This document shows, one piece after another, positions 1-64,000 of a stretch of 64,000 bases of DNA. The notes beneath the pieces were generated by a model. The model was given only the letters and a program-made list of their open reading frames with translations. It searched no databases and had not been told where the DNA came from. Source of the stretch: a virus. The number at the start of each line of letters is the position of its first letter. Positions within the stretch are counted from its first letter, which is position 1. The stretch lies in the IMG/VR virus record IMGVR_UViG_3300037963_005450, positions 1 through 64,000 of that record. The stretch is one strand, 5' to 3'. Both the position numbers and the translations under genes were made by a program.

Positions 1-623
1 TCCGCCTTTGTAATTTTTAAGAGTGCATGATTTAAATTATTTGGTCCTACAGAGATTTGTAATAAGTCAAATATTGCTTTATAAGTAGAACCAGAATTAA
101 ATCTCATAGTTGCTGCTTCATTCCAAGTATTAAAATTACCGGAAGTATCAACTAAATAAAATTGATCAATACCACCTGGTTGAGAAGGAGGTCCTGATGG
201 AGGTCCACCAACACCAGATGCTGTAGGTGCAACATAAGTTAATGTAAAATGTTCTCCACCACCACCTGATCCAGCTGGTCCTGCTGGCCCTTGAGGTCCA
301 GTAGCACCCGTAGCTCCTGTGGCTCCTGTTGCTCCATTTGCACCCGGATCTCCTTGAGGACCCTGAGCACCTGTTGCACCAGTAGCTCCTGTAGCACCAG
401 CAGGGCCTTGAGGCCCAACATTTCCTTGTGGTCCTGTATTTCCTTGAGGTCCTGTGGCTCCCTGTGGGCCAGTTGCTCCGGCTGGTCCTTGTGGACCTTG
501 TGGGCCTGGAGTACCAAGAGCTAAATTACTTTGAATAGTACTATCAATGTTTTTTACTTGAGCATGTAGATCTTTAAATCTTACAACACCTAATGCTTTA
601 CCTGATACTTTTTTTGTTCCCAT
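1..623 (-). CDS. Collagen-like triple-helix protein (probable fibre/decoration), 3' end outside window
   Basis: Not in the ORF track. My translation from the ATG at 623: [22 protein letters not shown]...[19 protein letters not shown]...[16 protein letters not shown]..., open to position 1. TAATG overlap with the upstream ORF. Confidence 0.85.
263..515 (-). repeat. About 27 uninterrupted Gly-X-Y collagen triplets
   Basis: [33 protein letters not shown] ... GPA GPA; locally GC-rich with 9-nt periodicity. Confidence 0.9.
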
Positions 624-760
624 TATTTACCGTATTTATGTAAACCTCTTTTAGTAGAATTTTTTTGATCATAAACTGATTTTATTTTTCCACTTTGCAA
701 TAACTTACTGGGTTGACTTTTTTTTACCCTTTTGGTTTTTTTACCACATCCACAACCCAT
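623..760 (-). CDS. Small basic protein with N-terminal CGC motif (45 aa)
   Basis: Below the ORF-track cutoff. [45 protein letters not shown] fills the gap exactly and its stop overlaps the next ATG (TAATG). Confidence 0.7.
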
Positions 761-764
761 AATA

Positions 765-965
765 TTATTTTTTCTTCATTGGTAACCCTTTGTATGTTTT
801 ACATACTCCGCCACCCATTCTGTATAAAGGTTTATTTTTAACTTCTGAACCAGTTTTATAAACTTCTTTACCTTTTTTCATCATCTGCATACCTGCAAGA
901 TCCTCTTTATACTGAGCCATCCCGGCTGCATCATAAGAGTATTTTTTTCCGTTTAAATTAGGCAT
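765..965 (-). CDS. Small basic protein with three GG-type motifs (66 aa)
   Basis: ORF track; contains MKKGKE, YKTGSE and YRMGGG; tightly packed in the operon. Confidence 0.75.
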   Translation of the reverse strand: MPNLNGKKYSYDAAGMAQYKEDLAGMQMMKKGKEVYKTGSEVKNKPLYRMGGGVCKTYKGLPMKKK

Positions 966-1230
966 CTTTTTTCTTTTTATTAGTTGAACCTTTTTTTCTT
1001 CCTGGACGTTTTTTACCAGCTGCTGCTTTTGCTACATCACCAGCTTGATCGGCAACTTCAGCTATTGCTTCACCCACATCTTTGAGTTCTTCACCAACTG
1101 CTTTTACTCTTCGTTTAGTCTCTTTGGCTACTTCTATAGCTTTTTCGTCTATTGTAGTTTGATCCCAAACCCAATCCCAACCTTTTTTAAGGCTGAATGT
1201 CCATATACCGTTTAAAATTGTTTTAATCAT
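958..1230 (-). CDS. Hypothetical protein with amphipathic helix and AT-hook-like basic tail
   Basis: C-terminal KKRPGRKKGSTNKKKK resembles an AT-hook (GRPKGSKNK); promoter-like motif lies just upstream. Confidence 0.7.
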   Translation of the reverse strand: MIKTILNGIWTFSLKKGWDWVWDQTTIDEKAIEVAKETKRRVKAVGEELKDVGEAIAEVADQAGDVAKAAAGKKRPGRKKGSTNKKKKDA

Positions 1231-1249
1231 GATTATTAGTTTATACTAT

Positions 1250-1260
1250 TAATATACAAA
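1250..1260 (-). promoter_or_regulatory. Putative late promoter motif TTTGTATATTA (copy 1)
   Basis: Exact motif about 20 nt upstream of the ATG at 1230; recurs in six other intergenic gaps. Confidence 0.6.
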
Positions 1261-1264
1261 AAAT

Positions 1265-1579
1265 TTATATATTTTTCAAACGTTCATTTTCCTTTTCAAG
1301 ATGCTCAACCTTAACTTGAAGTGCTGATACCTCACTTGTTAAAGAAAGAATTTGTTCTCTCATCTCGTCTTTTTCTTTAGAACTTTCTTCTAATAAAGCT
1401 TCTAATTTTTTTACTCTTTCTCGTAAATCATCTCTGTACATATTTTTTTCTGATTTTTCATCTGAACTTTCTGCATGTTTTAGTGCCATCCTTTTTTCAT
1501 AAAATTTCCAAGCACCAGCTGAAAACAAAACTGTAAACAGAGATACAAGTACTGTGGTTAAACTATCTAAACTTTCCAT
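1265..1579 (-). CDS. Holin-like protein (one N-terminal TM helix plus coiled coil)
   Basis: Hydrophobic TTVLVSLFTVLFSAGAW followed by a charged heptad region; lysis role is inferred. Confidence 0.55.
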   Translation of the reverse strand: MESLDSLTTVLVSLFTVLFSAGAWKFYEKRMALKHAESSDEKSEKNMYRDDLRERVKKLEALLEESSKEKDEMREQILSLTSEVSALQVKVEHLEKENERLKNI

Positions 1580-1583
1580 TATA

Positions 1584-1991
1584 TCATTTTTTAAGGCAAG
1601 ATTTTTTTGAATAATACCTTGCTGTAACTCTCTTTAAACTTGTTAAAGCACTAAATGCAACAAATATCCATCCTAAATGGGTTGCATCCTTTAATAGCCG
1701 TCCATCACACAAAAACAACATGCAAGCTAATAAAGACAATAAAAAACATGCATAAGCAAAAGTTTTTCTTTTACGTAAAGTAAAAAAACAAACTGCTCTT
1801 AATGTACCATAACCAATTAAAATACTTGGAATGACAATCCAAAGGTTTAAACCTATTTCTAAAATGTAAATAAGAGGGAAAAATATGAACCATATCAAAC
1901 CCTGCATAATTTCAGTAGGTTCTGAATCATAATACTTTAGTATATGAGCCAATTTTTTTAACATCGTAAATAAACAAAATTTTACATGCAT
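1584..1991 (-). CDS. Multi-pass membrane protein (about 4 TM), possibly lysis-related
   Basis: Four hydrophobic stretches; the true start may be the ATG at 1964. Confidence 0.65.
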   Translation of the reverse strand: MHVKFCLFTMLKKLAHILKYYDSEPTEIMQGLIWFIFFPLIYILEIGLNLWIVIPSILIGYGTLRAVCFFTLRKRKTFAYACFLLSLLACMLFLCDGRLLKDATHLGWIFVAFSALTSLKRVTARYYSKKSCLKK

Positions 1992-2012
1992 TAATATTTA
2001 ATGCTTATAATA

Positions 2013-2023
2013 TAATATACAAA
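2013..2023 (-). promoter_or_regulatory. Putative late promoter motif TTTGTATATTA (copy 2)
   Basis: Exact motif in the divergent intergenic gap. Confidence 0.6.
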
Positions 2024-2041
2024 GAAATTATTAAATTTCCT

Positions 2042-2049
2042 TAATTTTG
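2042..2049 (+). promoter_or_regulatory. Bacteroidota-type -7 element TAnnTTTG
   Basis: TAATTTTG about 20 nt upstream of the ATG at 2071 matches the Bacteroidota housekeeping -7 consensus; no clear -33 TTTG. Confidence 0.45.
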
Positions 2050-2070
2050 AACAATATAAACTAAACTTAT

Positions 2071-2277
2071 ATGGAAGAAAAACAACCAAAAGTTAAAACT
2101 AGCATTAGTTTAAACAATAAACATAGACTTTTTCTAGATTTTTTACCCCAAGAACCAATGCTTGGAATTAAAATTAGAAACTGTGAAGTAAGAGATGATA
2201 ATGAAGAATTTCAAAATTGTGTTGGCATACACATTGGAATATTTTTTATAACATTAGGTTATCATCATCTTGTATAG
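2071..2277 (+). CDS. Hypothetical protein (68 aa)
   Basis: ORF track; A-rich start context; first gene of the plus-strand island. Confidence 0.6.
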   Translation: MEEKQPKVKTSISLNNKHRLFLDFLPQEPMLGIKIRNCEVRDDNEEFQNCVGIHIGIFFITLGYHHLV

Positions 2278-2290
2278 TAAATTAAATTTC

Positions 2291-2335
2291 TGTATCTTAA
2301 AGATACAATGCCACAGATTAGCAAGGAGGCTAATC
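2291..2335 (+). promoter_or_regulatory. Two tandem inverted repeats in the nrdJ leader
   Basis: TGTATCTT-A-AAGATACA (2291-2307) and GATTAGC-aaggag-GCTAATC (2316-2335). Confidence 0.45.
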
Positions 2336-2368
2336 ATCATTTAATATTAACATTTTAAAACAATCAAT

Positions 2369-4228
2369 ATGGAATTAAGTAATCAAATTCTAAGTGAAAT
2401 CACTGTCTATATGAAGTACGCAAGATTTATTCCAGAATTAAACCGTAGGGAAAGTTGGAAAGAGCTTGTTACAAGAAATAAAAACATGCATATAAAGAAA
2501 TATCCTGATTTAAAAGATCAAATTAATGATGCTTATAAATTTGTTTATGATAAAAAAGTTTTACCATCAATGAGATCAATGCAATTTGGAGGTAAACCTA
2601 TTGAAATTAGTCCAAATAGAATTTATAACTGTGCATATTTACCTATAGATCATACTGATTCATTTAGTGAGATTATGTTTTTATTATTAGGAGGAACCGG
2701 TGTTGGTTACTCTGTACAAAAGCATCACGTAGCAAAATTACCACCTATTAATAAACCTTACCCAAAAAGGAAAAGAAGGTTTTTAATTGGTGATTCAATT
2801 GAAGGTTGGGCAGATGCTGTTAAAGTTCTTATGAAATCTTACTTAAATGGTAAAGGTTCTCGTATTGAATTTGACTATTCTGATATCCGTCCAAAAGGTG
2901 CAAGACTTGTTACATCTGGTGGTAAGGCCCCTGGTCCTCAACCACTTAAAGAATGTATTGTTAAACTAACCGGTATTTTAGAAAGTAAAGAAGATGGTGA
3001 TAAACTATCAACATTAGAAGTGCATGATATTGTTTGTCATATTGCTGATGCAGTATTGGCAGGTGGTATTCGTAGAGCTGCACTTATTAGTTTATTTTCT
3101 GCTGATGATAATGATATGATTGCAAGTAAGTCTGGTAACTGGTGGGAATTAAATCCACAACGTGGCCGTGCTAATAATTCTGCAGTTTTAATGAGACATA
3201 GAATTACTAAAGAATTCTTTATGGATCTATGGAAGCGTGTAGAAGCAAGTGGTGCTGGTGAACCAGGTATCTATTTCAACAATGACAAAGATTGGGGAAC
3301 TAATCCTTGTTGTGAAATTGCATTACGTCCATATCAATTCTGTAATTTATGTGAAGTTAATGTATCTAACATTGAATCACAGGAAGATCTTAATGCAAGA
3401 GTTAAAGCTGCTGCATTTATAGGAACTCTTCAGGCCGGATACACTGATTTTCATTATTTAAGAGATATATGGAGAGAAACTACAGAAAAAGATGCATTAA
3501 TTGGTGTATCAATGACTGGTATTGGTTCTGGTGCTGTACTTGGATATGATATGAGCAAAGCAGCAGATGTTGTAAAGAGAGAAAATAGTAGAGTAGCAAA
3601 ACTTATTGGTATTAATAAGTCTGCTAGAACTACAACTGTTAAACCTGCAGGAACTACATCTCTTACTTTAGGAACATCCTCTGGCATTCATGCATGGCAT
3701 AATGATTATTATATACGTACTTTACGTGTTGGTAAGAATGAAGCTATTTATGAGTATCTCTCTAAGAATATCCCTGAACTAGTTGAAGATGAGTATTTTA
3801 GTCCTCATACTACAGCTGTAATCAGTATTCCTCAAAAAGCTCCATCAGGTGCAATTATGAGAACTGAGTCTCCATTTCAATTATTAGATAGAGTTAAACG
3901 TATAGCACAAGAATGGATTAAACCAGGTCATAGAACTGGATCTAATACTCATAATGTTTCTGCAACAATTAGTTTAAAAGAAAATGAATGGGAAACTGCA
4001 GGTGATTGGATGTGGGATAACCGTGAATATTATAATGGTCTTTCTGTATTACCTTATAATGGTGGTACATATAAACAAGCTCCTTTTCAAGATATTACTA
4101 AGAAAGAATATGAAGATATGTTAGTATATCTAAAAGAAATAGATCTTTCTAAAATTATTGAAGAAAAGGATGAAACTAATCTAACAGGTGAATTAGCATG
4201 TGCTGGTGGTGCTTGTGAAATCCAATAA
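2369..4228 (+). CDS. nrdJ: Class II (adenosylcobalamin-dependent) ribonucleotide reductase, monomeric RTPR type
   Basis: PSMRSMQFGG, YNCAY, LLLGGTGVGYS, GGIRRAALI, TNPCCEIAL (radical Cys/Glu), FCNLCEVN, TTVKPAGT and C-terminal CAGGACEI redox pair; no small-subunit gene adjacent; no intein. Confidence 0.95.
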   Translation: MELSNQILSEITVYMKYARFIPELNRRESWKELVTRNKNMHIKKYPDLKDQINDAYKFVYDKKVLPSMRSMQFGGKPIEISPNRIYNCAYLPIDHTDSFSEIMFLLLGGTGVGYSVQKHHVAKLPPINKPYPKRKRRFLIGDSIEGWADAVKVLMKSYLNGKGSRIEFDYSDIRPKGARLVTSGGKAPGPQPLKECIVKLTGILESKEDGDKLSTLEVHDIVCHIADAVLAGGIRRAALISLFSADDNDMIASKSGNWWELNPQRGRANNSAVLMRHRITKEFFMDLWKRVEASGAGEPGIYFNNDKDWGTNPCCEIALRPYQFCNLCEVNVSNIESQEDLNARVKAAAFIGTLQAGYTDFHYLRDIWRETTEKDALIGVSMTGIGSGAVLGYDMSKAADVVKRENSRVAKLIGINKSARTTTVKPAGTTSLTLGTSSGIHAWHNDYYIRTLRVGKNEAIYEYLSKNIPELVEDEYFSPHTTAVISIPQKAPSGAIMRTESPFQLLDRVKRIAQEWIKPGHRTGSNTHNVSATISLKENEWETAGDWMWDNREYYNGLSVLPYNGGTYKQAPFQDITKKEYEDMLVYLKEIDLSKIIEEKDETNLTGELACAGGACEIQ

Positions 4229-4276
4229 TTATGTGTTGGATTGAAAGATTATATTATAATTTACCAATTTAATAAT

Positions 4277-4306
4277 AAGGGAAGTAGCAATGCTTCCCTT
4301 TTATTA
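4277..4306 (+). terminator. Rho-independent terminator after nrdJ
   Basis: AAGGGAAGTA-GCAA-TGCTTCCCTT stem with a GNRA loop, running into TTATT. Confidence 0.8.
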
Positions 4307-4385
4307 TAGCTATAACAAAGAAGTTTCTTAACATAAACATAACATTGTATTAAAAAAATCCCTATCTTTATAGGAAATATACCTT

Positions 4386-4658
4386 ATGAAATACATACTA
4401 TCAATATTAATGATAAGTATGTTCACTTTAAGTTATTCTCAAGCCTATGAGAAAAATTTGCTTAAAAAATCAAATAAAGTTACAGAAGCAAAAGATATGT
4501 TAGGGTATGATATAAAGGTCATTAAAGATAAAAAAGGGAATAAACTTTACATTGAACATACTATTGGAAATACATCCAGATTTGTTGTATATAAGAATAA
4601 CAAACAAGTAAGGCACGGAGTATTTTATACTGAAGAAACTTTAGCATCTAAAGATTAA
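4386..4658 (+). CDS. Small secreted protein with Sec signal peptide
   Basis: MKYILSILMISMFTLSYSQ is a typical Bacteroidota signal peptide with Gln at +1. Confidence 0.7.
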   Translation: MKYILSILMISMFTLSYSQAYEKNLLKKSNKVTEAKDMLGYDIKVIKDKKGNKLYIEHTIGNTSRFVVYKNNKQVRHGVFYTEETLASKD

Positions 4659-4898
4659 TTATAAAAATAAATGTTTTAACCAGGCTAATAAACCATTTAT
4701 ATTTAATGCTACTAAATTCCATTGCTTTCGTACAAGAACTTGTACAATAACACAACAAAACCCTAACACATAAAGTGCTGGCTCAATGGTCCATTGTGCT
4801 GCTATTAAAAATCCTGCACCTAAATACCCTATTCTACTGGCTATTCTTTCTGTTGCAGTTAGCTTTCTCTTCCTGTTGATTATGTTTGTCCAATTCAT
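4659..4898 (-). CDS. Small membrane protein (about 3 TM)
   Basis: Hydrophobic LGAGFLIAAQW / LYVLGFCCVIVQV / WNLVALNINGLLAW; its stop abuts the stop of the convergent gene. Confidence 0.7.
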   Translation of the reverse strand: MNWTNIINRKRKLTATERIASRIGYLGAGFLIAAQWTIEPALYVLGFCCVIVQVLVRKQWNLVALNINGLLAWLKHLFL

Positions 4899-5133
4899 TA
4901 CTATTATAATCTAACAAAAATCCTATTGCTACCAAAATATTCATACCAATAGATGAAAATATTTCTATTAAATCATGAAAATTGTGAATTGATAAATGTA
5001 TATGACCAACAATCCAAAAGGGTATGGCTAAATTTTGACTTATCCATATTAAAGTAAACTTTATAAATTTACTAATATTACTTGATATAAAAGTCTTTTT
5101 GATTTTCAAAATCAAACCATCTTTGAATACCAT
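4834..5133 (-). CDS. Small membrane protein; boundaries uncertain
   Basis: The core KFIKFTLIWISQNLAIPFWIVGHIHLS...GMNILVAIGFLLDY looks coding, but the ORF overlaps both neighbours by 56-65 nt. Confidence 0.5.
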   Translation of the reverse strand: MVFKDGLILKIKKTFISSNISKFIKFTLIWISQNLAIPFWIVGHIHLSIHNFHDLIEIFSSIGMNILVAIGFLLDYNSNELDKHNQQEEKANCNRKNSQ

Positions 5134-8100
5134 ATATTACTGGAACTGCATCCGCCCATTCTTTTGCTAGTTTAAGTTGACCTTTACGTGGCCTTCTTTG
5201 ATAATAAACTTCTGAATTTTTATAAAATTCTTCTGGTGGTTGAGTTAATCCATAATATGCATAATCTACAGTTGAAACAAAAGCTTCAGTTAATTCTCCC
5301 AATGTTCTTGTAGAAGCAACAGGAGATCCTACCATTTGCCATATTTGTTTTATACCATCTGGTGTAAACCATGCAAATTGTATTAATTCTTTATAAGCTC
5401 TATCTGCTTGATAAACTGTAGCATTTTTAAGCCTTCTCATTTCTGGTGAATCGTCATCATCATCTTCCCATAAACCTTTTAATATACTTGCTAATGTAAG
5501 TGTAGTTATCATTATAGCTACTTCACCGGCTGTTCTATATAGATTTAAAACTTTCATTTTAGCTCTATTGCCTTCACCATAATCTTTTTTAAATTGTTCT
5601 TTAAGATTACGCATATTAGCTTTATTTTTCCATAACCACTTAGTCATTTGTAATACAGTTGTATAACGGCCTTCTAACCAACCAAGATTTTCATCAAAAT
5701 ATTCAGATCTATATCTTGCTTTAATAGCCGGAACAACCCACTTATGAAATTGAGCTAATAACTCACCACCCCAATGTGCTTGAATTACCATTCTATCTTC
5801 ATGAGCATAGTTACCGTGTATTTGTTTATTTACCTCACGTATTTTATTTCTAAATTGATATCTCCAATCATCTGTAAAATCTTTCCACTGCCTTTCCGCA
5901 TTATTTGGATTAGCACTATTACGTTCTCCTACTTGATCATAACCTTCTTTTAATTTTAATTTATGAGTAACTGAATCAAATTCCATAGCATCCCATAAAC
6001 TTAATGTTTCTCCGTTTGGCCCATCTTCACTTCTTCTAACTTGAACATCCATAATCATGGCCATTCCTACTTTAGTTTGTACATTATATTCCGCACCATC
6101 TTGTAGTAAGTAACCTAAATCCATAAGTTTAGAAAACAAACCTTTTTTTCCATTATAACCTGATTCACGGATATCTGCAGTATTATCCATCATTCTAAAT
6201 AATTCAACAAAAGCTTCATATTTTGATTGTGGTTCATACTGATCATATTGACCTGATGTAAAATTTTTTCCAGCAAAAGCAGTTTTTCTTACAAGATCTG
6301 GTAAAACTCTTTTATCAAATTCAGCTGTAGCTCTTGCATATGATTTGGCAGAAAAATATCTTTGTCCTGCCACTTCTATTCCATTATTTAATCTTGCAAT
6401 AACATAGTTATTTATATTTCCAAATGGGTTCCATGCAACATATGACAATGAAGAATATCTAATTAATTTAGATACTATTTTATCACCGGTAGATTTACTC
6501 ATTGCGTCATTGTTATAGTAAACCATGCTTAACCATTTTTTTGCTCTTTTATAAACAAGTGAATCTGTACCTTTAACTTCTCCAATTCTTTCTTTTCTAC
6601 CTTTTACATATGCTGTAACAACATTGTCACTTGTTGTATAAGTTCTTTTTTCTATTACTTTAAGAAAAGCATTTAATGTATCTTCTGCTTGGCCCATAAC
6701 TTCATAATTTTCTGCCATTGCAGTAAATCTTAATAAACTATCCGCCATATCTTTACTTAACTCTTCTCTTGTAGGAACTTGTCTTATTTTAGCTTCTTCT
6801 CCTTTTAGGATTGCCATTTCTTTTTCATAGTTTTCAAATGTTATCCCATTAACACCTCCCTTTTGATATCTTTCTTCTAATGCTTCTATATCATCAAGAA
6901 TTTTTTTCAATTGTTCTTCTGTTCTTGGGCTACCTGTATAAAATATAGGTAACTGATCAGTTAAATTACCTTGTTCATCTAAAACTACTCTTTTACTATG
7001 TGCAGTACTTGTAAAAAAATCTTTAGTACCCCTACTCATTTTAGTCCATAGATTAGCTACTACATTTGGTTTTGCTTTTAAGCTTTCAAAGAAAGTATTT
7101 TTAATTAAAGGCATTTTACCTAACATTTTGTCTCTAGTAGTCATGGGTAATTTTTCCAACATGTCATTGTAAATCTCTACATAAGTTTCATAAAATGCTT
7201 TTCTAGCTTCTCCTAAAGCATCTGTAGGATTCATAATTTCTTGATATTTTTTACTTAACTGTGATCTAGATACACCGTTATCATCATAATAACTTTCTTG
7301 TATTTTTACAAACTTTCTTTTAGGGAAATATCTTGTAGGAACTTCATAAACTTTTCCTGTAAATTCACCATTAATATATTCTGCTTTAGTAAGCCCATCT
7401 CTTTGATCATAATATTTAACTAAATATTTTTGATACTTTGCGTGAGATATTCCCGGCTTTGCTTCCCAATGTCCATGATTGTCTCCTACTTGTACATATC
7501 TTTCATGTTCTAATCTTGCATTTATAAATTCATCATCATAATAATGATATTTACCTTTTCTTAATTTACCGCCCTCTGTATATTCAGCTCTCATAAATAA
7601 AGCAAATTCTGTTTTTCTTTTATGAAGCTCTTTATTATATTTAATATTTTCTCTACCTTCTGGAGTTCTTTTAGCTTCTTCTATATCATCAATCTCTCTA
7701 TATTGTAGTGGTGTACCACTAGCGTCAGATAGTTTGCTATATAATTCTTTCTTTTGATTATAATATTGTTGACCAATTTTTTGAACAATCATTCCTGTTG
7801 GAACACCTTCTTCATCAAATTCTAACATATAATCATAAAATTCATTTTGATCATTTCCTGGAGATAGTTTAGCTAAAGCTGAAGCAGCTTGTCTTATTCT
7901 ATATTCTCTATTAGCAATATTATCTAAAACTTGTTGGCGTTTTGCTTTAAATATTTTATCCATTAATGCTAGCAATGTATCTTTTGATGTAGATAAATCA
8001 TATGTCCCATATTCAAAAAGACCTATATCTTCACCTAATTTTAATACTTGATCTAAAGTAGCATCATCTAAATCTTCTCTATTACTATTTTCTTTTACAT

Positions 8101-10954
8101 ATGTTCTAACATAATTTTCAATAGCTCTATCTATAAGACCTTGTACTACTTCTCCGCCTGATTTTTCATAACCACCTATATCTTGAAGTCTTTTTTCTAA
8201 TGTTAATAAAAGCTTCATTTGTGAATTGTTTAGATCTTCAGACCCTTTTAAATTTCTTAAACCACTATAGCTAGTAATAAACTTTTCAAAATTTAAAGCA
8301 TAATTAATATACTTTTGGGAATTATAATTTTTTGGATCATTCATAAATTTTATAAATGTATCCATTTCTCTTATAGAATCTATTAAAAGTCTAGTTAATT
8401 CACCAGACATTCTTTTATTATCTCCACCTACTATAGTTGCTACTTCTATAGCTGCTATTTTATCATCAATTAATTCAATAGCTTCTGCTCTTGTTTTATC
8501 TAATGTAATTGCAGATCTTAATTGTAATAATGCGTCTTTTCTTTTAATTAATCCTTGTTTAAAATCTTGCAATGCTGTAAAAATAGTATTGTATTCTGTA
8601 TGACCATTAGCATCAGTAATATCTTCAGGTAAACCTTCTTGTGCATCTACATAACCATCTTTTAAAGGCCCTTCATCACTTTGATCAATTATTTCTTGCA
8701 TTCTTTTAGCACTTAACATGCTTGTATCAATAGGAATTAATTCATTTATTAGATCTTCATCTTGTTGCTCTGGATGATTTTGAAAATATTCTATTTGAAA
8801 AACACCTACATATTTACCATCTTCATTAAAATCTTTTTCTGACCAAGGAACATGGATATGATAAGTTTGTGCTGCTTCACCTTTTGAACCATATTCAAGA
8901 GTTAATCCCATATTCTCTGCCATCCTTCTATAGAGGTTAACTTGTAAATTATGTTGTTGTTTAGTTGTTAGTAATACTCTTTCATTTTTACCTTTTTTAT
9001 CTTTTTTTCTTATTTTATTACCTGCATCATCTAAAACATATTGCCCATCTTTAGTTTCATATAATAATTTAGAATCTTCTGCCACAGGATAAGTATTTGT
9101 ACTGTATGCAGGACTCTTAGAAAATTTATCAAGTTTTTTAACTGAATTTTTACTGGTTTTTAAATCTATAATTCTTATTTCACCTCTAGTATTTATTACC
9201 ATTAAATCTACAGTACCTGCTGTTTTTGTTTTTTCATCAAATAAAATTACTTGAGGTAAAACAATATTTTGATCTCTTTCACTAACACTTCCTGTTTCTG
9301 CTTTTATTCCTAATACAGCTACTTTTAATTGATTAAAAGCGTCTCTTGCAATATCAGCATCTAATATTGTTAATTTATCTTGTATATCTTCTAAAGTTAA
9401 TCCTGCAGCTATACCATCTGCAATTGCATCAAAATCATTTCCTAAATCAAGAGATATCCTTTTATCTATTCTTTGTTGTTCAGGCATTGTCCCTTTAATA
9501 ACAGTTGTTGCTGATGTATATTTTTCACCAGTTTCTACATTATAATATGTATGATCTGCTTTATTTAATACTATAATAGTTTTGCCGTCTCTTGCCCCGG
9601 TTGCTGTTAGAAAATCAAAATCTCCTTCAGGAGTAGTATATTCAGTTTTTTCTTGAGGTTTTAAAGCTACAGTATGAAATAATTGTGAAACAACTTTTTG
9701 TTGTAATTCATTTCCTCTTAACATTGCCGCTTTAACAATGCTTGTTTTTTCAGGTGATAAAGAATATTGAACTTTATTTACTTTATCTTTTCTTGATAAT
9801 GCTAAATTAAATGAAATATCAGATGTATTTAATAATCTGGCAATATCAGATAATGTTGCATTTTCAGATATTGATTCAACTCTAACCCCTCTTAATTTTT
9901 TACCACTAATATATTGATGTAAATCTTTTAATATTGTCATAAAAAAATCAAAAAGATCTTTTATCATTGTCATCCAACTTTCTGTCGGATTGTTTTCATA
10001 CTCTTTATTAAAATGTCTAGATAAAGCCTGTGTTACAATTTCTCTATTTATTTGAGTTTGATCAAAAAATACATCATCACTTGTTCTATATGCATTTTCA
10101 ATTTTAACAACCATTTCAGGAAACATTTCTCTTGCTTCTGATAATAATCCATTAAATAAAGTTTCATTTTGTGAAGCCACAGCATTAATAAAAGGATGCA
10201 ACATTTCTTCAATTGCAATTTCATTATTTACTCGTCCCTGTATTAAAATTACTTTCCCTCTATAGTAAAAGGAGTTTACCTGGTTAAATTTATTTTTATT
10301 TAACCCTCTTATATCTTGTGGTAATGATTCAAAATATCTACGTGCTTTTTCTTTACTTACTACTTCTACTTCTACTTGTGGAAACATTTGCATCATATGA
10401 TCTAATATTGCCATAGTATTAGGTGACATTTTTCTAGAAGCTTTTTTACCAATATTTATAACATCTTTTGGTTTAACAGCACTTTCGTTAATGTCTAATC
10501 TAATAGTTCTAGTAGTATTTACAGGAGTAAAATAATTATAAGGAATATTGTGAAATTGCAAATACTTTATAACTTTCTTAAAATTATCACTTGCTACTTT
10601 TCTTGCTTGTTCATTATTTAATATTTGTCCTTTCTCTGCTCTAAATATATAAGGGGCTCCTTCTTTAGGTGTATTTTGCACAAAGATTTTTAATTCACCA
10701 TTTATAGTTCTTCTTTGTACTAATCCTTGTTTTTTTAAATTTCCAATTAAAGCTTCATTAAATTCTTTTTGTTTTAATGAATACACAGCTGCTTTATTAT
10801 TAAGATATTCTTCAGCTTGTGCTACAGTAGGAAATAAATCACTACCATTAAAAGTTTGCCAGTTGTTTATAATACTATCTACTTTAACAGGACTTTTATA
10901 TTTTTTTAACAAGGGAGCATATTCTAATGCACTTCTATTTATACATTTAGCCAT
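5078..10954 (-). CDS. Giant virion cargo protein with degenerate zincin motif and PD-(D/E)xK nuclease domain (1958 aa)
   Basis: EEMLHP (10193-10210); HTYY..YTSATT..GNDFD..AGTVDL..IIDLKTS..QVNLY nuclease motifs (about 8780-9560); directly downstream of the RNAP, as in crAss-like phages. Confidence 0.8.
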   Translation of the reverse strand: MAKCINRSALEYAPLLKKYKSPVKVDSIINNWQTFNGSDLFPTVAQAEEYLNNKAAVYSLKQKEFNEALIGNLKKQGLVQRRTINGELKIFVQNTPKEGAPYIFRAEKGQILNNEQARKVASDNFKKVIKYLQFHNIPYNYFTPVNTTRTIRLDINESAVKPKDVINIGKKASRKMSPNTMAILDHMMQMFPQVEVEVVSKEKARRYFESLPQDIRGLNKNKFNQVNSFYYRGKVILIQGRVNNEIAIEEMLHPFINAVASQNETLFNGLLSEAREMFPEMVVKIENAYRTSDDVFFDQTQINREIVTQALSRHFNKEYENNPTESWMTMIKDLFDFFMTILKDLHQYISGKKLRGVRVESISENATLSDIARLLNTSDISFNLALSRKDKVNKVQYSLSPEKTSIVKAAMLRGNELQQKVVSQLFHTVALKPQEKTEYTTPEGDFDFLTATGARDGKTIIVLNKADHTYYNVETGEKYTSATTVIKGTMPEQQRIDKRISLDLGNDFDAIADGIAAGLTLEDIQDKLTILDADIARDAFNQLKVAVLGIKAETGSVSERDQNIVLPQVILFDEKTKTAGTVDLMVINTRGEIRIIDLKTSKNSVKKLDKFSKSPAYSTNTYPVAEDSKLLYETKDGQYVLDDAGNKIRKKDKKGKNERVLLTTKQQHNLQVNLYRRMAENMGLTLEYGSKGEAAQTYHIHVPWSEKDFNEDGKYVGVFQIEYFQNHPEQQDEDLINELIPIDTSMLSAKRMQEIIDQSDEGPLKDGYVDAQEGLPEDITDANGHTEYNTIFTALQDFKQGLIKRKDALLQLRSAITLDKTRAEAIELIDDKIAAIEVATIVGGDNKRMSGELTRLLIDSIREMDTFIKFMNDPKNYNSQKYINYALNFEKFITSYSGLRNLKGSEDLNNSQMKLLLTLEKRLQDIGGYEKSGGEVVQGLIDRAIENYVRTYVKENSNREDLDDATLDQVLKLGEDIGLFEYGTYDLSTSKDTLLALMDKIFKAKRQQVLDNIANREYRIRQAASALAKLSPGNDQNEFYDYMLEFDEEGVPTGMIVQKIGQQYYNQKKELYSKLSDASGTPLQYREIDDIEEAKRTPEGRENIKYNKELHKRKTEFALFMRAEYTEGGKLRKGKYHYYDDEFINARLEHERYVQVGDNHGHWEAKPGISHAKYQKYLVKYYDQRDGLTKAEYINGEFTGKVYEVPTRYFPKRKFVKIQESYYDDNGVSRSQLSKKYQEIMNPTDALGEARKAFYETYVEIYNDMLEKLPMTTRDKMLGKMPLIKNTFFESLKAKPNVVANLWTKMSRGTKDFFTSTAHSKRVVLDEQGNLTDQLPIFYTGSPRTEEQLKKILDDIEALEERYQKGGVNGITFENYEKEMAILKGEEAKIRQVPTREELSKDMADSLLRFTAMAENYEVMGQAEDTLNAFLKVIEKRTYTTSDNVVTAYVKGRKERIGEVKGTDSLVYKRAKKWLSMVYYNNDAMSKSTGDKIVSKLIRYSSLSYVAWNPFGNINNYVIARLNNGIEVAGQRYFSAKSYARATAEFDKRVLPDLVRKTAFAGKNFTSGQYDQYEPQSKYEAFVELFRMMDNTADIRESGYNGKKGLFSKLMDLGYLLQDGAEYNVQTKVGMAMIMDVQVRRSEDGPNGETLSLWDAMEFDSVTHKLKLKEGYDQVGERNSANPNNAERQWKDFTDDWRYQFRNKIREVNKQIHGNYAHEDRMVIQAHWGGELLAQFHKWVVPAIKARYRSEYFDENLGWLEGRYTTVLQMTKWLWKNKANMRNLKEQFKKDYGEGNRAKMKVLNLYRTAGEVAIMITTLTLASILKGLWEDDDDDSPEMRRLKNATVYQADRAYKELIQFAWFTPDGIKQIWQMVGSPVASTRTLGELTEAFVSTVDYAYYGLTQPPEEFYKNSEVYYQRRPRKGQLKLAKEWADAVPVIYGIQRWFDFENQKDFYIK

Positions 10955-10965
10955 TTTATTTTATT

Positions 10966-13900
10966 TTATCCTTTACTACATTTTTTTAAGTAATCTAAAA
11001 ATTCATCTTGAGTTTCAAAATCACTTTCTTGAAAAACTTCTACCGCTGATTGATAATCACTTATTTTAGCAAAATCTTTAAGGTTTTTATACATTGCTTC
11101 TGATTCAGCTTTTGGCATATCATCTATTTCATCAAAGAAATCTTCAATTTCAGTAAATGATTCTTCGTTTTCATTAGCAAAGTTAAGAATTTCATTAATA
11201 CCTATTCCACCTTCTACATCATCTCCTATGTTTTCATCTGCTGGAATACTTGGTGTTTCTTCTTCAACTGCTGGTGCATCAGTATATTCAGAAATATTTT
11301 TTGTACCAACAATAACTTCATTTTCATTTGCTTTAACATTATTATTTTGAACAGCTAATTCTTTAGCTATTTCTTCTTCTGTTTTAAATCTATTTGAATC
11401 AAAAGTTCCTTCAGCCATGCCAATATCACTATTGTCTTCAAGACTTCCATCTTCTCTAGCTATTACCCCTCTTCTTACATCTTTATATGTTGGTACTATA
11501 CCATCAAATGAAAATGCAATTGGTGTTGCTTGATTAGATCCTACCGGTTCAGTTTCTATATATTCAGCTCTACTACCTGTTGTTAAAGGTTGATTTGCAG
11601 TTATTATTTCATTTGATCCAGTATTTGAACCGCTCCAAGCTTTGTTTAATTTAAATGTTCTATAAGTAGGGATTTGAGTTAATCTTCCAAATTCATTTTG
11701 AATAGATTCCATTTGCTTAATTCTTATTTCAGCTGGAAAAATTAATTCTGTACGTACACCAAACTTAGTGTCTTTTCTTACAGAATTAAATCCATGAGAA
11801 GCTTCTAATATTGATAAATTTCTTGAAATTTGTTTATTAGCTTTTTGTGAAGGATTTTGATAATGTCTTTCATTTAATTCATTCTTTGATTGATTATCAT
11901 TAGGACGGCCTAATACTCCATTATAAAGATCTATTATTAAACCTGTACCTTCTTCTGTTTCTAATATAAGAGCTGGTTGATTGGCAGCTGCTTTTTTACT
12001 AATTGTACCTTCAGATTCTATTTGATTAGTTGAAATATTATAATCAAACTCATCTTTCATTCTTTGTTTTAAATAATTAAATATTTTAGGTCCATATTTA
12101 TAAACATTAGATTTTTCAGCTTTACTTATAAAATACCTTGGTAATACAATTGGTCTACCATCATCTTTTATTCTTTTAATTTGACTATCAATTAACACTT
12201 TAAAATCAGCCTCATCATTATTTGTATAATAACTTGATTCAGTTGATCCACCATCTATTTTAAATTGAATGCCAAAAGCATTTTCAAGATCTTGAATTCT
12301 TGCATTTCCGGCATATCCTTCAGACTCTGGATAAATATATATGTTTTCAGTATCTTGTTGTACACTATCTATAGCAAATGATGCAGTTTTAAATTTATTT
12401 GAATCTGGAGCATATATTTGAATGTTTCTACCTCTTCGTTTTACATTACCCATAGTTGGTAACATCCAGTTAATAGGGTTGGCATTTAAATAACCATATA
12501 CAAAATCTTTTACCATTTCAGCATGACTCATTCCAAATATATCTGCAAAAGCTTTATCATCTTCTTTTGTTTGAAATGCTTCATGAGCTATATCAACATA
12601 ATCAATATATAGATCATAAATAAATGGGGCCAATGCTGATAAAATACTTCCTGATTTAAATTGTAAACCATCTTTAACCATTACATAATGTGCAATATGT
12701 ATAGCATCTGCTCTTGTTTCTGGATTACTAAATATATCAGCAAAACTATTTTGTATTTTTTCTACTTGAGCTGGTGACACTTTTGTCCAAGTTGTAGATT
12801 TTATTTGACTAACACCTGTTTTATTAGTACTTCTAAATGCAGAATCATTAAAGATAAATCTATTTAAGAAATAATTTTCTTTACCCTCATAGATTTTTCT
12901 TAATTTAATTATTACATCATCTATTTGTACAGCACTATCATTTTCTTTATATATAAGACCATTATTTAATGATGATAAACTAATTGGTTTTCCTGCTTTT
13001 CTTAAACCTTGTATATAAGCTTTCATTGTTACATATGCTAAAAGATCTGTAGATACTCTATTATGAATATCGGCTCCTTTCCATATGTCATTTACAACTC
13101 TAGGGTTTAAATTTGCCATTGTTGTGTTTAATATATCAGTAAACTTTTTAGTTTTTGATAAAAATATTTTTGGCAAAAGTTCTTGCAATTGCCTATCCAT
13201 ATTAACATTATTACCGTGGAAAGTTGAATCATCACCTTTAAATATTTTTCTCCAGCCTTCTTCTAATGGTAATTCAATACCTTCTTTAGTAATATTACTC
13301 ATAGTTAAAGAGCTATATGGGCCTTCATAAAATAATCCTAAGTTATCTATAGACATGTTTCTTTCAGTTACATCTCTAAAATTTTGACCTAGTGTTTTTG
13401 CAAGGTTCACCATACTTTGCATTTCACCTGTAAACTTTTTAAGCCTATGAGCATTTTGCCATTGTTTTAATATTGCATAATCTCTGTGAAACATTGATTT
13501 ACTATATCTTCTTTCTTCAGCATTTTTTGCAGTAAATAAAGTACCGTATTTTCTTTCATCTCTATTAAAGCTTTTCATCTCTTTAATAGCTTCCATTAAA
13601 CTTTCATTGGTAACTTCAACTTTGGCATCTTGTGAAAGATTTTTATCATAAATATTTGCATAAGAAGTTTCCATATCTCTGATATGTGCTTTAACCATTG
13701 CATAAATACCAGCTTCTGTTTTAGATTCTCTATTAGCATTTTCCCAATAAAAATTCTTTATTAATGGATTATTAATTAATAAAATAGAAGTTCTTATTGG
13801 AACACCTAATGCTGTAAGATTTACCACGGTTGCTAAAGCATCTTTATTTAATCCTAATTTAGCAGCTAATCTTTCTTTAGCATTATCTGTCATTGCAGTA

Positions 13901-16900
13901 ATTAAAGCAGATATAATAAATTGAGTTCTTTCCCCTTTAGGATTTTGTTTTCCTGTTTCTAAATCAATTTCAAATTGAGTGTTAAAATCTCTAAAAGTTA
14001 CACCATTATATTTTATTTGTGGATACGTCTCTCTATTATTAACTTTTATACTTCTATATTTTACATTAGCTTCTGCAAGTAAATTTACTATAACATTTGG
14101 TAATACCGCTGCACCAATTGAACGTGCACCTTCTTTATTATTTGTCCAAGCTTTTAATTTACCGTTTAAGTTATCTACATCTACATCATCTTCTTGTACT
14201 AATTCTGCTAATTCAGGTAAATTTTCTTCTATCCATTTCCACTCTGTAATCAATGGATCAATAACTGCAGATTCATATGCAACAGGAACTTGTCTTCCAC
14301 CAACAGTTTGAGTCATTGCTTCATTACCTAACAATGCAAATTTTTGATCTAATATATCATTATTCATAGGAGCTGCATATGGCTCTGTTTGAAATGTCAT
14401 TTTAGTTTTACCTTTTCCTACAGTATAAGTACGCTCTTCTTTATATGTTTCATATTGTTTTTGAGTTATAGGTAAACCTAATATCATTAATGCACCAATA
14501 ACATCATCACTTAAACCTGCTTCTTTAGCTTTAGCTTTTTGTTTGTCTGTTAATGATGTTGCCATATTAACACCTTTAGCTAAATATTTTTTTCTAGCAG
14601 CATTTAAAGATGAATTAGTTGCATAAGCATCTTTCATTTGATAATCAATATACTCTCTATACTTACCTATTTTAGTAGTAGCATCCCCATATGCTTTAAA
14701 CTCTCCGTTTTCTTCATAGAATTCTTTTACTTGCATGTATAGAGCATCAATATCAAAATCCGCTCCTGATACTTCAATCAATTGATCTGGGAATACAGCA
14801 GTTGAACCATAAAAAGCAGGCATAAAATCAACTAACTTTAAGTTAATAGATGAATGCATATCTTGAGAAGGAATACGTACACCAAATGCTTTTGCTAATG
14901 CTGCTGGAATAGTAACCATACCTTTTCCATTTTTTGGCAAAAAGACTGTGTTACCTTTTTGATTTGTAGTTGTAGCATAACCAAATGCAGCTGCATATTC
15001 TTTTTTAGATCTATTTGCATCAAATCCTTCTATTTCTGATCTTACTATAAAATCATTTGCTTTAGGTGAAAAAGATTTTGTATTAGCCCAAGTTTTCCAT
15101 TTCTTTTCAATTTCAGAAACTGTAATTGTTTCTCCTCCAGTAGCAATGACCTTATCCATTATTGATTTAAAATGAGGAGGCATAATAAACTCTGCATATC
15201 TTTGCCCAGTTTCTTTACCGTTTTCATCAAATTCTACAGCATTAAATCTAAGCTCATCTAAAACAACTACACCACCTTTTATATTGTCTTTTAATGCTTG
15301 TTCTAATCCAACAAAAGTTTTATTTTGAACATCATCAAATTCAGTTCTGAATAAAGTAGGTCTTTCATTTTCATTCATTGCTTCCCATTGATCATCTCTT
15401 ATTATTTCTGATCTTAATGGTTGACCATTTTCATCTACACTTAATACTTTTCTATAAACTTTAAATCCTTTACCAGAAAGTAATGATACTTTATGTCCTG
15501 GTATTTTTTCTCTAAACACTTGTTTACCAAAATAAGATAAAAACAATTGTTCAAATTTACTTATAGTTATAGGATTATTAAGATTTCTAGATTCTCCAGA
15601 AGTATCTTGTCTAAAATATTCTATTATGCTAGCAGAAGTTTGTGATGCTTCTAACCCATCAATTGCATATTCTAAAAAGGAATATAAATCTACAGTAAAT
15701 TGATTATTAATTTTGCTTGTCTCTAATTCACGCATTGCTGTTTCAATATTAAAATCAAGCAATAAGTTTCTTTGATTTACAAATTTTAATTGACCTCTAT
15801 TTGAAGTAGATTTTTGATAAGCTTTTCTTATAGTTCCTAAATCAGTTTCTTTACCGTTAATTATTACTGCCGTGTCATCTTTTTGTTCACTAGTAATAAT
15901 ACTTTTCATTTGCGTAGGATCTGTAATAATTACTTTATTAGATGGATTTATCATTTGTAATCTCATCCATTCCGCACTTAACGTTGTTGATTGATTTAAA
16001 TTTAATGGCAATTCTTCATTAAATAATTTACCTTCATTAAGTACTCTTCCTTTACGCATTTTACTTGCACTCATTGGTGCAGCAATAGCTAATGTTCCAT
16101 TACCATTTTCTTCCCACTCTCTAGTCTCAAATTGTTCTAAATTAACTCTAAGGTTATGAAGTTCTTTTCTATTTTCTTTAGCAATCCACTCTCCTTTTGA
16201 ATTTTTTCTGGATGTTAATTCTTTAGTAAGAACAAATGCTGACATTTTTAAGAATGTATCACCGTCAGCATACACTAATTTTTTAGAATTAATAAATGCA
16301 TTAAATGATTTTAAACCTGATACTCCAGTTTCTGGATTTCCAAATACATCTTCAGAAGTTAATTTTTCACCTCTTTTTAATTTTTCTATAATTTCCTGTT
16401 GTTTAGCATTTAATTTACCAAACCCAAACCACATATACTGAAATGCTTTAATTGTCATCCACATCTGAGCATCAGCTTTATCTCCTTGTCTATTAGCACC
16501 AAAATCAAAAAGTTGTTGATATTTAGGATCTGTTATAGTAAATAAGGAAATGTTTTCTACAGGATGTAATATATCTATAGAAGGATCAAATATATCTGTT
16601 TGTGCACTATAACCTGCTGCATTTTGAGCTTTAGCTCTTTTAATCTTATCTACAGCATCTTTTAATGACATTGCTTGATCTCCTAATATTAAATCATTAA
16701 AAGATTTTGAATTAAGCCAATCATTAAAGAAAACTTGCATTAAATTAAACTCAGCATCATCCGGCTTTAAATTAAGTGCTTCCATTGCATCATTTTCTTG
16801 TGGACCCACTTTACCGTTTTCATTTTTAAATCCTTCTGTAATTTTAGAAGATATGCTTCCAGTTGCTCTAATTTCATCTAATGTAATTCTAAAGTCTTCA

Positions 16901-19900
16901 AACTCTTGAATCAATCTTTCTTCAATTAAAGATTTTAAAACATCTTCATTAAGACCTTCAATATCATTTATTGCTTGAGCAAAAGTTTTACCCTCAACAG
17001 CTGCAGCTTCTAATTTAGCTTTTAATCCATTAAATATTTCTGTTTCTGTTAATTTAGTTTTTTCAAATACTTCACTTCCGCTTTCAACAAACTCTTTAAA
17101 CATTTCCAAGTCTTTTTCATTTCCTAATAAATGAACTTGACTAGGTTTAAATACTACTACAATATTGTGATTTTCAGGTTTAAATGCTTCAAGTCTTTGT
17201 TTAGCCCTTGCTTTTTGTTTTTCAGTATCCTCTTTTTGAGTCCGTACATATGTACCAAAAATAGCATCACTTTTCTTATTACGCCTTCTACCTCTAAATG
17301 CATCAGTTTCATAACCTTTTTCTGGATTTTTAATATTTACTATTGCAGCAGTTATAACTTTTCCATATTCCTCTGCAGGATGAGAATTTCCAGAATATTC
17401 CTTTTCTCTTGAAAAAAAGAGTCCATCTTCAATTGGGTAATCCATTTGTTCCTCTCTTTCTACATCTTGAAACTCCTTAACTTCTTCTATCCTTTTATTA
17501 CTTCCATGGAATAAAATATCTTTTAATTGACTATCTGGAAATATAGTTGTTAAATAATTTATATAATCTTGCTTAGAACCTATATTACTTAACTCTGGAT
17601 GTAATTCAAATACATCATTTATTCCTTTTATTGGTGATACAACTCCTTCTTCTACTACTTCTTCTACTGCTAGGGATTCTACTTCTCCTTTAGCAATATC
17701 ATAAGCAACCATTGCTTTTTTACCTCGTAAGAATTGTAGGATTTGGAAGTTTTCTACCCACCAAACTTTATCACCTATTCTTAATTCAGGCCAACCTTCT
17801 TTTTTAGTTGTAACTACAGAACTACCAAATGCTTTAATTAAAGAATCAATGTTACTTGAATCTACTGTAATTTTACCTCTACTTCTTAATGTAAATTCTT
17901 CTGTTACATTGTCTGCTGCTTTTTTCCCTTTTTTAGTTATTTCAACAGTAGCTGTTTCACCTGGACGAATCCCTAGTTTTATAGAAGTTGCTGGTGTTCT
18001 AATAATTAAATTAGTTGGATTTGCTTCATCAAATAATAATTCTGTTTGACCTTCAGATGCATACATCCTATCTACAGCTTTACTTCTATCAATAGATCTT
18101 TCTGTTTTTGGTGTTACTAAATTACCCGTATTGGTAAGTTTATATGCTCTTCCAGTATCATCTGGTACAAGATCATTTCCTGCCAATCGTGCATTATAAC
18201 CATCTATAAGATCAGTTGTTTTTGTATCTTCATTTGATTCACGTCTAATCCTATCATATTCATTTTGTAATTCTGTTACAAATTTTTGTATAGTTTCTTC
18301 TGTTAATGCAGTTTCACCATCATTATTTTTTGTTACCGTTTTAATTACAGGTAACCCAATAAAATCACCTTGGTTACTTGCCTCAATAACTCTTATTAAA
18401 GAAGGAGCTATTGCTCTTGGAATATCTTCTCCTATTGAAACACCATCTATTTCTTTTCTTTTAGTATTATAGAAGTATGTATATACATTAATTAAATCTG
18501 TAATAAATTCTTTTGGTGTTGATTCTCCGTAAGTACTTCCTTCAATATCATTAGCAATACCGCTTGTTTCAACTAATGTATCTTCATCAACGTTTCCACC
18601 TTCTTTACTACCAGCAACTCTTATAACTTGTAATCTATTTTCAGTTGCTAATTGATAAAAATAAGGATCGTTTAATAGAGCATTCTTTTCTAAATATGCA
18701 ACATCTTTTAAATTTTCCAACTTATTAATATCATTTAACTGATTAATTTTTACAGTATGCATTGTTGGCAATTGATGTGCATATACTAAATCTCCATTTG
18801 GATTTCTAAACACTGATGCACCAATTCTTTCATCAAAAATTGCATTTCCTCTTGCTAGCTTTTCTATACGGCCTCTTATACCTTCATCAGCTTCATCTAC
18901 AAAAAAGTTTCTATTTAAATTTAAATGAAGCATCATTTGGTTTAGATCTTCAAACTCTAAAGCTTCAGCATCATAAACATCTAGTAATGCTTGTTGGTTT
19001 ATGTCTTTTGTTAAAACATTTTGTAAAACACTATATTGTAAATAAACAGGGCTAAGTGAAATACCTAATTTATCTTGAATAAGATTTGCATATTTTTTAG
19101 AATCTTGAATCATTTGTTCATACTCCTTTTCATTTAAAGAAGATATGCTTTCCGTAAAATATTCACTTTGGAATTCTCTTAACTCATCTATAATTTCTTC
19201 TCTTAATTGTGAATCAAATCTTAATTTATCAAACTGCATATCATATGCATCATTCCAATGATTAAATTGAGATTTAGCATCATCTCTTGAAGCTGCATCA
19301 TAAAGTAATACATTTCCTTCTTGATCTCTATGAACAAAAATATAATCTAATCTTACTTGATCAAATGCTTTCATTACTGAATTATAGAAATAAGGATTTT
19401 TAATATTTTCAAAATTACCAGCTGCAACATCTTCTCTTGAAAGACCTATTTCAGTAAATATTCTATCTACTACAGCCGCACCTTCATAATTACCATTTAA
19501 TGTAAAACCATTTAATGCTTTTAATATTTCTGTACTACTCTTTCTATTAGCAGAAGCTTTTAATAATAAATTATAAGCTTCCATAACATTAACCGGTACA
19601 ATTAATTTTTCTCCTGATGGTAATTCAGTATTACCAAATGAATCAGTAGATTGAACTGCAGTAGTTAATATAAATTGTCTAATGCCTGATGATAAAGAAG
19701 AAAAACCTCCTATCATACTTGCATCCTTGTCCCATTGAGAAGTATCTCTTAAACCTTTTTCATCTTCCTCTTCTTCTAAAATTTCTTCTTTTTCATTTAT
19801 TTGAAGATCTGCAAAACCTAATATTTTTTCTACAGCTAATCTAATTTCCATCCTAGTTATTGGATTTTCAAAAGCATCAGAATATAATCTTAACTGATCT

Positions 19901-22900
19901 TCCATTTGATCTAAATCAGGCTTTATTAAATTTATTTCTGATTCAGGATTATAAAGAATTGCAAATTGATCTAAAATATCTTCTATTTGTTCCGCACCAA
20001 TCCAAGTTCCTTTAGCTTTTTGTTTTCTATTAGTATATACAGCTGCAATACTATATAAAATTTTATCTACATCCCTAGCAGGCATATAAATCTGCTGATA
20101 TTGAGTTTCTTCTTGCTTTGTAAATGGATTATATGCTTCATACTCAATAAAATCAATTGGTATTTGTGCTAAAGCAATATTTGCACCAGTCAATAATGTT
20201 TGTTTATCAGTAAATGCATTATTTTGTATAGTAGCATTTTTATATCTGCCCTCATCAATAGCTTTATATAAATCTGTTAATTCACTTCTATTTTTATTAC
20301 TAAATATGCTTTTAATCCATTCAACAAATCTGTTAAATAATGATTTAATTAAAGAATTAGTTTTAGTACTTTTTGGATTCTTTTTAAATTTTTGGAATTC
20401 ATCCGCCATATACTCTTCATAATATTCTTTCTTTAGTTGTTCTAAAGTCATTTCAGAATATATCTCTGATGAGTTTTTAAGTTTTTGTAACTCCTCATTA
20501 AATACTTTACCTTCTTTTCTTAGTTTTTCTCTAACCTCTTTGGCTGCCGCACTGTAATAAACTGCTTGTTCTTCAGGTGTAAGTAACATTCTAAATACAG
20601 CATGAAATGCTTCATGATATCTAGAAGGCATATTTTCTCCAGTAAATATTGTACCATTGATATCTATGCCTCCTGATATTTGCTTTAGGTTCATTACAAA
20701 TGCACCAACAGTATAACCATTTGTTATTATACGGTCCCTTAATGTATTAATATCCCCAATGGTTATAAACTCTGGTAAAACACTTTCAACCCAAGCTACA
20801 AACGTATCTAAGTTTTCAGGATTTTCTATCCTTTCATTTTTATCTATAACTTTTAATGCACCTTTTGCTAATTGACCATCTATTTTTTTCTTTTCTTTTT
20901 CAAGTTCAACTATTCTTTTATCTTTTCTGTTAAGTTTTATCCTTTCTTGATTCATTTTAACAGTATCTTCAGGATGCAATGCTTCAGCAGCTTCTCTATT
21001 TTCTTGCTTAATAACTTCTATTTCAGCTAAAACTTCTTTTCTTCTAGTTTTTAATTTATTATGTTTTTCTGCAGCTGTATTCATATTAACAGCTTTAGCA
21101 GCAAGTAATGGTTGATATCTTTTATCTAATACTTTAACTACTAAGGCTTCTCTACTAGATAATTTGTCTTGATTTTTATCTGCTATAATTTGTAATTGTT
21201 CATCACTAATATCTTCAAATCCTAATTGTCTGCTTTCATTAAAAGCTTCTTCACTAAGTTCATCAATTGTTTTTGTTTCATTTTCAATAACATCAGATTT
21301 TGTAACTTCATTTTCACTTTCATCAAGTTGAACTTGTGCACTATCTTCTTTAACTTTTATTGATTGAATTTCTGATGAATCTGTAACATCAACTAATAAT
21401 CCTACATCATATCTAATTCTAGAATCTATTTTTGAATTAAGCGTATTAAGAAATTCTTGAACATCTGTAATTTTTCTATCTACTGATTTACGGAAATTTT
21501 CTGTTGAAAAAATAGCACCGCCTGTAACTAATGTATCTAAAGCATTTTTTTGAGATTTTGATAATTCACTTTCTCTAGTAACAAGTTGACTAACAATTTC
21601 ACTAACAACCTCATTAAAGCTTGTAATATCAGGTTTCATTTCACTAATTCTATCCTGATCAATTTTTATAGTAAATGTTTTTTCTGAATTTCTTTGATTG
21701 TAAAATTCTAATTGAACATAACCATAAGAACTTACTTTCATACTTACAGTATATCCAGGTAAACTGTAGATGTAGAATTTTTTATTTAGTTCATTATTAT
21801 ATCCTTCAGGATAATTCTTAGTTTTTTTAGTATTATAAAACTCATCTTTTACTGTAACATCAGACCAAGGTTCACCTTCTTCTCTATTAACATTATTTTT
21901 AATAGTATCTGTAGCTCTTTCTTTAATATCTAGTAAAATATTATTTACTTCTTCTTCACTAAGTTTTTGAGATTGTAATTCAGCATAAGTATATACACCA
22001 TTTGGTAATTTAATTATAGCAACATATCTACCAGCGGCCATTGCATCTTTCATAAAATTACCCATGCCTACTTTAACATCATTATAAAGCTTGGTTAATT
22101 TTTTACCTTTTAAATTACTTATAGGATTTCCCGCAACTATATATACATTACCGTTATTATCTACTTTATATACAGTATCTGGATTATCTTTTTCTAACTG
22201 TTTTAAATCTTTTTGTGTATACTTAGTATCAACACGTTGATTGTCTAAAATTAAAACATTGCCATTATCATCAGCTGAATTATTAGTTAATTCAGACATT
22301 GGTGCTAACTCTGCTCCTTTAGGTACATATGCTAATCTACCAGGACTAGATTTTAAAATTACATCACCATCTAAATTAGACAACGGAATAGTTGTTTCTC
22401 CAGCTTCATATGCTTGTAATAATTGATTTAAAATATATTGTTGTTTAGCATAACCATCTTTAATATGCTTATCTAAATAAATAGGATTTCTATTATCAAA
22501 ATTATAAGAAGGTCTAAATATTTGTCTTATTTGAGCAGATGTCATATTAGGAACTTCAATTTCATTTCCAGAAGAATCTTTAAAAACTCTTTGTAATGCT
22601 GCTGGATAAAATGCTATAATGCCATCACTATTTAAATATTGCTCAGTATTATTTCCATCATTATCTATTAATTCAGAAAAAGCACCTGATTCTTTTAATA
22701 TATTTTCAATTTTTTGTTTTAATGCAGGATCTGTTGCTACTAATGCAATACTATATCTTTCACTACCAATTAATATTTGATTGTTTGGTTCATATTGTTT
22801 ACCATCTTTAGTTTTCTTAATACTAAATGGTTCTGGGTTATTTAAATTTTTATTTAATGTTATTTGAAATTCTAAACTATTTAACTCTTCATTAGTTAGA

Positions 22901-25900
22901 TTATTTAAAATATAATCCATTCTCATTTGAGCATCAGCTTTTGTTTCATTCATTCTTTTATTTTCCCAAGCATAAAAAGTTGTAAACTCATTTGGACTTA
23001 ACTTACTTGTATTAGTTATTACAGGATCATATATTTCATCTTTTAATTCAAACTGATTTTTAAATTGTCCAGTTAATAATTTAACTTGCTTTGGTTTTTT
23101 ATTACCAATTTCATCAAAAGCTACTAAAAATAATCTTCTTTTTCCTAACTCTGCTCCACGTCTTAATTTAGCTAATGTTGATATTATAACATAATCTTTT
23201 CCTTTAACTATACCTTGTTTAGCATTAGTCTTAGTTGCTGTAACTATTTTCCCGTAATGAAGACCTTCAACTTTATCAAAATCAAACAATGCATCATCAG
23301 GTAACTCTGATTCTATTTTTTTATATGCTTCTTTAGCTTCTTTAAGGCTGATATAGTTTTCCTTTATTGGAATTTTTTCAGTTCCTAAATCTGCATATGT
23401 TTCAGCTGTATTTAAACCATCTTCATCAAGAATAACATAATAAGTTATTGATTTATTATCTTCACTTTGCCCTGTTCTCTCTATAAGATATAATCCTGGA
23501 TTTTGATATCCTTTAACCGGTTTATCAGCTGGTTGTAATTTATCTTGAGGTATATTTTCAGGAATTGGTTCAGAAGAAAAATCTGAAAAAGACATTCCAT
23601 ATTTATTTACTATATCTGCAATAAGAGGATTTGTTTCATTAGTTGCTAACCATTGTTCAAAATTCAATGACTCACTTCCTTCAGGCACTGTTGCTAAATA
23701 CTCTTCATATTGTTCTTCAAGTCTTATAAAAGTTTTTATAATGTTTTGACCTTCTTGACTCTTTTTATAACCTGCTTCTGTTAATGGTTGTTTATTACCA
23801 CTAATTATAGTTTTACTAATATAGCTTCTATGTTTCTTTTTAAGTACTTTGTTTGCTTCATCTTTTAAAATCTCAACTTTTCTTTTTGGTTTTTTAACAG
23901 TTTCATCATCAGTTGTTTCTGTTTCTTCTTCAGTTAAATCTGAAACATCAAACTCATCTCCAACAGAATAATCTGCAGTAGCTTCTGATTCAGTTTTTCC
24001 TTGAGCTCTGTTATATTGACCAACAAGCCTAACAATTTCATTATAGAGAAGAGGGCTACCTTCTTTATTAATATTACCTGTTTCTGTAAATAAATATTTT
24101 AAAGTACCATCTTCAGTTGTTTCTAAAAATATACTTGCATCACTATTTTTAAAAAAGAAATCAATAGCTTCTGGAGTAGCAACTACACTATCACCTTCTT
24201 CTAAATTTTCAAAAGCTTTTAATAAAGCAACACCTTCTTGTTGAGCTACATATTTTTTAATTCTATCTCTTGTTTCTGCTTTAGCGTTTTTAAATCTTTT
24301 TTCTAAAACTTCAAATGTTAAATCAACAATTTTTTCAAATTCATTTTTATCACTTAAAAAACGTGCAGATCTTGCATATTTTCCAGAATCATCTTTTAAA
24401 TTAGTTCTATCAACTAATAATTGAACCGCATCTTTAACTTCACTCCATTTTATTTGATCACCTTTTTGTTCTGCTAAAAACTCTAAATATTTTACAATTG
24501 ATTTTTCTAAAACATTTATTTTCTTTTTACTAAAATGACCTTTTCTTTCACCGGTTTTGTTATAATTTTTTTCATTTGATAAAACCTTATGTATATTTTC
24601 TATCAAACGTAATTTATCTGTTTTGCTTTTTAATAGTTTTTTCTCAGTCTCTGTTTTTGCATCAGTTAATTTAATATCTTCTTTTAATAAATTCATTTCC
24701 CTATCTAAAGTTTTTAAATCAGATAGTGTAACTAAATCATTTGCTGCTATTTTACTAAGCACTGGATGAGATTCTAACATCTTATCAATTTCTTGAACTC
24801 TTTCTTCAGCTCTTTGAAATTTGTTATTAGTAAATAATTTTAAATATCTAACATGCTCATATGCTCTTTCTCTTAATAATTCTCGTCTCCACTCTTTAGA
24901 ACCATGTTCATATAAAGATCTATCATAAGGGTTTTTATTATCCCTCATATCTTTTTTAATTGCTTTGTCATGAATGTCTATTTGATCAATCATGTCTTGC
25001 ATTCTCTCTCTAAACTTTCCGTTTTTAATATCAGTTTTATGAGCTGGAAAAGCTTCCATCAACATTTTATCATCAAGATTTATATAATCTCTTAATTGAT
25101 CTTGGAAATACCCTTTCATTTTGTATTCTCCAATCACAGAATAAATAGCTCTATATTTTAAATCATCTTTAGCATTATAAAATCCATATACATCTCCTTT
25201 ATACGCAGAATCCATCATGTCTTCAGTAGCTTGTTTTTGAGCCACAAACATCATTCTTTCTATATCCATGTATTTGTCTGGATTTGACATTTGTTCATTA
25301 TGAACTTTATTTAAATTTGATACAGCTAAATCAATATAATCTTCTTTATTTTTTTGATACTCCGCCCATTTTTCTTTTTGAAATTTCATTTGATATAATG
25401 CAGGCATTCCGTCAAACAATAATTTTTGTGGTCCTTGTATCATACCTCCCATTAAAAACCCAGACATAAATACTTCACCACCTTCTTTGCTCCATTGACT
25501 TTGAATTCCTTCTCCCATTGCTGCTAAAACCGCATCTTGTCCAGCATAAGATGGATCATCAAATATTTTTCCATAGTAATCTTTTACACCATGAGAAACT
25601 GCTTCTTGATAAAGTTCTTGAACACCTTCTCCTAAATTTGCTGAAAAATATCTTAAAGATCCTGCAGCTCCTCTTTTAACAGAACCTTTTATAGTCCACT
25701 GCTTCATCATTTCTTTACTAGGTAACCAACCGCCTAAAGGACCTTTTGCCATTTTTTTCCAAATGTTTTTTTGTGGAGCACCGCCTTTCATTGCTGCTTG
25801 ACGCATAACTCTTCTTTGAAAACCACTTAGTGATTCATCCATTAATCTACTAATAGGTTTAAATCCAGTTAATGCACCAGTTAAAACAAGTCTATTTGTT

Positions 25901-27354
25901 AAAAATATAAATGGAGCATTCCATAAAGCTGTAGTAGCTGCAGCATCAGTGGCATTTTTAACTATTTCATCCATATCTGAACTAGTCATTTGTTTACCCT
26001 TATTTTCTGGTTTTGCATACCATTGTTGTATACCTGTCTGAATTCTTTCATTATAAACTAAACCACCTTCTAATTTAGCTTCTGAAACAGCAAGATTTAC
26101 TGCTCTAAGATCTCTATAAAATGCACCAGCTGTTCTTGATACCTTTGCTAGATTGGTCATATTTTCAGCAGCTTTTCCAGTTGTCCTCCAATATTTCATT
26201 GCATATAAAGTATTGGGTGTTAACAATTTACCCGTAAATTTACCCGTTCCTTTTACAATCCCTTTAGAAACATTATAAATTCCTTTAGCAACATTGGCAG
26301 CTCTCATTTCATTTAACATTGCTTTTGTTCTACCAACCATTTTAGTAAAACCAGTAGCTAATCTTGTTATTCTACCCGCATTTCTTACAGTTGCCCCTAC
26401 AGCTAATGCGTCTGATGCTGGATTTAAACCACCTTGCAAAGCTGCAGCTCCCCATAATACAAGTTCTTCAAGAGCTATTTCTGAAATTATACCCGTTGTA
26501 TAACCCAAATTTAATGCAAGATTGCTCATAAAAGGACTAACACCAGATTTAGTACTCATACCAATCCTCATTGCATCTTCCATTTCTTGTGCACTTTCTA
26601 TATCAGGTGCTGTAAAGTATGGATCATCATCAAATAAATCTCCTATTGATCTCCATATAGATGAAAATCCTGTTGCAAATTGACTTCCAAAATGAGGAAT
26701 CATTCTTGCCCAATCATCCCAATTACTAGAATTAGCATTATAATAAGATTCATTATCTACATATGGATTAAAACCTAATTCATGAAATTTATTATGCTCA
26801 TAATATCTTTGAAGATTGCTAGATCTAATGCCAAATTGCATAGGATCTCCTTCATATTTTGTTTGTTTATTGGCAGGATCAAGTGTAAAATTTCCTAAAT
26901 CTTGCAGTGCTTGATCTTCAGCAGACATTCCAACAGGATTATAATCTACACCTGAAGGTCCTGGTCTTAAACCTAATGTATTGCTTACTCCACCAATAGA
27001 ATATCTATTAATATTTGGAGCATTTGCTTCAATCATATTAGCTGTTTCTACATCTACAGCAGTTGTCCAACCTTCATGAATATCTGGTGCTAAATATTCT
27101 TGAATTGGTTTATAATCAAACTCTTGCCTCATTTCATAGCCTGTAGGAAAATTAAGACTATCTCCTGCAATTTGTTCAGTAAATGTTGGATTTACTGGTG
27201 TTGGATTAATAGGTGCTGCCGGCAAACCATAATTAAAATTTTCATCCGTTGTTGAATTTGGATTATTTATGGTTTCATCTACCGTTGGATCCGGAATATT
27301 TGGATCTGGTATGATTGGATCTAAATTATACATATTTTGATCAAAATCTGCCAT
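10966..27354 (-). CDS. Virion-packaged DNA-dependent RNA polymerase polyprotein, crAss type (5462 aa)
   Basis: GVRIPSQ...S...VDFMP..GS...P......SGADFDIDALY (DFDID at 14746-14760) is the crAss/phi14:2 gp66-type catalytic signature. Also HEAFH zincin motif (20602-20616) with downstream EEYMADEF, N-terminal Gly/Ala-rich hydrophobic segments, and an inserted ART-like domain. Confidence 0.92.
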   Translation of the reverse strand: MADFDQNMYNLDPIIPDPNIPDPTVDETINNPNSTTDENFNYGLPAAPINPTPVNPTFTEQIAGDSLNFPTGYEMRQEFDYKPIQEYLAPDIHEGWTTAVDVETANMIEANAPNINRYSIGGVSNTLGLRPGPSGVDYNPVGMSAEDQALQDLGNFTLDPANKQTKYEGDPMQFGIRSSNLQRYYEHNKFHELGFNPYVDNESYYNANSSNWDDWARMIPHFGSQFATGFSSIWRSIGDLFDDDPYFTAPDIESAQEMEDAMRIGMSTKSGVSPFMSNLALNLGYTTGIISEIALEELVLWGAAALQGGLNPASDALAVGATVRNAGRITRLATGFTKMVGRTKAMLNEMRAANVAKGIYNVSKGIVKGTGKFTGKLLTPNTLYAMKYWRTTGKAAENMTNLAKVSRTAGAFYRDLRAVNLAVSEAKLEGGLVYNERIQTGIQQWYAKPENKGKQMTSSDMDEIVKNATDAAATTALWNAPFIFLTNRLVLTGALTGFKPISRLMDESLSGFQRRVMRQAAMKGGAPQKNIWKKMAKGPLGGWLPSKEMMKQWTIKGSVKRGAAGSLRYFSANLGEGVQELYQEAVSHGVKDYYGKIFDDPSYAGQDAVLAAMGEGIQSQWSKEGGEVFMSGFLMGGMIQGPQKLLFDGMPALYQMKFQKEKWAEYQKNKEDYIDLAVSNLNKVHNEQMSNPDKYMDIERMMFVAQKQATEDMMDSAYKGDVYGFYNAKDDLKYRAIYSVIGEYKMKGYFQDQLRDYINLDDKMLMEAFPAHKTDIKNGKFRERMQDMIDQIDIHDKAIKKDMRDNKNPYDRSLYEHGSKEWRRELLRERAYEHVRYLKLFTNNKFQRAEERVQEIDKMLESHPVLSKIAANDLVTLSDLKTLDREMNLLKEDIKLTDAKTETEKKLLKSKTDKLRLIENIHKVLSNEKNYNKTGERKGHFSKKKINVLEKSIVKYLEFLAEQKGDQIKWSEVKDAVQLLVDRTNLKDDSGKYARSARFLSDKNEFEKIVDLTFEVLEKRFKNAKAETRDRIKKYVAQQEGVALLKAFENLEEGDSVVATPEAIDFFFKNSDASIFLETTEDGTLKYLFTETGNINKEGSPLLYNEIVRLVGQYNRAQGKTESEATADYSVGDEFDVSDLTEEETETTDDETVKKPKRKVEILKDEANKVLKKKHRSYISKTIISGNKQPLTEAGYKKSQEGQNIIKTFIRLEEQYEEYLATVPEGSESLNFEQWLATNETNPLIADIVNKYGMSFSDFSSEPIPENIPQDKLQPADKPVKGYQNPGLYLIERTGQSEDNKSITYYVILDEDGLNTAETYADLGTEKIPIKENYISLKEAKEAYKKIESELPDDALFDFDKVEGLHYGKIVTATKTNAKQGIVKGKDYVIISTLAKLRRGAELGKRRLFLVAFDEIGNKKPKQVKLLTGQFKNQFELKDEIYDPVITNTSKLSPNEFTTFYAWENKRMNETKADAQMRMDYILNNLTNEELNSLEFQITLNKNLNNPEPFSIKKTKDGKQYEPNNQILIGSERYSIALVATDPALKQKIENILKESGAFSELIDNDGNNTEQYLNSDGIIAFYPAALQRVFKDSSGNEIEVPNMTSAQIRQIFRPSYNFDNRNPIYLDKHIKDGYAKQQYILNQLLQAYEAGETTIPLSNLDGDVILKSSPGRLAYVPKGAELAPMSELTNNSADDNGNVLILDNQRVDTKYTQKDLKQLEKDNPDTVYKVDNNGNVYIVAGNPISNLKGKKLTKLYNDVKVGMGNFMKDAMAAGRYVAIIKLPNGVYTYAELQSQKLSEEEVNNILLDIKERATDTIKNNVNREEGEPWSDVTVKDEFYNTKKTKNYPEGYNNELNKKFYIYSLPGYTVSMKVSSYGYVQLEFYNQRNSEKTFTIKIDQDRISEMKPDITSFNEVVSEIVSQLVTRESELSKSQKNALDTLVTGGAIFSTENFRKSVDRKITDVQEFLNTLNSKIDSRIRYDVGLLVDVTDSSEIQSIKVKEDSAQVQLDESENEVTKSDVIENETKTIDELSEEAFNESRQLGFEDISDEQLQIIADKNQDKLSSREALVVKVLDKRYQPLLAAKAVNMNTAAEKHNKLKTRRKEVLAEIEVIKQENREAAEALHPEDTVKMNQERIKLNRKDKRIVELEKEKKKIDGQLAKGALKVIDKNERIENPENLDTFVAWVESVLPEFITIGDINTLRDRIITNGYTVGAFVMNLKQISGGIDINGTIFTGENMPSRYHEAFHAVFRMLLTPEEQAVYYSAAAKEVREKLRKEGKVFNEELQKLKNSSEIYSEMTLEQLKKEYYEEYMADEFQKFKKNPKSTKTNSLIKSLFNRFVEWIKSIFSNKNRSELTDLYKAIDEGRYKNATIQNNAFTDKQTLLTGANIALAQIPIDFIEYEAYNPFTKQEETQYQQIYMPARDVDKILYSIAAVYTNRKQKAKGTWIGAEQIEDILDQFAILYNPESEINLIKPDLDQMEDQLRLYSDAFENPITRMEIRLAVEKILGFADLQINEKEEILEEEEDEKGLRDTSQWDKDASMIGGFSSLSSGIRQFILTTAVQSTDSFGNTELPSGEKLIVPVNVMEAYNLLLKASANRKSSTEILKALNGFTLNGNYEGAAVVDRIFTEIGLSREDVAAGNFENIKNPYFYNSVMKAFDQVRLDYIFVHRDQEGNVLLYDAASRDDAKSQFNHWNDAYDMQFDKLRFDSQLREEIIDELREFQSEYFTESISSLNEKEYEQMIQDSKKYANLIQDKLGISLSPVYLQYSVLQNVLTKDINQQALLDVYDAEALEFEDLNQMMLHLNLNRNFFVDEADEGIRGRIEKLARGNAIFDERIGASVFRNPNGDLVYAHQLPTMHTVKINQLNDINKLENLKDVAYLEKNALLNDPYFYQLATENRLQVIRVAGSKEGGNVDEDTLVETSGIANDIEGSTYGESTPKEFITDLINVYTYFYNTKRKEIDGVSIGEDIPRAIAPSLIRVIEASNQGDFIGLPVIKTVTKNNDGETALTEETIQKFVTELQNEYDRIRRESNEDTKTTDLIDGYNARLAGNDLVPDDTGRAYKLTNTGNLVTPKTERSIDRSKAVDRMYASEGQTELLFDEANPTNLIIRTPATSIKLGIRPGETATVEITKKGKKAADNVTEEFTLRSRGKITVDSSNIDSLIKAFGSSVVTTKKEGWPELRIGDKVWWVENFQILQFLRGKKAMVAYDIAKGEVESLAVEEVVEEGVVSPIKGINDVFELHPELSNIGSKQDYINYLTTIFPDSQLKDILFHGSNKRIEEVKEFQDVEREEQMDYPIEDGLFFSREKEYSGNSHPAEEYGKVITAAIVNIKNPEKGYETDAFRGRRRNKKSDAIFGTYVRTQKEDTEKQKARAKQRLEAFKPENHNIVVVFKPSQVHLLGNEKDLEMFKEFVESGSEVFEKTKLTETEIFNGLKAKLEAAAVEGKTFAQAINDIEGLNEDVLKSLIEERLIQEFEDFRITLDEIRATGSISSKITEGFKNENGKVGPQENDAMEALNLKPDDAEFNLMQVFFNDWLNSKSFNDLILGDQAMSLKDAVDKIKRAKAQNAAGYSAQTDIFDPSIDILHPVENISLFTITDPKYQQLFDFGANRQGDKADAQMWMTIKAFQYMWFGFGKLNAKQQEIIEKLKRGEKLTSEDVFGNPETGVSGLKSFNAFINSKKLVYADGDTFLKMSAFVLTKELTSRKNSKGEWIAKENRKELHNLRVNLEQFETREWEENGNGTLAIAAPMSASKMRKGRVLNEGKLFNEELPLNLNQSTTLSAEWMRLQMINPSNKVIITDPTQMKSIITSEQKDDTAVIINGKETDLGTIRKAYQKSTSNRGQLKFVNQRNLLLDFNIETAMRELETSKINNQFTVDLYSFLEYAIDGLEASQTSASIIEYFRQDTSGESRNLNNPITISKFEQLFLSYFGKQVFREKIPGHKVSLLSGKGFKVYRKVLSVDENGQPLRSEIIRDDQWEAMNENERPTLFRTEFDDVQNKTFVGLEQALKDNIKGGVVVLDELRFNAVEFDENGKETGQRYAEFIMPPHFKSIMDKVIATGGETITVSEIEKKWKTWANTKSFSPKANDFIVRSEIEGFDANRSKKEYAAAFGYATTTNQKGNTVFLPKNGKGMVTIPAALAKAFGVRIPSQDMHSSINLKLVDFMPAFYGSTAVFPDQLIEVSGADFDIDALYMQVKEFYEENGEFKAYGDATTKIGKYREYIDYQMKDAYATNSSLNAARKKYLAKGVNMATSLTDKQKAKAKEAGLSDDVIGALMILGLPITQKQYETYKEERTYTVGKGKTKMTFQTEPYAAPMNNDILDQKFALLGNEAMTQTVGGRQVPVAYESAVIDPLITEWKWIEENLPELAELVQEDDVDVDNLNGKLKAWTNNKEGARSIGAAVLPNVIVNLLAEANVKYRSIKVNNRETYPQIKYNGVTFRDFNTQFEIDLETGKQNPKGERTQFIISALITAMTDNAKERLAAKLGLNKDALATVVNLTALGVPIRTSILLINNPLIKNFYWENANRESKTEAGIYAMVKAHIRDMETSYANIYDKNLSQDAKVEVTNESLMEAIKEMKSFNRDERKYGTLFTAKNAEERRYSKSMFHRDYAILKQWQNAHRLKKFTGEMQSMVNLAKTLGQNFRDVTERNMSIDNLGLFYEGPYSSLTMSNITKEGIELPLEEGWRKIFKGDDSTFHGNNVNMDRQLQELLPKIFLSKTKKFTDILNTTMANLNPRVVNDIWKGADIHNRVSTDLLAYVTMKAYIQGLRKAGKPISLSSLNNGLIYKENDSAVQIDDVIIKLRKIYEGKENYFLNRFIFNDSAFRSTNKTGVSQIKSTTWTKVSPAQVEKIQNSFADIFSNPETRADAIHIAHYVMVKDGLQFKSGSILSALAPFIYDLYIDYVDIAHEAFQTKEDDKAFADIFGMSHAEMVKDFVYGYLNANPINWMLPTMGNVKRRGRNIQIYAPDSNKFKTASFAIDSVQQDTENIYIYPESEGYAGNARIQDLENAFGIQFKIDGGSTESSYYTNNDEADFKVLIDSQIKRIKDDGRPIVLPRYFISKAEKSNVYKYGPKIFNYLKQRMKDEFDYNISTNQIESEGTISKKAAANQPALILETEEGTGLIIDLYNGVLGRPNDNQSKNELNERHYQNPSQKANKQISRNLSILEASHGFNSVRKDTKFGVRTELIFPAEIRIKQMESIQNEFGRLTQIPTYRTFKLNKAWSGSNTGSNEIITANQPLTTGSRAEYIETEPVGSNQATPIAFSFDGIVPTYKDVRRGVIAREDGSLEDNSDIGMAEGTFDSNRFKTEEEIAKELAVQNNNVKANENEVIVGTKNISEYTDAPAVEEETPSIPADENIGDDVEGGIGINEILNFANENEESFTEIEDFFDEIDDMPKAESEAMYKNLKDFAKISDYQSAVEVFQESDFETQDEFLDYLKKCSKG

Positions 27355-27364
27355 GTTATATGTT

Positions 27365-30300
27365 TTAGTTTGTTAATGCTTTGGGTATATTATACTGTAC
27401 CGTTTTGTTTGGATTATTTTTTTTCCATGTTTGCATAGGTATCTTAATAAATCTATTGTGGTTTTGAAGTGCTTCTTTTTGAAAGCCTTGCATCCACATA
27501 TCTAAATCTTGTTTTTCTACAGGTTGTCCAGTATATTTATTTAGTATAGGAGCTGCTCTACCGGCTTCAACATCTGGATGTTGTTTTACAGTTCCTGTTT
27601 TATCATCAAATGTTACAGCTCCAAAAGATCTATAGTAAATACCATTATCTTTCCAAACATTTAAACTTAAACTTGGTCCAGTTGATGGTACAGTCCATTT
27701 ATATACCCCATCATTTTTTTGTATATTATAATCAGTTGTTGAATGAACTAAATCAGGCAATCCTTTAGGATTATTATCTAAACTTTTATCAAACATTATT
27801 GTAACAGTTTGTTTGTCAATATTTGTTATTAGATCTGATGTTTCACCGGTCAAATATTTTTGTAGGGTTTGAGCAGTTTTTTTAGGAACTTGAATTTGAT
27901 ATGCAGCTTTTTTACTAGTTGTAGCTCCTCCACCATATCCACTAAAATATTTAATTGAAAAAGTATTTCTTCCTTGAGCTTTTGATCCAGATTGAGCATC
28001 TTTAATAGAATTTTGAATTGTTCCTATTACTAAATTTCTTGCTTCATCTGATCCTTTTGGGTTTTCTACAGTTGCTGCTCCAATTGTAAATGGTTGTTCA
28101 CCAAAACCAACAGCATATGTTGCTTCTGGACCATTTAATATTTTTATAATTTCTCCCATCATTAATGCATCATCTTTTTCTAAGTTTAAAGGATCTATAT
28201 ATTGAGTAAATATAGGATACTTTGTTCCTCCTTCTGCACTCATATCTTTTGCACTAGTTCCTTGCATATATTGATAATGAGAAAAAATTGGTTGTTCTAA
28301 AGGATTTCCATCATTATCTTTCATTCCAGCATATGCTGATGTATATGGTCTATTTATAGCATAAGCATAACTATCATAAATTTGATCAGGACCTCCTCCT
28401 TCTTTTACTAATTGACCTGCAGATTTTTCATATTTACCAGGAACCCAATATGTTTTTGATCCTCCCAACATTCCACCCGGACCACCACCAACATAAGAAG
28501 TAGTTTCATTATGTCCCGGTACCCATTTATAATGAGAAGTTTTTGAATTAAAATACAACTCTTTAAAACGTTCTTTACTAAGAAGTCTTTTAGTATATTC
28601 TAAAGCTTCCCATGAATCTAAAGGTATATCATCTTCTCCTTTTTTTAATTTTCCTACATTTATACCATATATAGTTTCAATTTTTGAAAATAATTTTGGA
28701 TCATCTTTTTTAAGTGTATGTTCTGTTCCTGCTTTATCTTTGTATTTTAATCCTTTTGCATCTGATTTTAATACATCTTCAAGCAACATGGTTTCAAAAG
28801 GACTAATATATGGTTTTACAATACTTGCTTTTTCAAAAGCTTCAATTGAACTTTTTTTACCATCAATAGTCATATTTTTATTTGTCATCAAGTTTCCATA
28901 ATCAACCATCATTTTTTTCCATCCACCATCAGTATATTTTTGGACTAAACCGCTAGTGTTATCAAACTTTGCTTTAATGCTAGGAAAATTATCACTTTCT
29001 GCCATATTTGGCATAAAACCATTATCTTTTCCGCTTACTTTTTCTACTTTCCTTTTTGTATCATCATACATTAAATTAAGTGCCCCTTGATTTTTCATGA
29101 AAAAGTTTTTTGCATCTGACCAACTCATTTTTTCTGTCTTACCTTCCAATGCATTATAAAATTCAAAAAAGCCTTGATTTTCTGGGTTGTCTAAAGCATC
29201 ACGTTCTTGATAAAATGATTTTATAGCATCCCATTTTGCTTCAGGAATGGCTTTATTCCAAAATTCTTTTTCAACTTTTTGATTATCCATTTGATTTATT
29301 GGTGCATTTGGATTTGGATCACCATCTGCATCAGGCACATATCCCAAATTCATATTTCCACCAGAATCAAAATCTTTACCTTGAATTAAACTTTCTAACC
29401 AATTTGACCAATACTTATCTTTCTTTTCTTTTTCAGATTCTCTTTTTTCTTTTTCTTGATTAACCCAATCATCAGCATTTGCTTTGGCTATTATTTTATT
29501 TAAATCTAATTGATGTTGATATGATTTTTTTTGTAGATCAAACTCTTGTTGTTTATACATTTTCCATTTTTGATCTATTTCCATTTCCATTTGCTCTGTC
29601 CCAGCAGCATATAAAATAGAAGCATCACTAATTTCACTCATAATGTTACTTGAAATAACTATACCATAAGCTTGATTTAATAATCCTTTTAAATCTTCTG
29701 TTTGATTAATTTGTACAGGATCTAAATCTTTAGTATTTGCATTTACATCTGTTGCAACTTCTACTTCTTGATTGGCTGCTTCTATAGCCATTATTTGTTT
29801 AAGAAATTCCATTTCTTGCGGTGACCCTTTAACTATACCATATTTATCTTTATATGTTTGCCAAGATGTAGCATTAGTTGTAACCTTATTTTGATTTGTT
29901 TTTGCTAAATTTAATCTTTTATCATTAACTAGTTTGGCAAATTCAATTCTATCTGTGGCCCAAGCTCTTTTTGCAGCATCTCCATATAAAGTTTGTCCTG
30001 ATGAAACATACCCGTTTTCTGCAGCTTCTCTAGATCCTACATATGCTTTTGTCCATTCAGAATCTAATACTCTAGGATCTTGCATTAATTGTTTTTGAAC
30101 AAATGCAGCAGCTATATTTTCTGTAATAGGTTGTAATTTTTCTTGACCATTTTCATCAAGTTCTCCAGTTTTAGCATAACCAACTACTCTGTTAGTTAAT
30201 AAATCACCATTTGTCTTTTTAATTTTCCAACCGTTTTCTAAAAAATCTTGTGTTAATGTCATTCCTTTTCCCTCACCCCATGCATTTTTTAACAAATCCA

Positions 30301-30838
30301 TAGACATTGCATAAATATTTGCATTAGGTACAAATTTAGGAATAGGCATATTTAAAGCTTCTTCTGGAGAAGCATTTATAAAATCTTGCATTTCATAATT
30401 CATTCTTTTAATACCATCTCCATTCCCGTATTTATCTCTTTCTTCTGCATTATCAGAATCTCTAAATCTATATGCTTTTGCTGTTTCTTTTTTTAAAGCA
30501 GCAGTTCTAACTAAATCACCAACAATTAATTCGTCCTCATAAAAAGGTTTAAATAATGCTTTAGCAGCATCTGCATTTTGAACCATTGATAAATCCATTC
30601 CTGCTATTTGTTCTAATCTAGGTGCTAATTCTTGTGCATATTGATCTCTTTGCTGTTGAGTATCTAATCTTGATAAATCAGAATGAATTAACCTACCATA
30701 AACATCATTAATTGCTTTATAGTTAGTTTCATACCTAGTTGTTTTTGTGTCCAATACATCAGATAAAAACTTATAATCTGGTGTAAATGGTTGAAACGTA
30801 GGCATAAATGTTTGCGTTCCTGGTATATAAGTTGCCAT
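27365..30838 (-). CDS. Large virion cargo protein preceding the RNAP (1157 aa)
   Basis: Long ORF; helical N-terminal region; occupies the position of the RNAP-flanking ejected protein in crAss-like phages. Confidence 0.7.
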   Translation of the reverse strand: MATYIPGTQTFMPTFQPFTPDYKFLSDVLDTKTTRYETNYKAINDVYGRLIHSDLSRLDTQQQRDQYAQELAPRLEQIAGMDLSMVQNADAAKALFKPFYEDELIVGDLVRTAALKKETAKAYRFRDSDNAEERDKYGNGDGIKRMNYEMQDFINASPEEALNMPIPKFVPNANIYAMSMDLLKNAWGEGKGMTLTQDFLENGWKIKKTNGDLLTNRVVGYAKTGELDENGQEKLQPITENIAAAFVQKQLMQDPRVLDSEWTKAYVGSREAAENGYVSSGQTLYGDAAKRAWATDRIEFAKLVNDKRLNLAKTNQNKVTTNATSWQTYKDKYGIVKGSPQEMEFLKQIMAIEAANQEVEVATDVNANTKDLDPVQINQTEDLKGLLNQAYGIVISSNIMSEISDASILYAAGTEQMEMEIDQKWKMYKQQEFDLQKKSYQHQLDLNKIIAKANADDWVNQEKEKRESEKEKKDKYWSNWLESLIQGKDFDSGGNMNLGYVPDADGDPNPNAPINQMDNQKVEKEFWNKAIPEAKWDAIKSFYQERDALDNPENQGFFEFYNALEGKTEKMSWSDAKNFFMKNQGALNLMYDDTKRKVEKVSGKDNGFMPNMAESDNFPSIKAKFDNTSGLVQKYTDGGWKKMMVDYGNLMTNKNMTIDGKKSSIEAFEKASIVKPYISPFETMLLEDVLKSDAKGLKYKDKAGTEHTLKKDDPKLFSKIETIYGINVGKLKKGEDDIPLDSWEALEYTKRLLSKERFKELYFNSKTSHYKWVPGHNETTSYVGGGPGGMLGGSKTYWVPGKYEKSAGQLVKEGGGPDQIYDSYAYAINRPYTSAYAGMKDNDGNPLEQPIFSHYQYMQGTSAKDMSAEGGTKYPIFTQYIDPLNLEKDDALMMGEIIKILNGPEATYAVGFGEQPFTIGAATVENPKGSDEARNLVIGTIQNSIKDAQSGSKAQGRNTFSIKYFSGYGGGATTSKKAAYQIQVPKKTAQTLQKYLTGETSDLITNIDKQTVTIMFDKSLDNNPKGLPDLVHSTTDYNIQKNDGVYKWTVPSTGPSLSLNVWKDNGIYYRSFGAVTFDDKTGTVKQHPDVEAGRAAPILNKYTGQPVEKQDLDMWMQGFQKEALQNHNRFIKIPMQTWKKNNPNKTVQYNIPKALTN

Positions 30839-30857
30839 AATACTAAATTACTAAAAT

Positions 30858-30899
30858 TTTTTAAGTTTGCTTGTTTTTCTTTTCACACTTTTTAAGTTT
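30858..30899 (-). repeat. 11-bp direct repeat AAACTTAAAAA x2 upstream of the RNAP gene trio
   Basis: tttttaagttt at 30858-30868 and 30889-30899 (31-bp period), followed on the minus strand by TTTAGTAATTTAG, a variant -7-like element. Confidence 0.4.
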
Positions 30900-30900
30900 A

Positions 30901-33900
30901 TTATACTCCCATTTTTCCTGTATAAAAAGGTCTAGCCCATTTTTTTAATTCTTTTCCTTTTTTTGCATAACCAATAATTTGACCTTGATTATTAAATATT
31001 GGTCTTCTACCACCACCACCAACATTAACATTGGCTCCTCCAGGATATCCTTGTGTTTGATTAAATCCTGATGGTCCATATCCGGTATACATCATATTAG
31101 GATGTGTATTATAATTATAGACATTAGTACCTGGATAACCTTGGTTATTTGTAGTTCCTTTAGTTGGTGCAGGTGCTCCTCTTAAATAATCATTAATCAT
31201 TGTATTAGTTACCTTGCCATCAGATCCTGCTATTTCTTGTAATTCTTTATAGGCATTTTTATATTGTTCTTGATAACTAGCTTTATCAGCTGTAGGTTTA
31301 TCACCAGTAAAACTTCTTTTACCTACTTGTCTTACAGTACCACCTTGACCAGGCATTACATGATAATATGGATTTTTGGCATTCATTGCTTGTGTGTTTG
31401 CCGCATTTGTATAGTAACTAGCTAATTTTTGAGCATAGTTCCAATCATCCATGTTTCTTTCATTCTGATAGTTTTGAAGTGTTCTATTAACGTCATCAAC
31501 ATATTTTACATTTCTGTTTCTTCTCTCTAGATTAGTTTGAGCATCTAATTTTGCTTGATCTCTAAAATATTGATTTTTAATGTTAACGTTATTAGTTTGA
31601 ACTCTTTGTAAAGCTTTAGCATTAGCATCCATTGCTTCACCAGCTGATTTACCAGTAAATGCTGCTAATCCTTGTCTACCTCCAAATGCTCCTGCTGCTT
31701 GATCACTTATAGCTTTTGCTGCATTATTTGCTGCAATTTGTGTTGTTGGATCATCTAAAACATAATCTAGTTCTACTCTTTCTACATCAGGTTGCCAAGG
31801 CATAAACATATCTCTCCTTGGATTTGTATTGAGAAGTATTTCATCTTGTAACCAAGGCTCCCATCTTGCTTCTGGTGCTTTTGCACAACATAAATAAGAT
31901 ACTGATCCATCACTACACGGACATCCTTTTTTAATTTCTGTTTTTGGTTCTGGTTCTTCTTTTGGTTCTGGACAAGGAGGACACTCTTCATCTTCTTTTA
32001 CTTGTGTTGTAGTTACATTTCCATCTGCATCTGTACAAGGACAATCCTTTAAACCAGGAGGTGGTGGAGGCAATTGATTAGCCAACAATACACTAGTTGC
32101 CGTGTGATCTCCTACAATACCATCTATTTTAGATGGATGATATGCATCTGAATCATAAACTTCTTGTTTTTCTCCTTGAGTACCTGCAAATTCACTACCT
32201 AAAAATTCCATTCCAGATTCATCTTCAGCATCAGCTTTTCTAAATCCTTGCATTCCTGCTTGGAATTGCATTATGTTATTTTTATCACTTGCCCATTTTA
32301 TTGCATCTTCTGGATTTAACCCAGTGTATTCTTTTAAATAATTTTGAACATCTTCATCTGCAAGAATATTTTTCCAATATCCAGAATCAGCTTTATTTTT
32401 TAAACCTTCTGCAACTTTTCTTCCTAAATCACTATCTTGATTTTTTAAATCTCTTAATGTTAAATTAATGGCATTACCCATTAATACATTTTTTTGAAAA
32501 TCTTCAGAACTTGTTCCTTTAACGCCTTTTGGATTATAATCTTTACTATCCACTATAAAATTATATCCAGCATATGCTTTATCTAAATATTCTACCCATT
32601 GTGCGTTTTCACTAGCAAATACTTTTTCAAGCTTTTTATAATCATTAAGCTCATCCCATAATTCTTTTTTCTCTTCAGGATTATCTGTATTTTCATATTC
32701 TTCTGTTAATTCATTTATAACTTTATTAACATCTTCTTTATTTTCAATTTTTTTATCTTCAATTTTTTCTTGATTTGTTATATCAGTAATGATTTGTGCA
32801 CCATTGTATTCATCAGGATCATATGCGTCATATTTACTAACAGACCCTTTATCATATGTAAAGAATTTATCTGATGTATTTTTTGGTTTAACTGAACTAA
32901 ATGTAACATTTCCATTATCATCTACTTCTCTTATAGTTTGTGTTCTAAAATCTCCTTTTTCTGTAAATCCTTCAGGATAATCTAACCCATGCCTTTCTGA
33001 TAAAAATTTGATTCTTTCTTGCCATACAGGATAGTTTGTTGACATACCAGTAGCTGGATCAATTGGATATGTATCACTGCTTGTATTCTTATAAATATCA
33101 GTAACTTCTTCCAATAATCTACCTGGATCAATTTCAGCTAAATTAATTCCTTTTACATCATTAATATCTAATTCAGCAGGTTTTCCATCTTTTGACCAAT
33201 ACTTAGATCTATCTTCAGAAGGTATTAAGCCTTGTGCAATACCAGCAGCTACTCTAGGATCAAAACCACTGTTTACATTAAACATTCTCATTAATTCCCC
33301 ATTAGCAGTACCCATTAAATTTGGATTAGCTTTTAATTCAGGAAATAAAGATTGTATTCCCATTTTTGAATTACCACTTCTCATATCACCCTCTAACTCA
33401 CCTTCTCCATCATATTTTGCAAATGTTCCTGCAGGTTGATTTGTTGGGCCAGCTTTACCATCTACAACATTTCCTATATTTGCTTCTAATACTTTTTGTA
33501 CCTCTGTAAAGTCATCTAACTTAATAGCATTATTAAGATTTGTTCTTTGTACATCTGATACTGCAGGATTAGAATATGTATCTGATTCAGGTTCTTCAAC
33601 TGTCTCTGTTGTTTTTTCAGTTACAACCGTTTCTTCTTGAGGTCCTGGTGTTGGTGCATTTGCTAAAATATTAGCAGTTAATGGATCTGCATCTGTATCT
33701 GTATCTGCAACATTCATTAAATTTTGTTGTAATACATTGCTAGGCATTTGTATTTCCTCACCTGAAACTGGATTAATTGCTGACATTAATGGAGCACCTT
33801 CAGTTTGAACAACTGGGTTTATATTTTCAATAACCGGTTGTTCTCTTGGATCTATCTTTTCTTGAATCTCCATTGTATTTTGTATATCTGCTAAATCTTC

Positions 33901-35229
33901 TTGACTAAATACATTATTTTGTATCATAGCAGCTATCTCATTATGAGTAGCTTGTCTTAAAGATGGATCACTCATCATCATTTGCCCTTGTTGGACTCCA
34001 AATAACATAGGTGGTTGATTACCAAACCTTTGAGCATTCCCATATTGATCTACAAATTTAATTTCATACATTCCATCACCTGCATTGTTTGGATCTATTT
34101 GTTGACCTCTTGCATCTACTACTATTGCAGTTAATCCCATTGATGCTGCTCCATCAATATATGGTTGTATACCATCTATTAAATCAATTCCGTCTGCTGA
34201 AGGTATAGGTTGTTCAGTAGCTATAGGACCAACCTTTTCTCCTCTAAGTTGAAATTCAGGTAGTTCATATCCATATTGAGCCATTGGCATTGGAGCAGAC
34301 ATAGCTCCTTGATCCATAGGAGGCATCATTTGTTGTGGAGGCATTCCTTGTTGTGACATAGGATCCATTCCAGGCATTCCTTGCATAGGAGGTGTTCCCA
34401 TTTGTTCAGGTTGCTGTGAAGGATCTTGACTAGTTGCAGCTTGTTGTTGCATTGCTTGTTGTTGCAACATTTGTTCAACCATTGCAACTTGCTCTCTTTG
34501 TTCTGGAGATAATTGTTCTAATACTCTATTTTGAGCTTGTTGCATACCCAACTCTTCTACTTTAGCAGTAAACTCTATTGGATCCATTCCTTGCTCTACT
34601 ATATAAGGATGAGCAGCTAAAGGAACACCATCTTCCCAATCTTTTTTAGCTTCTTGTCCAAATGCAAGTTTAGATAAACTTCTTTTATTTTTATCTAACA
34701 TTAATTCTGCACTACGCAAACCAATATTATCTGTATAAGGATCTACAATATTTTTGTAGTATTTATTTAATTCAAATTTTTTAGATATTTTGGCAGGTGT
34801 TTTTTTCTTTTTAGATTCAATGCCAAATTCAGCCATTTCTGACTTATTAAATTTCATTTTAGTTGTATCAGAAAATACAAAAGATTGTTCTGGTAAATAC
34901 ATTGGTACACCACCACTACCATGTCTTGGCCCCTCTATATCATAAAGACCAAACATTCCATCTCCATTTAGATCAGTTAAAACAGTTTCTCCACCTTCAG
35001 CTTCAATATTAGCTTCATCTCTTGGAACAGAAGATAAACTATATCTAACATCAGGAGTATCAGAATCATTAAGTTCTGTACCATAAGCAGCATTTGTAGG
35101 AACTGTAACAAGACCCCAATTAAATTGATCTCCGGTAGTTAAACTACCACCGTCTTTTTTTTGTTCTACTACTTGACCGTTTTCTAATGTAAAACCTTCA
35201 GGTAAATTATTTATTTTAATTTTAGCCAT
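30901..35229 (-). CDS. Virion cargo protein, cargo-protein-1-like (1442 aa)
   Basis: N-terminal NIEAEGGETV...GPRHGSGGV...FVFSD block, which I recall from crAss-like cargo proteins; Gln/Met/Pro-rich tract; Cys/Pro cluster; Ala/Gln-rich helical C-terminus. Confidence 0.65.
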   Translation of the reverse strand: MAKIKINNLPEGFTLENGQVVEQKKDGGSLTTGDQFNWGLVTVPTNAAYGTELNDSDTPDVRYSLSSVPRDEANIEAEGGETVLTDLNGDGMFGLYDIEGPRHGSGGVPMYLPEQSFVFSDTTKMKFNKSEMAEFGIESKKKKTPAKISKKFELNKYYKNIVDPYTDNIGLRSAELMLDKNKRSLSKLAFGQEAKKDWEDGVPLAAHPYIVEQGMDPIEFTAKVEELGMQQAQNRVLEQLSPEQREQVAMVEQMLQQQAMQQQAATSQDPSQQPEQMGTPPMQGMPGMDPMSQQGMPPQQMMPPMDQGAMSAPMPMAQYGYELPEFQLRGEKVGPIATEQPIPSADGIDLIDGIQPYIDGAASMGLTAIVVDARGQQIDPNNAGDGMYEIKFVDQYGNAQRFGNQPPMLFGVQQGQMMMSDPSLRQATHNEIAAMIQNNVFSQEDLADIQNTMEIQEKIDPREQPVIENINPVVQTEGAPLMSAINPVSGEEIQMPSNVLQQNLMNVADTDTDADPLTANILANAPTPGPQEETVVTEKTTETVEEPESDTYSNPAVSDVQRTNLNNAIKLDDFTEVQKVLEANIGNVVDGKAGPTNQPAGTFAKYDGEGELEGDMRSGNSKMGIQSLFPELKANPNLMGTANGELMRMFNVNSGFDPRVAAGIAQGLIPSEDRSKYWSKDGKPAELDINDVKGINLAEIDPGRLLEEVTDIYKNTSSDTYPIDPATGMSTNYPVWQERIKFLSERHGLDYPEGFTEKGDFRTQTIREVDDNGNVTFSSVKPKNTSDKFFTYDKGSVSKYDAYDPDEYNGAQIITDITNQEKIEDKKIENKEDVNKVINELTEEYENTDNPEEKKELWDELNDYKKLEKVFASENAQWVEYLDKAYAGYNFIVDSKDYNPKGVKGTSSEDFQKNVLMGNAINLTLRDLKNQDSDLGRKVAEGLKNKADSGYWKNILADEDVQNYLKEYTGLNPEDAIKWASDKNNIMQFQAGMQGFRKADAEDESGMEFLGSEFAGTQGEKQEVYDSDAYHPSKIDGIVGDHTATSVLLANQLPPPPPGLKDCPCTDADGNVTTTQVKEDEECPPCPEPKEEPEPKTEIKKGCPCSDGSVSYLCCAKAPEARWEPWLQDEILLNTNPRRDMFMPWQPDVERVELDYVLDDPTTQIAANNAAKAISDQAAGAFGGRQGLAAFTGKSAGEAMDANAKALQRVQTNNVNIKNQYFRDQAKLDAQTNLERRNRNVKYVDDVNRTLQNYQNERNMDDWNYAQKLASYYTNAANTQAMNAKNPYYHVMPGQGGTVRQVGKRSFTGDKPTADKASYQEQYKNAYKELQEIAGSDGKVTNTMINDYLRGAPAPTKGTTNNQGYPGTNVYNYNTHPNMMYTGYGPSGFNQTQGYPGGANVNVGGGGRRPIFNNQGQIIGYAKKGKELKKWARPFYTGKMGV

Positions 35230-35231
35230 AT

Positions 35232-38200
35232 CTATAAAATTTCAATGTCAGCACCTGCTGCTATTAGTTTTAATAATGTATCATATGATACTTCTGCTTC
35301 TCCCGTAGTTGGGGTAGGGGGTAGCATTTGTTGTAAATTATTAAATGGATCTCCTCCCATTTGAACTACTTTATTATCAATAAAATATCCGGTATTTTCA
35401 TCTTGATCTCCTCTATCAGTAGCTGCAACCATACCATATATTTTGTCAGCTTGTGTACGGCTTTTATCATTTTTTTCTTGAAGAAATTTACCGTACCTTA
35501 AAAAATCTGTAGCTGCATCTGCAACATTAACAACACCTTCAGAAAATTTACCAAACTTTTGTACACCCGGTCTATCAAGTTGACGGTTTGTCCAATTAGT
35601 TATTTTTTCACCAGCAGTATCACCATATCTTGAATCTACTACAGATGGATCTACAGATAAATCTTTTTCAGGATCATCTGCAGGAGGTTGATTTTGTGGA
35701 CCTACCATTGGAGCTTTTGGATATAAATCATTTACACCATCCCCATCATAATCAATTGTACTTATAGGTAAATCATCATCTTGAAGTGGAGGTATATTAT
35801 TTTTAGTATCACCTGTATTTTGATTACCCATATTAGCAACTTGATTAAATGTTGCACTTGGATCATTATCAACATTTAAATTAGTTTTATCAGCTTCTAA
35901 TAAATTAGCAGTAAGTTGACCAGGTTCTGTTGTTAAGTTGCTATAATCTGTATCATCATCATCAGTATTTGATAACATGCTATTATTAACAGGCCCAACA
36001 TTATTATTTGTTGGTCCAATCATTGAAGTTTCAGTTGCTGTTTCTTCTTCTTCTTGTTCACTTGTAGGGTTATAAAAAATACTATTAGGATTATCTGTAC
36101 TAAATACAGATTGATCACTCATCATTAATTGAGGTTCTGGTAAACTTGATTCAATTATTGATGGTGGCCTCATTGGTGCAATAGTATTTGGATTTCTTTT
36201 AGCATTTATAGTTATTTCATCTAAATCTTGATCTAAAGGTATATTATCTGTTCTTTTTAAATACTCTAATAATTTTTTATTTTCAGAAGCTGTACCAGTA
36301 TAGCCACTTCCTAAACCAGATGCTTTAAATAAATCAGCTCTTTCTGCTATTGAAGGTAAATTTCCTTCATAAAATTCATACAGGTTAGATGCGTTTTCAC
36401 CACCACCTTGTCTAAAAAGTTTTCCTGGATTTGCAAATACTTTTGGAGCTAATTTATGTCCTAACCATTGACTACCATATCCTGTTAACCATCCAGCTCC
36501 TGCACCTAATGCAGTTCTACCAAGGGTTTTTCCCCAAGCCTTTCCTACATTTCCTGTAGCAAATTCATCTGAACTAAAATAACCAGGTCTATTTGGATCT
36601 TCTCCAATACCTAATTCCATATTTGCACGGTTAGTATAATCTTTCCAATCAGTTGAACCAGCAGGGCATGTATTATCTGTACACATTTGTTGTGCAGTAT
36701 TTTTAACCTTTATGTTTTTACTTATACTAGAACTAGGATTTGTAAAACTTGAAAGCAAACCAAATGTTGCTCCTGTTCCTAACCCTATTTTTTCTGCATC
36801 AGTAAGTTTTGGTAAATTAAGATTAAATTCTCCTCTATATTGATATGATGGCAATCCTTGTTGCATAGCCAAATACTCTTCATGTGTTGCACCAGGATGT
36901 ACTGTACCATCAGGCATAGTGTGTGTTGGTGTTCCTTGATTAACAACTTGCATAAATGCTTGTAAAAATTCAGGCCCTACTTTTTTTAAATCTTTTTGCA
37001 TAGAATCATGTTCCATAAGATTTTCACCACCATGTGATAAAGAGCCTCCATGCTTTTTAAGAGTATTTTCATACATTGCTGTTTTATAAAAATCTGGATT
37101 AACTGTACCTGGTGCATAAGATGTACCATACCCATCTTTATCTATACCTAATGTTGTTCCTGTTGGTATCCCAGTTTCTTTTTCTGTTTGACCATAATAA
37201 TCAAAAAGCATTTTTGCTTGATCAGGATTATCTTTCATTCTTTGACCAAACTCTTGTAAATCTACTGCATCATGTTTTCTAATGTTTCTTCTATTGTCTC
37301 TTTTATTATCAGAAGCATACATTTTATACCTTCCTGTTTCTTCATCAAATGCTATACTAGAGTTATCTGTAAACCTTTGAAGTACATCATCTTTACTAAG
37401 AACTTCTCTATTTGTTTGATCAAAAACATAATTCTCTTTAAAGTCAGCTTCACTTCTTGGAGTTCCATCTGCATTTAGTCCTGCATCAATTGTATGTCTT
37501 TGGTAAGCTCCTTTATTATCTCTCCATTCTTTCTTTCGTGATTTATACCCCGGAACACTTTTTTGTTCTTTTGTGTCTCTTCTAAAAATACCATCAGAAT
37601 GACCATCACCATCTCTATCTTTTTTGCTAAACAAAGTTCGTCCAAAATCAGCTACAGATGTAACAAGATTAGCCAATGGGTTTTGATGCATCATTACATT
37701 ATTGTATAATGGTCTTGGCATTTTAGGCATATTTAAAACATCAGTTTCCCATTTTTGATCTGTACCATAATCTGGAAGATACAATGATCCTCCTCCTCTA
37801 CCTATTCCTCTTTGATGTGGTGGAATAAATGCTCCTGTACTGGCTTTAGGTAACATTGCTTCTAATTGAGCAATATCCTCTGAACTTGCTGGCTCAGGAT
37901 TTTCTTGCATCATTTGATCAGGTAATCCATATTCTTGTGGAATATTTGGATTCATTGGAGCCATTTGCTCTTGAGCTGCCATTTGATCAGGTGAAGCTTC
38001 TGGCATCATTGGTTGTTCCATCATACCCATTTCTTCTTCTGAAGCTTTGGCGTTTAATTGTTGAACAGCAACATCTATTGCTGCAATTACCTGATCTTCA
38101 GGCATTCCCAAACTTTCAAATGCAACTTTAATATCTTGTTCTGAAATTTGCATTTGCAATAATTCAGCAATTAATGCTTCCGGTTGTGCTCCACCTTCTA

Positions 38201-38291
38201 ATTGCTTTTTAATTTGTAATTGCAATTCCATTGGTGATGGCATATTTGCTTCACCTCCTTCTTGATATTTCATACGTTTTATTGTGCCCAT
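35232..38291 (-). CDS. Mosaic low-complexity virion protein with glycine-zipper segments and DUF3597-like domain (1019 aa)
   Basis: GLGTGATFGLL and LGAGAGWLTGYG hydrophobic segments; SIAERADL...GYTGTASENKKLLEYLK (DUF3597-like); DxDGDG loops; multiple GG motifs. Confidence 0.65.
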   Translation of the reverse strand: MGTIKRMKYQEGGEANMPSPMELQLQIKKQLEGGAQPEALIAELLQMQISEQDIKVAFESLGMPEDQVIAAIDVAVQQLNAKASEEEMGMMEQPMMPEASPDQMAAQEQMAPMNPNIPQEYGLPDQMMQENPEPASSEDIAQLEAMLPKASTGAFIPPHQRGIGRGGGSLYLPDYGTDQKWETDVLNMPKMPRPLYNNVMMHQNPLANLVTSVADFGRTLFSKKDRDGDGHSDGIFRRDTKEQKSVPGYKSRKKEWRDNKGAYQRHTIDAGLNADGTPRSEADFKENYVFDQTNREVLSKDDVLQRFTDNSSIAFDEETGRYKMYASDNKRDNRRNIRKHDAVDLQEFGQRMKDNPDQAKMLFDYYGQTEKETGIPTGTTLGIDKDGYGTSYAPGTVNPDFYKTAMYENTLKKHGGSLSHGGENLMEHDSMQKDLKKVGPEFLQAFMQVVNQGTPTHTMPDGTVHPGATHEEYLAMQQGLPSYQYRGEFNLNLPKLTDAEKIGLGTGATFGLLSSFTNPSSSISKNIKVKNTAQQMCTDNTCPAGSTDWKDYTNRANMELGIGEDPNRPGYFSSDEFATGNVGKAWGKTLGRTALGAGAGWLTGYGSQWLGHKLAPKVFANPGKLFRQGGGENASNLYEFYEGNLPSIAERADLFKASGLGSGYTGTASENKKLLEYLKRTDNIPLDQDLDEITINAKRNPNTIAPMRPPSIIESSLPEPQLMMSDQSVFSTDNPNSIFYNPTSEQEEEETATETSMIGPTNNNVGPVNNSMLSNTDDDDTDYSNLTTEPGQLTANLLEADKTNLNVDNDPSATFNQVANMGNQNTGDTKNNIPPLQDDDLPISTIDYDGDGVNDLYPKAPMVGPQNQPPADDPEKDLSVDPSVVDSRYGDTAGEKITNWTNRQLDRPGVQKFGKFSEGVVNVADAATDFLRYGKFLQEKNDKSRTQADKIYGMVAATDRGDQDENTGYFIDNKVVQMGGDPFNNLQQMLPPTPTTGEAEVSYDTLLKLIAAGADIEIL

Positions 38292-38301
38292 TATACTATA
38301 T

Positions 38302-38312
38302 TAATATACAAA
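38302..38312 (-). promoter_or_regulatory. Putative late promoter motif TTTGTATATTA (copy 3)
   Basis: Exact motif about 11 nt upstream of the ATG at 38291. Confidence 0.6.
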
Positions 38313-38336
38313 TATTTATGCAGATTGCCTAAATTA

Positions 38337-41300
38337 TTATTCATTACCTTTTTTAATTATGTGCGTCATTATATAATTTGGCACATGCATTCCTAATTTC
38401 TTAGCATCTTTATAATGCATTCTATTAAGTTTATCATAAACTTTTTCAGCAAAAGTTATATCATCAGTATTATCATATACACCGTTTATGTAATCTTTAT
38501 AAACTTGTAATTTATCTGTTTTTTTATTTTGCTTTTTGCTCATTTCTCCACCAACTTTCATGCTAGGAAATGCCAATGCTCCTCCAACATGTGGGTTACT
38601 AGCTTTATTAAATCCGCTCCATTGGTTAAAATCTAATTTTCCATTACTAGCTTGAGGTCTTGCACTAAAACTTCCTACATCATGATAACCAAATATAAGT
38701 TCTTCAGGTTTTAGTTTATATTTTTTCATTATTTCATTGGCTGTTTTTTTTATCATATTAATTGAACCAGCCATTTCTATTGCCTCTCTTTGACCATTAG
38801 GTCTTTCTATAAAGAAAATAACACCTGTTCCACCAAATCTACCATATGCATTTTTACCACCTCTAGAGTTACTGGTAGGAAATATTAAATGTGTTTCATT
38901 AGATTTTTTTCCACCTATGGTATAACTTTTACTAGTAGGTATTGATGATACTGTACTTTGAAATCCTTGAGCACTGGTTCTACCATCCCAATTTAAATCA
39001 GACCATTTGTATTGTCGTAATGGTGAAGCAATAGAAGCATAATCTTTTATTTCATTCTTTTTTAAATACTTTATATTAACTTGACCATTTTCTAATCTTT
39101 CATATACTGGAAAATAACCATCAGTTACAGTTGATCCTGGTGCTACAGGTTTTCCATTTAATTGGTCAGCAATCATTTTTTTAGCATAAGGATGCTTGTA
39201 TCCATCTGTTAAATCAGAGTCTAATAAAAAATGTGCAATTCCTTTAACATTTGAATATTGAGTGTTATCATCTGATTTACCATAGTTCTTTATAGGAACA
39301 TAATTAAAACCATTCTTAGCATCAAAAGAATTTTGATACATCATTAAATTACCTTTACTATCTTTAACAGTTCCTAAATCTTTATATATAGGTTTTATTA
39401 AATTTACTTTTTCTAGATTTGGTGATTCTTGAATGTTTGTTTCTCCTGATACTCCATCAACATATAAAGGTGTTTCTCCTTCTTTTGCATTTAAAGCTAA
39501 ACGTGCATTAAAAAGATCTACTTTATCCATTAATGGAGATTTTTCTTCTTCAAGATTAATATCAACATCAACTTTTTCTGTACTATAAACATCACCATCC
39601 ATATATTTTACATAACCTCTATGTAGATTATCTATTTTATCATCAATCCAATTCATAGCTATATCCAATGGAGAGTCTTTTTCTTTTGGTTTTGGCGGTT
39701 CTTTTTTATTAGGATCATATGCATAATGATGCTCCCCTAATGTTAAAGTATCATTTATATTAACTACTGTATTATCTCCGGGTGGCATAAATGATTCAAC
39801 GGGCATTGTAATTAAATTTACATCAGTAGTTGATGGTTCTGCTTTATATTCATACTGTGTAAAATCTATCTTAGGTAAAAGTTTTTCTGTTGTTTCTTCT
39901 TTTACAATAGGTTTTGGTTGTTCAGTAATTACCGGTTCTGTTGGTGTATTTACTGAAGTGATTTTATTTGGTTTATTTATAACAGGTTTTTGTTGTACAA
40001 CTTCTTGTACAACTTTTTCTTTTGTAGATGGTACTGTAACAGGCTGTTTTATTGGTGTTACAGGAGGTGTTACAATTGTTTGTTCAATTGGTTGTTCAAC
40101 TGGTGCTATTGTTTCTTCAACAACTGTTTGTTGAATTGGTGTTCCCACTCCTGGAATATTTATTGAAGTGCCTTTAGCAATCATCATTGGATTAACTCCG
40201 GGATTGGCATCTAATAATTCTTTTAATGTAATTCCAAATTTAGCAGCTATTCTAGGTCCTATTTCACCTTGTGAAACATATACACTATCTGTTTTAATTT
40301 CATCACCAGTTTGTTTTTTTGGAAGTTCAAATAATTGATCATAATATGTTTCACTAATACTATCATGTTTAGATTTTAAATATTCTTCTTCCCACTTTTC
40401 ATTATCTGCTAAAACTATTTTATGAACATAATCTTTAGTTTCTTCTGGTAATGATTCTAACCATTTCATATCATCACTATATATATCAACACCTTTTTCT
40501 TTTTGGTTATTTAAAAATTCAGACATATTACCTCTTCCCCAATTATAAGCAGCAAATGTTTTTGCTCTTCTTACTATAGGAGATTGATTGGGTTTATTTA
40601 TAAAACTGGCATTATATAAATGATCCATATACCATTTTTGTACTTTAGTAGCATCTTCAGGATCAAAAGGATCAACTTCTGTTTCTCCTGTTGCTTTTTT
40701 ATAATCTTTAATAACAGCGTCTCCTAATTGAGCTATTCCTTTATAACCTGCTGGAGAAACAGCTTCTGGATCAAATGTAGATTCTTTATACGCTTGTCTT
40801 ACCAACATTTCTTGAGGTATAGTATTTTCACGTTGTTCAAACAATTTTTGCATAAGTTTTAATTGTTCTAATTTTGTTGATGTTGCTGGTGCAGATGGTG
40901 CTGCTTTAGCTGCTATTGCAGACATTTTTTTTATAAAATTTCCATTTCCATTTTGAGCTTTTGGTAATGCCCCACCATATTGCATTCCTTCATTAGAACC
41001 TGAAGAACCTGCTGCTACTCCAAGCCCTCCTGTAGCTACAGCACCTGCAACAACAGGTGTCCTATTTATTAAATCAATTATACCTTTTTTTCCTTCTGTA
41101 GATGGTTGTAAAAAACTTAATATTCTATTTTGTTTACCAGCATCTGATTTCCAAAACTGCATTAATGTCTTTTCATCAATAGGATCTTGAAAGTTTTTAA
41201 TTATTCCATTCTGATATAATTCATTTCTAAGTTCTCTTAACATTGCAAGAGGTTCATGTTGATGTGTAGTTTGATTAATAAAAGTAGTTTCATCTGGATA

Positions 41301-44300
41301 TCTTTTTGTAAACTCTGATAATCTTTTATTTGCAAGTTCTTGATGTTCAACCATACTCTGCCATAAATCTTTTGTTTCTTTATCTCTAAAATAAGACTTA
41401 AAACCTTTATCACCCATTCCTTGCATTCTAGCTTCTTCAATATTTTTTGCTGCGGCATTAGCCTCATCAGTAAGATCTTTCAGCTGTACTTTATACCTAT
41501 CTTGTGGTAATAAAAGATTTCCTTTATTATTTATATTATAATCCTTTTGAGTATAAGCAAAATTTTCAGCGTCTTTAGTAGACAACCAATCATCTTCTTT
41601 TTTAAAGTTTCTAAAGAATTCAGAAGCTTCTTCATCAAATTTTGTCATAGGTTTATTTACAGTTTTAGGACTAATCCCCTCTATAGGTAAACCAGTTTTT
41701 GTACTTTTTACAGAATATGTTCTTTGAGGTAAATTCAACCCTCTTTTTTCCATATATCTTTGAATCAAATGACCAATTTCATGATCTCCAGTATGAGATG
41801 TTATATTTGGAACATAAGCAAATCTTTCAGTATGTTGACCAATACCTAAATTAACTAAATCATCTACACCGGATACATTTCCTACTGAACTTCCTGCATA
41901 TCCTCCTCTTCCTGGTACATTTGTATATTGAACTTCGTTTAAAAGATATTGTATAAAATCATCTGGATCTTTAACTCCTAAATTAATTAATTTTTCTTTA
42001 GCTGCAGGATTGTTAAAATTTTCTATTAAAGGCATTATATGATCATCAACATTTTCTAAAGGTTGTTCTAAATTTTTATAGGGTAGTGTAGTTTGATCTT
42101 TAAATTGTTCTCTTACTTTAGGATCTTTACTAGCTTTACCAGTATTAACTTTTATATTATGTTCAGATATTAATTCATTTTGTTTAGCTATTTGTTCATT
42201 TACTTCAGTAAGGCTTTGGTTATATTTTTCATTACCATAAAACGTAGATGGTTGTGTATCTACTTTTTGAGGCTTTTTTGGTATATAAGTACCAGGCCAA
42301 AATTCAGTATCAACTCCTGTATTATCTGGAATGTTTGCCCAATCTGTATCATCTGCTTGATTTAATGTTGTTCGTGTCTCAACTACTTCATCTGTTTCCT
42401 TTATAATATTAGGTTTTGTAGAACTTGTTTTTGATGATTTAACTGGTTTTACAATAATATCATTAAAGTGTCCTGTGTTATCTCTACCAATAACTTTAAG
42501 GTTTGGCATTCCAAGTAATTCTTTCTCACCTAAAAGCTTTTCTGTAGTCATGAAAAAAGGTTTCTCTTTAGTTCCAACATTAGTAGTATTTATTAAATCT
42601 TGTAAGTTTTGGTTTTCTTTAATAGGAACTTTAAAAAAATCTTCTCCCATGTTTTTTGCATACCTTTCAGGTATTACTATTCTTTGAGTACCTGCTGGAT
42701 TAAGTGGTGCACCATCTTTCCAAGCTCCTGTACTCCAAGATCTTGGAGAATCCCAAGTTACTTTAGAACCATATTCAGTAGGGAAGTTTTTTTGACTTCC
42801 ATAATAACCTTGTATTCTAGATATAGGTGTATTTATAGATTGATCTCCTAAGTTGTATTTAGCAACAATTTCATCTAGCTTTAATCTATCAGCACCTTTT
42901 ATATCAGCTGGACTATGTTGCCAAAGTCTTACAATTTCAGCTTCCTCATCAGTTAAATTAGCACCTTTTAAAGCATCATAGTTTTTAGAACCTTGATAAG
43001 CAGCACTAATATTTCCTTCATTTAATCCAGATTTCCATGCAATAGGTAACGGAGAGTTTCCAGTAGCAACTGCATTATATCCACTTTTAATGGTTGGAAT
43101 ATATTGTTTTGCTGCTGCATATCCACCAGCACCTATACCAAACAAATCTAATCCTATAGACCCTGCATTACCCCAAGTTGGATTATTAGCAAACTCTTGA
43201 ACATCTCCTGGTAAATGTGTAGCTCCGTGATAAGCACCATAAGCATCCATAAGACCCCCAACAGTTACATCCCCAACAACTTTAGTTCCCATTACTTCAC
43301 TAGCTGCAGGCATTACATAAGGTAATGCAGATGCAACCAATGGTAAAGCTGCAACAGTCATACCTGGTTTAACTATAGCATCAGTTATTTGTTGCCCATA
43401 ATCATCTAAGTAATCACCTCCTCTAACACCCTCTATTATAGCTTGTCTTATGAGAGGATTGCTTGATCTATTTGCTGTTGAGCCAAATGTAGTACTATAA
43501 GGATTATGATGATCCCATAATGTTTCTTTTTGATTGTCACTTATAGTCTCCCATGCAGGATACCTTTTTTTCATTTCCTCCTCATGCCTTAATCTCCATG
43601 AAGTTTCATCCCTTTGTCTTTGTGTTTCATCTGAAACAGTTTCTATTTCAAAATCAGGAAGATTACCTCCTATAAATATAGGTTCTAATTCACCTTCTGG
43701 TCCTGTAACATTTTCATCAAAGACATAATGTTTTAGTTGCCCTGCTTCATTTAATGCTCTAAATTCTTCCACCGTATAAGGTTTGCCAGTATTAGGATTT
43801 ATACCTTTATCAGCCATCCAAACAGGAGCAGCCTCTTGCAACTTTTTTTCATAAACATAATTCTCTCTGTCTTGAGCTGCTTGATCATTTTTATTTTTTT
43901 GATCCATAGCATAATTATAACGTAACCATTGAGAATTGCTATATGTTATAGGATTTCCACTTTTATCTAAAGGATTGGCTTGATCATCATAACTTGCAAC
44001 TTGAGCATCAAACTCTGCCTCCATTTCTGCAGGAGACTTATCAAATGAAAAGTTTTGTGTACCTGTTTCTACTCTAGTGGGTTCATTAGAATTTTCCCCT
44101 TTAAATTGAAATATTGGAAGAATATCCCCACCGTCTTTTTTAATGCCTTGATTATATTGCATATTATCTTGCACATAACCAGCATCACCTTGAAGCATAG
44201 CTTGTATTTGATTAAGTCTTTCTTTTTGAGATTGATTAAGACCGCTTCTAGCTTCTAAAGATTGTAAATCATTTTTTTCTCTATTTAACTCAACTATGTC

Positions 44301-45164
44301 TTTTTGTAAAAGCTTTTTATATTCTATTTGTTCTTGCTCTACTTGTTCTATAGTAGGTTGTGGTTCAATAATATCATTCGTATTTATTGTAAAATTGTTT
44401 TCTTCATTATTTGTTGGATAACCCAAATCATGAATCATACTTCTTACTACTATATTTTGAGGAGGTAATCCTTTTAATAATTCTTCAATATTATGTTCAG
44501 CAAAATATTCAGGATTATTTGTTTGTGCCCAAGATATATATTGTTGATATTCATCATCAGTCATAGAATGTCGTGGTAATTTTCTATGATAATTTTCTAT
44601 TGTTGGTGATTTAGCTCCTTCCCAATCTGATTCTCCCCAACTTTTATCTACTATTAAATTTGACCCTGTTTTAAATTTTTTAGAAATAGTTGCTTCACCA
44701 GGTTTAACTAGATCTTTATATTGTTCAAACCCTAAAAATTCAGGAGAATTCATCCATTCTGTACTATCAGTATAATCATCTACTACTGACCATCTTAATT
44801 CATAAGCGTCTTTAGCAGCATCTATTTCTTTATTAAGTGATTCAATATTTTTATTCTCTTTTCTTATTTTTTTATACTCTTTGTACCGTGGATCAAAAAT
44901 GCTATTTATTTCTCCCTTAGATTGATATGAGGGTAGTATTGGAGATTCATCTACATAGTCTGCATTAGGAAAATAATAATCTTTACCGGGATTCATTAAT
45001 GTTGGTGGTCCTACATTTGGTTGAGCCCATACAGGATATGGTACACCTTTCATTGTAATATCATTACCCATTATACGTGTATTTTGACCAGGATATTTCC
45101 ATTGACCTTGCTGATCTTTAACCAAATAATTTGGTCCTCCTTTTAACCCTATTCCTTTTCCCAT
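38337..45164 (-). CDS. Multidomain virion protein: lytic transglycosylase (SLT), LysM, zincin HExxH, putative ADP-ribosyltransferase (2275 aa)
   Basis: SLT motifs KESTFDPEAVSPAGYKGIAQL..AAYNWGRG..ETKDYV (about 40410-40830); LysM VSQGE..IAAKFGITLKELLDANP...INIP (about 40150-40285); HEIGH (41769-41783); R-S-E-like ART motifs (about 42445-42960). Confidence 0.85.
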   Translation of the reverse strand: MGKGIGLKGGPNYLVKDQQGQWKYPGQNTRIMGNDITMKGVPYPVWAQPNVGPPTLMNPGKDYYFPNADYVDESPILPSYQSKGEINSIFDPRYKEYKKIRKENKNIESLNKEIDAAKDAYELRWSVVDDYTDSTEWMNSPEFLGFEQYKDLVKPGEATISKKFKTGSNLIVDKSWGESDWEGAKSPTIENYHRKLPRHSMTDDEYQQYISWAQTNNPEYFAEHNIEELLKGLPPQNIVVRSMIHDLGYPTNNEENNFTINTNDIIEPQPTIEQVEQEQIEYKKLLQKDIVELNREKNDLQSLEARSGLNQSQKERLNQIQAMLQGDAGYVQDNMQYNQGIKKDGGDILPIFQFKGENSNEPTRVETGTQNFSFDKSPAEMEAEFDAQVASYDDQANPLDKSGNPITYSNSQWLRYNYAMDQKNKNDQAAQDRENYVYEKKLQEAAPVWMADKGINPNTGKPYTVEEFRALNEAGQLKHYVFDENVTGPEGELEPIFIGGNLPDFEIETVSDETQRQRDETSWRLRHEEEMKKRYPAWETISDNQKETLWDHHNPYSTTFGSTANRSSNPLIRQAIIEGVRGGDYLDDYGQQITDAIVKPGMTVAALPLVASALPYVMPAASEVMGTKVVGDVTVGGLMDAYGAYHGATHLPGDVQEFANNPTWGNAGSIGLDLFGIGAGGYAAAKQYIPTIKSGYNAVATGNSPLPIAWKSGLNEGNISAAYQGSKNYDALKGANLTDEEAEIVRLWQHSPADIKGADRLKLDEIVAKYNLGDQSINTPISRIQGYYGSQKNFPTEYGSKVTWDSPRSWSTGAWKDGAPLNPAGTQRIVIPERYAKNMGEDFFKVPIKENQNLQDLINTTNVGTKEKPFFMTTEKLLGEKELLGMPNLKVIGRDNTGHFNDIIVKPVKSSKTSSTKPNIIKETDEVVETRTTLNQADDTDWANIPDNTGVDTEFWPGTYIPKKPQKVDTQPSTFYGNEKYNQSLTEVNEQIAKQNELISEHNIKVNTGKASKDPKVREQFKDQTTLPYKNLEQPLENVDDHIMPLIENFNNPAAKEKLINLGVKDPDDFIQYLLNEVQYTNVPGRGGYAGSSVGNVSGVDDLVNLGIGQHTERFAYVPNITSHTGDHEIGHLIQRYMEKRGLNLPQRTYSVKSTKTGLPIEGISPKTVNKPMTKFDEEASEFFRNFKKEDDWLSTKDAENFAYTQKDYNINNKGNLLLPQDRYKVQLKDLTDEANAAAKNIEEARMQGMGDKGFKSYFRDKETKDLWQSMVEHQELANKRLSEFTKRYPDETTFINQTTHQHEPLAMLRELRNELYQNGIIKNFQDPIDEKTLMQFWKSDAGKQNRILSFLQPSTEGKKGIIDLINRTPVVAGAVATGGLGVAAGSSGSNEGMQYGGALPKAQNGNGNFIKKMSAIAAKAAPSAPATSTKLEQLKLMQKLFEQRENTIPQEMLVRQAYKESTFDPEAVSPAGYKGIAQLGDAVIKDYKKATGETEVDPFDPEDATKVQKWYMDHLYNASFINKPNQSPIVRRAKTFAAYNWGRGNMSEFLNNQKEKGVDIYSDDMKWLESLPEETKDYVHKIVLADNEKWEEEYLKSKHDSISETYYDQLFELPKKQTGDEIKTDSVYVSQGEIGPRIAAKFGITLKELLDANPGVNPMMIAKGTSINIPGVGTPIQQTVVEETIAPVEQPIEQTIVTPPVTPIKQPVTVPSTKEKVVQEVVQQKPVINKPNKITSVNTPTEPVITEQPKPIVKEETTEKLLPKIDFTQYEYKAEPSTTDVNLITMPVESFMPPGDNTVVNINDTLTLGEHHYAYDPNKKEPPKPKEKDSPLDIAMNWIDDKIDNLHRGYVKYMDGDVYSTEKVDVDINLEEEKSPLMDKVDLFNARLALNAKEGETPLYVDGVSGETNIQESPNLEKVNLIKPIYKDLGTVKDSKGNLMMYQNSFDAKNGFNYVPIKNYGKSDDNTQYSNVKGIAHFLLDSDLTDGYKHPYAKKMIADQLNGKPVAPGSTVTDGYFPVYERLENGQVNIKYLKKNEIKDYASIASPLRQYKWSDLNWDGRTSAQGFQSTVSSIPTSKSYTIGGKKSNETHLIFPTSNSRGGKNAYGRFGGTGVIFFIERPNGQREAIEMAGSINMIKKTANEIMKKYKLKPEELIFGYHDVGSFSARPQASNGKLDFNQWSGFNKASNPHVGGALAFPSMKVGGEMSKKQNKKTDKLQVYKDYINGVYDNTDDITFAEKVYDKLNRMHYKDAKKLGMHVPNYIMTHIIKKGNE

Positions 45165-48100
45165 TATCTAAAAGATTGATTAAGTTTGGTATTAGCTACT
45201 TTTAATAACATTTTTCTATTTCTTTCACCTTCTGTACTACGTCTTAAAATAAGTTTATTGTAATAATGTCTAAACTTTTTACGTTGTTCAGCAGGTTTAT
45301 TATAATCTAAATTTAAAAAATTTAAATCTCTTATATACCCATTTAATTGAGTATTCCATATTTGTTGTTCAGCATTAGTAAATTCACCTCTATCATTAGT
45401 AATATCCCAGAACATATTAAATCTATATTTTTGTTCTACTTTATTAAAAATAATATCTATATCAGCTGGATTAAATATTGGGTAATCTAATGCTGTAATT
45501 GGATCTAATTGTGGTTGAAGATTTAGTTTTAACAATCCAGATACTTGTTCACTATTATGTATAATAGCTTCATCAAAATTCCAAAATAAATCATGATATC
45601 TATCATCTCCACATCCATTTCTTAAATCTCCTTTATAGACAAAACTTTCTAATTGATACTCTACACTTCTTAAAGTATTAACTACTTGACCGCTATTTTC
45701 TACAAATTCTATTTCCCAAGGATAACTTACGCCATAATATCCAGCAAAATCATCACATCTATCATTATGCCTCCAAATACTTCCTGTAGATTTAGGTGGG
45801 AAATAACTTTCAAAATCATCTTTTGTATATGTACACATCAAAGGTGATGGGTTAACATATGTTGGATCTCCATATAAATAAACGTCATCACATGATCCTG
45901 ATGGAGTTCCTGGATCATTACCTCCAAATGGATCTGGTGGACAATCACATTCTATTTTTCTACAAACTAATGGTATTTCTCCTGGACAAGGACCAGTTGG
46001 TTCAGTAAAATATCCTGTAGCTGGATTTTCCCAAACTTGAGTGTACCCTGAAGGACAATCACAACCCGGTCTAGTTTGCACTTCCCCTTCAAATGCTATA
46101 TCATAAAAATATGTAGCTGGTTGAGAAAAAGTAAAGAATCCTATTTTACAATTATTTTGAAATTTTAATAATTCATTTCCAGTTGCAAATGTTGGTGCGT
46201 CTGTCCATGTTGCAACATTTGCTAAATCTATTGATATTACGGGAGTTGGGTTATATTGATTAGTTCCTCCTGGAGCTACTGCAGCATCAGTTTGTGGCCC
46301 CATTGTTTCTGTTGTAAATATATCTATTAAAGTTCCGGTTTTTTCTACCTTTACTCTTACAGAGCCTTGATCATCATAGGATCCACCTTGAGTTTGAGCA
46401 CCACCATTCCATGGAGAAGGAACTCTTTTAACTAATACAGGTCTTTGTCCGCCAGGATTTGCAGGATCAAAGAAAGCATAAGCACTATTTCCATAATTAT
46501 AATATATACTTATAGTTCCTTTACCATTAGAATCTTGGGTAGCATTAGAAAACATTAAAAGTAAATTATGTGTTTCATTTGTTGGTCCATATATACCATC
46601 AACATCTTTAACAGCTCCTAAAACAACACCTATAAAATCATTATCACTATTACCACTTCTAAGCGTTACTTCATGAGTATAATTACCAAATTCACATTTA
46701 CTCCAATATCCATTTACAAGACCACTATTAATTGGCATTCTAACTTTTTTAGGAAATGCTGCATTTTTAATGCTTGCTAATATTACATTTCCTTGTGAAT
46801 CAATAGTATAATCATTACCATCTAATGGTACTGTATTCCATGTTTGATTTGTAGTTAAATATTCTGTTGATGTTGGATTTCCAACATTCCCATAATTTTC
46901 TCTTGGATCAAATGTTGTCCATTGCCATGCGTTACCAGAACCCGTTCCTCTAACATTTATACAAATAATATATTTATTTATTGCAGAATTATACCACCAA
47001 TAATCTTGATTTGATTGAGCTGCATTTTGAGGTGCACCATCAGCTGTTGTAACATTTTCACCTTCTTGCATAGGAACATTAAAAGTTCCTAAATTATATG
47101 TACTTGCAGGATCAAAATATGTTCCTGGTGCAGCAGAGGGTATCCCAGTAGTTTGATCTACATCACTCCAAACAACAGGCCCACTACCTGAAGGCTGTCT
47201 TCTTCCTCCAAATGCTGTTATACACCACCTATCCCAATTTGCTGTTAAATCATCTATATCATCATCTTTAGTGAATATTAAATCTCCTACAGGACAATCA
47301 TCTACTATTGTACCAGTAGCTGGAACTTCATCTACTGTAGTTATTGCTAATTTTTCTTCTTCTATTGTTGTACCTCTTTCACACATTCCTGTAGCAGGGT
47401 TGTATGTATATCCTTCATCACATTGTATTTCTAAATCTTGTGATTTTGTTGTTAAAAAATGATTAATGCTTGGTAAGCATAATTCAGGATGCCAATCATG
47501 AAAAGAAATCCATGCTTTAACTTTAGGATCATAACTAACTGTCCATGAACTATCTGTAAAATAAATAGGATCACCTAATGAAATATTTATTCCACGGGGA
47601 CTTATAATTGGATCAATTACATCTAAAAATTCACATAACCATTGACCAGCAGAATTTTGAATTAATGTTTCTCCCTCATTACACTCATATTGATTATCTC
47701 CTATTAATGTAGGAATAGAATATGTTCTTTTTTCACACATTCCTGTTTGACTATTATATGAATAGCCATCAGGACAAGTTTGAACTCCGGGTTGACCACT
47801 ATATGAAGTAAGATTTAATTGAAATCCTTCATCATCATCATATAATATATGACCGCTAAATTCTTCTACAACTGCATAATCTCTTTTACAGAAATAAACA
47901 ATACCGTCTGTTGGATCATATATTGTTTGACAACCCACACCTATTACTGGATTATCTACAATAGGTTTTCCTTCTATACTAGGAACTTCTTTTAATAATT
48001 GACATGGTAGATATTTATTAAACCACCATTTCATACCTGCATCAGAAATAGGTACTAAACCTTGACCTGACGTTTGAAATATTTTACCTTGTTCTTGAGA

Positions 48101-51100
48101 TATAAAGAAAACACCCAATGGAGTATTCATTACACTTCTTGCACTTTCACAAGAACCATATTCATTTGATAAATCTGAATTAACTATATTTTGTGGTTCT
48201 TGATTAAATAATCCACCATCACCTATAATAATTTTAGTATCTAAACTTGTTTGTAAAGTATCTACACCTTTAAATAATTTAGGAGATTCATATGGAAATA
48301 ACATAAGAGCTCCCGTTTGATTTATAGGTTTTATAGTATTAACTATGGATTTAAAATCTTTGTAATTAGCCGGTAAGAAAACTCTCCAAAAATCTTTTTT
48401 AGATTCTTGTTGAGCTCGTAATGAATATATTAATCTTTTAGGATAATATTGAAAACATTTTTCTGCTACTAATGGATCATAATCTCTTGGTTGTACTGTA
48501 CCAAAACTGCTTAAATTAGTTATAAATTTAGCAACACTTAATGAATAATCATATTTATAATAATTACCTTCTCTAATAAATTGAGCATCAAATAAAGTAT
48601 CAATATCTGCAAAATTTTGATGATCAAAATGGAATGTACTGAATGTATTATCTTTCCAATCTCTTTGTGCTACATTAATTTCTGATTCAACATAGAAATC
48701 TAAAATACCATTTACATGAGTATACATGTATGTATTTTTCATATTAAATATTGGCATTCTATCACCATCAAAATTTCCAAATACAGCATCCCATGCATTA
48801 TAATCACTATTAGAAGGTCTATCTAAATAAAACATACCACTGGGTAATATTTGTGCACCATATTGTCCTGCATTACTACCACCTAACATTGCGGTTGTAA
48901 ATTCTGTAAATTTTTCTATAACCTTACTAACATTATATCTTTGAGTATCCATCCAATATCTTGGTAATGGAATATTTTGATATCTTAAATAATCAAAAGG
49001 TGTTTCATCTGGTTGATCATATTGAAAGTTTGTAAATATTGGCATAATAGTTTTTTCTGTATACCTATTTACATAATTATCTCCTCCCCAAATTGGTTCT
49101 GAATTATATCTTTCTTGTGAATTACCTAAATCTTTATCGGGAAATAATTCAACACATCCTCTCATTTGGATTTGTCTAACACCTTCTAATTGACCATATT
49201 GATTATCTTGATTAAATTTTATTGCTCCATAGTGTGCAGATATATTAGTTAACCTCCATTTGCCAGGTTTTAATAATCCATCATCCCAACCAAATGAACC
49301 TAGTATAATTCTTGATACATCATTTTGAATTGGATCCGGAAATGGCTTTTCTGTTTCAACTGCTACAGTTTTAGGTCTTTGTAGATTATTAATTTTATAA
49401 CCACCTATAGTATTTCCACCTTGTGCAAATGCTGTAAATGTATTACCTATATAATTGGACGCAGTATTTTTTGTTCTAAATAAACTTCCAGATTGTCCTT
49501 CATAAAATTGTTTAAGAAAACCGTGTGAATTATATTTTAAGGCATAATCTTGAGTACTAATTAATTCATATATAAAATCAATTATTTTTTGTGCACCAAT
49601 AGAAGCTTGTTGCAAAAATTGCATTATTGAACTCATTAGATAAAATAATGGCGGCACTTCTTTTAATTCACTTCCTTCAATATCATAATGTTTTCCACCC
49701 CCTGATGTACCAGGAAAAACTCCTTGAATTCCATCAGAAACGTTTGCAGCAAGTTCTGTTGCAAGATATGTAGCAGATCCACCACTAACTATATCTAATG
49801 GAAAAGCTAGTGTATCTATAGCAGCATTTATTACAGCATCTAATGCTAAATCTGCTGCTACTTGAAGACCACTTGTTACACCAGATGCAGCAGAACTACC
49901 TCCATAAAAAGGTGCAATAACATACCCACTACCAACAGCAAAAGTTCCATTTGCACCTATATTAAGTTGCTTTATTGGATCATAAGTTTTATTCTTACGC
50001 CCTCTCATTTTTTCAAGACCATAACCTACACCAAATACACCGGCAACAAGAATACCTGAATTTCTTAATAGTTTATGTTGTGGGTGTTTTTCAGACTTTA
50101 TCCAATGCCCTGTTGATTTTCCACCTAATGAACCATACATTCTTGTCTCATAAGCATTTAAAAAAGGATTTCTAAAACTTAATTCAGGTGAATGAAAAGT
50201 AAATACATCTTGTTTATATCCATCTAAAGGTGGAAAAGCACTAAATGTATCATAATAACTTTCTTTACCATAAGATTGATTATCTTGGTTAGCATTAGGT
50301 TGAATAAAATATCTATCCTCTCTTAAATCATTATAAGGGTAATTAGGATATAATCCTTGCATACCCGTATCAGCATTATTAGCTCCATCAGGAATTACGT
50401 ATTTCCTCATATTTCTAAAAATACCTTTTCCTAATATAGATTTATTTCCTTCTCTTGTACCTCTTAAAAATTCATAACCAATAATATTTGGTATTATTGT
50501 ACCATCATTAAATAATGGTCTAGCTATATTTTTAAATTCTACACCTATTAATCTTATAGTTTCTCCTTGAGGATTTGATAAATGCAAATTATTACTGGTT
50601 TCTTCAGTTGGCATTTTATGATGCCTAATATGTTTACCGCACAAATCTCCCCAAATATCAGGTCTAGTAACAGGATATCTTTCTGTAGATTCCCAATATG
50701 CCATATCTCCTTTAGCAATTATAGTTCCACCATCATCTGTTGGAATATTTAAACCACTTGATGTTTCTATAGCCGTATTAAATACTTCAAAATTTCTTTC
50801 TGTAGATGATAATTGATTTGGTCCAGTACCTATTCCAAGTTCATCTATTACATTATTATATTGATCTACACCTGCTGGAAAAGTAGTTGCATTTCTAGGT
50901 GGTCTTCCTGGTATATGATATGATGCAGATCTTTCTCCTGTATTATAAATAAACCTAATAAAAAATGCATATTGCTCATCTCTTAAAAAAGTTGGTTTAT
51001 TTCCACCATTATAATAATATTTATTTGAATATTCTGCACACACCCAATGTGCAGTTATTTCATTTGCTAATGGTTGATAATTAAAATCAAATTGTTCTGT

Positions 51101-52111
51101 AGGTCCTTTTCTTATTAAATAATCATTAACTACAAACATAGCATCTGATTTTTCATATGCTGGGTTTTGTAATGGTAATAATTTTAAAGATACATTAGGT
51201 AATGCTTGATCAACATAATCAATATTTATTTTAGTTGTCTCTGTACTAAATAAACCAATCTTTTTAGCTTGAGTTTGTTGAGCATATATTGATAATAAAA
51301 CTACTTCATAATATTCAAAATCTTTATCTAAATTACTTACTTCAATATTTAATGAACATGCTGTATCATTATGATCCCATAAACTTTGAATGTTAGATAC
51401 CCCTATATAATCAGTTGTTTTTTGTTCATTCTCAGTATATGCAATAAATACTTGGTATGACCCATTTCTTAATTGTCCTCCATCTTCCGCCTTTGATATT
51501 TTTACACAAGGTGTATCTACTAAAGGAGCCAATCTAATTTTTTCACAATCTAAATCTGTTGTATCTTCATATATAACACAATCATCACCAATAGGTGAAG
51601 TTTGAATTTGAATATAAGGTATATCATTAATGTTCATAGAACGGGATGGATTAAAACCATCATCCCAATATAATTGCCATGTGCAATCATAATTTTCTTT
51701 AGCTGCCCCTTTAATTAAATGAAGTCTTTTAAAATTTAAACATAGATCATTAACAAGCGTTTCATATGTACACTCACTATCATCAAATAATCCAATTTCA
51801 GAATTATCATCATCTGTAGAAAAAATTGCCCATTTATCTTGATATAAATGTATTGCACCTATAACTGTATATGGAACATTAACACAATGTAAATTAGAAG
51901 GTTCATTTCCAATTACACCTAAATCCCCATCAATAGAATTATTAGCCGCATTTCTAGCATGAGTCCAAGATTGTTTATCTTCAAAACTGGGAAAAGGATC
52001 TTTTACCATCCCTTTTACAAACCCATTGGTTTCTATTGAAGATGTATTTCCAAGTTTAGCTTTCTTGGATTCAAATGGTGGCTGTTCTTTTTGTTTCCTA
52101 CGCTTTGCCAT
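45164..52111 (-). CDS. Tail muzzle / stabilisation protein (P22 gp10-like) with inserted domains (2315 aa)
   Basis: N-terminal FVKGMVKD...HARNA...G...NEPSN, beta-propeller-like content and SWTVSYD...WISFHDW; lies between a ring protein and the cargo genes. Confidence 0.75.
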   Translation of the reverse strand: MAKRRKQKEQPPFESKKAKLGNTSSIETNGFVKGMVKDPFPSFEDKQSWTHARNAANNSIDGDLGVIGNEPSNLHCVNVPYTVIGAIHLYQDKWAIFSTDDDNSEIGLFDDSECTYETLVNDLCLNFKRLHLIKGAAKENYDCTWQLYWDDGFNPSRSMNINDIPYIQIQTSPIGDDCVIYEDTTDLDCEKIRLAPLVDTPCVKISKAEDGGQLRNGSYQVFIAYTENEQKTTDYIGVSNIQSLWDHNDTACSLNIEVSNLDKDFEYYEVVLLSIYAQQTQAKKIGLFSTETTKINIDYVDQALPNVSLKLLPLQNPAYEKSDAMFVVNDYLIRKGPTEQFDFNYQPLANEITAHWVCAEYSNKYYYNGGNKPTFLRDEQYAFFIRFIYNTGERSASYHIPGRPPRNATTFPAGVDQYNNVIDELGIGTGPNQLSSTERNFEVFNTAIETSSGLNIPTDDGGTIIAKGDMAYWESTERYPVTRPDIWGDLCGKHIRHHKMPTEETSNNLHLSNPQGETIRLIGVEFKNIARPLFNDGTIIPNIIGYEFLRGTREGNKSILGKGIFRNMRKYVIPDGANNADTGMQGLYPNYPYNDLREDRYFIQPNANQDNQSYGKESYYDTFSAFPPLDGYKQDVFTFHSPELSFRNPFLNAYETRMYGSLGGKSTGHWIKSEKHPQHKLLRNSGILVAGVFGVGYGLEKMRGRKNKTYDPIKQLNIGANGTFAVGSGYVIAPFYGGSSAASGVTSGLQVAADLALDAVINAAIDTLAFPLDIVSGGSATYLATELAANVSDGIQGVFPGTSGGGKHYDIEGSELKEVPPLFYLMSSIMQFLQQASIGAQKIIDFIYELISTQDYALKYNSHGFLKQFYEGQSGSLFRTKNTASNYIGNTFTAFAQGGNTIGGYKINNLQRPKTVAVETEKPFPDPIQNDVSRIILGSFGWDDGLLKPGKWRLTNISAHYGAIKFNQDNQYGQLEGVRQIQMRGCVELFPDKDLGNSQERYNSEPIWGGDNYVNRYTEKTIMPIFTNFQYDQPDETPFDYLRYQNIPLPRYWMDTQRYNVSKVIEKFTEFTTAMLGGSNAGQYGAQILPSGMFYLDRPSNSDYNAWDAVFGNFDGDRMPIFNMKNTYMYTHVNGILDFYVESEINVAQRDWKDNTFSTFHFDHQNFADIDTLFDAQFIREGNYYKYDYSLSVAKFITNLSSFGTVQPRDYDPLVAEKCFQYYPKRLIYSLRAQQESKKDFWRVFLPANYKDFKSIVNTIKPINQTGALMLFPYESPKLFKGVDTLQTSLDTKIIIGDGGLFNQEPQNIVNSDLSNEYGSCESARSVMNTPLGVFFISQEQGKIFQTSGQGLVPISDAGMKWWFNKYLPCQLLKEVPSIEGKPIVDNPVIGVGCQTIYDPTDGIVYFCKRDYAVVEEFSGHILYDDDEGFQLNLTSYSGQPGVQTCPDGYSYNSQTGMCEKRTYSIPTLIGDNQYECNEGETLIQNSAGQWLCEFLDVIDPIISPRGINISLGDPIYFTDSSWTVSYDPKVKAWISFHDWHPELCLPSINHFLTTKSQDLEIQCDEGYTYNPATGMCERGTTIEEEKLAITTVDEVPATGTIVDDCPVGDLIFTKDDDIDDLTANWDRWCITAFGGRRQPSGSGPVVWSDVDQTTGIPSAAPGTYFDPASTYNLGTFNVPMQEGENVTTADGAPQNAAQSNQDYWWYNSAINKYIICINVRGTGSGNAWQWTTFDPRENYGNVGNPTSTEYLTTNQTWNTVPLDGNDYTIDSQGNVILASIKNAAFPKKVRMPINSGLVNGYWSKCEFGNYTHEVTLRSGNSDNDFIGVVLGAVKDVDGIYGPTNETHNLLLMFSNATQDSNGKGTISIYYNYGNSAYAFFDPANPGGQRPVLVKRVPSPWNGGAQTQGGSYDDQGSVRVKVEKTGTLIDIFTTETMGPQTDAAVAPGGTNQYNPTPVISIDLANVATWTDAPTFATGNELLKFQNNCKIGFFTFSQPATYFYDIAFEGEVQTRPGCDCPSGYTQVWENPATGYFTEPTGPCPGEIPLVCRKIECDCPPDPFGGNDPGTPSGSCDDVYLYGDPTYVNPSPLMCTYTKDDFESYFPPKSTGSIWRHNDRCDDFAGYYGVSYPWEIEFVENSGQVVNTLRSVEYQLESFVYKGDLRNGCGDDRYHDLFWNFDEAIIHNSEQVSGLLKLNLQPQLDPITALDYPIFNPADIDIIFNKVEQKYRFNMFWDITNDRGEFTNAEQQIWNTQLNGYIRDLNFLNLDYNKPAEQRKKFRHYYNKLILRRSTEGERNRKMLLKVANTKLNQSFR

Positions 52112-52121
52112 GAGTTATATA

Positions 52122-53018
52122 TTATCTTGTTGGTCTTAGAACAGGTGTACTAGAAAACATATCATAATATTTATGATACATTGCATTTCTATTCATCCAC
52201 CATACACGTTGTAATTCTTTAAAGTCCGGGGTATTAACAAAACTTAAAGCATTATTTCTTGATGCTCTATATCTATTTTCTACCATTGCTAATTGATTTT
52301 GTACAGGTTCTCCTGCAAAAATCATATTTTCTAAAATTCTTTGTTTTAAGCCATATTCATAATATTCATTACAATAAGGATGATCTAACACAAGTAAATT
52401 ACCATCTGCATCTTCCATAGCACCTTGATAACTTATATAAACTTTACCGCTTTTAAAATTAGTAATTAACCAACCATCTCTTATTTCTGCAATATCAGGA
52501 GCTTGTTCTGTTATGTTAGGACATTCACATTGTTCAGAATTAACATCTTGTATTCTTAATTTTCTAAACATAGTAAAAGTTCTATACTCAGCACTTCCTA
52601 TTTTTTGTACAACTTGATAAGATGTATTTTTATCTTCACATGGTTGAATAACACAAACTTCATTGCATGTTGGATCTTCACACGGTCCTGTATATCCAGG
52701 ATCTGGAACATAAGGTACTGGATTAGTTGTATCAACATGTGTACCAGATGGCATTTTTTGTGAAATAGTATAATCACCACAAATAAATGCATAATTCATA
52801 TATGCAAAGTCTGCAGGTAATTTAACTTTATTATGCTCTACATTTAAAACAGTTTGTTTAGTTCTATGAATTTTTAACCCTAAATCATAATTTATTCTAG
52901 TAGCAACTTTAATTAATTGCTGCGGATCAATCATACCTTCTAATGCATATGTATTAAAATCAATAGATACATCTTCTAGTAATTGATCAAAAGTTCTATA
53001 TTTATGTGATACACTCAT
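52122..53018 (-). CDS. Tail tubular / ring protein (P22 gp4-like)
   Basis: VKLPADF and ITNFKSGKVYISYQG...DGNLLV motifs; immediately upstream of the muzzle gene. Confidence 0.7.
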   Translation of the reverse strand: MSVSHKYRTFDQLLEDVSIDFNTYALEGMIDPQQLIKVATRINYDLGLKIHRTKQTVLNVEHNKVKLPADFAYMNYAFICGDYTISQKMPSGTHVDTTNPVPYVPDPGYTGPCEDPTCNEVCVIQPCEDKNTSYQVVQKIGSAEYRTFTMFRKLRIQDVNSEQCECPNITEQAPDIAEIRDGWLITNFKSGKVYISYQGAMEDADGNLLVLDHPYCNEYYEYGLKQRILENMIFAGEPVQNQLAMVENRYRASRNNALSFVNTPDFKELQRVWWMNRNAMYHKYYDMFSSTPVLRPTR

Positions 53019-53029
53019 CTTATTTTAAT

Positions 53030-53353
53030 TTACCATTTTACTTTATGTGACCAATATCTTGCAGAAAGTTTTGATGGTTTTGAATCTTGAGCATTATGTC
53101 TTGCATAATACGCTTTCTTTCTAGCTTTATCTTTTTTACTTTTAGGATTTTTACCAGCACCTTTTACCCCTTGTTGACCAAACCTTATTAATTTAGTTTT
53201 ATCTCCAACTTTAGCAACAACAACATGTGATTTTTTAGGATGATTTGGTGTACGTTTAGGTTTATTATATCCAGAAACACCAGCTCTTGTTAACTTAGAA
53301 TCTTTCTTTTTCTTAGTAGATCCTCCTTTTTTATATGTTTCTATTTTTCTCAT
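53030..53353 (-). CDS. Small Lys/Arg-rich protein (107 aa)
   Basis: KSHVVVAK...LIRFGQQG...YYARH...SARYWSHKVKW, a motif set I recognise from phage basic proteins; N-terminal YKKGGS. Confidence 0.8.
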   Translation of the reverse strand: MRKIETYKKGGSTKKKKDSKLTRAGVSGYNKPKRTPNHPKKSHVVVAKVGDKTKLIRFGQQGVKGAGKNPKSKKDKARKKAYYARHNAQDSKPSKLSARYWSHKVKW

Positions 53354-53592
53354 CTTTTTTTTCCTTTATGCAATCCATGTTTTGCGTGTTGTTTTCCTTT
53401 TTTTGTAGCTGCTCTTTTTTTTGCATTTGCAGCTGCTAACTTTTTTTTACCTTTTTTAGTGCTTTTAAGTTTAGCAATAGTTTTAGCTGGAGCATAAACC
53501 TCTCCTGTTTCTGAAGATTTTTTACCGCTAGCAGTTCTCCATTTTTGCTTAGTCCATCTATCTAAACTTTTTTGTCTTTTAGTTTTAGCCAT
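53350..53592 (-). CDS. Small Lys-rich protein resembling the C-terminal half of DUF5872-containing proteins (80 aa)
   Basis: QKSLDRWTKQKWRT.SGK....GEVY.P...KKR....GKQH; ATGA overlap with the next gene. Confidence 0.75.
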   Translation of the reverse strand: MAKTKRQKSLDRWTKQKWRTASGKKSSETGEVYAPAKTIAKLKSTKKGKKKLAAANAKKRAATKKGKQHAKHGLHKGKKR

Positions 53593-53747
53593 TATTTTTT
53601 ATGTTTGGTTTGCACATCAAAACTAGCATACAAACTTGCACCTTTATGAGGTACAAACTTTCCTGTATGTTTCATTAACTTTGGTGTTTTTTTACCATCT
53701 TTCATCCAATGAAATCCAGCTGGTGCTTTTATTTTTTTCTTTGCCAT
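53592..53747 (-). CDS. Small basic His-containing protein (51 aa)
   Basis: Not in the track. MAKKKIKAPAGFHWMKDGKKTPKLMKHTGKFVPHKGASLYASFDVQTKHKK fills the gap exactly and is TAATG-coupled to the next gene. Confidence 0.8.
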   Translation of the reverse strand: MAKKKIKAPAGFHWMKDGKKTPKLMKHTGKFVPHKGASLYASFDVQTKHKK

Positions 53748-53749
53748 AA

Positions 53750-53959
53750 CTATTTCTTTTTGCTTTTATATCCTCCACCTTTAGCTTTATATTGTTTAGC
53801 TAACATTTGTGCTTTTCTAGCAGACCATTGCCCAGGTTTTCCTCCTTTACTGCCAGCTTTAATTTTATTAAAAAGATTTTTACGCATAGTAGGTTTTGTA
53901 TAATTACCTGATGCATTTACCGTACTTTTTTTCTTTGTTGTTTTTTTCTTTGCTGGCAT
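53750..53959 (-). CDS. DUF5872-like small basic protein (69 aa)
   Basis: YTKPTMRK.LF..IKAGSKGGKPGQWSARKAQMLAKQYKAKGGGY signature. Confidence 0.8.
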   Translation of the reverse strand: MPAKKKTTKKKSTVNASGNYTKPTMRKNLFNKIKAGSKGGKPGQWSARKAQMLAKQYKAKGGGYKSKKK

Positions 53960-53962
53960 AAC

Positions 53963-54634
53963 TTATCTATTAACATTTTGTTTATTATCTGAATCTTCTG
54001 CTGGAATTTGAAGAGTATTCATCATTACTTGTAATACTTGTTGTTCTATTTCAGCAAATAAAGCTTCAGGTATATTAATTGCTTGCTCATATCTAGGAAC
54101 ACATTTTTCTTCTGCTCCACATAACCATGCTGATATATCATCATCAAAAACACCTTCTAATTTTACTGCATCCCAATCCATATCTGGGAAATATAAATAA
54201 TTATTTAAATACCAAAAATATTTTTTATTGTTGTATTTAAATGATGTTGTTTTAGTCATAGAAGTATATGTACCTGGTTGAGTTGGTTGTAATTCAATAG
54301 AACCATCTATAGAGCTGACCGTCCTAATTAATGGTCCCCAATAACCTTCTATCATATCTGGCAATTTTTCTGCTGTACGTTTTATTGTACAACCTGATTG
54401 AATTCCTGTACATTCTGCTTCAACTTTGTCTACTTCAATTAATTCAACAAAAGGTAAACTTTTCCAAACAGAATTAAACTTCATTAGTTTATTAGTACTA
54501 TCTTGCCTTCTCATTAAGAATTGGGCATACTTAGTAATCAGACTATAGATATATCTATCTGTTACAAAAGAATCTTGGTATTCAGCTTTTAATTGACCTC
54601 TTATTCTTGATATTACTTCACCTATTGTTGTCAT
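53963..54634 (-). CDS. Tail ring protein
   Basis: MTTIGEVISRIR..., IKRT..KLP, YFWYLNNYLYF and V.LEGVF motifs; synteny with the IHF-like and ring genes. Confidence 0.65.
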   Translation of the reverse strand: MTTIGEVISRIRGQLKAEYQDSFVTDRYIYSLITKYAQFLMRRQDSTNKLMKFNSVWKSLPFVELIEVDKVEAECTGIQSGCTIKRTAEKLPDMIEGYWGPLIRTVSSIDGSIELQPTQPGTYTSMTKTTSFKYNNKKYFWYLNNYLYFPDMDWDAVKLEGVFDDDISAWLCGAEEKCVPRYEQAINIPEALFAEIEQQVLQVMMNTLQIPAEDSDNKQNVNR

Positions 54635-55172
54635 AACTAATTTTTTCTTCTTTGGGTTTATTTTTATATAGATCTGCTATTCTATATTTATTTTTCATTA
54701 CAATATATTTTGTCCAAGTTTTTGGGTATTCTGAAGCTACAGCTCTTTTAAAATCTCTAACCGCAGTAAATTTCCATAACTCTCTATTTTTAAATCTATA
54801 TCGTGTACTATAATTTGTATAAAATATTTTACCTATATTACCATCAGTTTCCCAGTTTTTATTTTGTAAAACCTTTCCATATTGCTTTGATAATGAGTAA
54901 TTTGTATTTACACTCTTTGGAGGAGGGCATGTACCAATAAATAAATAACCCAAAAAATCAGGTAATTCAACACCATCTCTGTGTTCTATTACACCATTCC
55001 AAAGGTTTTTATTATACATAGTAATTATCTTTTTTAATTTTTCATTATCTATATTAGCATAAGCAGGTTTTTTGCTTTTAAACTCTTCAATTATTTCTTT
55101 ATTTAATAGCCCGTTTCTTTTTTCTCTATATCTAGGAGCATTTAAATTAGGTTTTTTAAAATTATTTATCAT
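54618..55172 (-). CDS. IHF/HU-like DNA-binding protein of the crAss tail module
   Basis: Helix pair then GVELPDFLGYLFIG and late WKFTAVRDFKR match an HU/IHF-type pattern; conserved position in crAss-like tail clusters. Confidence 0.65.
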   Translation of the reverse strand: MINNFKKPNLNAPRYREKRNGLLNKEIIEEFKSKKPAYANIDNEKLKKIITMYNKNLWNGVIEHRDGVELPDFLGYLFIGTCPPPKSVNTNYSLSKQYGKVLQNKNWETDGNIGKIFYTNYSTRYRFKNRELWKFTAVRDFKRAVASEYPKTWTKYIVMKNKYRIADLYKNKPKEEKISYDNNR

Positions 55173-55183
55173 AGCTACATTTA

Positions 55184-55194
55184 TAATTTACAAA
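55184..55194 (-). promoter_or_regulatory. Putative late promoter motif variant TTTGTAAATTA (copy 4)
   Basis: One mismatch to the consensus; about 12 nt upstream of the ATG at 55172. Confidence 0.5.
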
Positions 55195-55224
55195 AAAAAG
55201 AGCACTTATAAAAGTTAAAGTGCT
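55192..55224 (-). terminator. Rho-independent terminator after the phosphoesterase
   Basis: AGCACTT-N10-AAGTGCT followed by C and T8 on the minus strand. Confidence 0.6.
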
Positions 55225-55233
55225 ACTGTTTTA

Positions 55234-56439
55234 TTACGGTGAAAATGTTAATTCACATATATTTCCTTTTAGTGGGTCTTGTAATTCTAATTTTCCAGAT
55301 CTTTTATTTCCAACAAATTTATTATGTTTATGCCAATAATCTGATCTTGAAAGACTTGGTAATGTTTTATGAATAAATCCAGTATTTTCATTTGCTGTTA
55401 TATATTCAACTTTTCTATTGCTATGAAAATGACCAGTAAATAAAGTTCTATTTTTGCATTTACCCCATTCTATTGAAAATTCAGTTGCATAAACTAATGG
55501 AGTATTCTTTTTATTAACATCTCCATGTTCAAATGCGTTAAAGTTAACTCCATACATATGGACTTTTCTTTCTTCATATTTCACATCCCAAGTTATCTTT
55601 TTACTTTTTATAGTTTTAGATAATGCATGAGCAAGATGAAATGATGATAATCTATCATGATTACCCGGTATATATACAACTGTTATTTTTTCACAATGTT
55701 GAGCTAAATAATTTATAGACCAATGAATTGCATCAAATGCTTGAATATAAGCTTCTGTGGCAGTACAACTATTATCTACAGGTGTCCCGCTTGTAGTTGT
55801 ACCATTAAAAGTATCCATGTTAATAAGATCTCCTCCTACTACATAAAAAAGATTCTCTATATAATGAGAAGATGTAGCTCTGGTAATAAGATTTATTATG
55901 GTTTCTTCAAAATCTTTATCTATAGTATAATTACCTTCTTTACCAAAATGTATATCTTGTAAAGATAATACACCACAAACTTTTTGTTTTTTTCCTTGAT
56001 TGATTTTAATCTTAGGAATTCTATAAGTTTTTGGTTTCCAATGTTTTAATAAATCTTCTAAAACAGTTTCTGTATCAAATCTTTTTCTTGTAACTAATGC
56101 AGAAACTCTCCAATGATCTCCCATTTGTTTATTCCAATAACTGGATAATTTCCAAATAGAAGTATCTATTTTTAAAAGCTTAATTATTTCATTTGCACTT
56201 TTTGGTTCTTTATCAGTTTTAGCTTGAAATTTAGCTTCTCCTGATTCAACATTTACAGCTTGACTATAATCTCCCTCATCCTCTAATTTTTCTATTTCTC
56301 TTTTTCTAGCGTCTTCCTCTCTAATTTGTTTTCTTACTTCTAACCATTCTTCAACGCTAATGCCACATCTTTTGGCAGAAATTTCTGGAGATTTTTTTTG
56401 TTTTAATGATTCTAAAACTAATTTTTTTAATCCATCCAT
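55234..56439 (-). CDS. Calcineurin-like metallophosphoesterase with N-terminal HTH-like extension
   Basis: All five motifs present: QDIHFG, GGDL, PGNHD, EHGD, TGHFH. Confidence 0.9.
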   Translation of the reverse strand: MDGLKKLVLESLKQKKSPEISAKRCGISVEEWLEVRKQIREEDARKREIEKLEDEGDYSQAVNVESGEAKFQAKTDKEPKSANEIIKLLKIDTSIWKLSSYWNKQMGDHWRVSALVTRKRFDTETVLEDLLKHWKPKTYRIPKIKINQGKKQKVCGVLSLQDIHFGKEGNYTIDKDFEETIINLITRATSSHYIENLFYVVGGDLINMDTFNGTTTSGTPVDNSCTATEAYIQAFDAIHWSINYLAQHCEKITVVYIPGNHDRLSSFHLAHALSKTIKSKKITWDVKYEERKVHMYGVNFNAFEHGDVNKKNTPLVYATEFSIEWGKCKNRTLFTGHFHSNRKVEYITANENTGFIHKTLPSLSRSDYWHKHNKFVGNKRSGKLELQDPLKGNICELTFSP

Positions 56440-56463
56440 TTATTTGAGTGTTATAAAGTTCAG

Positions 56464-56474
56464 CAATATACAAA
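56464..56474 (-). promoter_or_regulatory. Putative late promoter motif variant TTTGTATATTG (copy 5)
   Basis: About 25 nt upstream of the ATG at 56439. Confidence 0.55.
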
Positions 56475-56505
56475 AAAGATGTTGATTGCCTGTTAATATC
56501 TTTTG

Positions 56506-56542
56506 AAAAAAAAAGGGAGCCCTAAATAACTAAGGCTCCCCC
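56506..56542 (-). terminator. Rho-independent terminator
   Basis: GGGAGCC...GGCTCCC stem followed by T9 on the minus strand. Confidence 0.85.
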
Positions 56543-56584
56543 AACGTTTGTGATAGAAAACCAACAAACCATCACTTGTTGTTT

Positions 56585-57157
56585 TTACAATGTTTTTGCG
56601 TAAACTACAATACTTTTACATGCACCAAACCCATCACTAGCATCTATTCTAAATTTATACTCTGTAGCTGGAGTTAAACCAGTTATTGTATAATTAAATA
56701 CCCCAGGATTAATTAAAGGACTGCTTGACCAACCTGTTGGTGTTGCAGTATCATGTAATACACTAAGTTGTGTTACACCAGGACCTTCTCCACCCCATAC
56801 AATAGTTATTGAATTAGCAGTAATTGTACTAAAATAAATATTTTGAACTGCATGTAAACCTGAAGGTTGACCATTACTTGATGTACATGGTATTAAACCT
56901 AAAGCTAAAACATGCATCATTCTTTGTAATATTGAATCAAGTCTTTCACCTGCTTGTATTACAAATGTATCTCCGTCTCCATTTTCTATCTCAGATGTTG
57001 GACCGCACCATGTTACACATTCTGCACATGTTACTTCATCACATCTTTCTGTGGTAGGATCAACGCAATCAGTATATGAACAAGGTGTTGTTAAGCCATG
57101 ATCTTGACATCCACAAGGATCAGAACTATTACATGTATTACAATTTCCACAAGCCAT
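56585..57157 (-). CDS. Cys-rich structural protein with C-terminal fibronectin type III domain
   Basis: 11 Cys in the first 51 aa; ITANSITIVW...YTITGLTPATEYKFRIDA is an FN3 signature. Confidence 0.8.
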   Translation of the reverse strand: MACGNCNTCNSSDPCGCQDHGLTTPCSYTDCVDPTTERCDEVTCAECVTWCGPTSEIENGDGDTFVIQAGERLDSILQRMMHVLALGLIPCTSSNGQPSGLHAVQNIYFSTITANSITIVWGGEGPGVTQLSVLHDTATPTGWSSSPLINPGVFNYTITGLTPATEYKFRIDASDGFGACKSIVVYAKTL

Positions 57158-57184
57158 AATTTATTTTTTTTAATTTATTTATAT

Positions 57185-60100
57185 TTAAGATACTTCAGGG
57201 TCTAATGGATCTTCATCTTCTTCATCTGGCACTCCATCATTATCATCATCTTCATCTGCATTATTTCCTACACCATCTCCATCAGTATCTACACTTTCTT
57301 CTGGATCTAGTGGGAATGCATCATCTTCATCAGGAACACCATCTCCATCTGTATCAGGACCTTCTTCTTCTCCTTCAAGTGCTTCTTCACATGCATCACA
57401 ATCTTCATAAGTATCTTCTGTTATATTTTCATTTTCTTCAGCATCACCTACTACTTCCCAACATTGCTCTTCCCATTTAACTGCTTGTCCTACAAGCAAT
57501 GAAACTGGTGTTTGAACATCTTGTGAACCATCTCCCTCACAAGGTTTTAATTGGTAATAATAAACATCTTCATCAGCTTCACATGCTTCACAATTTTCAA
57601 ATGTTACTTCTTGAATATTATCATTTGGTTCAGCTGGTCCGCTTATTTCATAACATACACCACCTATTTTTAACGCTTCTCCTATACCATGTTCCCCTGG
57701 AGTTTGAATAATTTGAACTTCACCTTCACCACATGGGCTTATAGTATAATAATTTGGTTCTGCTGGTTCTCCACATCCTTCTATTGTACCACCTACAGAA
57801 TTTAAATCAGATTTAAGTGTAGATGCTTCAAATGAAGTTTGATCAATAAATGCCCATACATTTAAATCTAATAATGGAGCAGTTTGTAATCCAACAACGC
57901 CTGTTTCAGCACCTTCATATGGATTTAATATTCCCACACCTTCCATTAACCAAGGAGTTAAATCAACTGCAGTATTCCAACCCCAATCATTTGGTGCTGT
58001 CATTTGTGCTGTTAAAGCTCCTAATGCCATTAATAAAGCTGCCGCATCACTTCCTGTTGTTCCAGTAGTTATTGGATAATATGTAAGAGAGTAACCATCA
58101 GGAAATGCTGGTGTTCCACTTAACCCTTGAGCTGTTGCCCAAGCAGAATTTTCTGTATTATTTTTAATATCATATGCTTCTACATATGCTGTTTTATATT
58201 CAGGTGTAGGTTGCAATGTATTTAAAAAGCCCCATCCTTCTACTAAAGTATTTGGATGAAATGGTATTGATGCTTGATTATCTGAAAATGCAATAATCCA
58301 TGCTGAATCTGGAGGAGTTGCAGGGCCTGCACCTGTCCATGAGTCAGGTAAAACTTTTATTTCATTCCATTCTGGACCTGCTGCTACAATTCCTGATGCA
58401 TTAACATCCCATACAGCTTTTGTATATGCACTTACCCAGTTTGAATCAGTTACAGGAATGATATATAAATTACCCGTATGATTTGGACATTGTGCTTGGA
58501 AATCATTAAACCATGTTTCTAAACCAGATTTAATATCTCCTGCTTCTCCAACTGATTTTGTATTTGTATCAATAAACGCCCATGCATCAGTTTGCAATGA
58601 TTTCCATCCTTGACTAATTCCACTTATAGATTGAACATTATACAGTAATGTATCACTTCCTGCACATGTACCTGCAGCATCTGTTAATTCAATTGTAAAC
58701 GTATCTGTACCATTATAATTAGGATCATTAGGCGTATACAACATTTGTGGTGAATTTGGACCAAGAGGTTGAGTTAATACACCATGAGTAGGTTGAACTG
58801 TAATTGTAAATAAAGGTAATGTTCCTCCAAAAACATAAGGTATATCAAATGTTGTTGGAATTCCTTTAAGAGTTCTAATTTGAGGTTGACTAGATAACAT
58901 TACTGGACAATCACAACAATATACTACCATTACTGGACCATTTTGTAATACTGGAAATCCTGCAACATCCCATAAAGCATATGCATGATATGTTATTGCT
59001 CCTTGTGGAGTAACTACAACTTGAGGTCCTAAATAAAACCATCCACCACTGGTTAATGATGTATCATTATATTGTACACCTTCACATACTAAATCAGGGT
59101 ATATCCATCTATCTTGTGGACCAGCTAATGCTGTTCCTGCAGTATATATAGTATCAGATGGAGTTTGGAAAACAACATTATCATTTGGTTGTCCACCAGG
59201 ACATGCACCTAAACTATTTTCTACTACAATTTGATTTCCTCCTGGATCATAATAAAATGTTCTATATCCATCTCCAAAACAATGTTGTCCTAAATAAATA
59301 TAACCTGCAGCAAATGATCCCGTAGTTACAGCTTGTGTTTGAATAGGACTACAATTTGTTCCTTGCATTGTGTATGTTACTCCAGGACATGTTTGACCAA
59401 CACCGGCTACTGTTAATGTTAATGTAAATACATATGTTGTTGCAGGTGTTAAATTAGGTACTGTAATTGATACATTTATTGGTTGATTTGATAATTGACC
59501 AGTACTGTATACTTGTGTACCATTAAGCGTTGTTACTGTTAAATCAAAACTTGCTGCTGCTCCTATTTGATTAGTCCATGTTACAGTAGCTTCATCACCC
59601 GCAGGATTTGATGATGGAGTAATAGGTGGACAAGGATATCCTAATGCTAATGTTTGTGAAGAACTATTTTGACATGTATCTGTCCCATCTGTCAAACAAA
59701 AATCAACAGCTACTTGAACTGCTGTTGCAACATTTAATGCTGCTATATTAATTTGTAAACCAAGATTATTATTTTGCTCTACTACTGCATTAAAACCTTG
59801 AGAAATTTGTTGCCCATTAGAATCTGTTATAGTTATGTTTGATCCACAATCTGTCCATCCTGCTGGAATTGTTGTACTAGTAAAATTAATATTAATTGAA
59901 TTTGATCCTGCACCACCTCCAACAGAACTTGGAACAAAACCATAAATTATACTATCACAATTTGAATCACAACAATTATTTTGAATATTTTCTATTGCAT
60001 TATAAAGATCACAAATTACTAACCATTGATTTTGGGTAGTTTGTGCCATTGTAGAATTTGCTTGCCATCCTGTTAAACCTCCGTATGTACCTTGACCAGA

Positions 60101-60790
60101 TAAAAGATCTGTATTAGCAAATATACATTGAGCATTATATGCATTTTCTATTAAATTTACATCACCAAGTGCACCAACTATACCACAAAATGCTGCTTCT
60201 AATCCTGCCAATAAAACATCAGCATCTACTAAATTACCGGCATTAATACATACAGACATTATTTGATTTGCTGTTCCACCACTTCCATCACACGGTAAAA
60301 CACAATTTTCTAGTATAGTAATTCTATTTTCATGATCAGCAAGTTGCTCATTAATAATTGCAATAGAAGTTAAAATTTCACATATTCTATTTGCAAGTAA
60401 AAAAGCATATTCCGCTATTTCAAGAACAGTTACCGGATTTCCAGCTTCATCAGCATATTGTAAACATGGAGGTAATTGTATTGTTGTTTTACCATCATCC
60501 CCTGGTGTTAACGTACATAAGTAATCTATAATAGCTTGTACAATTTCTTGTAAAGTTTCTGCATCTGGATCTACATTTACTAAACATTCCAATTTAATAT
60601 CGGACATATCTGGTTCACATAAACAACTGCTATCAATAAGTTCACATAGTTTTTCTGCTAATTTTGCAACTACATCACTAATTGTATCCCCATTGCATAA
60701 TTCTATACATGGGATGTCTGGACCTTGCCAAACCACGCAATTGGATGAAATTGGAGAACAAGGTTTATTATTTCCGGAAATTGGTAACAT
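57185..60790 (-). CDS. Modular fibre/adhesin-like virion protein (Cys-rich N-terminus, FN3, Ig/cadherin-like, Cys repeats, TSP3-like repeats; 1201 aa)
   Basis: CSPISSNCVVWQGPDIPC; VTW...NLTPATTYVFTL (FN3); QPTHGVL...YTP...YNGTDTFT (Ig/cadherin-like); two YY.L.PC...C[YW]E...C.AC repeats; acidic DxDGDG tail. Confidence 0.8.
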   Translation of the reverse strand: MLPISGNNKPCSPISSNCVVWQGPDIPCIELCNGDTISDVVAKLAEKLCELIDSSCLCEPDMSDIKLECLVNVDPDAETLQEIVQAIIDYLCTLTPGDDGKTTIQLPPCLQYADEAGNPVTVLEIAEYAFLLANRICEILTSIAIINEQLADHENRITILENCVLPCDGSGGTANQIMSVCINAGNLVDADVLLAGLEAAFCGIVGALGDVNLIENAYNAQCIFANTDLLSGQGTYGGLTGWQANSTMAQTTQNQWLVICDLYNAIENIQNNCCDSNCDSIIYGFVPSSVGGGAGSNSININFTSTTIPAGWTDCGSNITITDSNGQQISQGFNAVVEQNNNLGLQINIAALNVATAVQVAVDFCLTDGTDTCQNSSSQTLALGYPCPPITPSSNPAGDEATVTWTNQIGAAASFDLTVTTLNGTQVYSTGQLSNQPINVSITVPNLTPATTYVFTLTLTVAGVGQTCPGVTYTMQGTNCSPIQTQAVTTGSFAAGYIYLGQHCFGDGYRTFYYDPGGNQIVVENSLGACPGGQPNDNVVFQTPSDTIYTAGTALAGPQDRWIYPDLVCEGVQYNDTSLTSGGWFYLGPQVVVTPQGAITYHAYALWDVAGFPVLQNGPVMVVYCCDCPVMLSSQPQIRTLKGIPTTFDIPYVFGGTLPLFTITVQPTHGVLTQPLGPNSPQMLYTPNDPNYNGTDTFTIELTDAAGTCAGSDTLLYNVQSISGISQGWKSLQTDAWAFIDTNTKSVGEAGDIKSGLETWFNDFQAQCPNHTGNLYIIPVTDSNWVSAYTKAVWDVNASGIVAAGPEWNEIKVLPDSWTGAGPATPPDSAWIIAFSDNQASIPFHPNTLVEGWGFLNTLQPTPEYKTAYVEAYDIKNNTENSAWATAQGLSGTPAFPDGYSLTYYPITTGTTGSDAAALLMALGALTAQMTAPNDWGWNTAVDLTPWLMEGVGILNPYEGAETGVVGLQTAPLLDLNVWAFIDQTSFEASTLKSDLNSVGGTIEGCGEPAEPNYYTISPCGEGEVQIIQTPGEHGIGEALKIGGVCYEISGPAEPNDNIQEVTFENCEACEADEDVYYYQLKPCEGDGSQDVQTPVSLLVGQAVKWEEQCWEVVGDAEENENITEDTYEDCDACEEALEGEEEGPDTDGDGVPDEDDAFPLDPEESVDTDGDGVGNNADEDDDNDGVPDEEDEDPLDPEVS
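57190..57355 (-). repeat. Thrombospondin type-3-like Ca2+-binding repeats
   Basis: DTDGDGVPDEDDAFPLDP / DTDGDGVGNNAD / DDDNDGVPDEEDEDPLDP. Confidence 0.85.
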
Positions 60791-60834
60791 ATATTTAATT
60801 TTTTGTAGTTATTTTTTCTGCCATACTACTATTA

Positions 60835-60845
60835 TAATATACAAA
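60835..60845 (-). promoter_or_regulatory. Putative late promoter motif TTTGTATATTA (copy 6)
   Basis: Exact motif about 45 nt upstream of the ATG at 60790. Confidence 0.6.
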
Positions 60846-60894
60846 AGTTTTATGAAACAACCAAGTTACTATATGTAGTATTAATCTTTTCATT

Positions 60895-62004
60895 TTAAGC
60901 TGCTGGTGGATTTGGTACTCCTGATGATCCAATTACTCCAGTAATTGTTTCTGATATTGTTATATCTGAGCAAGCAGGGGTTGGATTTTCACATGTAGGT
61001 GCACATTCATCACCTTGTACTGTTATTGTTATATGTTGTTGTCTACAATCACCAGCTGTTTCAAAACAATAACATATTTCTAAAGTATGTTGTGTATTTA
61101 CAGAAGCATTGGGAATAGAATATACAATAGTTCCACTTGAATCTGTTTGACCAATATTTCCACCATCTATTACTAATGGATATCCTGCTATAGGATTACC
61201 ATTTGTATCTATAACTTCTATTATTATACATTCTGAATCATCACAAAATAAAGCTTGTAATTGTTCTAATTGGTCAGTAGTTTTATTTATTAATACTGTT
61301 AACTCTTCAATTAGAGCATTATTTTCTTCAATTTCTGCTTCTATATTATTAATTTGTGCTTGTATTTCTTTAATTTCAGTTTGCTTTTCTTTTGCTTGAT
61401 CTGTAAGTGCAGCTAATTGTGCATCTAAATCTTTTATTTGAACCTCTAAAGTTAAACATTCTGGTAATGTTGGATTAGATAAACAATCAAGAGCTTCATA
61501 TTGCTCAAATAACTCTTTAAGATCAATTTGTAATACTTTTATTTGTTCAATTAATGAGGCTTCTTCTGTCTGTAAATTTTCTAATAATTCATTAAGTGCT
61601 TTTAATTGTAAAGTTTTTTCTTCATTTTCAGCAGTTAATGTTGCAAGTTCATCTTGCATTTCTAGCAATTCTTGTTTGTATTTTGCTATTAACTCTAATG
61701 TTTTTGATGCATTTGGTGGTTCAGTATAACCACAATCTACACACCAATATGGAGCATTAGAATCAGAACATGGATCAACAGGTCCTGAAGGAATAAAAAT
61801 CTCACTAGATAAAGAGACTATTGGTGCTGGATAACTGTCTTTTAAACTTTGCCAGTCACATAAATATTTTTTAATTGCAATTTTTTCTAAATCAAAAGGG
61901 CAACAAGATGTAATACCATATTTTTTTTCTCTAAAGCTTTTATGAGCAACATCTGCAAACTTTTGTTCTGTTTGTATTTGCTTAATTAATTTTTCTTCTT
62001 CCAT
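60895..62004 (-). CDS. Structural protein with long coiled-coil hairpin and C-terminal beta-sandwich
   Basis: Two heptad arms separated by CLSNPTLPEC; IEVIDTNGNPIAG...GQTDSSG beta-domain; Cys-rich ends. Confidence 0.7.
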   Translation of the reverse strand: MEEEKLIKQIQTEQKFADVAHKSFREKKYGITSCCPFDLEKIAIKKYLCDWQSLKDSYPAPIVSLSSEIFIPSGPVDPCSDSNAPYWCVDCGYTEPPNASKTLELIAKYKQELLEMQDELATLTAENEEKTLQLKALNELLENLQTEEASLIEQIKVLQIDLKELFEQYEALDCLSNPTLPECLTLEVQIKDLDAQLAALTDQAKEKQTEIKEIQAQINNIEAEIEENNALIEELTVLINKTTDQLEQLQALFCDDSECIIIEVIDTNGNPIAGYPLVIDGGNIGQTDSSGTIVYSIPNASVNTQHTLEICYCFETAGDCRQQHITITVQGDECAPTCENPTPACSDITISETITGVIGSSGVPNPPAA

Positions 62005-62018
62005 AGCTTTAGTTATTA

Positions 62019-62225
62019 TTAACTGCGTCCTAATTTTGCATTTGCTTTTTTAATAGTATTCATCAATTGTCTTTTTTTACTTGATTTACTACCATTACCT
62101 ACCATTATTCTTTTACTGTTATATATATTTTTGCAACTTTTACATATTGTTTGTCCATTTTTAGCAACTGTCTTTTGACATCCACATGTAAATTTTTTAC
62201 CACAATTTGCACAATTAGTTTTCAT
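62019..62225 (-). CDS. Small Cys-rich basic protein (possible Zn finger)
   Basis: CANC...CGC...CKSC with a basic tail. Confidence 0.7.
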   Translation of the reverse strand: MKTNCANCGKKFTCGCQKTVAKNGQTICKSCKNIYNSKRIMVGNGSKSSKKRQLMNTIKKANAKLGRS

Positions 62226-62244
62226 TTTGTTGGCTTTAAAAAAA

Positions 62245-62799
62245 TTAACAACATGATGCTGTAGAACATGTTATTTTTTCTAATTTCTTTTTGGCAAAAT
62301 TATAAATGTCCATTCCTGCTGCAGGACTTTGACAATATTCTACTTTTGCCACAGCTGCATCAATTAATGTTCTTATATAATTCATTTCTAAAACAAGTTC
62401 TTTTTTACTTCTATCTGGTTCACATACTAATGCATCTATTTCACATAATTTTGAATAGTAAGAAGATAAAAGAGTTGTTACTCTTAAATGATTATATTCT
62501 ACATATACTTTATCGTTTGGTGCAACACTATATTTAATAATGTAAACACCATCTTGAATATGAGTTCTTACCGTTCCACAATCATCTTTTTGTAGAGCTA
62601 AAGCACAAGAATTTAAATTTAAATCAAAGTGTGGTTGAACCTTTATTAATGTTGGAGAATTAAAACCAGGCGTTGTGATTAATAATTCAGGACAATCAAT
62701 GGCCAAATTATCTGCATATTGTGATGTATCTCTTATACTTAATATTTCACAATTAGCACTCGGTTGAATTTCCAAACTTAAAATATGCTTATTTGCCAT
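62245..62799 (-). CDS. Tail-hub-like structural protein
   Basis: LSIRDTSQY...LLITTPGF...DGVYIIKYSVAP motifs; follows the capsid-associated gene; function inferred from synteny. Confidence 0.55.
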   Translation of the reverse strand: MANKHILSLEIQPSANCEILSIRDTSQYADNLAIDCPELLITTPGFNSPTLIKVQPHFDLNLNSCALALQKDDCGTVRTHIQDGVYIIKYSVAPNDKVYVEYNHLRVTTLLSSYYSKLCEIDALVCEPDRSKKELVLEMNYIRTLIDAAVAKVEYCQSPAAGMDIYNFAKKKLEKITCSTASCC

Positions 62800-62837
62800 T
62801 TTTAAAATTTTTTATAGGTAATATTATATTACATAAA

Positions 62838-62848
62838 TAATATACAAA
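62838..62848 (-). promoter_or_regulatory. Putative late promoter motif TTTGTATATTA (copy 7)
   Basis: Exact motif just downstream of the terminator and about 39 nt upstream of the ATG at 62799. Confidence 0.6.
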
Positions 62849-62863
62849 AAATACTAGAGAATA

Positions 62864-62899
62864 GAAAATAAAAAGGGCAGGAAAAAATCCCGCCCTTTA
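62864..62899 (-). terminator. Rho-independent terminator
   Basis: AAAGGGCGGGA-loop-TCCTGCCCTTT followed by T-rich TATTTTC on the minus strand. Confidence 0.85.
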
Positions 62900-62925
62900 T
62901 TATTTAGAAATTAATTATTATCTAA

Positions 62926-64000
62926 TTATGATGAGCTACTTGAGTAAGAAGTTGCACAAGCATCAGGTTTTTCAAATGGAACTGCAGCAACGCCTTCTGT
63001 GCATAGATCAGATAATTCGTCAAATATATCATCTAAGTTATCTTGTGTAGTTGTATCATCACAAGCAACATAAATTATTAAATGATATTGATCATTATCA
63101 AATACTCCAGTAGGATTGTTTAATCTTGGAATATTGTGTAAGATATTATATGATAAATAAAGAATTGGATCTCCATTAGCATCAAATCTAGGAACTGCAT
63201 CTACTACAGCAGAAGAACCTTCAATTTCACGGATTCTTGCAGAATCTGCATTTCCTTGATTGTAAGGAGATTGTCTGTAACGCTCTGTCATTAAGATATC
63301 TCTTAATACAGTATCACCATGAGTTTGTTGAGTTGTTCCAGCTGTTCTTGTAATAGTTGCACATTTAACATCACAAGGATTTCCGCTTTCATCTTTAAGA
63401 TCAAAATATAATTGAACTGGTTCAACATTGTAATGATCTCTAGTATCAAATGAACAGTTACCAAATTTAGTATCTACATAAGCACCAGTAATAGTAATTC
63501 TACCACAGTTGTTAGAAGTAGTACCACTCCAAGTTTGCCCTTCATATGTTGCTAAATCATCATTTGGAATTGCTATGTAATTAGTACCACCATCAGTAGA
63601 GTATTCAACTACTACAGAAATAAATGGAGCTAAAACTGGATTTTCTATTAATCCTAAAGCTAATCTAGCTAATACTAAACTAGGCTCAACATAGTCAACA
63701 TCATTTACTGTTACTGAATTAGTACTATCACAGCAAATTCCTCCACTGTCAGTATCTCCATAAGCATTGTGATTTAAAAATCTTAATGCTGGTGAACCTT
63801 TAACATCCATTCTTCCAAAATATGTTTCGTCACATTTAAAACATGTATCACATGCTTCAATTACAACTGTAGAAGGAGCTGCATCACAGCATTCTGTTTT
63901 CCATAATTTACTAATATATCTTGGGTTAATACCTTTAGATTTTACAGATTCTTTATATCCACCGTGACCAGGATTGTTTCCAATCTTATCAGCAGGAGCA
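62926..64000 (-). CDS. Virion structural protein, probably auxiliary capsid protein; 5' end outside window
   Basis: The frame stays open upstream of the track's ATG at 63810 to the window edge (APADKIGNNPGHGGYKESVKSKGINPRY...). It is followed by a strong terminator and precedes the hub-like gene. Confidence 0.6.
   Translation of the reverse strand, partial: APADKIGNNPGHGGYKESVKSKGINPRYISKLWKTECCDAAPSTVVIEACDTCFKCDETYFGRMDVKGSPALRFLNHNAYGDTDSGGICCDSTNSVTVNDVDYVEPSLVLARLALGLIENPVLAPFISVVVEYSTDGGTNYIAIPNDDLATYEGQTWSGTTSNNCGRITITGAYVDTKFGNCSFDTRDHYNVEPVQLYFDLKDESGNPCDVKCATITRTAGTTQQTHGDTVLRDILMTERYRQSPYNQGNADSARIREIEGSSAVVDAVPRFDANGDPILYLSYNILHNIPRLNNPTGVFDNDQYHLIIYVACDDTTTQDNLDDIFDELSDLCTEGVAAVPFEKPDACATSYSSSSS

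Follow-up and report, generated by a model that had tools for sequence, protein, structure and literature searches.

A bipartite junction peptide (the tag below), which is real, widespread and undescribed within the searchable literature, recurs in three adjacent genes of an uncultured marine crAss-like phage, and the comparisons set out here support reading their products, P0001, P0002 and P0003, as chains of swappable modules that share this conserved joint. The genes lie in a window of 64,000 nucleotides (positions 1 to 64,000 of IMG/VR record IMGVR_UViG_3300037963_005450), and the genome, of 116 kb, is rated complete by CheckV. Pfam matches to CrAss_Ring_1/2 at 52122-53018 and 53963-54634 identify the phage as crAss-like, and the gene order runs from these ring genes through a gene of muzzle size to P0001, P0002 and P0003, which stand directly downstream of the ring and muzzle genes in the cargo-protein position of crAss_CARG1. 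This order corresponds to gp44-gp45-gp46 of crAss001 (comparison with PMC10172136), and the three proteins are probably carried in the virion and injected as cargo.

Consensus, enrichment and distribution of the tag

The tag consists of [K/Q]-x-G-G-[S/E/D] followed by L-P-x-[A/F/Y]-Q-x(1-2)-G. All 14 instances that the first-pass annotation had listed were found at their coordinates once residue numbers in the three translations were converted (Table 1), and each of them, in P0001 (five), P0002 and P0003, is either bipartite or stands at the tag position of relatives. The expected enrichment over shuffled controls was borne out for the specific cores, the observed counts of which were reached in 0 of 1000 shuffles: LP..Q.{1,2}G occurs six times in P0001-3 against 0.15 in shuffled cargo, with one match in the 32,014 aa that the genome encodes outside these proteins, and [KQ].GG[EDSA] occurs eight times against 1.0 in shuffles, with three matches elsewhere in the genome. 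The looser pattern first proposed, [QK]..G[EDSA], discriminated poorly (24 against 13.5 +/- 3.5 in shuffles, about 1.8x). A motif HMM built from 82 genomes/loci gave 137 matches of at least 6 bits and none in reversed or shuffled proteins, MQYGGA-LPKAQNGNG being the top match to the clade HMM (18.6 bits), and in IMG/VR the DNA matches to Y-G-G-x-L-P-K-A-Q, 64 in number, were without exception in frame within long ORFs.

Table 1. Positions in the window of the three cargo-position genes and their tags
Feature	Residues	Position	Strand	Remarks
P0001	2275 aa	38337..45164	-	first gene after muzzle-like gene
LPSYQSKGE	P0001 77-85	44910..44936	-	directly follows clade-conserved N module; relatives: [VI]P[ML]AQxGxE
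KKDGGD-I-LPIFQFKGE, bipartite	P0001 342-357	44094..44141	-	
MQYGGA-LPKAQNGNG, bipartite	P0001 1394-1408	40941..40985	-	SLT domain begins 36 aa on
LPKKQTGDE	P0001 1614-1622	40299..40325	-	flanked by SLT and weak LysM match
FPSMKVGGE	P0001 2199-2207	38544..38570	-	x-K-x-GG-E tag before conserved C module, as in nearly all relatives
P0002	1019 aa	35232..38291	-	second cargo-position gene
KYQEGGE, N-terminal	P0002 8-14	38250..38270	-	family-wide leader M-x-LNKKS[LV]KQxGG
LPKASTG	P0002 147-153	37833..37853	-	insertion site in P0006/P0007
KKHGGS-LSHGGE, fused	P0002 412-423	37023..37058	-	insertion site in P0004/P0005
LPSYQYRGE	P0002 480-488	36828..36854	-	immediately behind helix 470-479
FRQGGGE	P0002 626-632	36396..36416	-	immediately ahead of module 635-682
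VQMGGD	P0002 976-981	35349..35366	-	place of x-Q-x-GGE tag
P0003	1442 aa	30901..35229	-	third cargo-position gene
KKDGGS	P0003 24-29	35143..35160	-	pLDDT<50, between beta hairpin and conserved domain
PMAQYGYE-LPEFQLRGE, bipartite	P0003 315-331	34237..34287	-	at main homology breakpoint
YAKKGKE, half-tag variant	P0003 1421-1427	30949..30969	-	in conserved tail KKGKEIKK...PFYTGKMG

Among some 50 related phages in IMG/VR, only the three genes that separate the muzzle gene from the 1157-aa gene carry the tag, at a density of 0.15-0.66 per 1000 aa, and it was absent across 211,000 aa of neighbouring giant proteins. Codons differ between tag copies, so that selection acts on the peptide rather than on the DNA. 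Glutamate directly follows the last glycine in just 32 of 113 distinct tags and is frequent only among the copies in this window; it is a local flavour of the motif that the clade does not conserve and lends no support to the analogy first drawn to the Glu-ending sites of T4 and phiKZ. Two small proteins had also been said to carry the motif, and for both the backing is weaker: the 66-aa one keeps KYR[KM]GG in both of its only relatives, and in the 107-aa one the tag is an N-terminal extension that is missing from most of those homologues whose N-termini were read (a part of more than 600 relatives overall).

Tags mark module junctions

Each of the three proteins has conserved end modules and a variable middle of exchangeable cassettes, and tags adjoin the clade-conserved N and C end modules in all three families. 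P0001 has conserved N (1-76) and C (2208-2275) modules, and its variable cassettes include an SLT domain (1444-1558) and a weak LysM match; its residues 100-1390 are without counterpart in 39 relatives, which gives no support to its HEIGH zincin, an enzyme flagged earlier for testing, as a general reader of the tags. The AlphaFold model of P0002 has confident modules at 20-90, 200-410, 640-682, 880-950 and 1003-1019, while in P0003 an N domain (about 61-230) is conserved. The earlier DUF3597-like and ART labels found no Pfam match.

The proposal that the motif marks domain boundaries, in genes that are strings of exchangeable cassettes with a shared linker, held up by both routes suggested for checking it, a structural overlay and a comparison of orthologues. 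All six P0002 tags lie in linkers of pLDDT<50 in the AlphaFold model, and the indels that separate P0002 from its close relatives are located within tags. P0006/P0007 have an insert of ~130 aa at the LPKASTG position, between LPQAQFGVE and YGGDTDFLPQAKNGN; in P0004/P0005 a module of ~100 aa, following RYGGSLPKFQKKGE, interrupts the position of the fused tag; and relatives with FRQDGGGLPSFQSQGE at the FRQGGGE position are without the module that follows it in P0002. All P0002-family proteins begin with a leader of 10-14 aa that has GG at its end, and the x-Q-x-GGE tag position precedes the conserved C-terminal helix ...LIAAGADIEIL. BLAST homology breakpoints likewise cluster at tags (P0001 70, 1625 and 2204; P0003 333, the main breakpoint of that protein, with 24 HSP ends), and clade-wide they are 3.3x enriched within 5 aa of a tag. 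At the KKDGGS position of P0003 the GG is near-invariant among 35 relatives.

A related tag in gp45 of crAss001

The homologues of crAss001 gp45 carry a related, near-invariant tag, aromatic-G-G-x-[I/L], which brackets the two segments resolved by cryo-EM. Among 150 diverse homologues (the best-scoring 150 of 3,934 gp45-like clusters) the GG is present in 99 of 99 at 209/210, 99-102 of 103 at 427/428 and about 80 of 111 at 562/563, so that at the edge of the portal-bound domain it is near-invariant in about 100 of these best-scoring 150. The ring-bound helix 214-245 starts 4 aa after the first position, the second is at the ordered start of the portal-bound domain (425-552), and the third lies 10 aa beyond the end of that domain. 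The cryo-EM domain model starts at A425, two residues ahead of the GG, and the solved chain is unbroken over 425-552 (7QOG); gp45 in the virion thus runs on uninterrupted through G428-W429, and cleavage after GG is not seen at this one homologous tag. Bayfield et al. describe gp45 as one chain spanning the portal (PMC10172136). In the 2018 crAss001 data, the only public gel-resolved set, the equimolar 12-copy portal was detected and the ~91-kDa gp45 was not, none of the bands from >300 to about 58 kDa giving a significant mass fingerprint for it.

The conserved N domain of P0003 may resemble the portal-bound domain of gp45: in a VIA-align wide search, 7qog_M came second among 48,161 chains (Z 5.5, a score shared with generic helical matches; rmsd 5.4; 100 of 126 residues aligned at 21% identity). 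Foldseek gave no match, and hhalign chose the same region weakly (E 0.6-0.8). The Pfam family crAss_CARG1 (PF25725), which scores 222 bits over 424-555 of gp45, has no match in the P0003 N domain or P0002 even at E<=10 and none in P0001-3 at E<=0.01.

Possible roles of the tag

Our tentatively preferred mechanism is that the tag stays in the chain, both as a flexible joint and as a handle for a phage-encoded virion component, candidates for which would be the portal, the tail-barrel rings and neighbouring cargo chains. Such a handle might let diverse cassettes be stored close to the portal and then threaded out one after another on infection, and new cassettes would be accepted provided that a tag was brought along or kept. 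Consistent with this are the ring/muzzle synteny, the enrichment of tags in cargo-position genes and their restriction to these, the module swaps at tags, the linker location, the codon differences, and the placing of tags beside conserved N and C modules in three families, including the universal leader ending in KQxGG. The order-wide GG tag of gp45 homologues, the continuity of gp45 across G428-W429, the alignment of the P0003 N domain to the portal-bound domain and the failure to find prohead or GG-specific protease families in the complete genome point the same way. Gut and marine tags have aromatic-GG-x-[I/L] in common and diverge in the residues that follow, which is what a phage-encoded reader would lead one to expect. 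Against the uncut handle, P0003 matches gp45 modestly in structure and without sequence backing (hhalign E about 0.6), a cut just N-terminal of the tag would also fit the resolved start at 425, gp45, unlike the portal, lacks a significant fingerprint in the gel bands, and the concordance of tag flavour within genomes is not significant (p=0.09).

A broader reading, which we consider possible but doubtful, is that the tags form an order-wide Crassvirales addressing code, aromatic-GG-x-[L/I] with LP-x-A-Q-x-G added in marine clades, by which a phage-encoded reader would load tagged modules into the cargo zone and release them in order, cut or uncut.

Alternatively, the tags could be protease sites and the cargo genes polyproteins cut at their junctions, in head maturation or after ejection, by the clade-conserved HExxH module of the giant RNA-polymerase protein, an unrecognised phage protease or a host protease; we regard this, too, as rather unlikely. 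GG is typical of the polyprotein sites cut by several viral proteases (adenain, ASFV pS273R, coronavirus PLpro), and this hallmark, the flanking of every module by tags in disordered linkers, the GG-ending leader of the P0002 family, the start of the gp45 model two residues before GG and the absence of a band at roughly 91 kDa would all suit cleavage, as would the YHEAFH motif of the +2 giant protein, which is conserved in 40 of 52 loci. That protein has no tags, however, and its HEAFH region has no Pfam peptidase match. A head protease, which had been anticipated, did not emerge: the S77, S78 and ClpP families were sought across the 116-kb genome and gave nothing at E<=1, although a divergent protease could escape such a search, and the two cysteine-protease families looked for, C48 (PF02902, clan CE) and C39 (PF03412), were absent. 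Moreover, G428-W429 of gp45 is intact in the virion, and so a simple GG-then-cut rule fails there; gp45 was read by Bayfield et al. as a single portal-spanning chain; and the 13-17 conserved residues, on both sides, exceed what most protease sites need.

It is improbable that the tags are passive joints without any reader, Gly/Pro-rich peptides kept because recombination there does not disturb folding. The indels that break within tags and the predicted lack of structure would fit, but the differing codons make tag copies poor substrates for homologous recombination, the Lys/Gln, aromatic, Leu-Pro and Gln side chains are conserved over deep divergence, as is the GG at the gp45 domain edge, and N-terminal tags exist where no joint is necessary. 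Very improbable, in our view, are short linear motifs directed at the host, binding a Bacteroidota envelope factor in the periplasm and so aiding the crossing of the cargo, much as colicins do through the Tol and TonB boxes of their disordered translocation domains. Disordered tag regions in proteins with periplasm-acting SLT and LysM modules, the avidity of multiple copies, and a tag flavour that differs between gut and marine clades, as do their hosts, would agree with this, yet one tag is ordered within the virion at the portal-bound domain of gp45, and tags occur only in C1-type genes, with none in other ejected proteins, the RNA-polymerase proteins among them. Lastly, a chance or composition artefact of Gly/Gln/Lys-rich proteins, towards which only the modest excess of the loosest pattern leans, is refuted by the shuffles, the decoys and the in-frame DNA matches.

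No phages of the human gut are more abundant than the Crassvirales, which are also common in the sea. The junction peptide offers an experimental handle on the way they choose, hold and release cargo amounting to megadaltons of protein, and explains how their enzymatic cassettes can be swapped freely. Were the addressing code true, it would be a portable signal with which to pack foreign proteins into crAss-like particles for delivery to Bacteroidota cells.

Comparison with known systems

Like the T4 capsid-targeting/gp21 and phiKZ gp175 systems, the tags are short peptides on proteins that are, here probably, packaged and injected, with an N-terminal leader in one family, but those systems use Glu at P1 and a dedicated prohead protease, whereas here Glu is not conserved, no such protease was found, and the tags are internal and repeated. 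With adenovirus (adenain), ASFV (pS273R) and the double-glycine bacteriocin leaders (C39) they share a conserved Gly-Gly in the linkers of proteins that are, here probably, virion components; unlike in these Gly-Gly-X systems, no C48/C39 family protease was found in the genome, and the one tag visible in a solved relative is uncut after GG.

Polyvalent proteins of phages and conjugative elements were reportedly described by Iyer, Burroughs, Anand, de Souza and Aravind in 2017. P0001-3 are similarly giant, multi-module and probably delivered with DNA, show turnover of cassettes and have putative zincin-like and ART-like modules embedded in them; to our knowledge, no common junction peptide has been described for polyvalent proteins. 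By Pfam, P0001-3 have no polyvalent-specific domains (LPD, ART-PolyVal), and the polyvalent-type signatures here sit instead in an untagged 5462-aa neighbour, with a weak ART-PolyVal match (27.6 bits, under the 31.2 cut-off) and LPD-like Atlas leads.

The closest parallel is gp45 of crAss001 (PMC10172136; PDB 7QOG; PF25725), whose repeated peptide is without description in Bayfield et al. 2023 (PMC10172136). P0001-3 share with it a place in the gene order behind the muzzle gene, a hydrophobic Gly-rich segment and repeated peptides between small modules, gp45 having six copies of aromatic-GG-x-[I/L], one of which opens the portal-bound domain; the modest structural alignment of the P0003 N domain spans that domain as a whole. 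The marine proteins differ from gp45 in being two to three times its size and spread over three genes, and their tags have the additional LP-x-x-Q-x-G half.

Gene order and the cargo-position proteins

The IMG/VR source record of this marine crAss-like phage (115,963 bp) is rated complete by CheckV, and the window, which is its first 64 kb, has a G+C content of ~30% with the large ORFs nearly all on the minus strand. In the genome of Bacteroides phage crAss001 the ring genes are followed by those for the muzzle (gp44), for cargo proteins (gp45 and gp46) and then for RNA-polymerase proteins (PMC10172136). The matching order in the window (see table) therefore places the genes for the proteins P0001, P0002 and P0003 at the position of those for cargo proteins, which are packaged and ejected. 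It is this synteny, together with the fold result described below, that marks P0001-P0003 as probable cargo proteins. Among INPHARED phage records neither P0002 nor the N domain of P0003 had a relative.

Features of the window discussed in the text
Feature	Position (strand)	Basis or context
crAss-type tail ring proteins 1 and 2	52122-53018 and 53963-54634	Pfam
Muzzle-size gene, 2315 aa		downstream of ring genes, before P0001
P0001, 2275 aa	38337-45164	after the 2315-aa gene
P0002, 1019 aa	35232-38291	after P0001
P0003, 1442 aa	30901-35229	after P0002
Conserved 1157-aa gene, then 5462-aa gene		both downstream of P0003
Four small basic ORFs	53030-53959 (-)	between the ring genes
66-aa ORF	765-965 (-)
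Second short motif of P0002	36858-36929 (-)	P0002 residues 455-478
YHEAFH motif	20602-20616 (-)	residues 2247-2251 of the 5462-aa protein
Weak ART-PolyVal match	17131-17517 (-)	~residues 3280-3408 of the 5462-aa protein; Pfam, 27.6 bits (cut-off 31.2)
DUF7831 match		near residues 4993-5097 of the 5462-aa protein; above cut-off

Form and enrichment of the junction peptide

All 14 of the motif instances listed in the first-pass annotation were present in their places, confirming the observation of the motif. The loose pattern under which it had been described discriminated poorly ([QK]..G[EDSA] gave 24 matches vs 13.5 in shuffled sequences); the enrichment over shuffled controls was borne out for two specific cores. 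LP..Q.{1,2}G occurred 6 times in P0001-P0003 (4,736 aa) against 0.15 in shuffled copies, with 0 of 1000 shuffles reaching 6, and once in the remaining genome (32,014 aa), while the equivalent counts for [KQ].GG[EDSA] were 8, 1.0 and 3. Plain GG density was not raised; the enrichment is limited to GG in a specific context. The peptide was the sole thing that the weak database matches of P0002 had in common with it, and this revealed the true form of the tag as bipartite, roughly [M/F]-x-[K/Q]-[Y/D]-G-G-[S/E/A] (the GG half) followed by L-P-[K]-[A/F/Y]-Q-x(1-2)-G (the LP half). Column counts from 113 distinct copies did not bear out a Glu ending like that of T4 or phiKZ cleavage sites, as Glu closes only 32 of them, though it is frequent in this genome. 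A full-text literature search turned up no earlier account of the peptide (LPKAQ) and nothing relevant on crassvirus proteolysis.

Tags at module boundaries and swap points

The proposal that the motif marks module boundaries in genes built of exchangeable cassettes held up, with large indels falling inside tags and homology breakpoints clustering at them. When P0002 was aligned with four close relatives (P0004-P0007), three large indels broke inside tags: P0006 and P0007 carry a ~130-aa insert between LPQAQFGVE and YGGDTDFLPQAKNGN where P0002 has a single LPKASTG, P0004 and P0005 carry a ~100-aa insert after RYGGSLPKFQKKGE where P0002 has a fused KKHGGS-LSHGGE, and at the FRQGGGE site of P0002 the relatives have FRQDGGGLPSFQSQGE and are without the next module. 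Comparison of the window proteins with 39-56 relatives gave breakpoint peaks at tags, namely at positions 70, 1625 and 2204 of P0001 and 333 of P0003; across all cargo proteins, positions up to 5 aa from a tag were 3.3-fold enriched in breakpoints, though most HSP ends lie elsewhere. Only three parts of P0001 are common to its relatives (the first ~75 residues, the SLT region and the last ~70 residues) and the remainder, with a HEIGH zincin-like block among it, is found in this phage alone; one tag lies 36 aa upstream of the Pfam SLT match and another between SLT and a weak LysM match. In the AlphaFold model of P0002 (mean pLDDT 53, five confident modules) all six tags fall in stretches with pLDDT below 50, four of them within 6 residues of a confident module, which agrees with a place in linkers; with 57% of the protein modelled at low confidence, such agreement falls short of strong evidence. 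Taken together, a modular-cassette reading of P0001-P0003 is supported.

In each of the three families tags also sit at set places adjoining the conserved ends. The conserved N module of the P0001 family is followed by [VI]P[ML]AQxGxE (LPSYQSKGE in the window) and its conserved C module is preceded by x-K-x-GG-E (MKVGGE in the window). Every P0002-family member starts with the leader M-x-LNKKS[LV]KQxGG and has x-Q-x-GGE ~25-40 aa before an invariant C-terminal ...LIAAGADIEIL, while the P0003 family has a near-invariant GG at residues 27/28 and keeps the tail KKGKEIKK...PFYTGKMG. The P0002-family genes of loci L003, L004, L012, L015, L017, L037, L039, L045, L046 and L049 have GTG starts, and ATG-only calling hides their KQxGG leader behind the false starts MGGQ or MIPQQ. 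A second short motif, PTHTMPDGTVHPGATHEEY[LM]AMQ, is near-identical in P0002 and in the linker of other phages' P0003-family proteins; being rich in His, Met and Asp, it might be a metal binder.

Distribution of the tag

Across 80 related loci, gathered using the P0003 family alignment, a tag HMM matched real proteins 137 times at 6 bits or more, and reversed or shuffled copies not once. When proteins were grouped by gene position, the LP-x-x-Q-x-G half reached 0.66, 0.44 and 0.15 copies per 1000 aa in the three genes at the cargo position and was absent from ~211,000 aa of proteins of the muzzle, 1157-aa and giant polymerase types; cargo-position genes were also 6 to 13 times denser in the GG half. 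In the Cellulophaga phages phi17:2/phi4:1 an 895-aa virion protein has the sequence GG-LPGKQYAGE. When all of IMG/VR was scanned for DNA able to encode Y-G-G-x-L-P-K-A-Q, each of the 64 matches proved to be in frame inside a long ORF, and most were on contigs of 40-126 kb. Leu, Pro and Gly codons differ between the tag copies of the window, and therefore selection acts on the peptide and not on a DNA recombination site, ruling out a DNA-level recombination signal.

Among the small proteins, the four basic ORFs between the ring genes are members of a widespread cassette that is not limited to crAss-like phages. The 107-aa protein has >600 relatives in IMG/VR (64-95% identical); these often lie beside genes homologous to the 69-aa and 80-aa ORFs, and ring genes were found near them in 0 of 80 loci. 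An N-terminal [FY]KKGG extension was seen in only this copy and two others, among homologues whose N-termini were read. The 66-aa ORF has only two IMG/VR relatives (52 aa), which keep MxxSGKEV and KYRKGG; on this thin evidence it may encode a tagged micro-protein.

Possible roles: joint and handle, or protease site

We tentatively prefer, over three alternatives, a reading in which the tag would stay uncut in the chain as a joint and would also be a handle read by a virion component. Concordance of tag flavour within genomes, examined as a sign of a phage-specific reader, did not reach significance (p=0.09; 0.18 without this genome).

That the tags are protease sites, one of the two roles (processing or capsid targeting) proposed in the first-pass annotation, we consider less likely. 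In favour of cutting stand the logic of a GG-rich linker, the leaders at N-termini and the YHEAFH motif of the giant polymerase-type neighbour, which is kept in 40 of 52 related loci; this neighbour, though, carries no tags, and Pfam gave no peptidase family for either its HEAFH region or the HEIGH region of P0001, a block which, moreover, is not kept in relatives. For the HEAFH region, the ESM Atlas returned nothing beyond weak leads to LPD (polyvalent-protein) domains and unnamed viral clusters. The S78, S77, ClpP, C39 and C48 families are all absent from the genome, and in the crAss001 virion the gp45 chain is unbroken across G428-W429.

A further result on the side of cutting came from public data on crAss001 virions, the MALDI peak lists that go with ten bands of a gel (source data of Shkoporov 2018, PMC6235969). 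Peptide-mass fingerprinting correctly assigned gp47 and gp50 to band 3, gp49 and gp44 to band 4, the portal gp20 (11 peaks) to band 5, gp26 and gp22 to bands 6-7, gp25 to bands 7-8 and gp23 to band 9. For gp45, expected to be equimolar with the portal and to run at 91 kDa, none of bands 1-10 (>300 to about 58 kDa) gave more than 4 matches, a number at chance level (p>=0.15); any fragments would run lower, in bands 11-13. This keeps cleavage alive and does not prove it; a cut immediately N-terminal of the tag, for instance, would also account for the resolved gp45 domain starting at 425. The two bands above 300 kDa fingerprinted as the muzzle gp44 with the 27-kDa gp34, which suggests an SDS-resistant complex. 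A linker that nothing reads is improbable, and a motif directed at the host more so.

Relation to gp45 of crAss001

The joint-and-handle reading may be set beside the solved structure of crAss001. Six aromatic-GG peptides occur in gp45 (GG at 209, 263, 332, 373, 427 and 562), compared with none or one in the other large crAss001 virion proteins. Two pieces of gp45 are resolved by cryo-EM, a helix (214-245) inside rings R1/R2 and a domain (425-552) on the portal (PMC10172136). The helix begins four residues past a tag; the domain opens with the tag itself (A425-F-G-G-W429) and ends ten residues before the next, and the Pfam crAss_CARG1 model starts at residue 424.

When the P0003 N domain (AlphaFold pLDDT 77, pTM 0.72) was compared with 48,161 chains, the whole resolved gp45 domain (7qog_M) ranked second (Z 5.5, 100 of 126 residues, 21% identity), and hhalign twice picked the same gp45 region, with E only about 0.6-0.8. 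Foldseek against the PDB gave nothing at E<=0.001 for both AlphaFold models. There is thus moderate support for P0003 being a gp45-like (C1-type), probably portal-docked cargo protein. A small tag-preceded module, IK-x-ENKGKFT...FAQNA, occurs in gp45 (residues 368-425; gene at 11988-14516 of locus L002) and in many marine P0002-family proteins (family alignment A3; hhalign E 5e-4), and is missing from the P0002 of the window.

Among 1.84 billion representatives, 3,934 gp45-like clusters were found, and conservation was scored in the best 150 of these (39-94% identical to gp45, most 40-60%). In this set GG was kept in 99/99 at 209/210 (consensus ANYSAYGGPI), 99-102/103 at 427/428 (consensus KWHAFGGxLxT), 36-37/38 at 373/374 and about 80/111 at 562/563. 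This makes the tag an order-wide one, built on the common core aromatic-G-G-x-[I/L], whose final place is filled in the marine clade by the Leu of LP, and the continuations are clade-specific.
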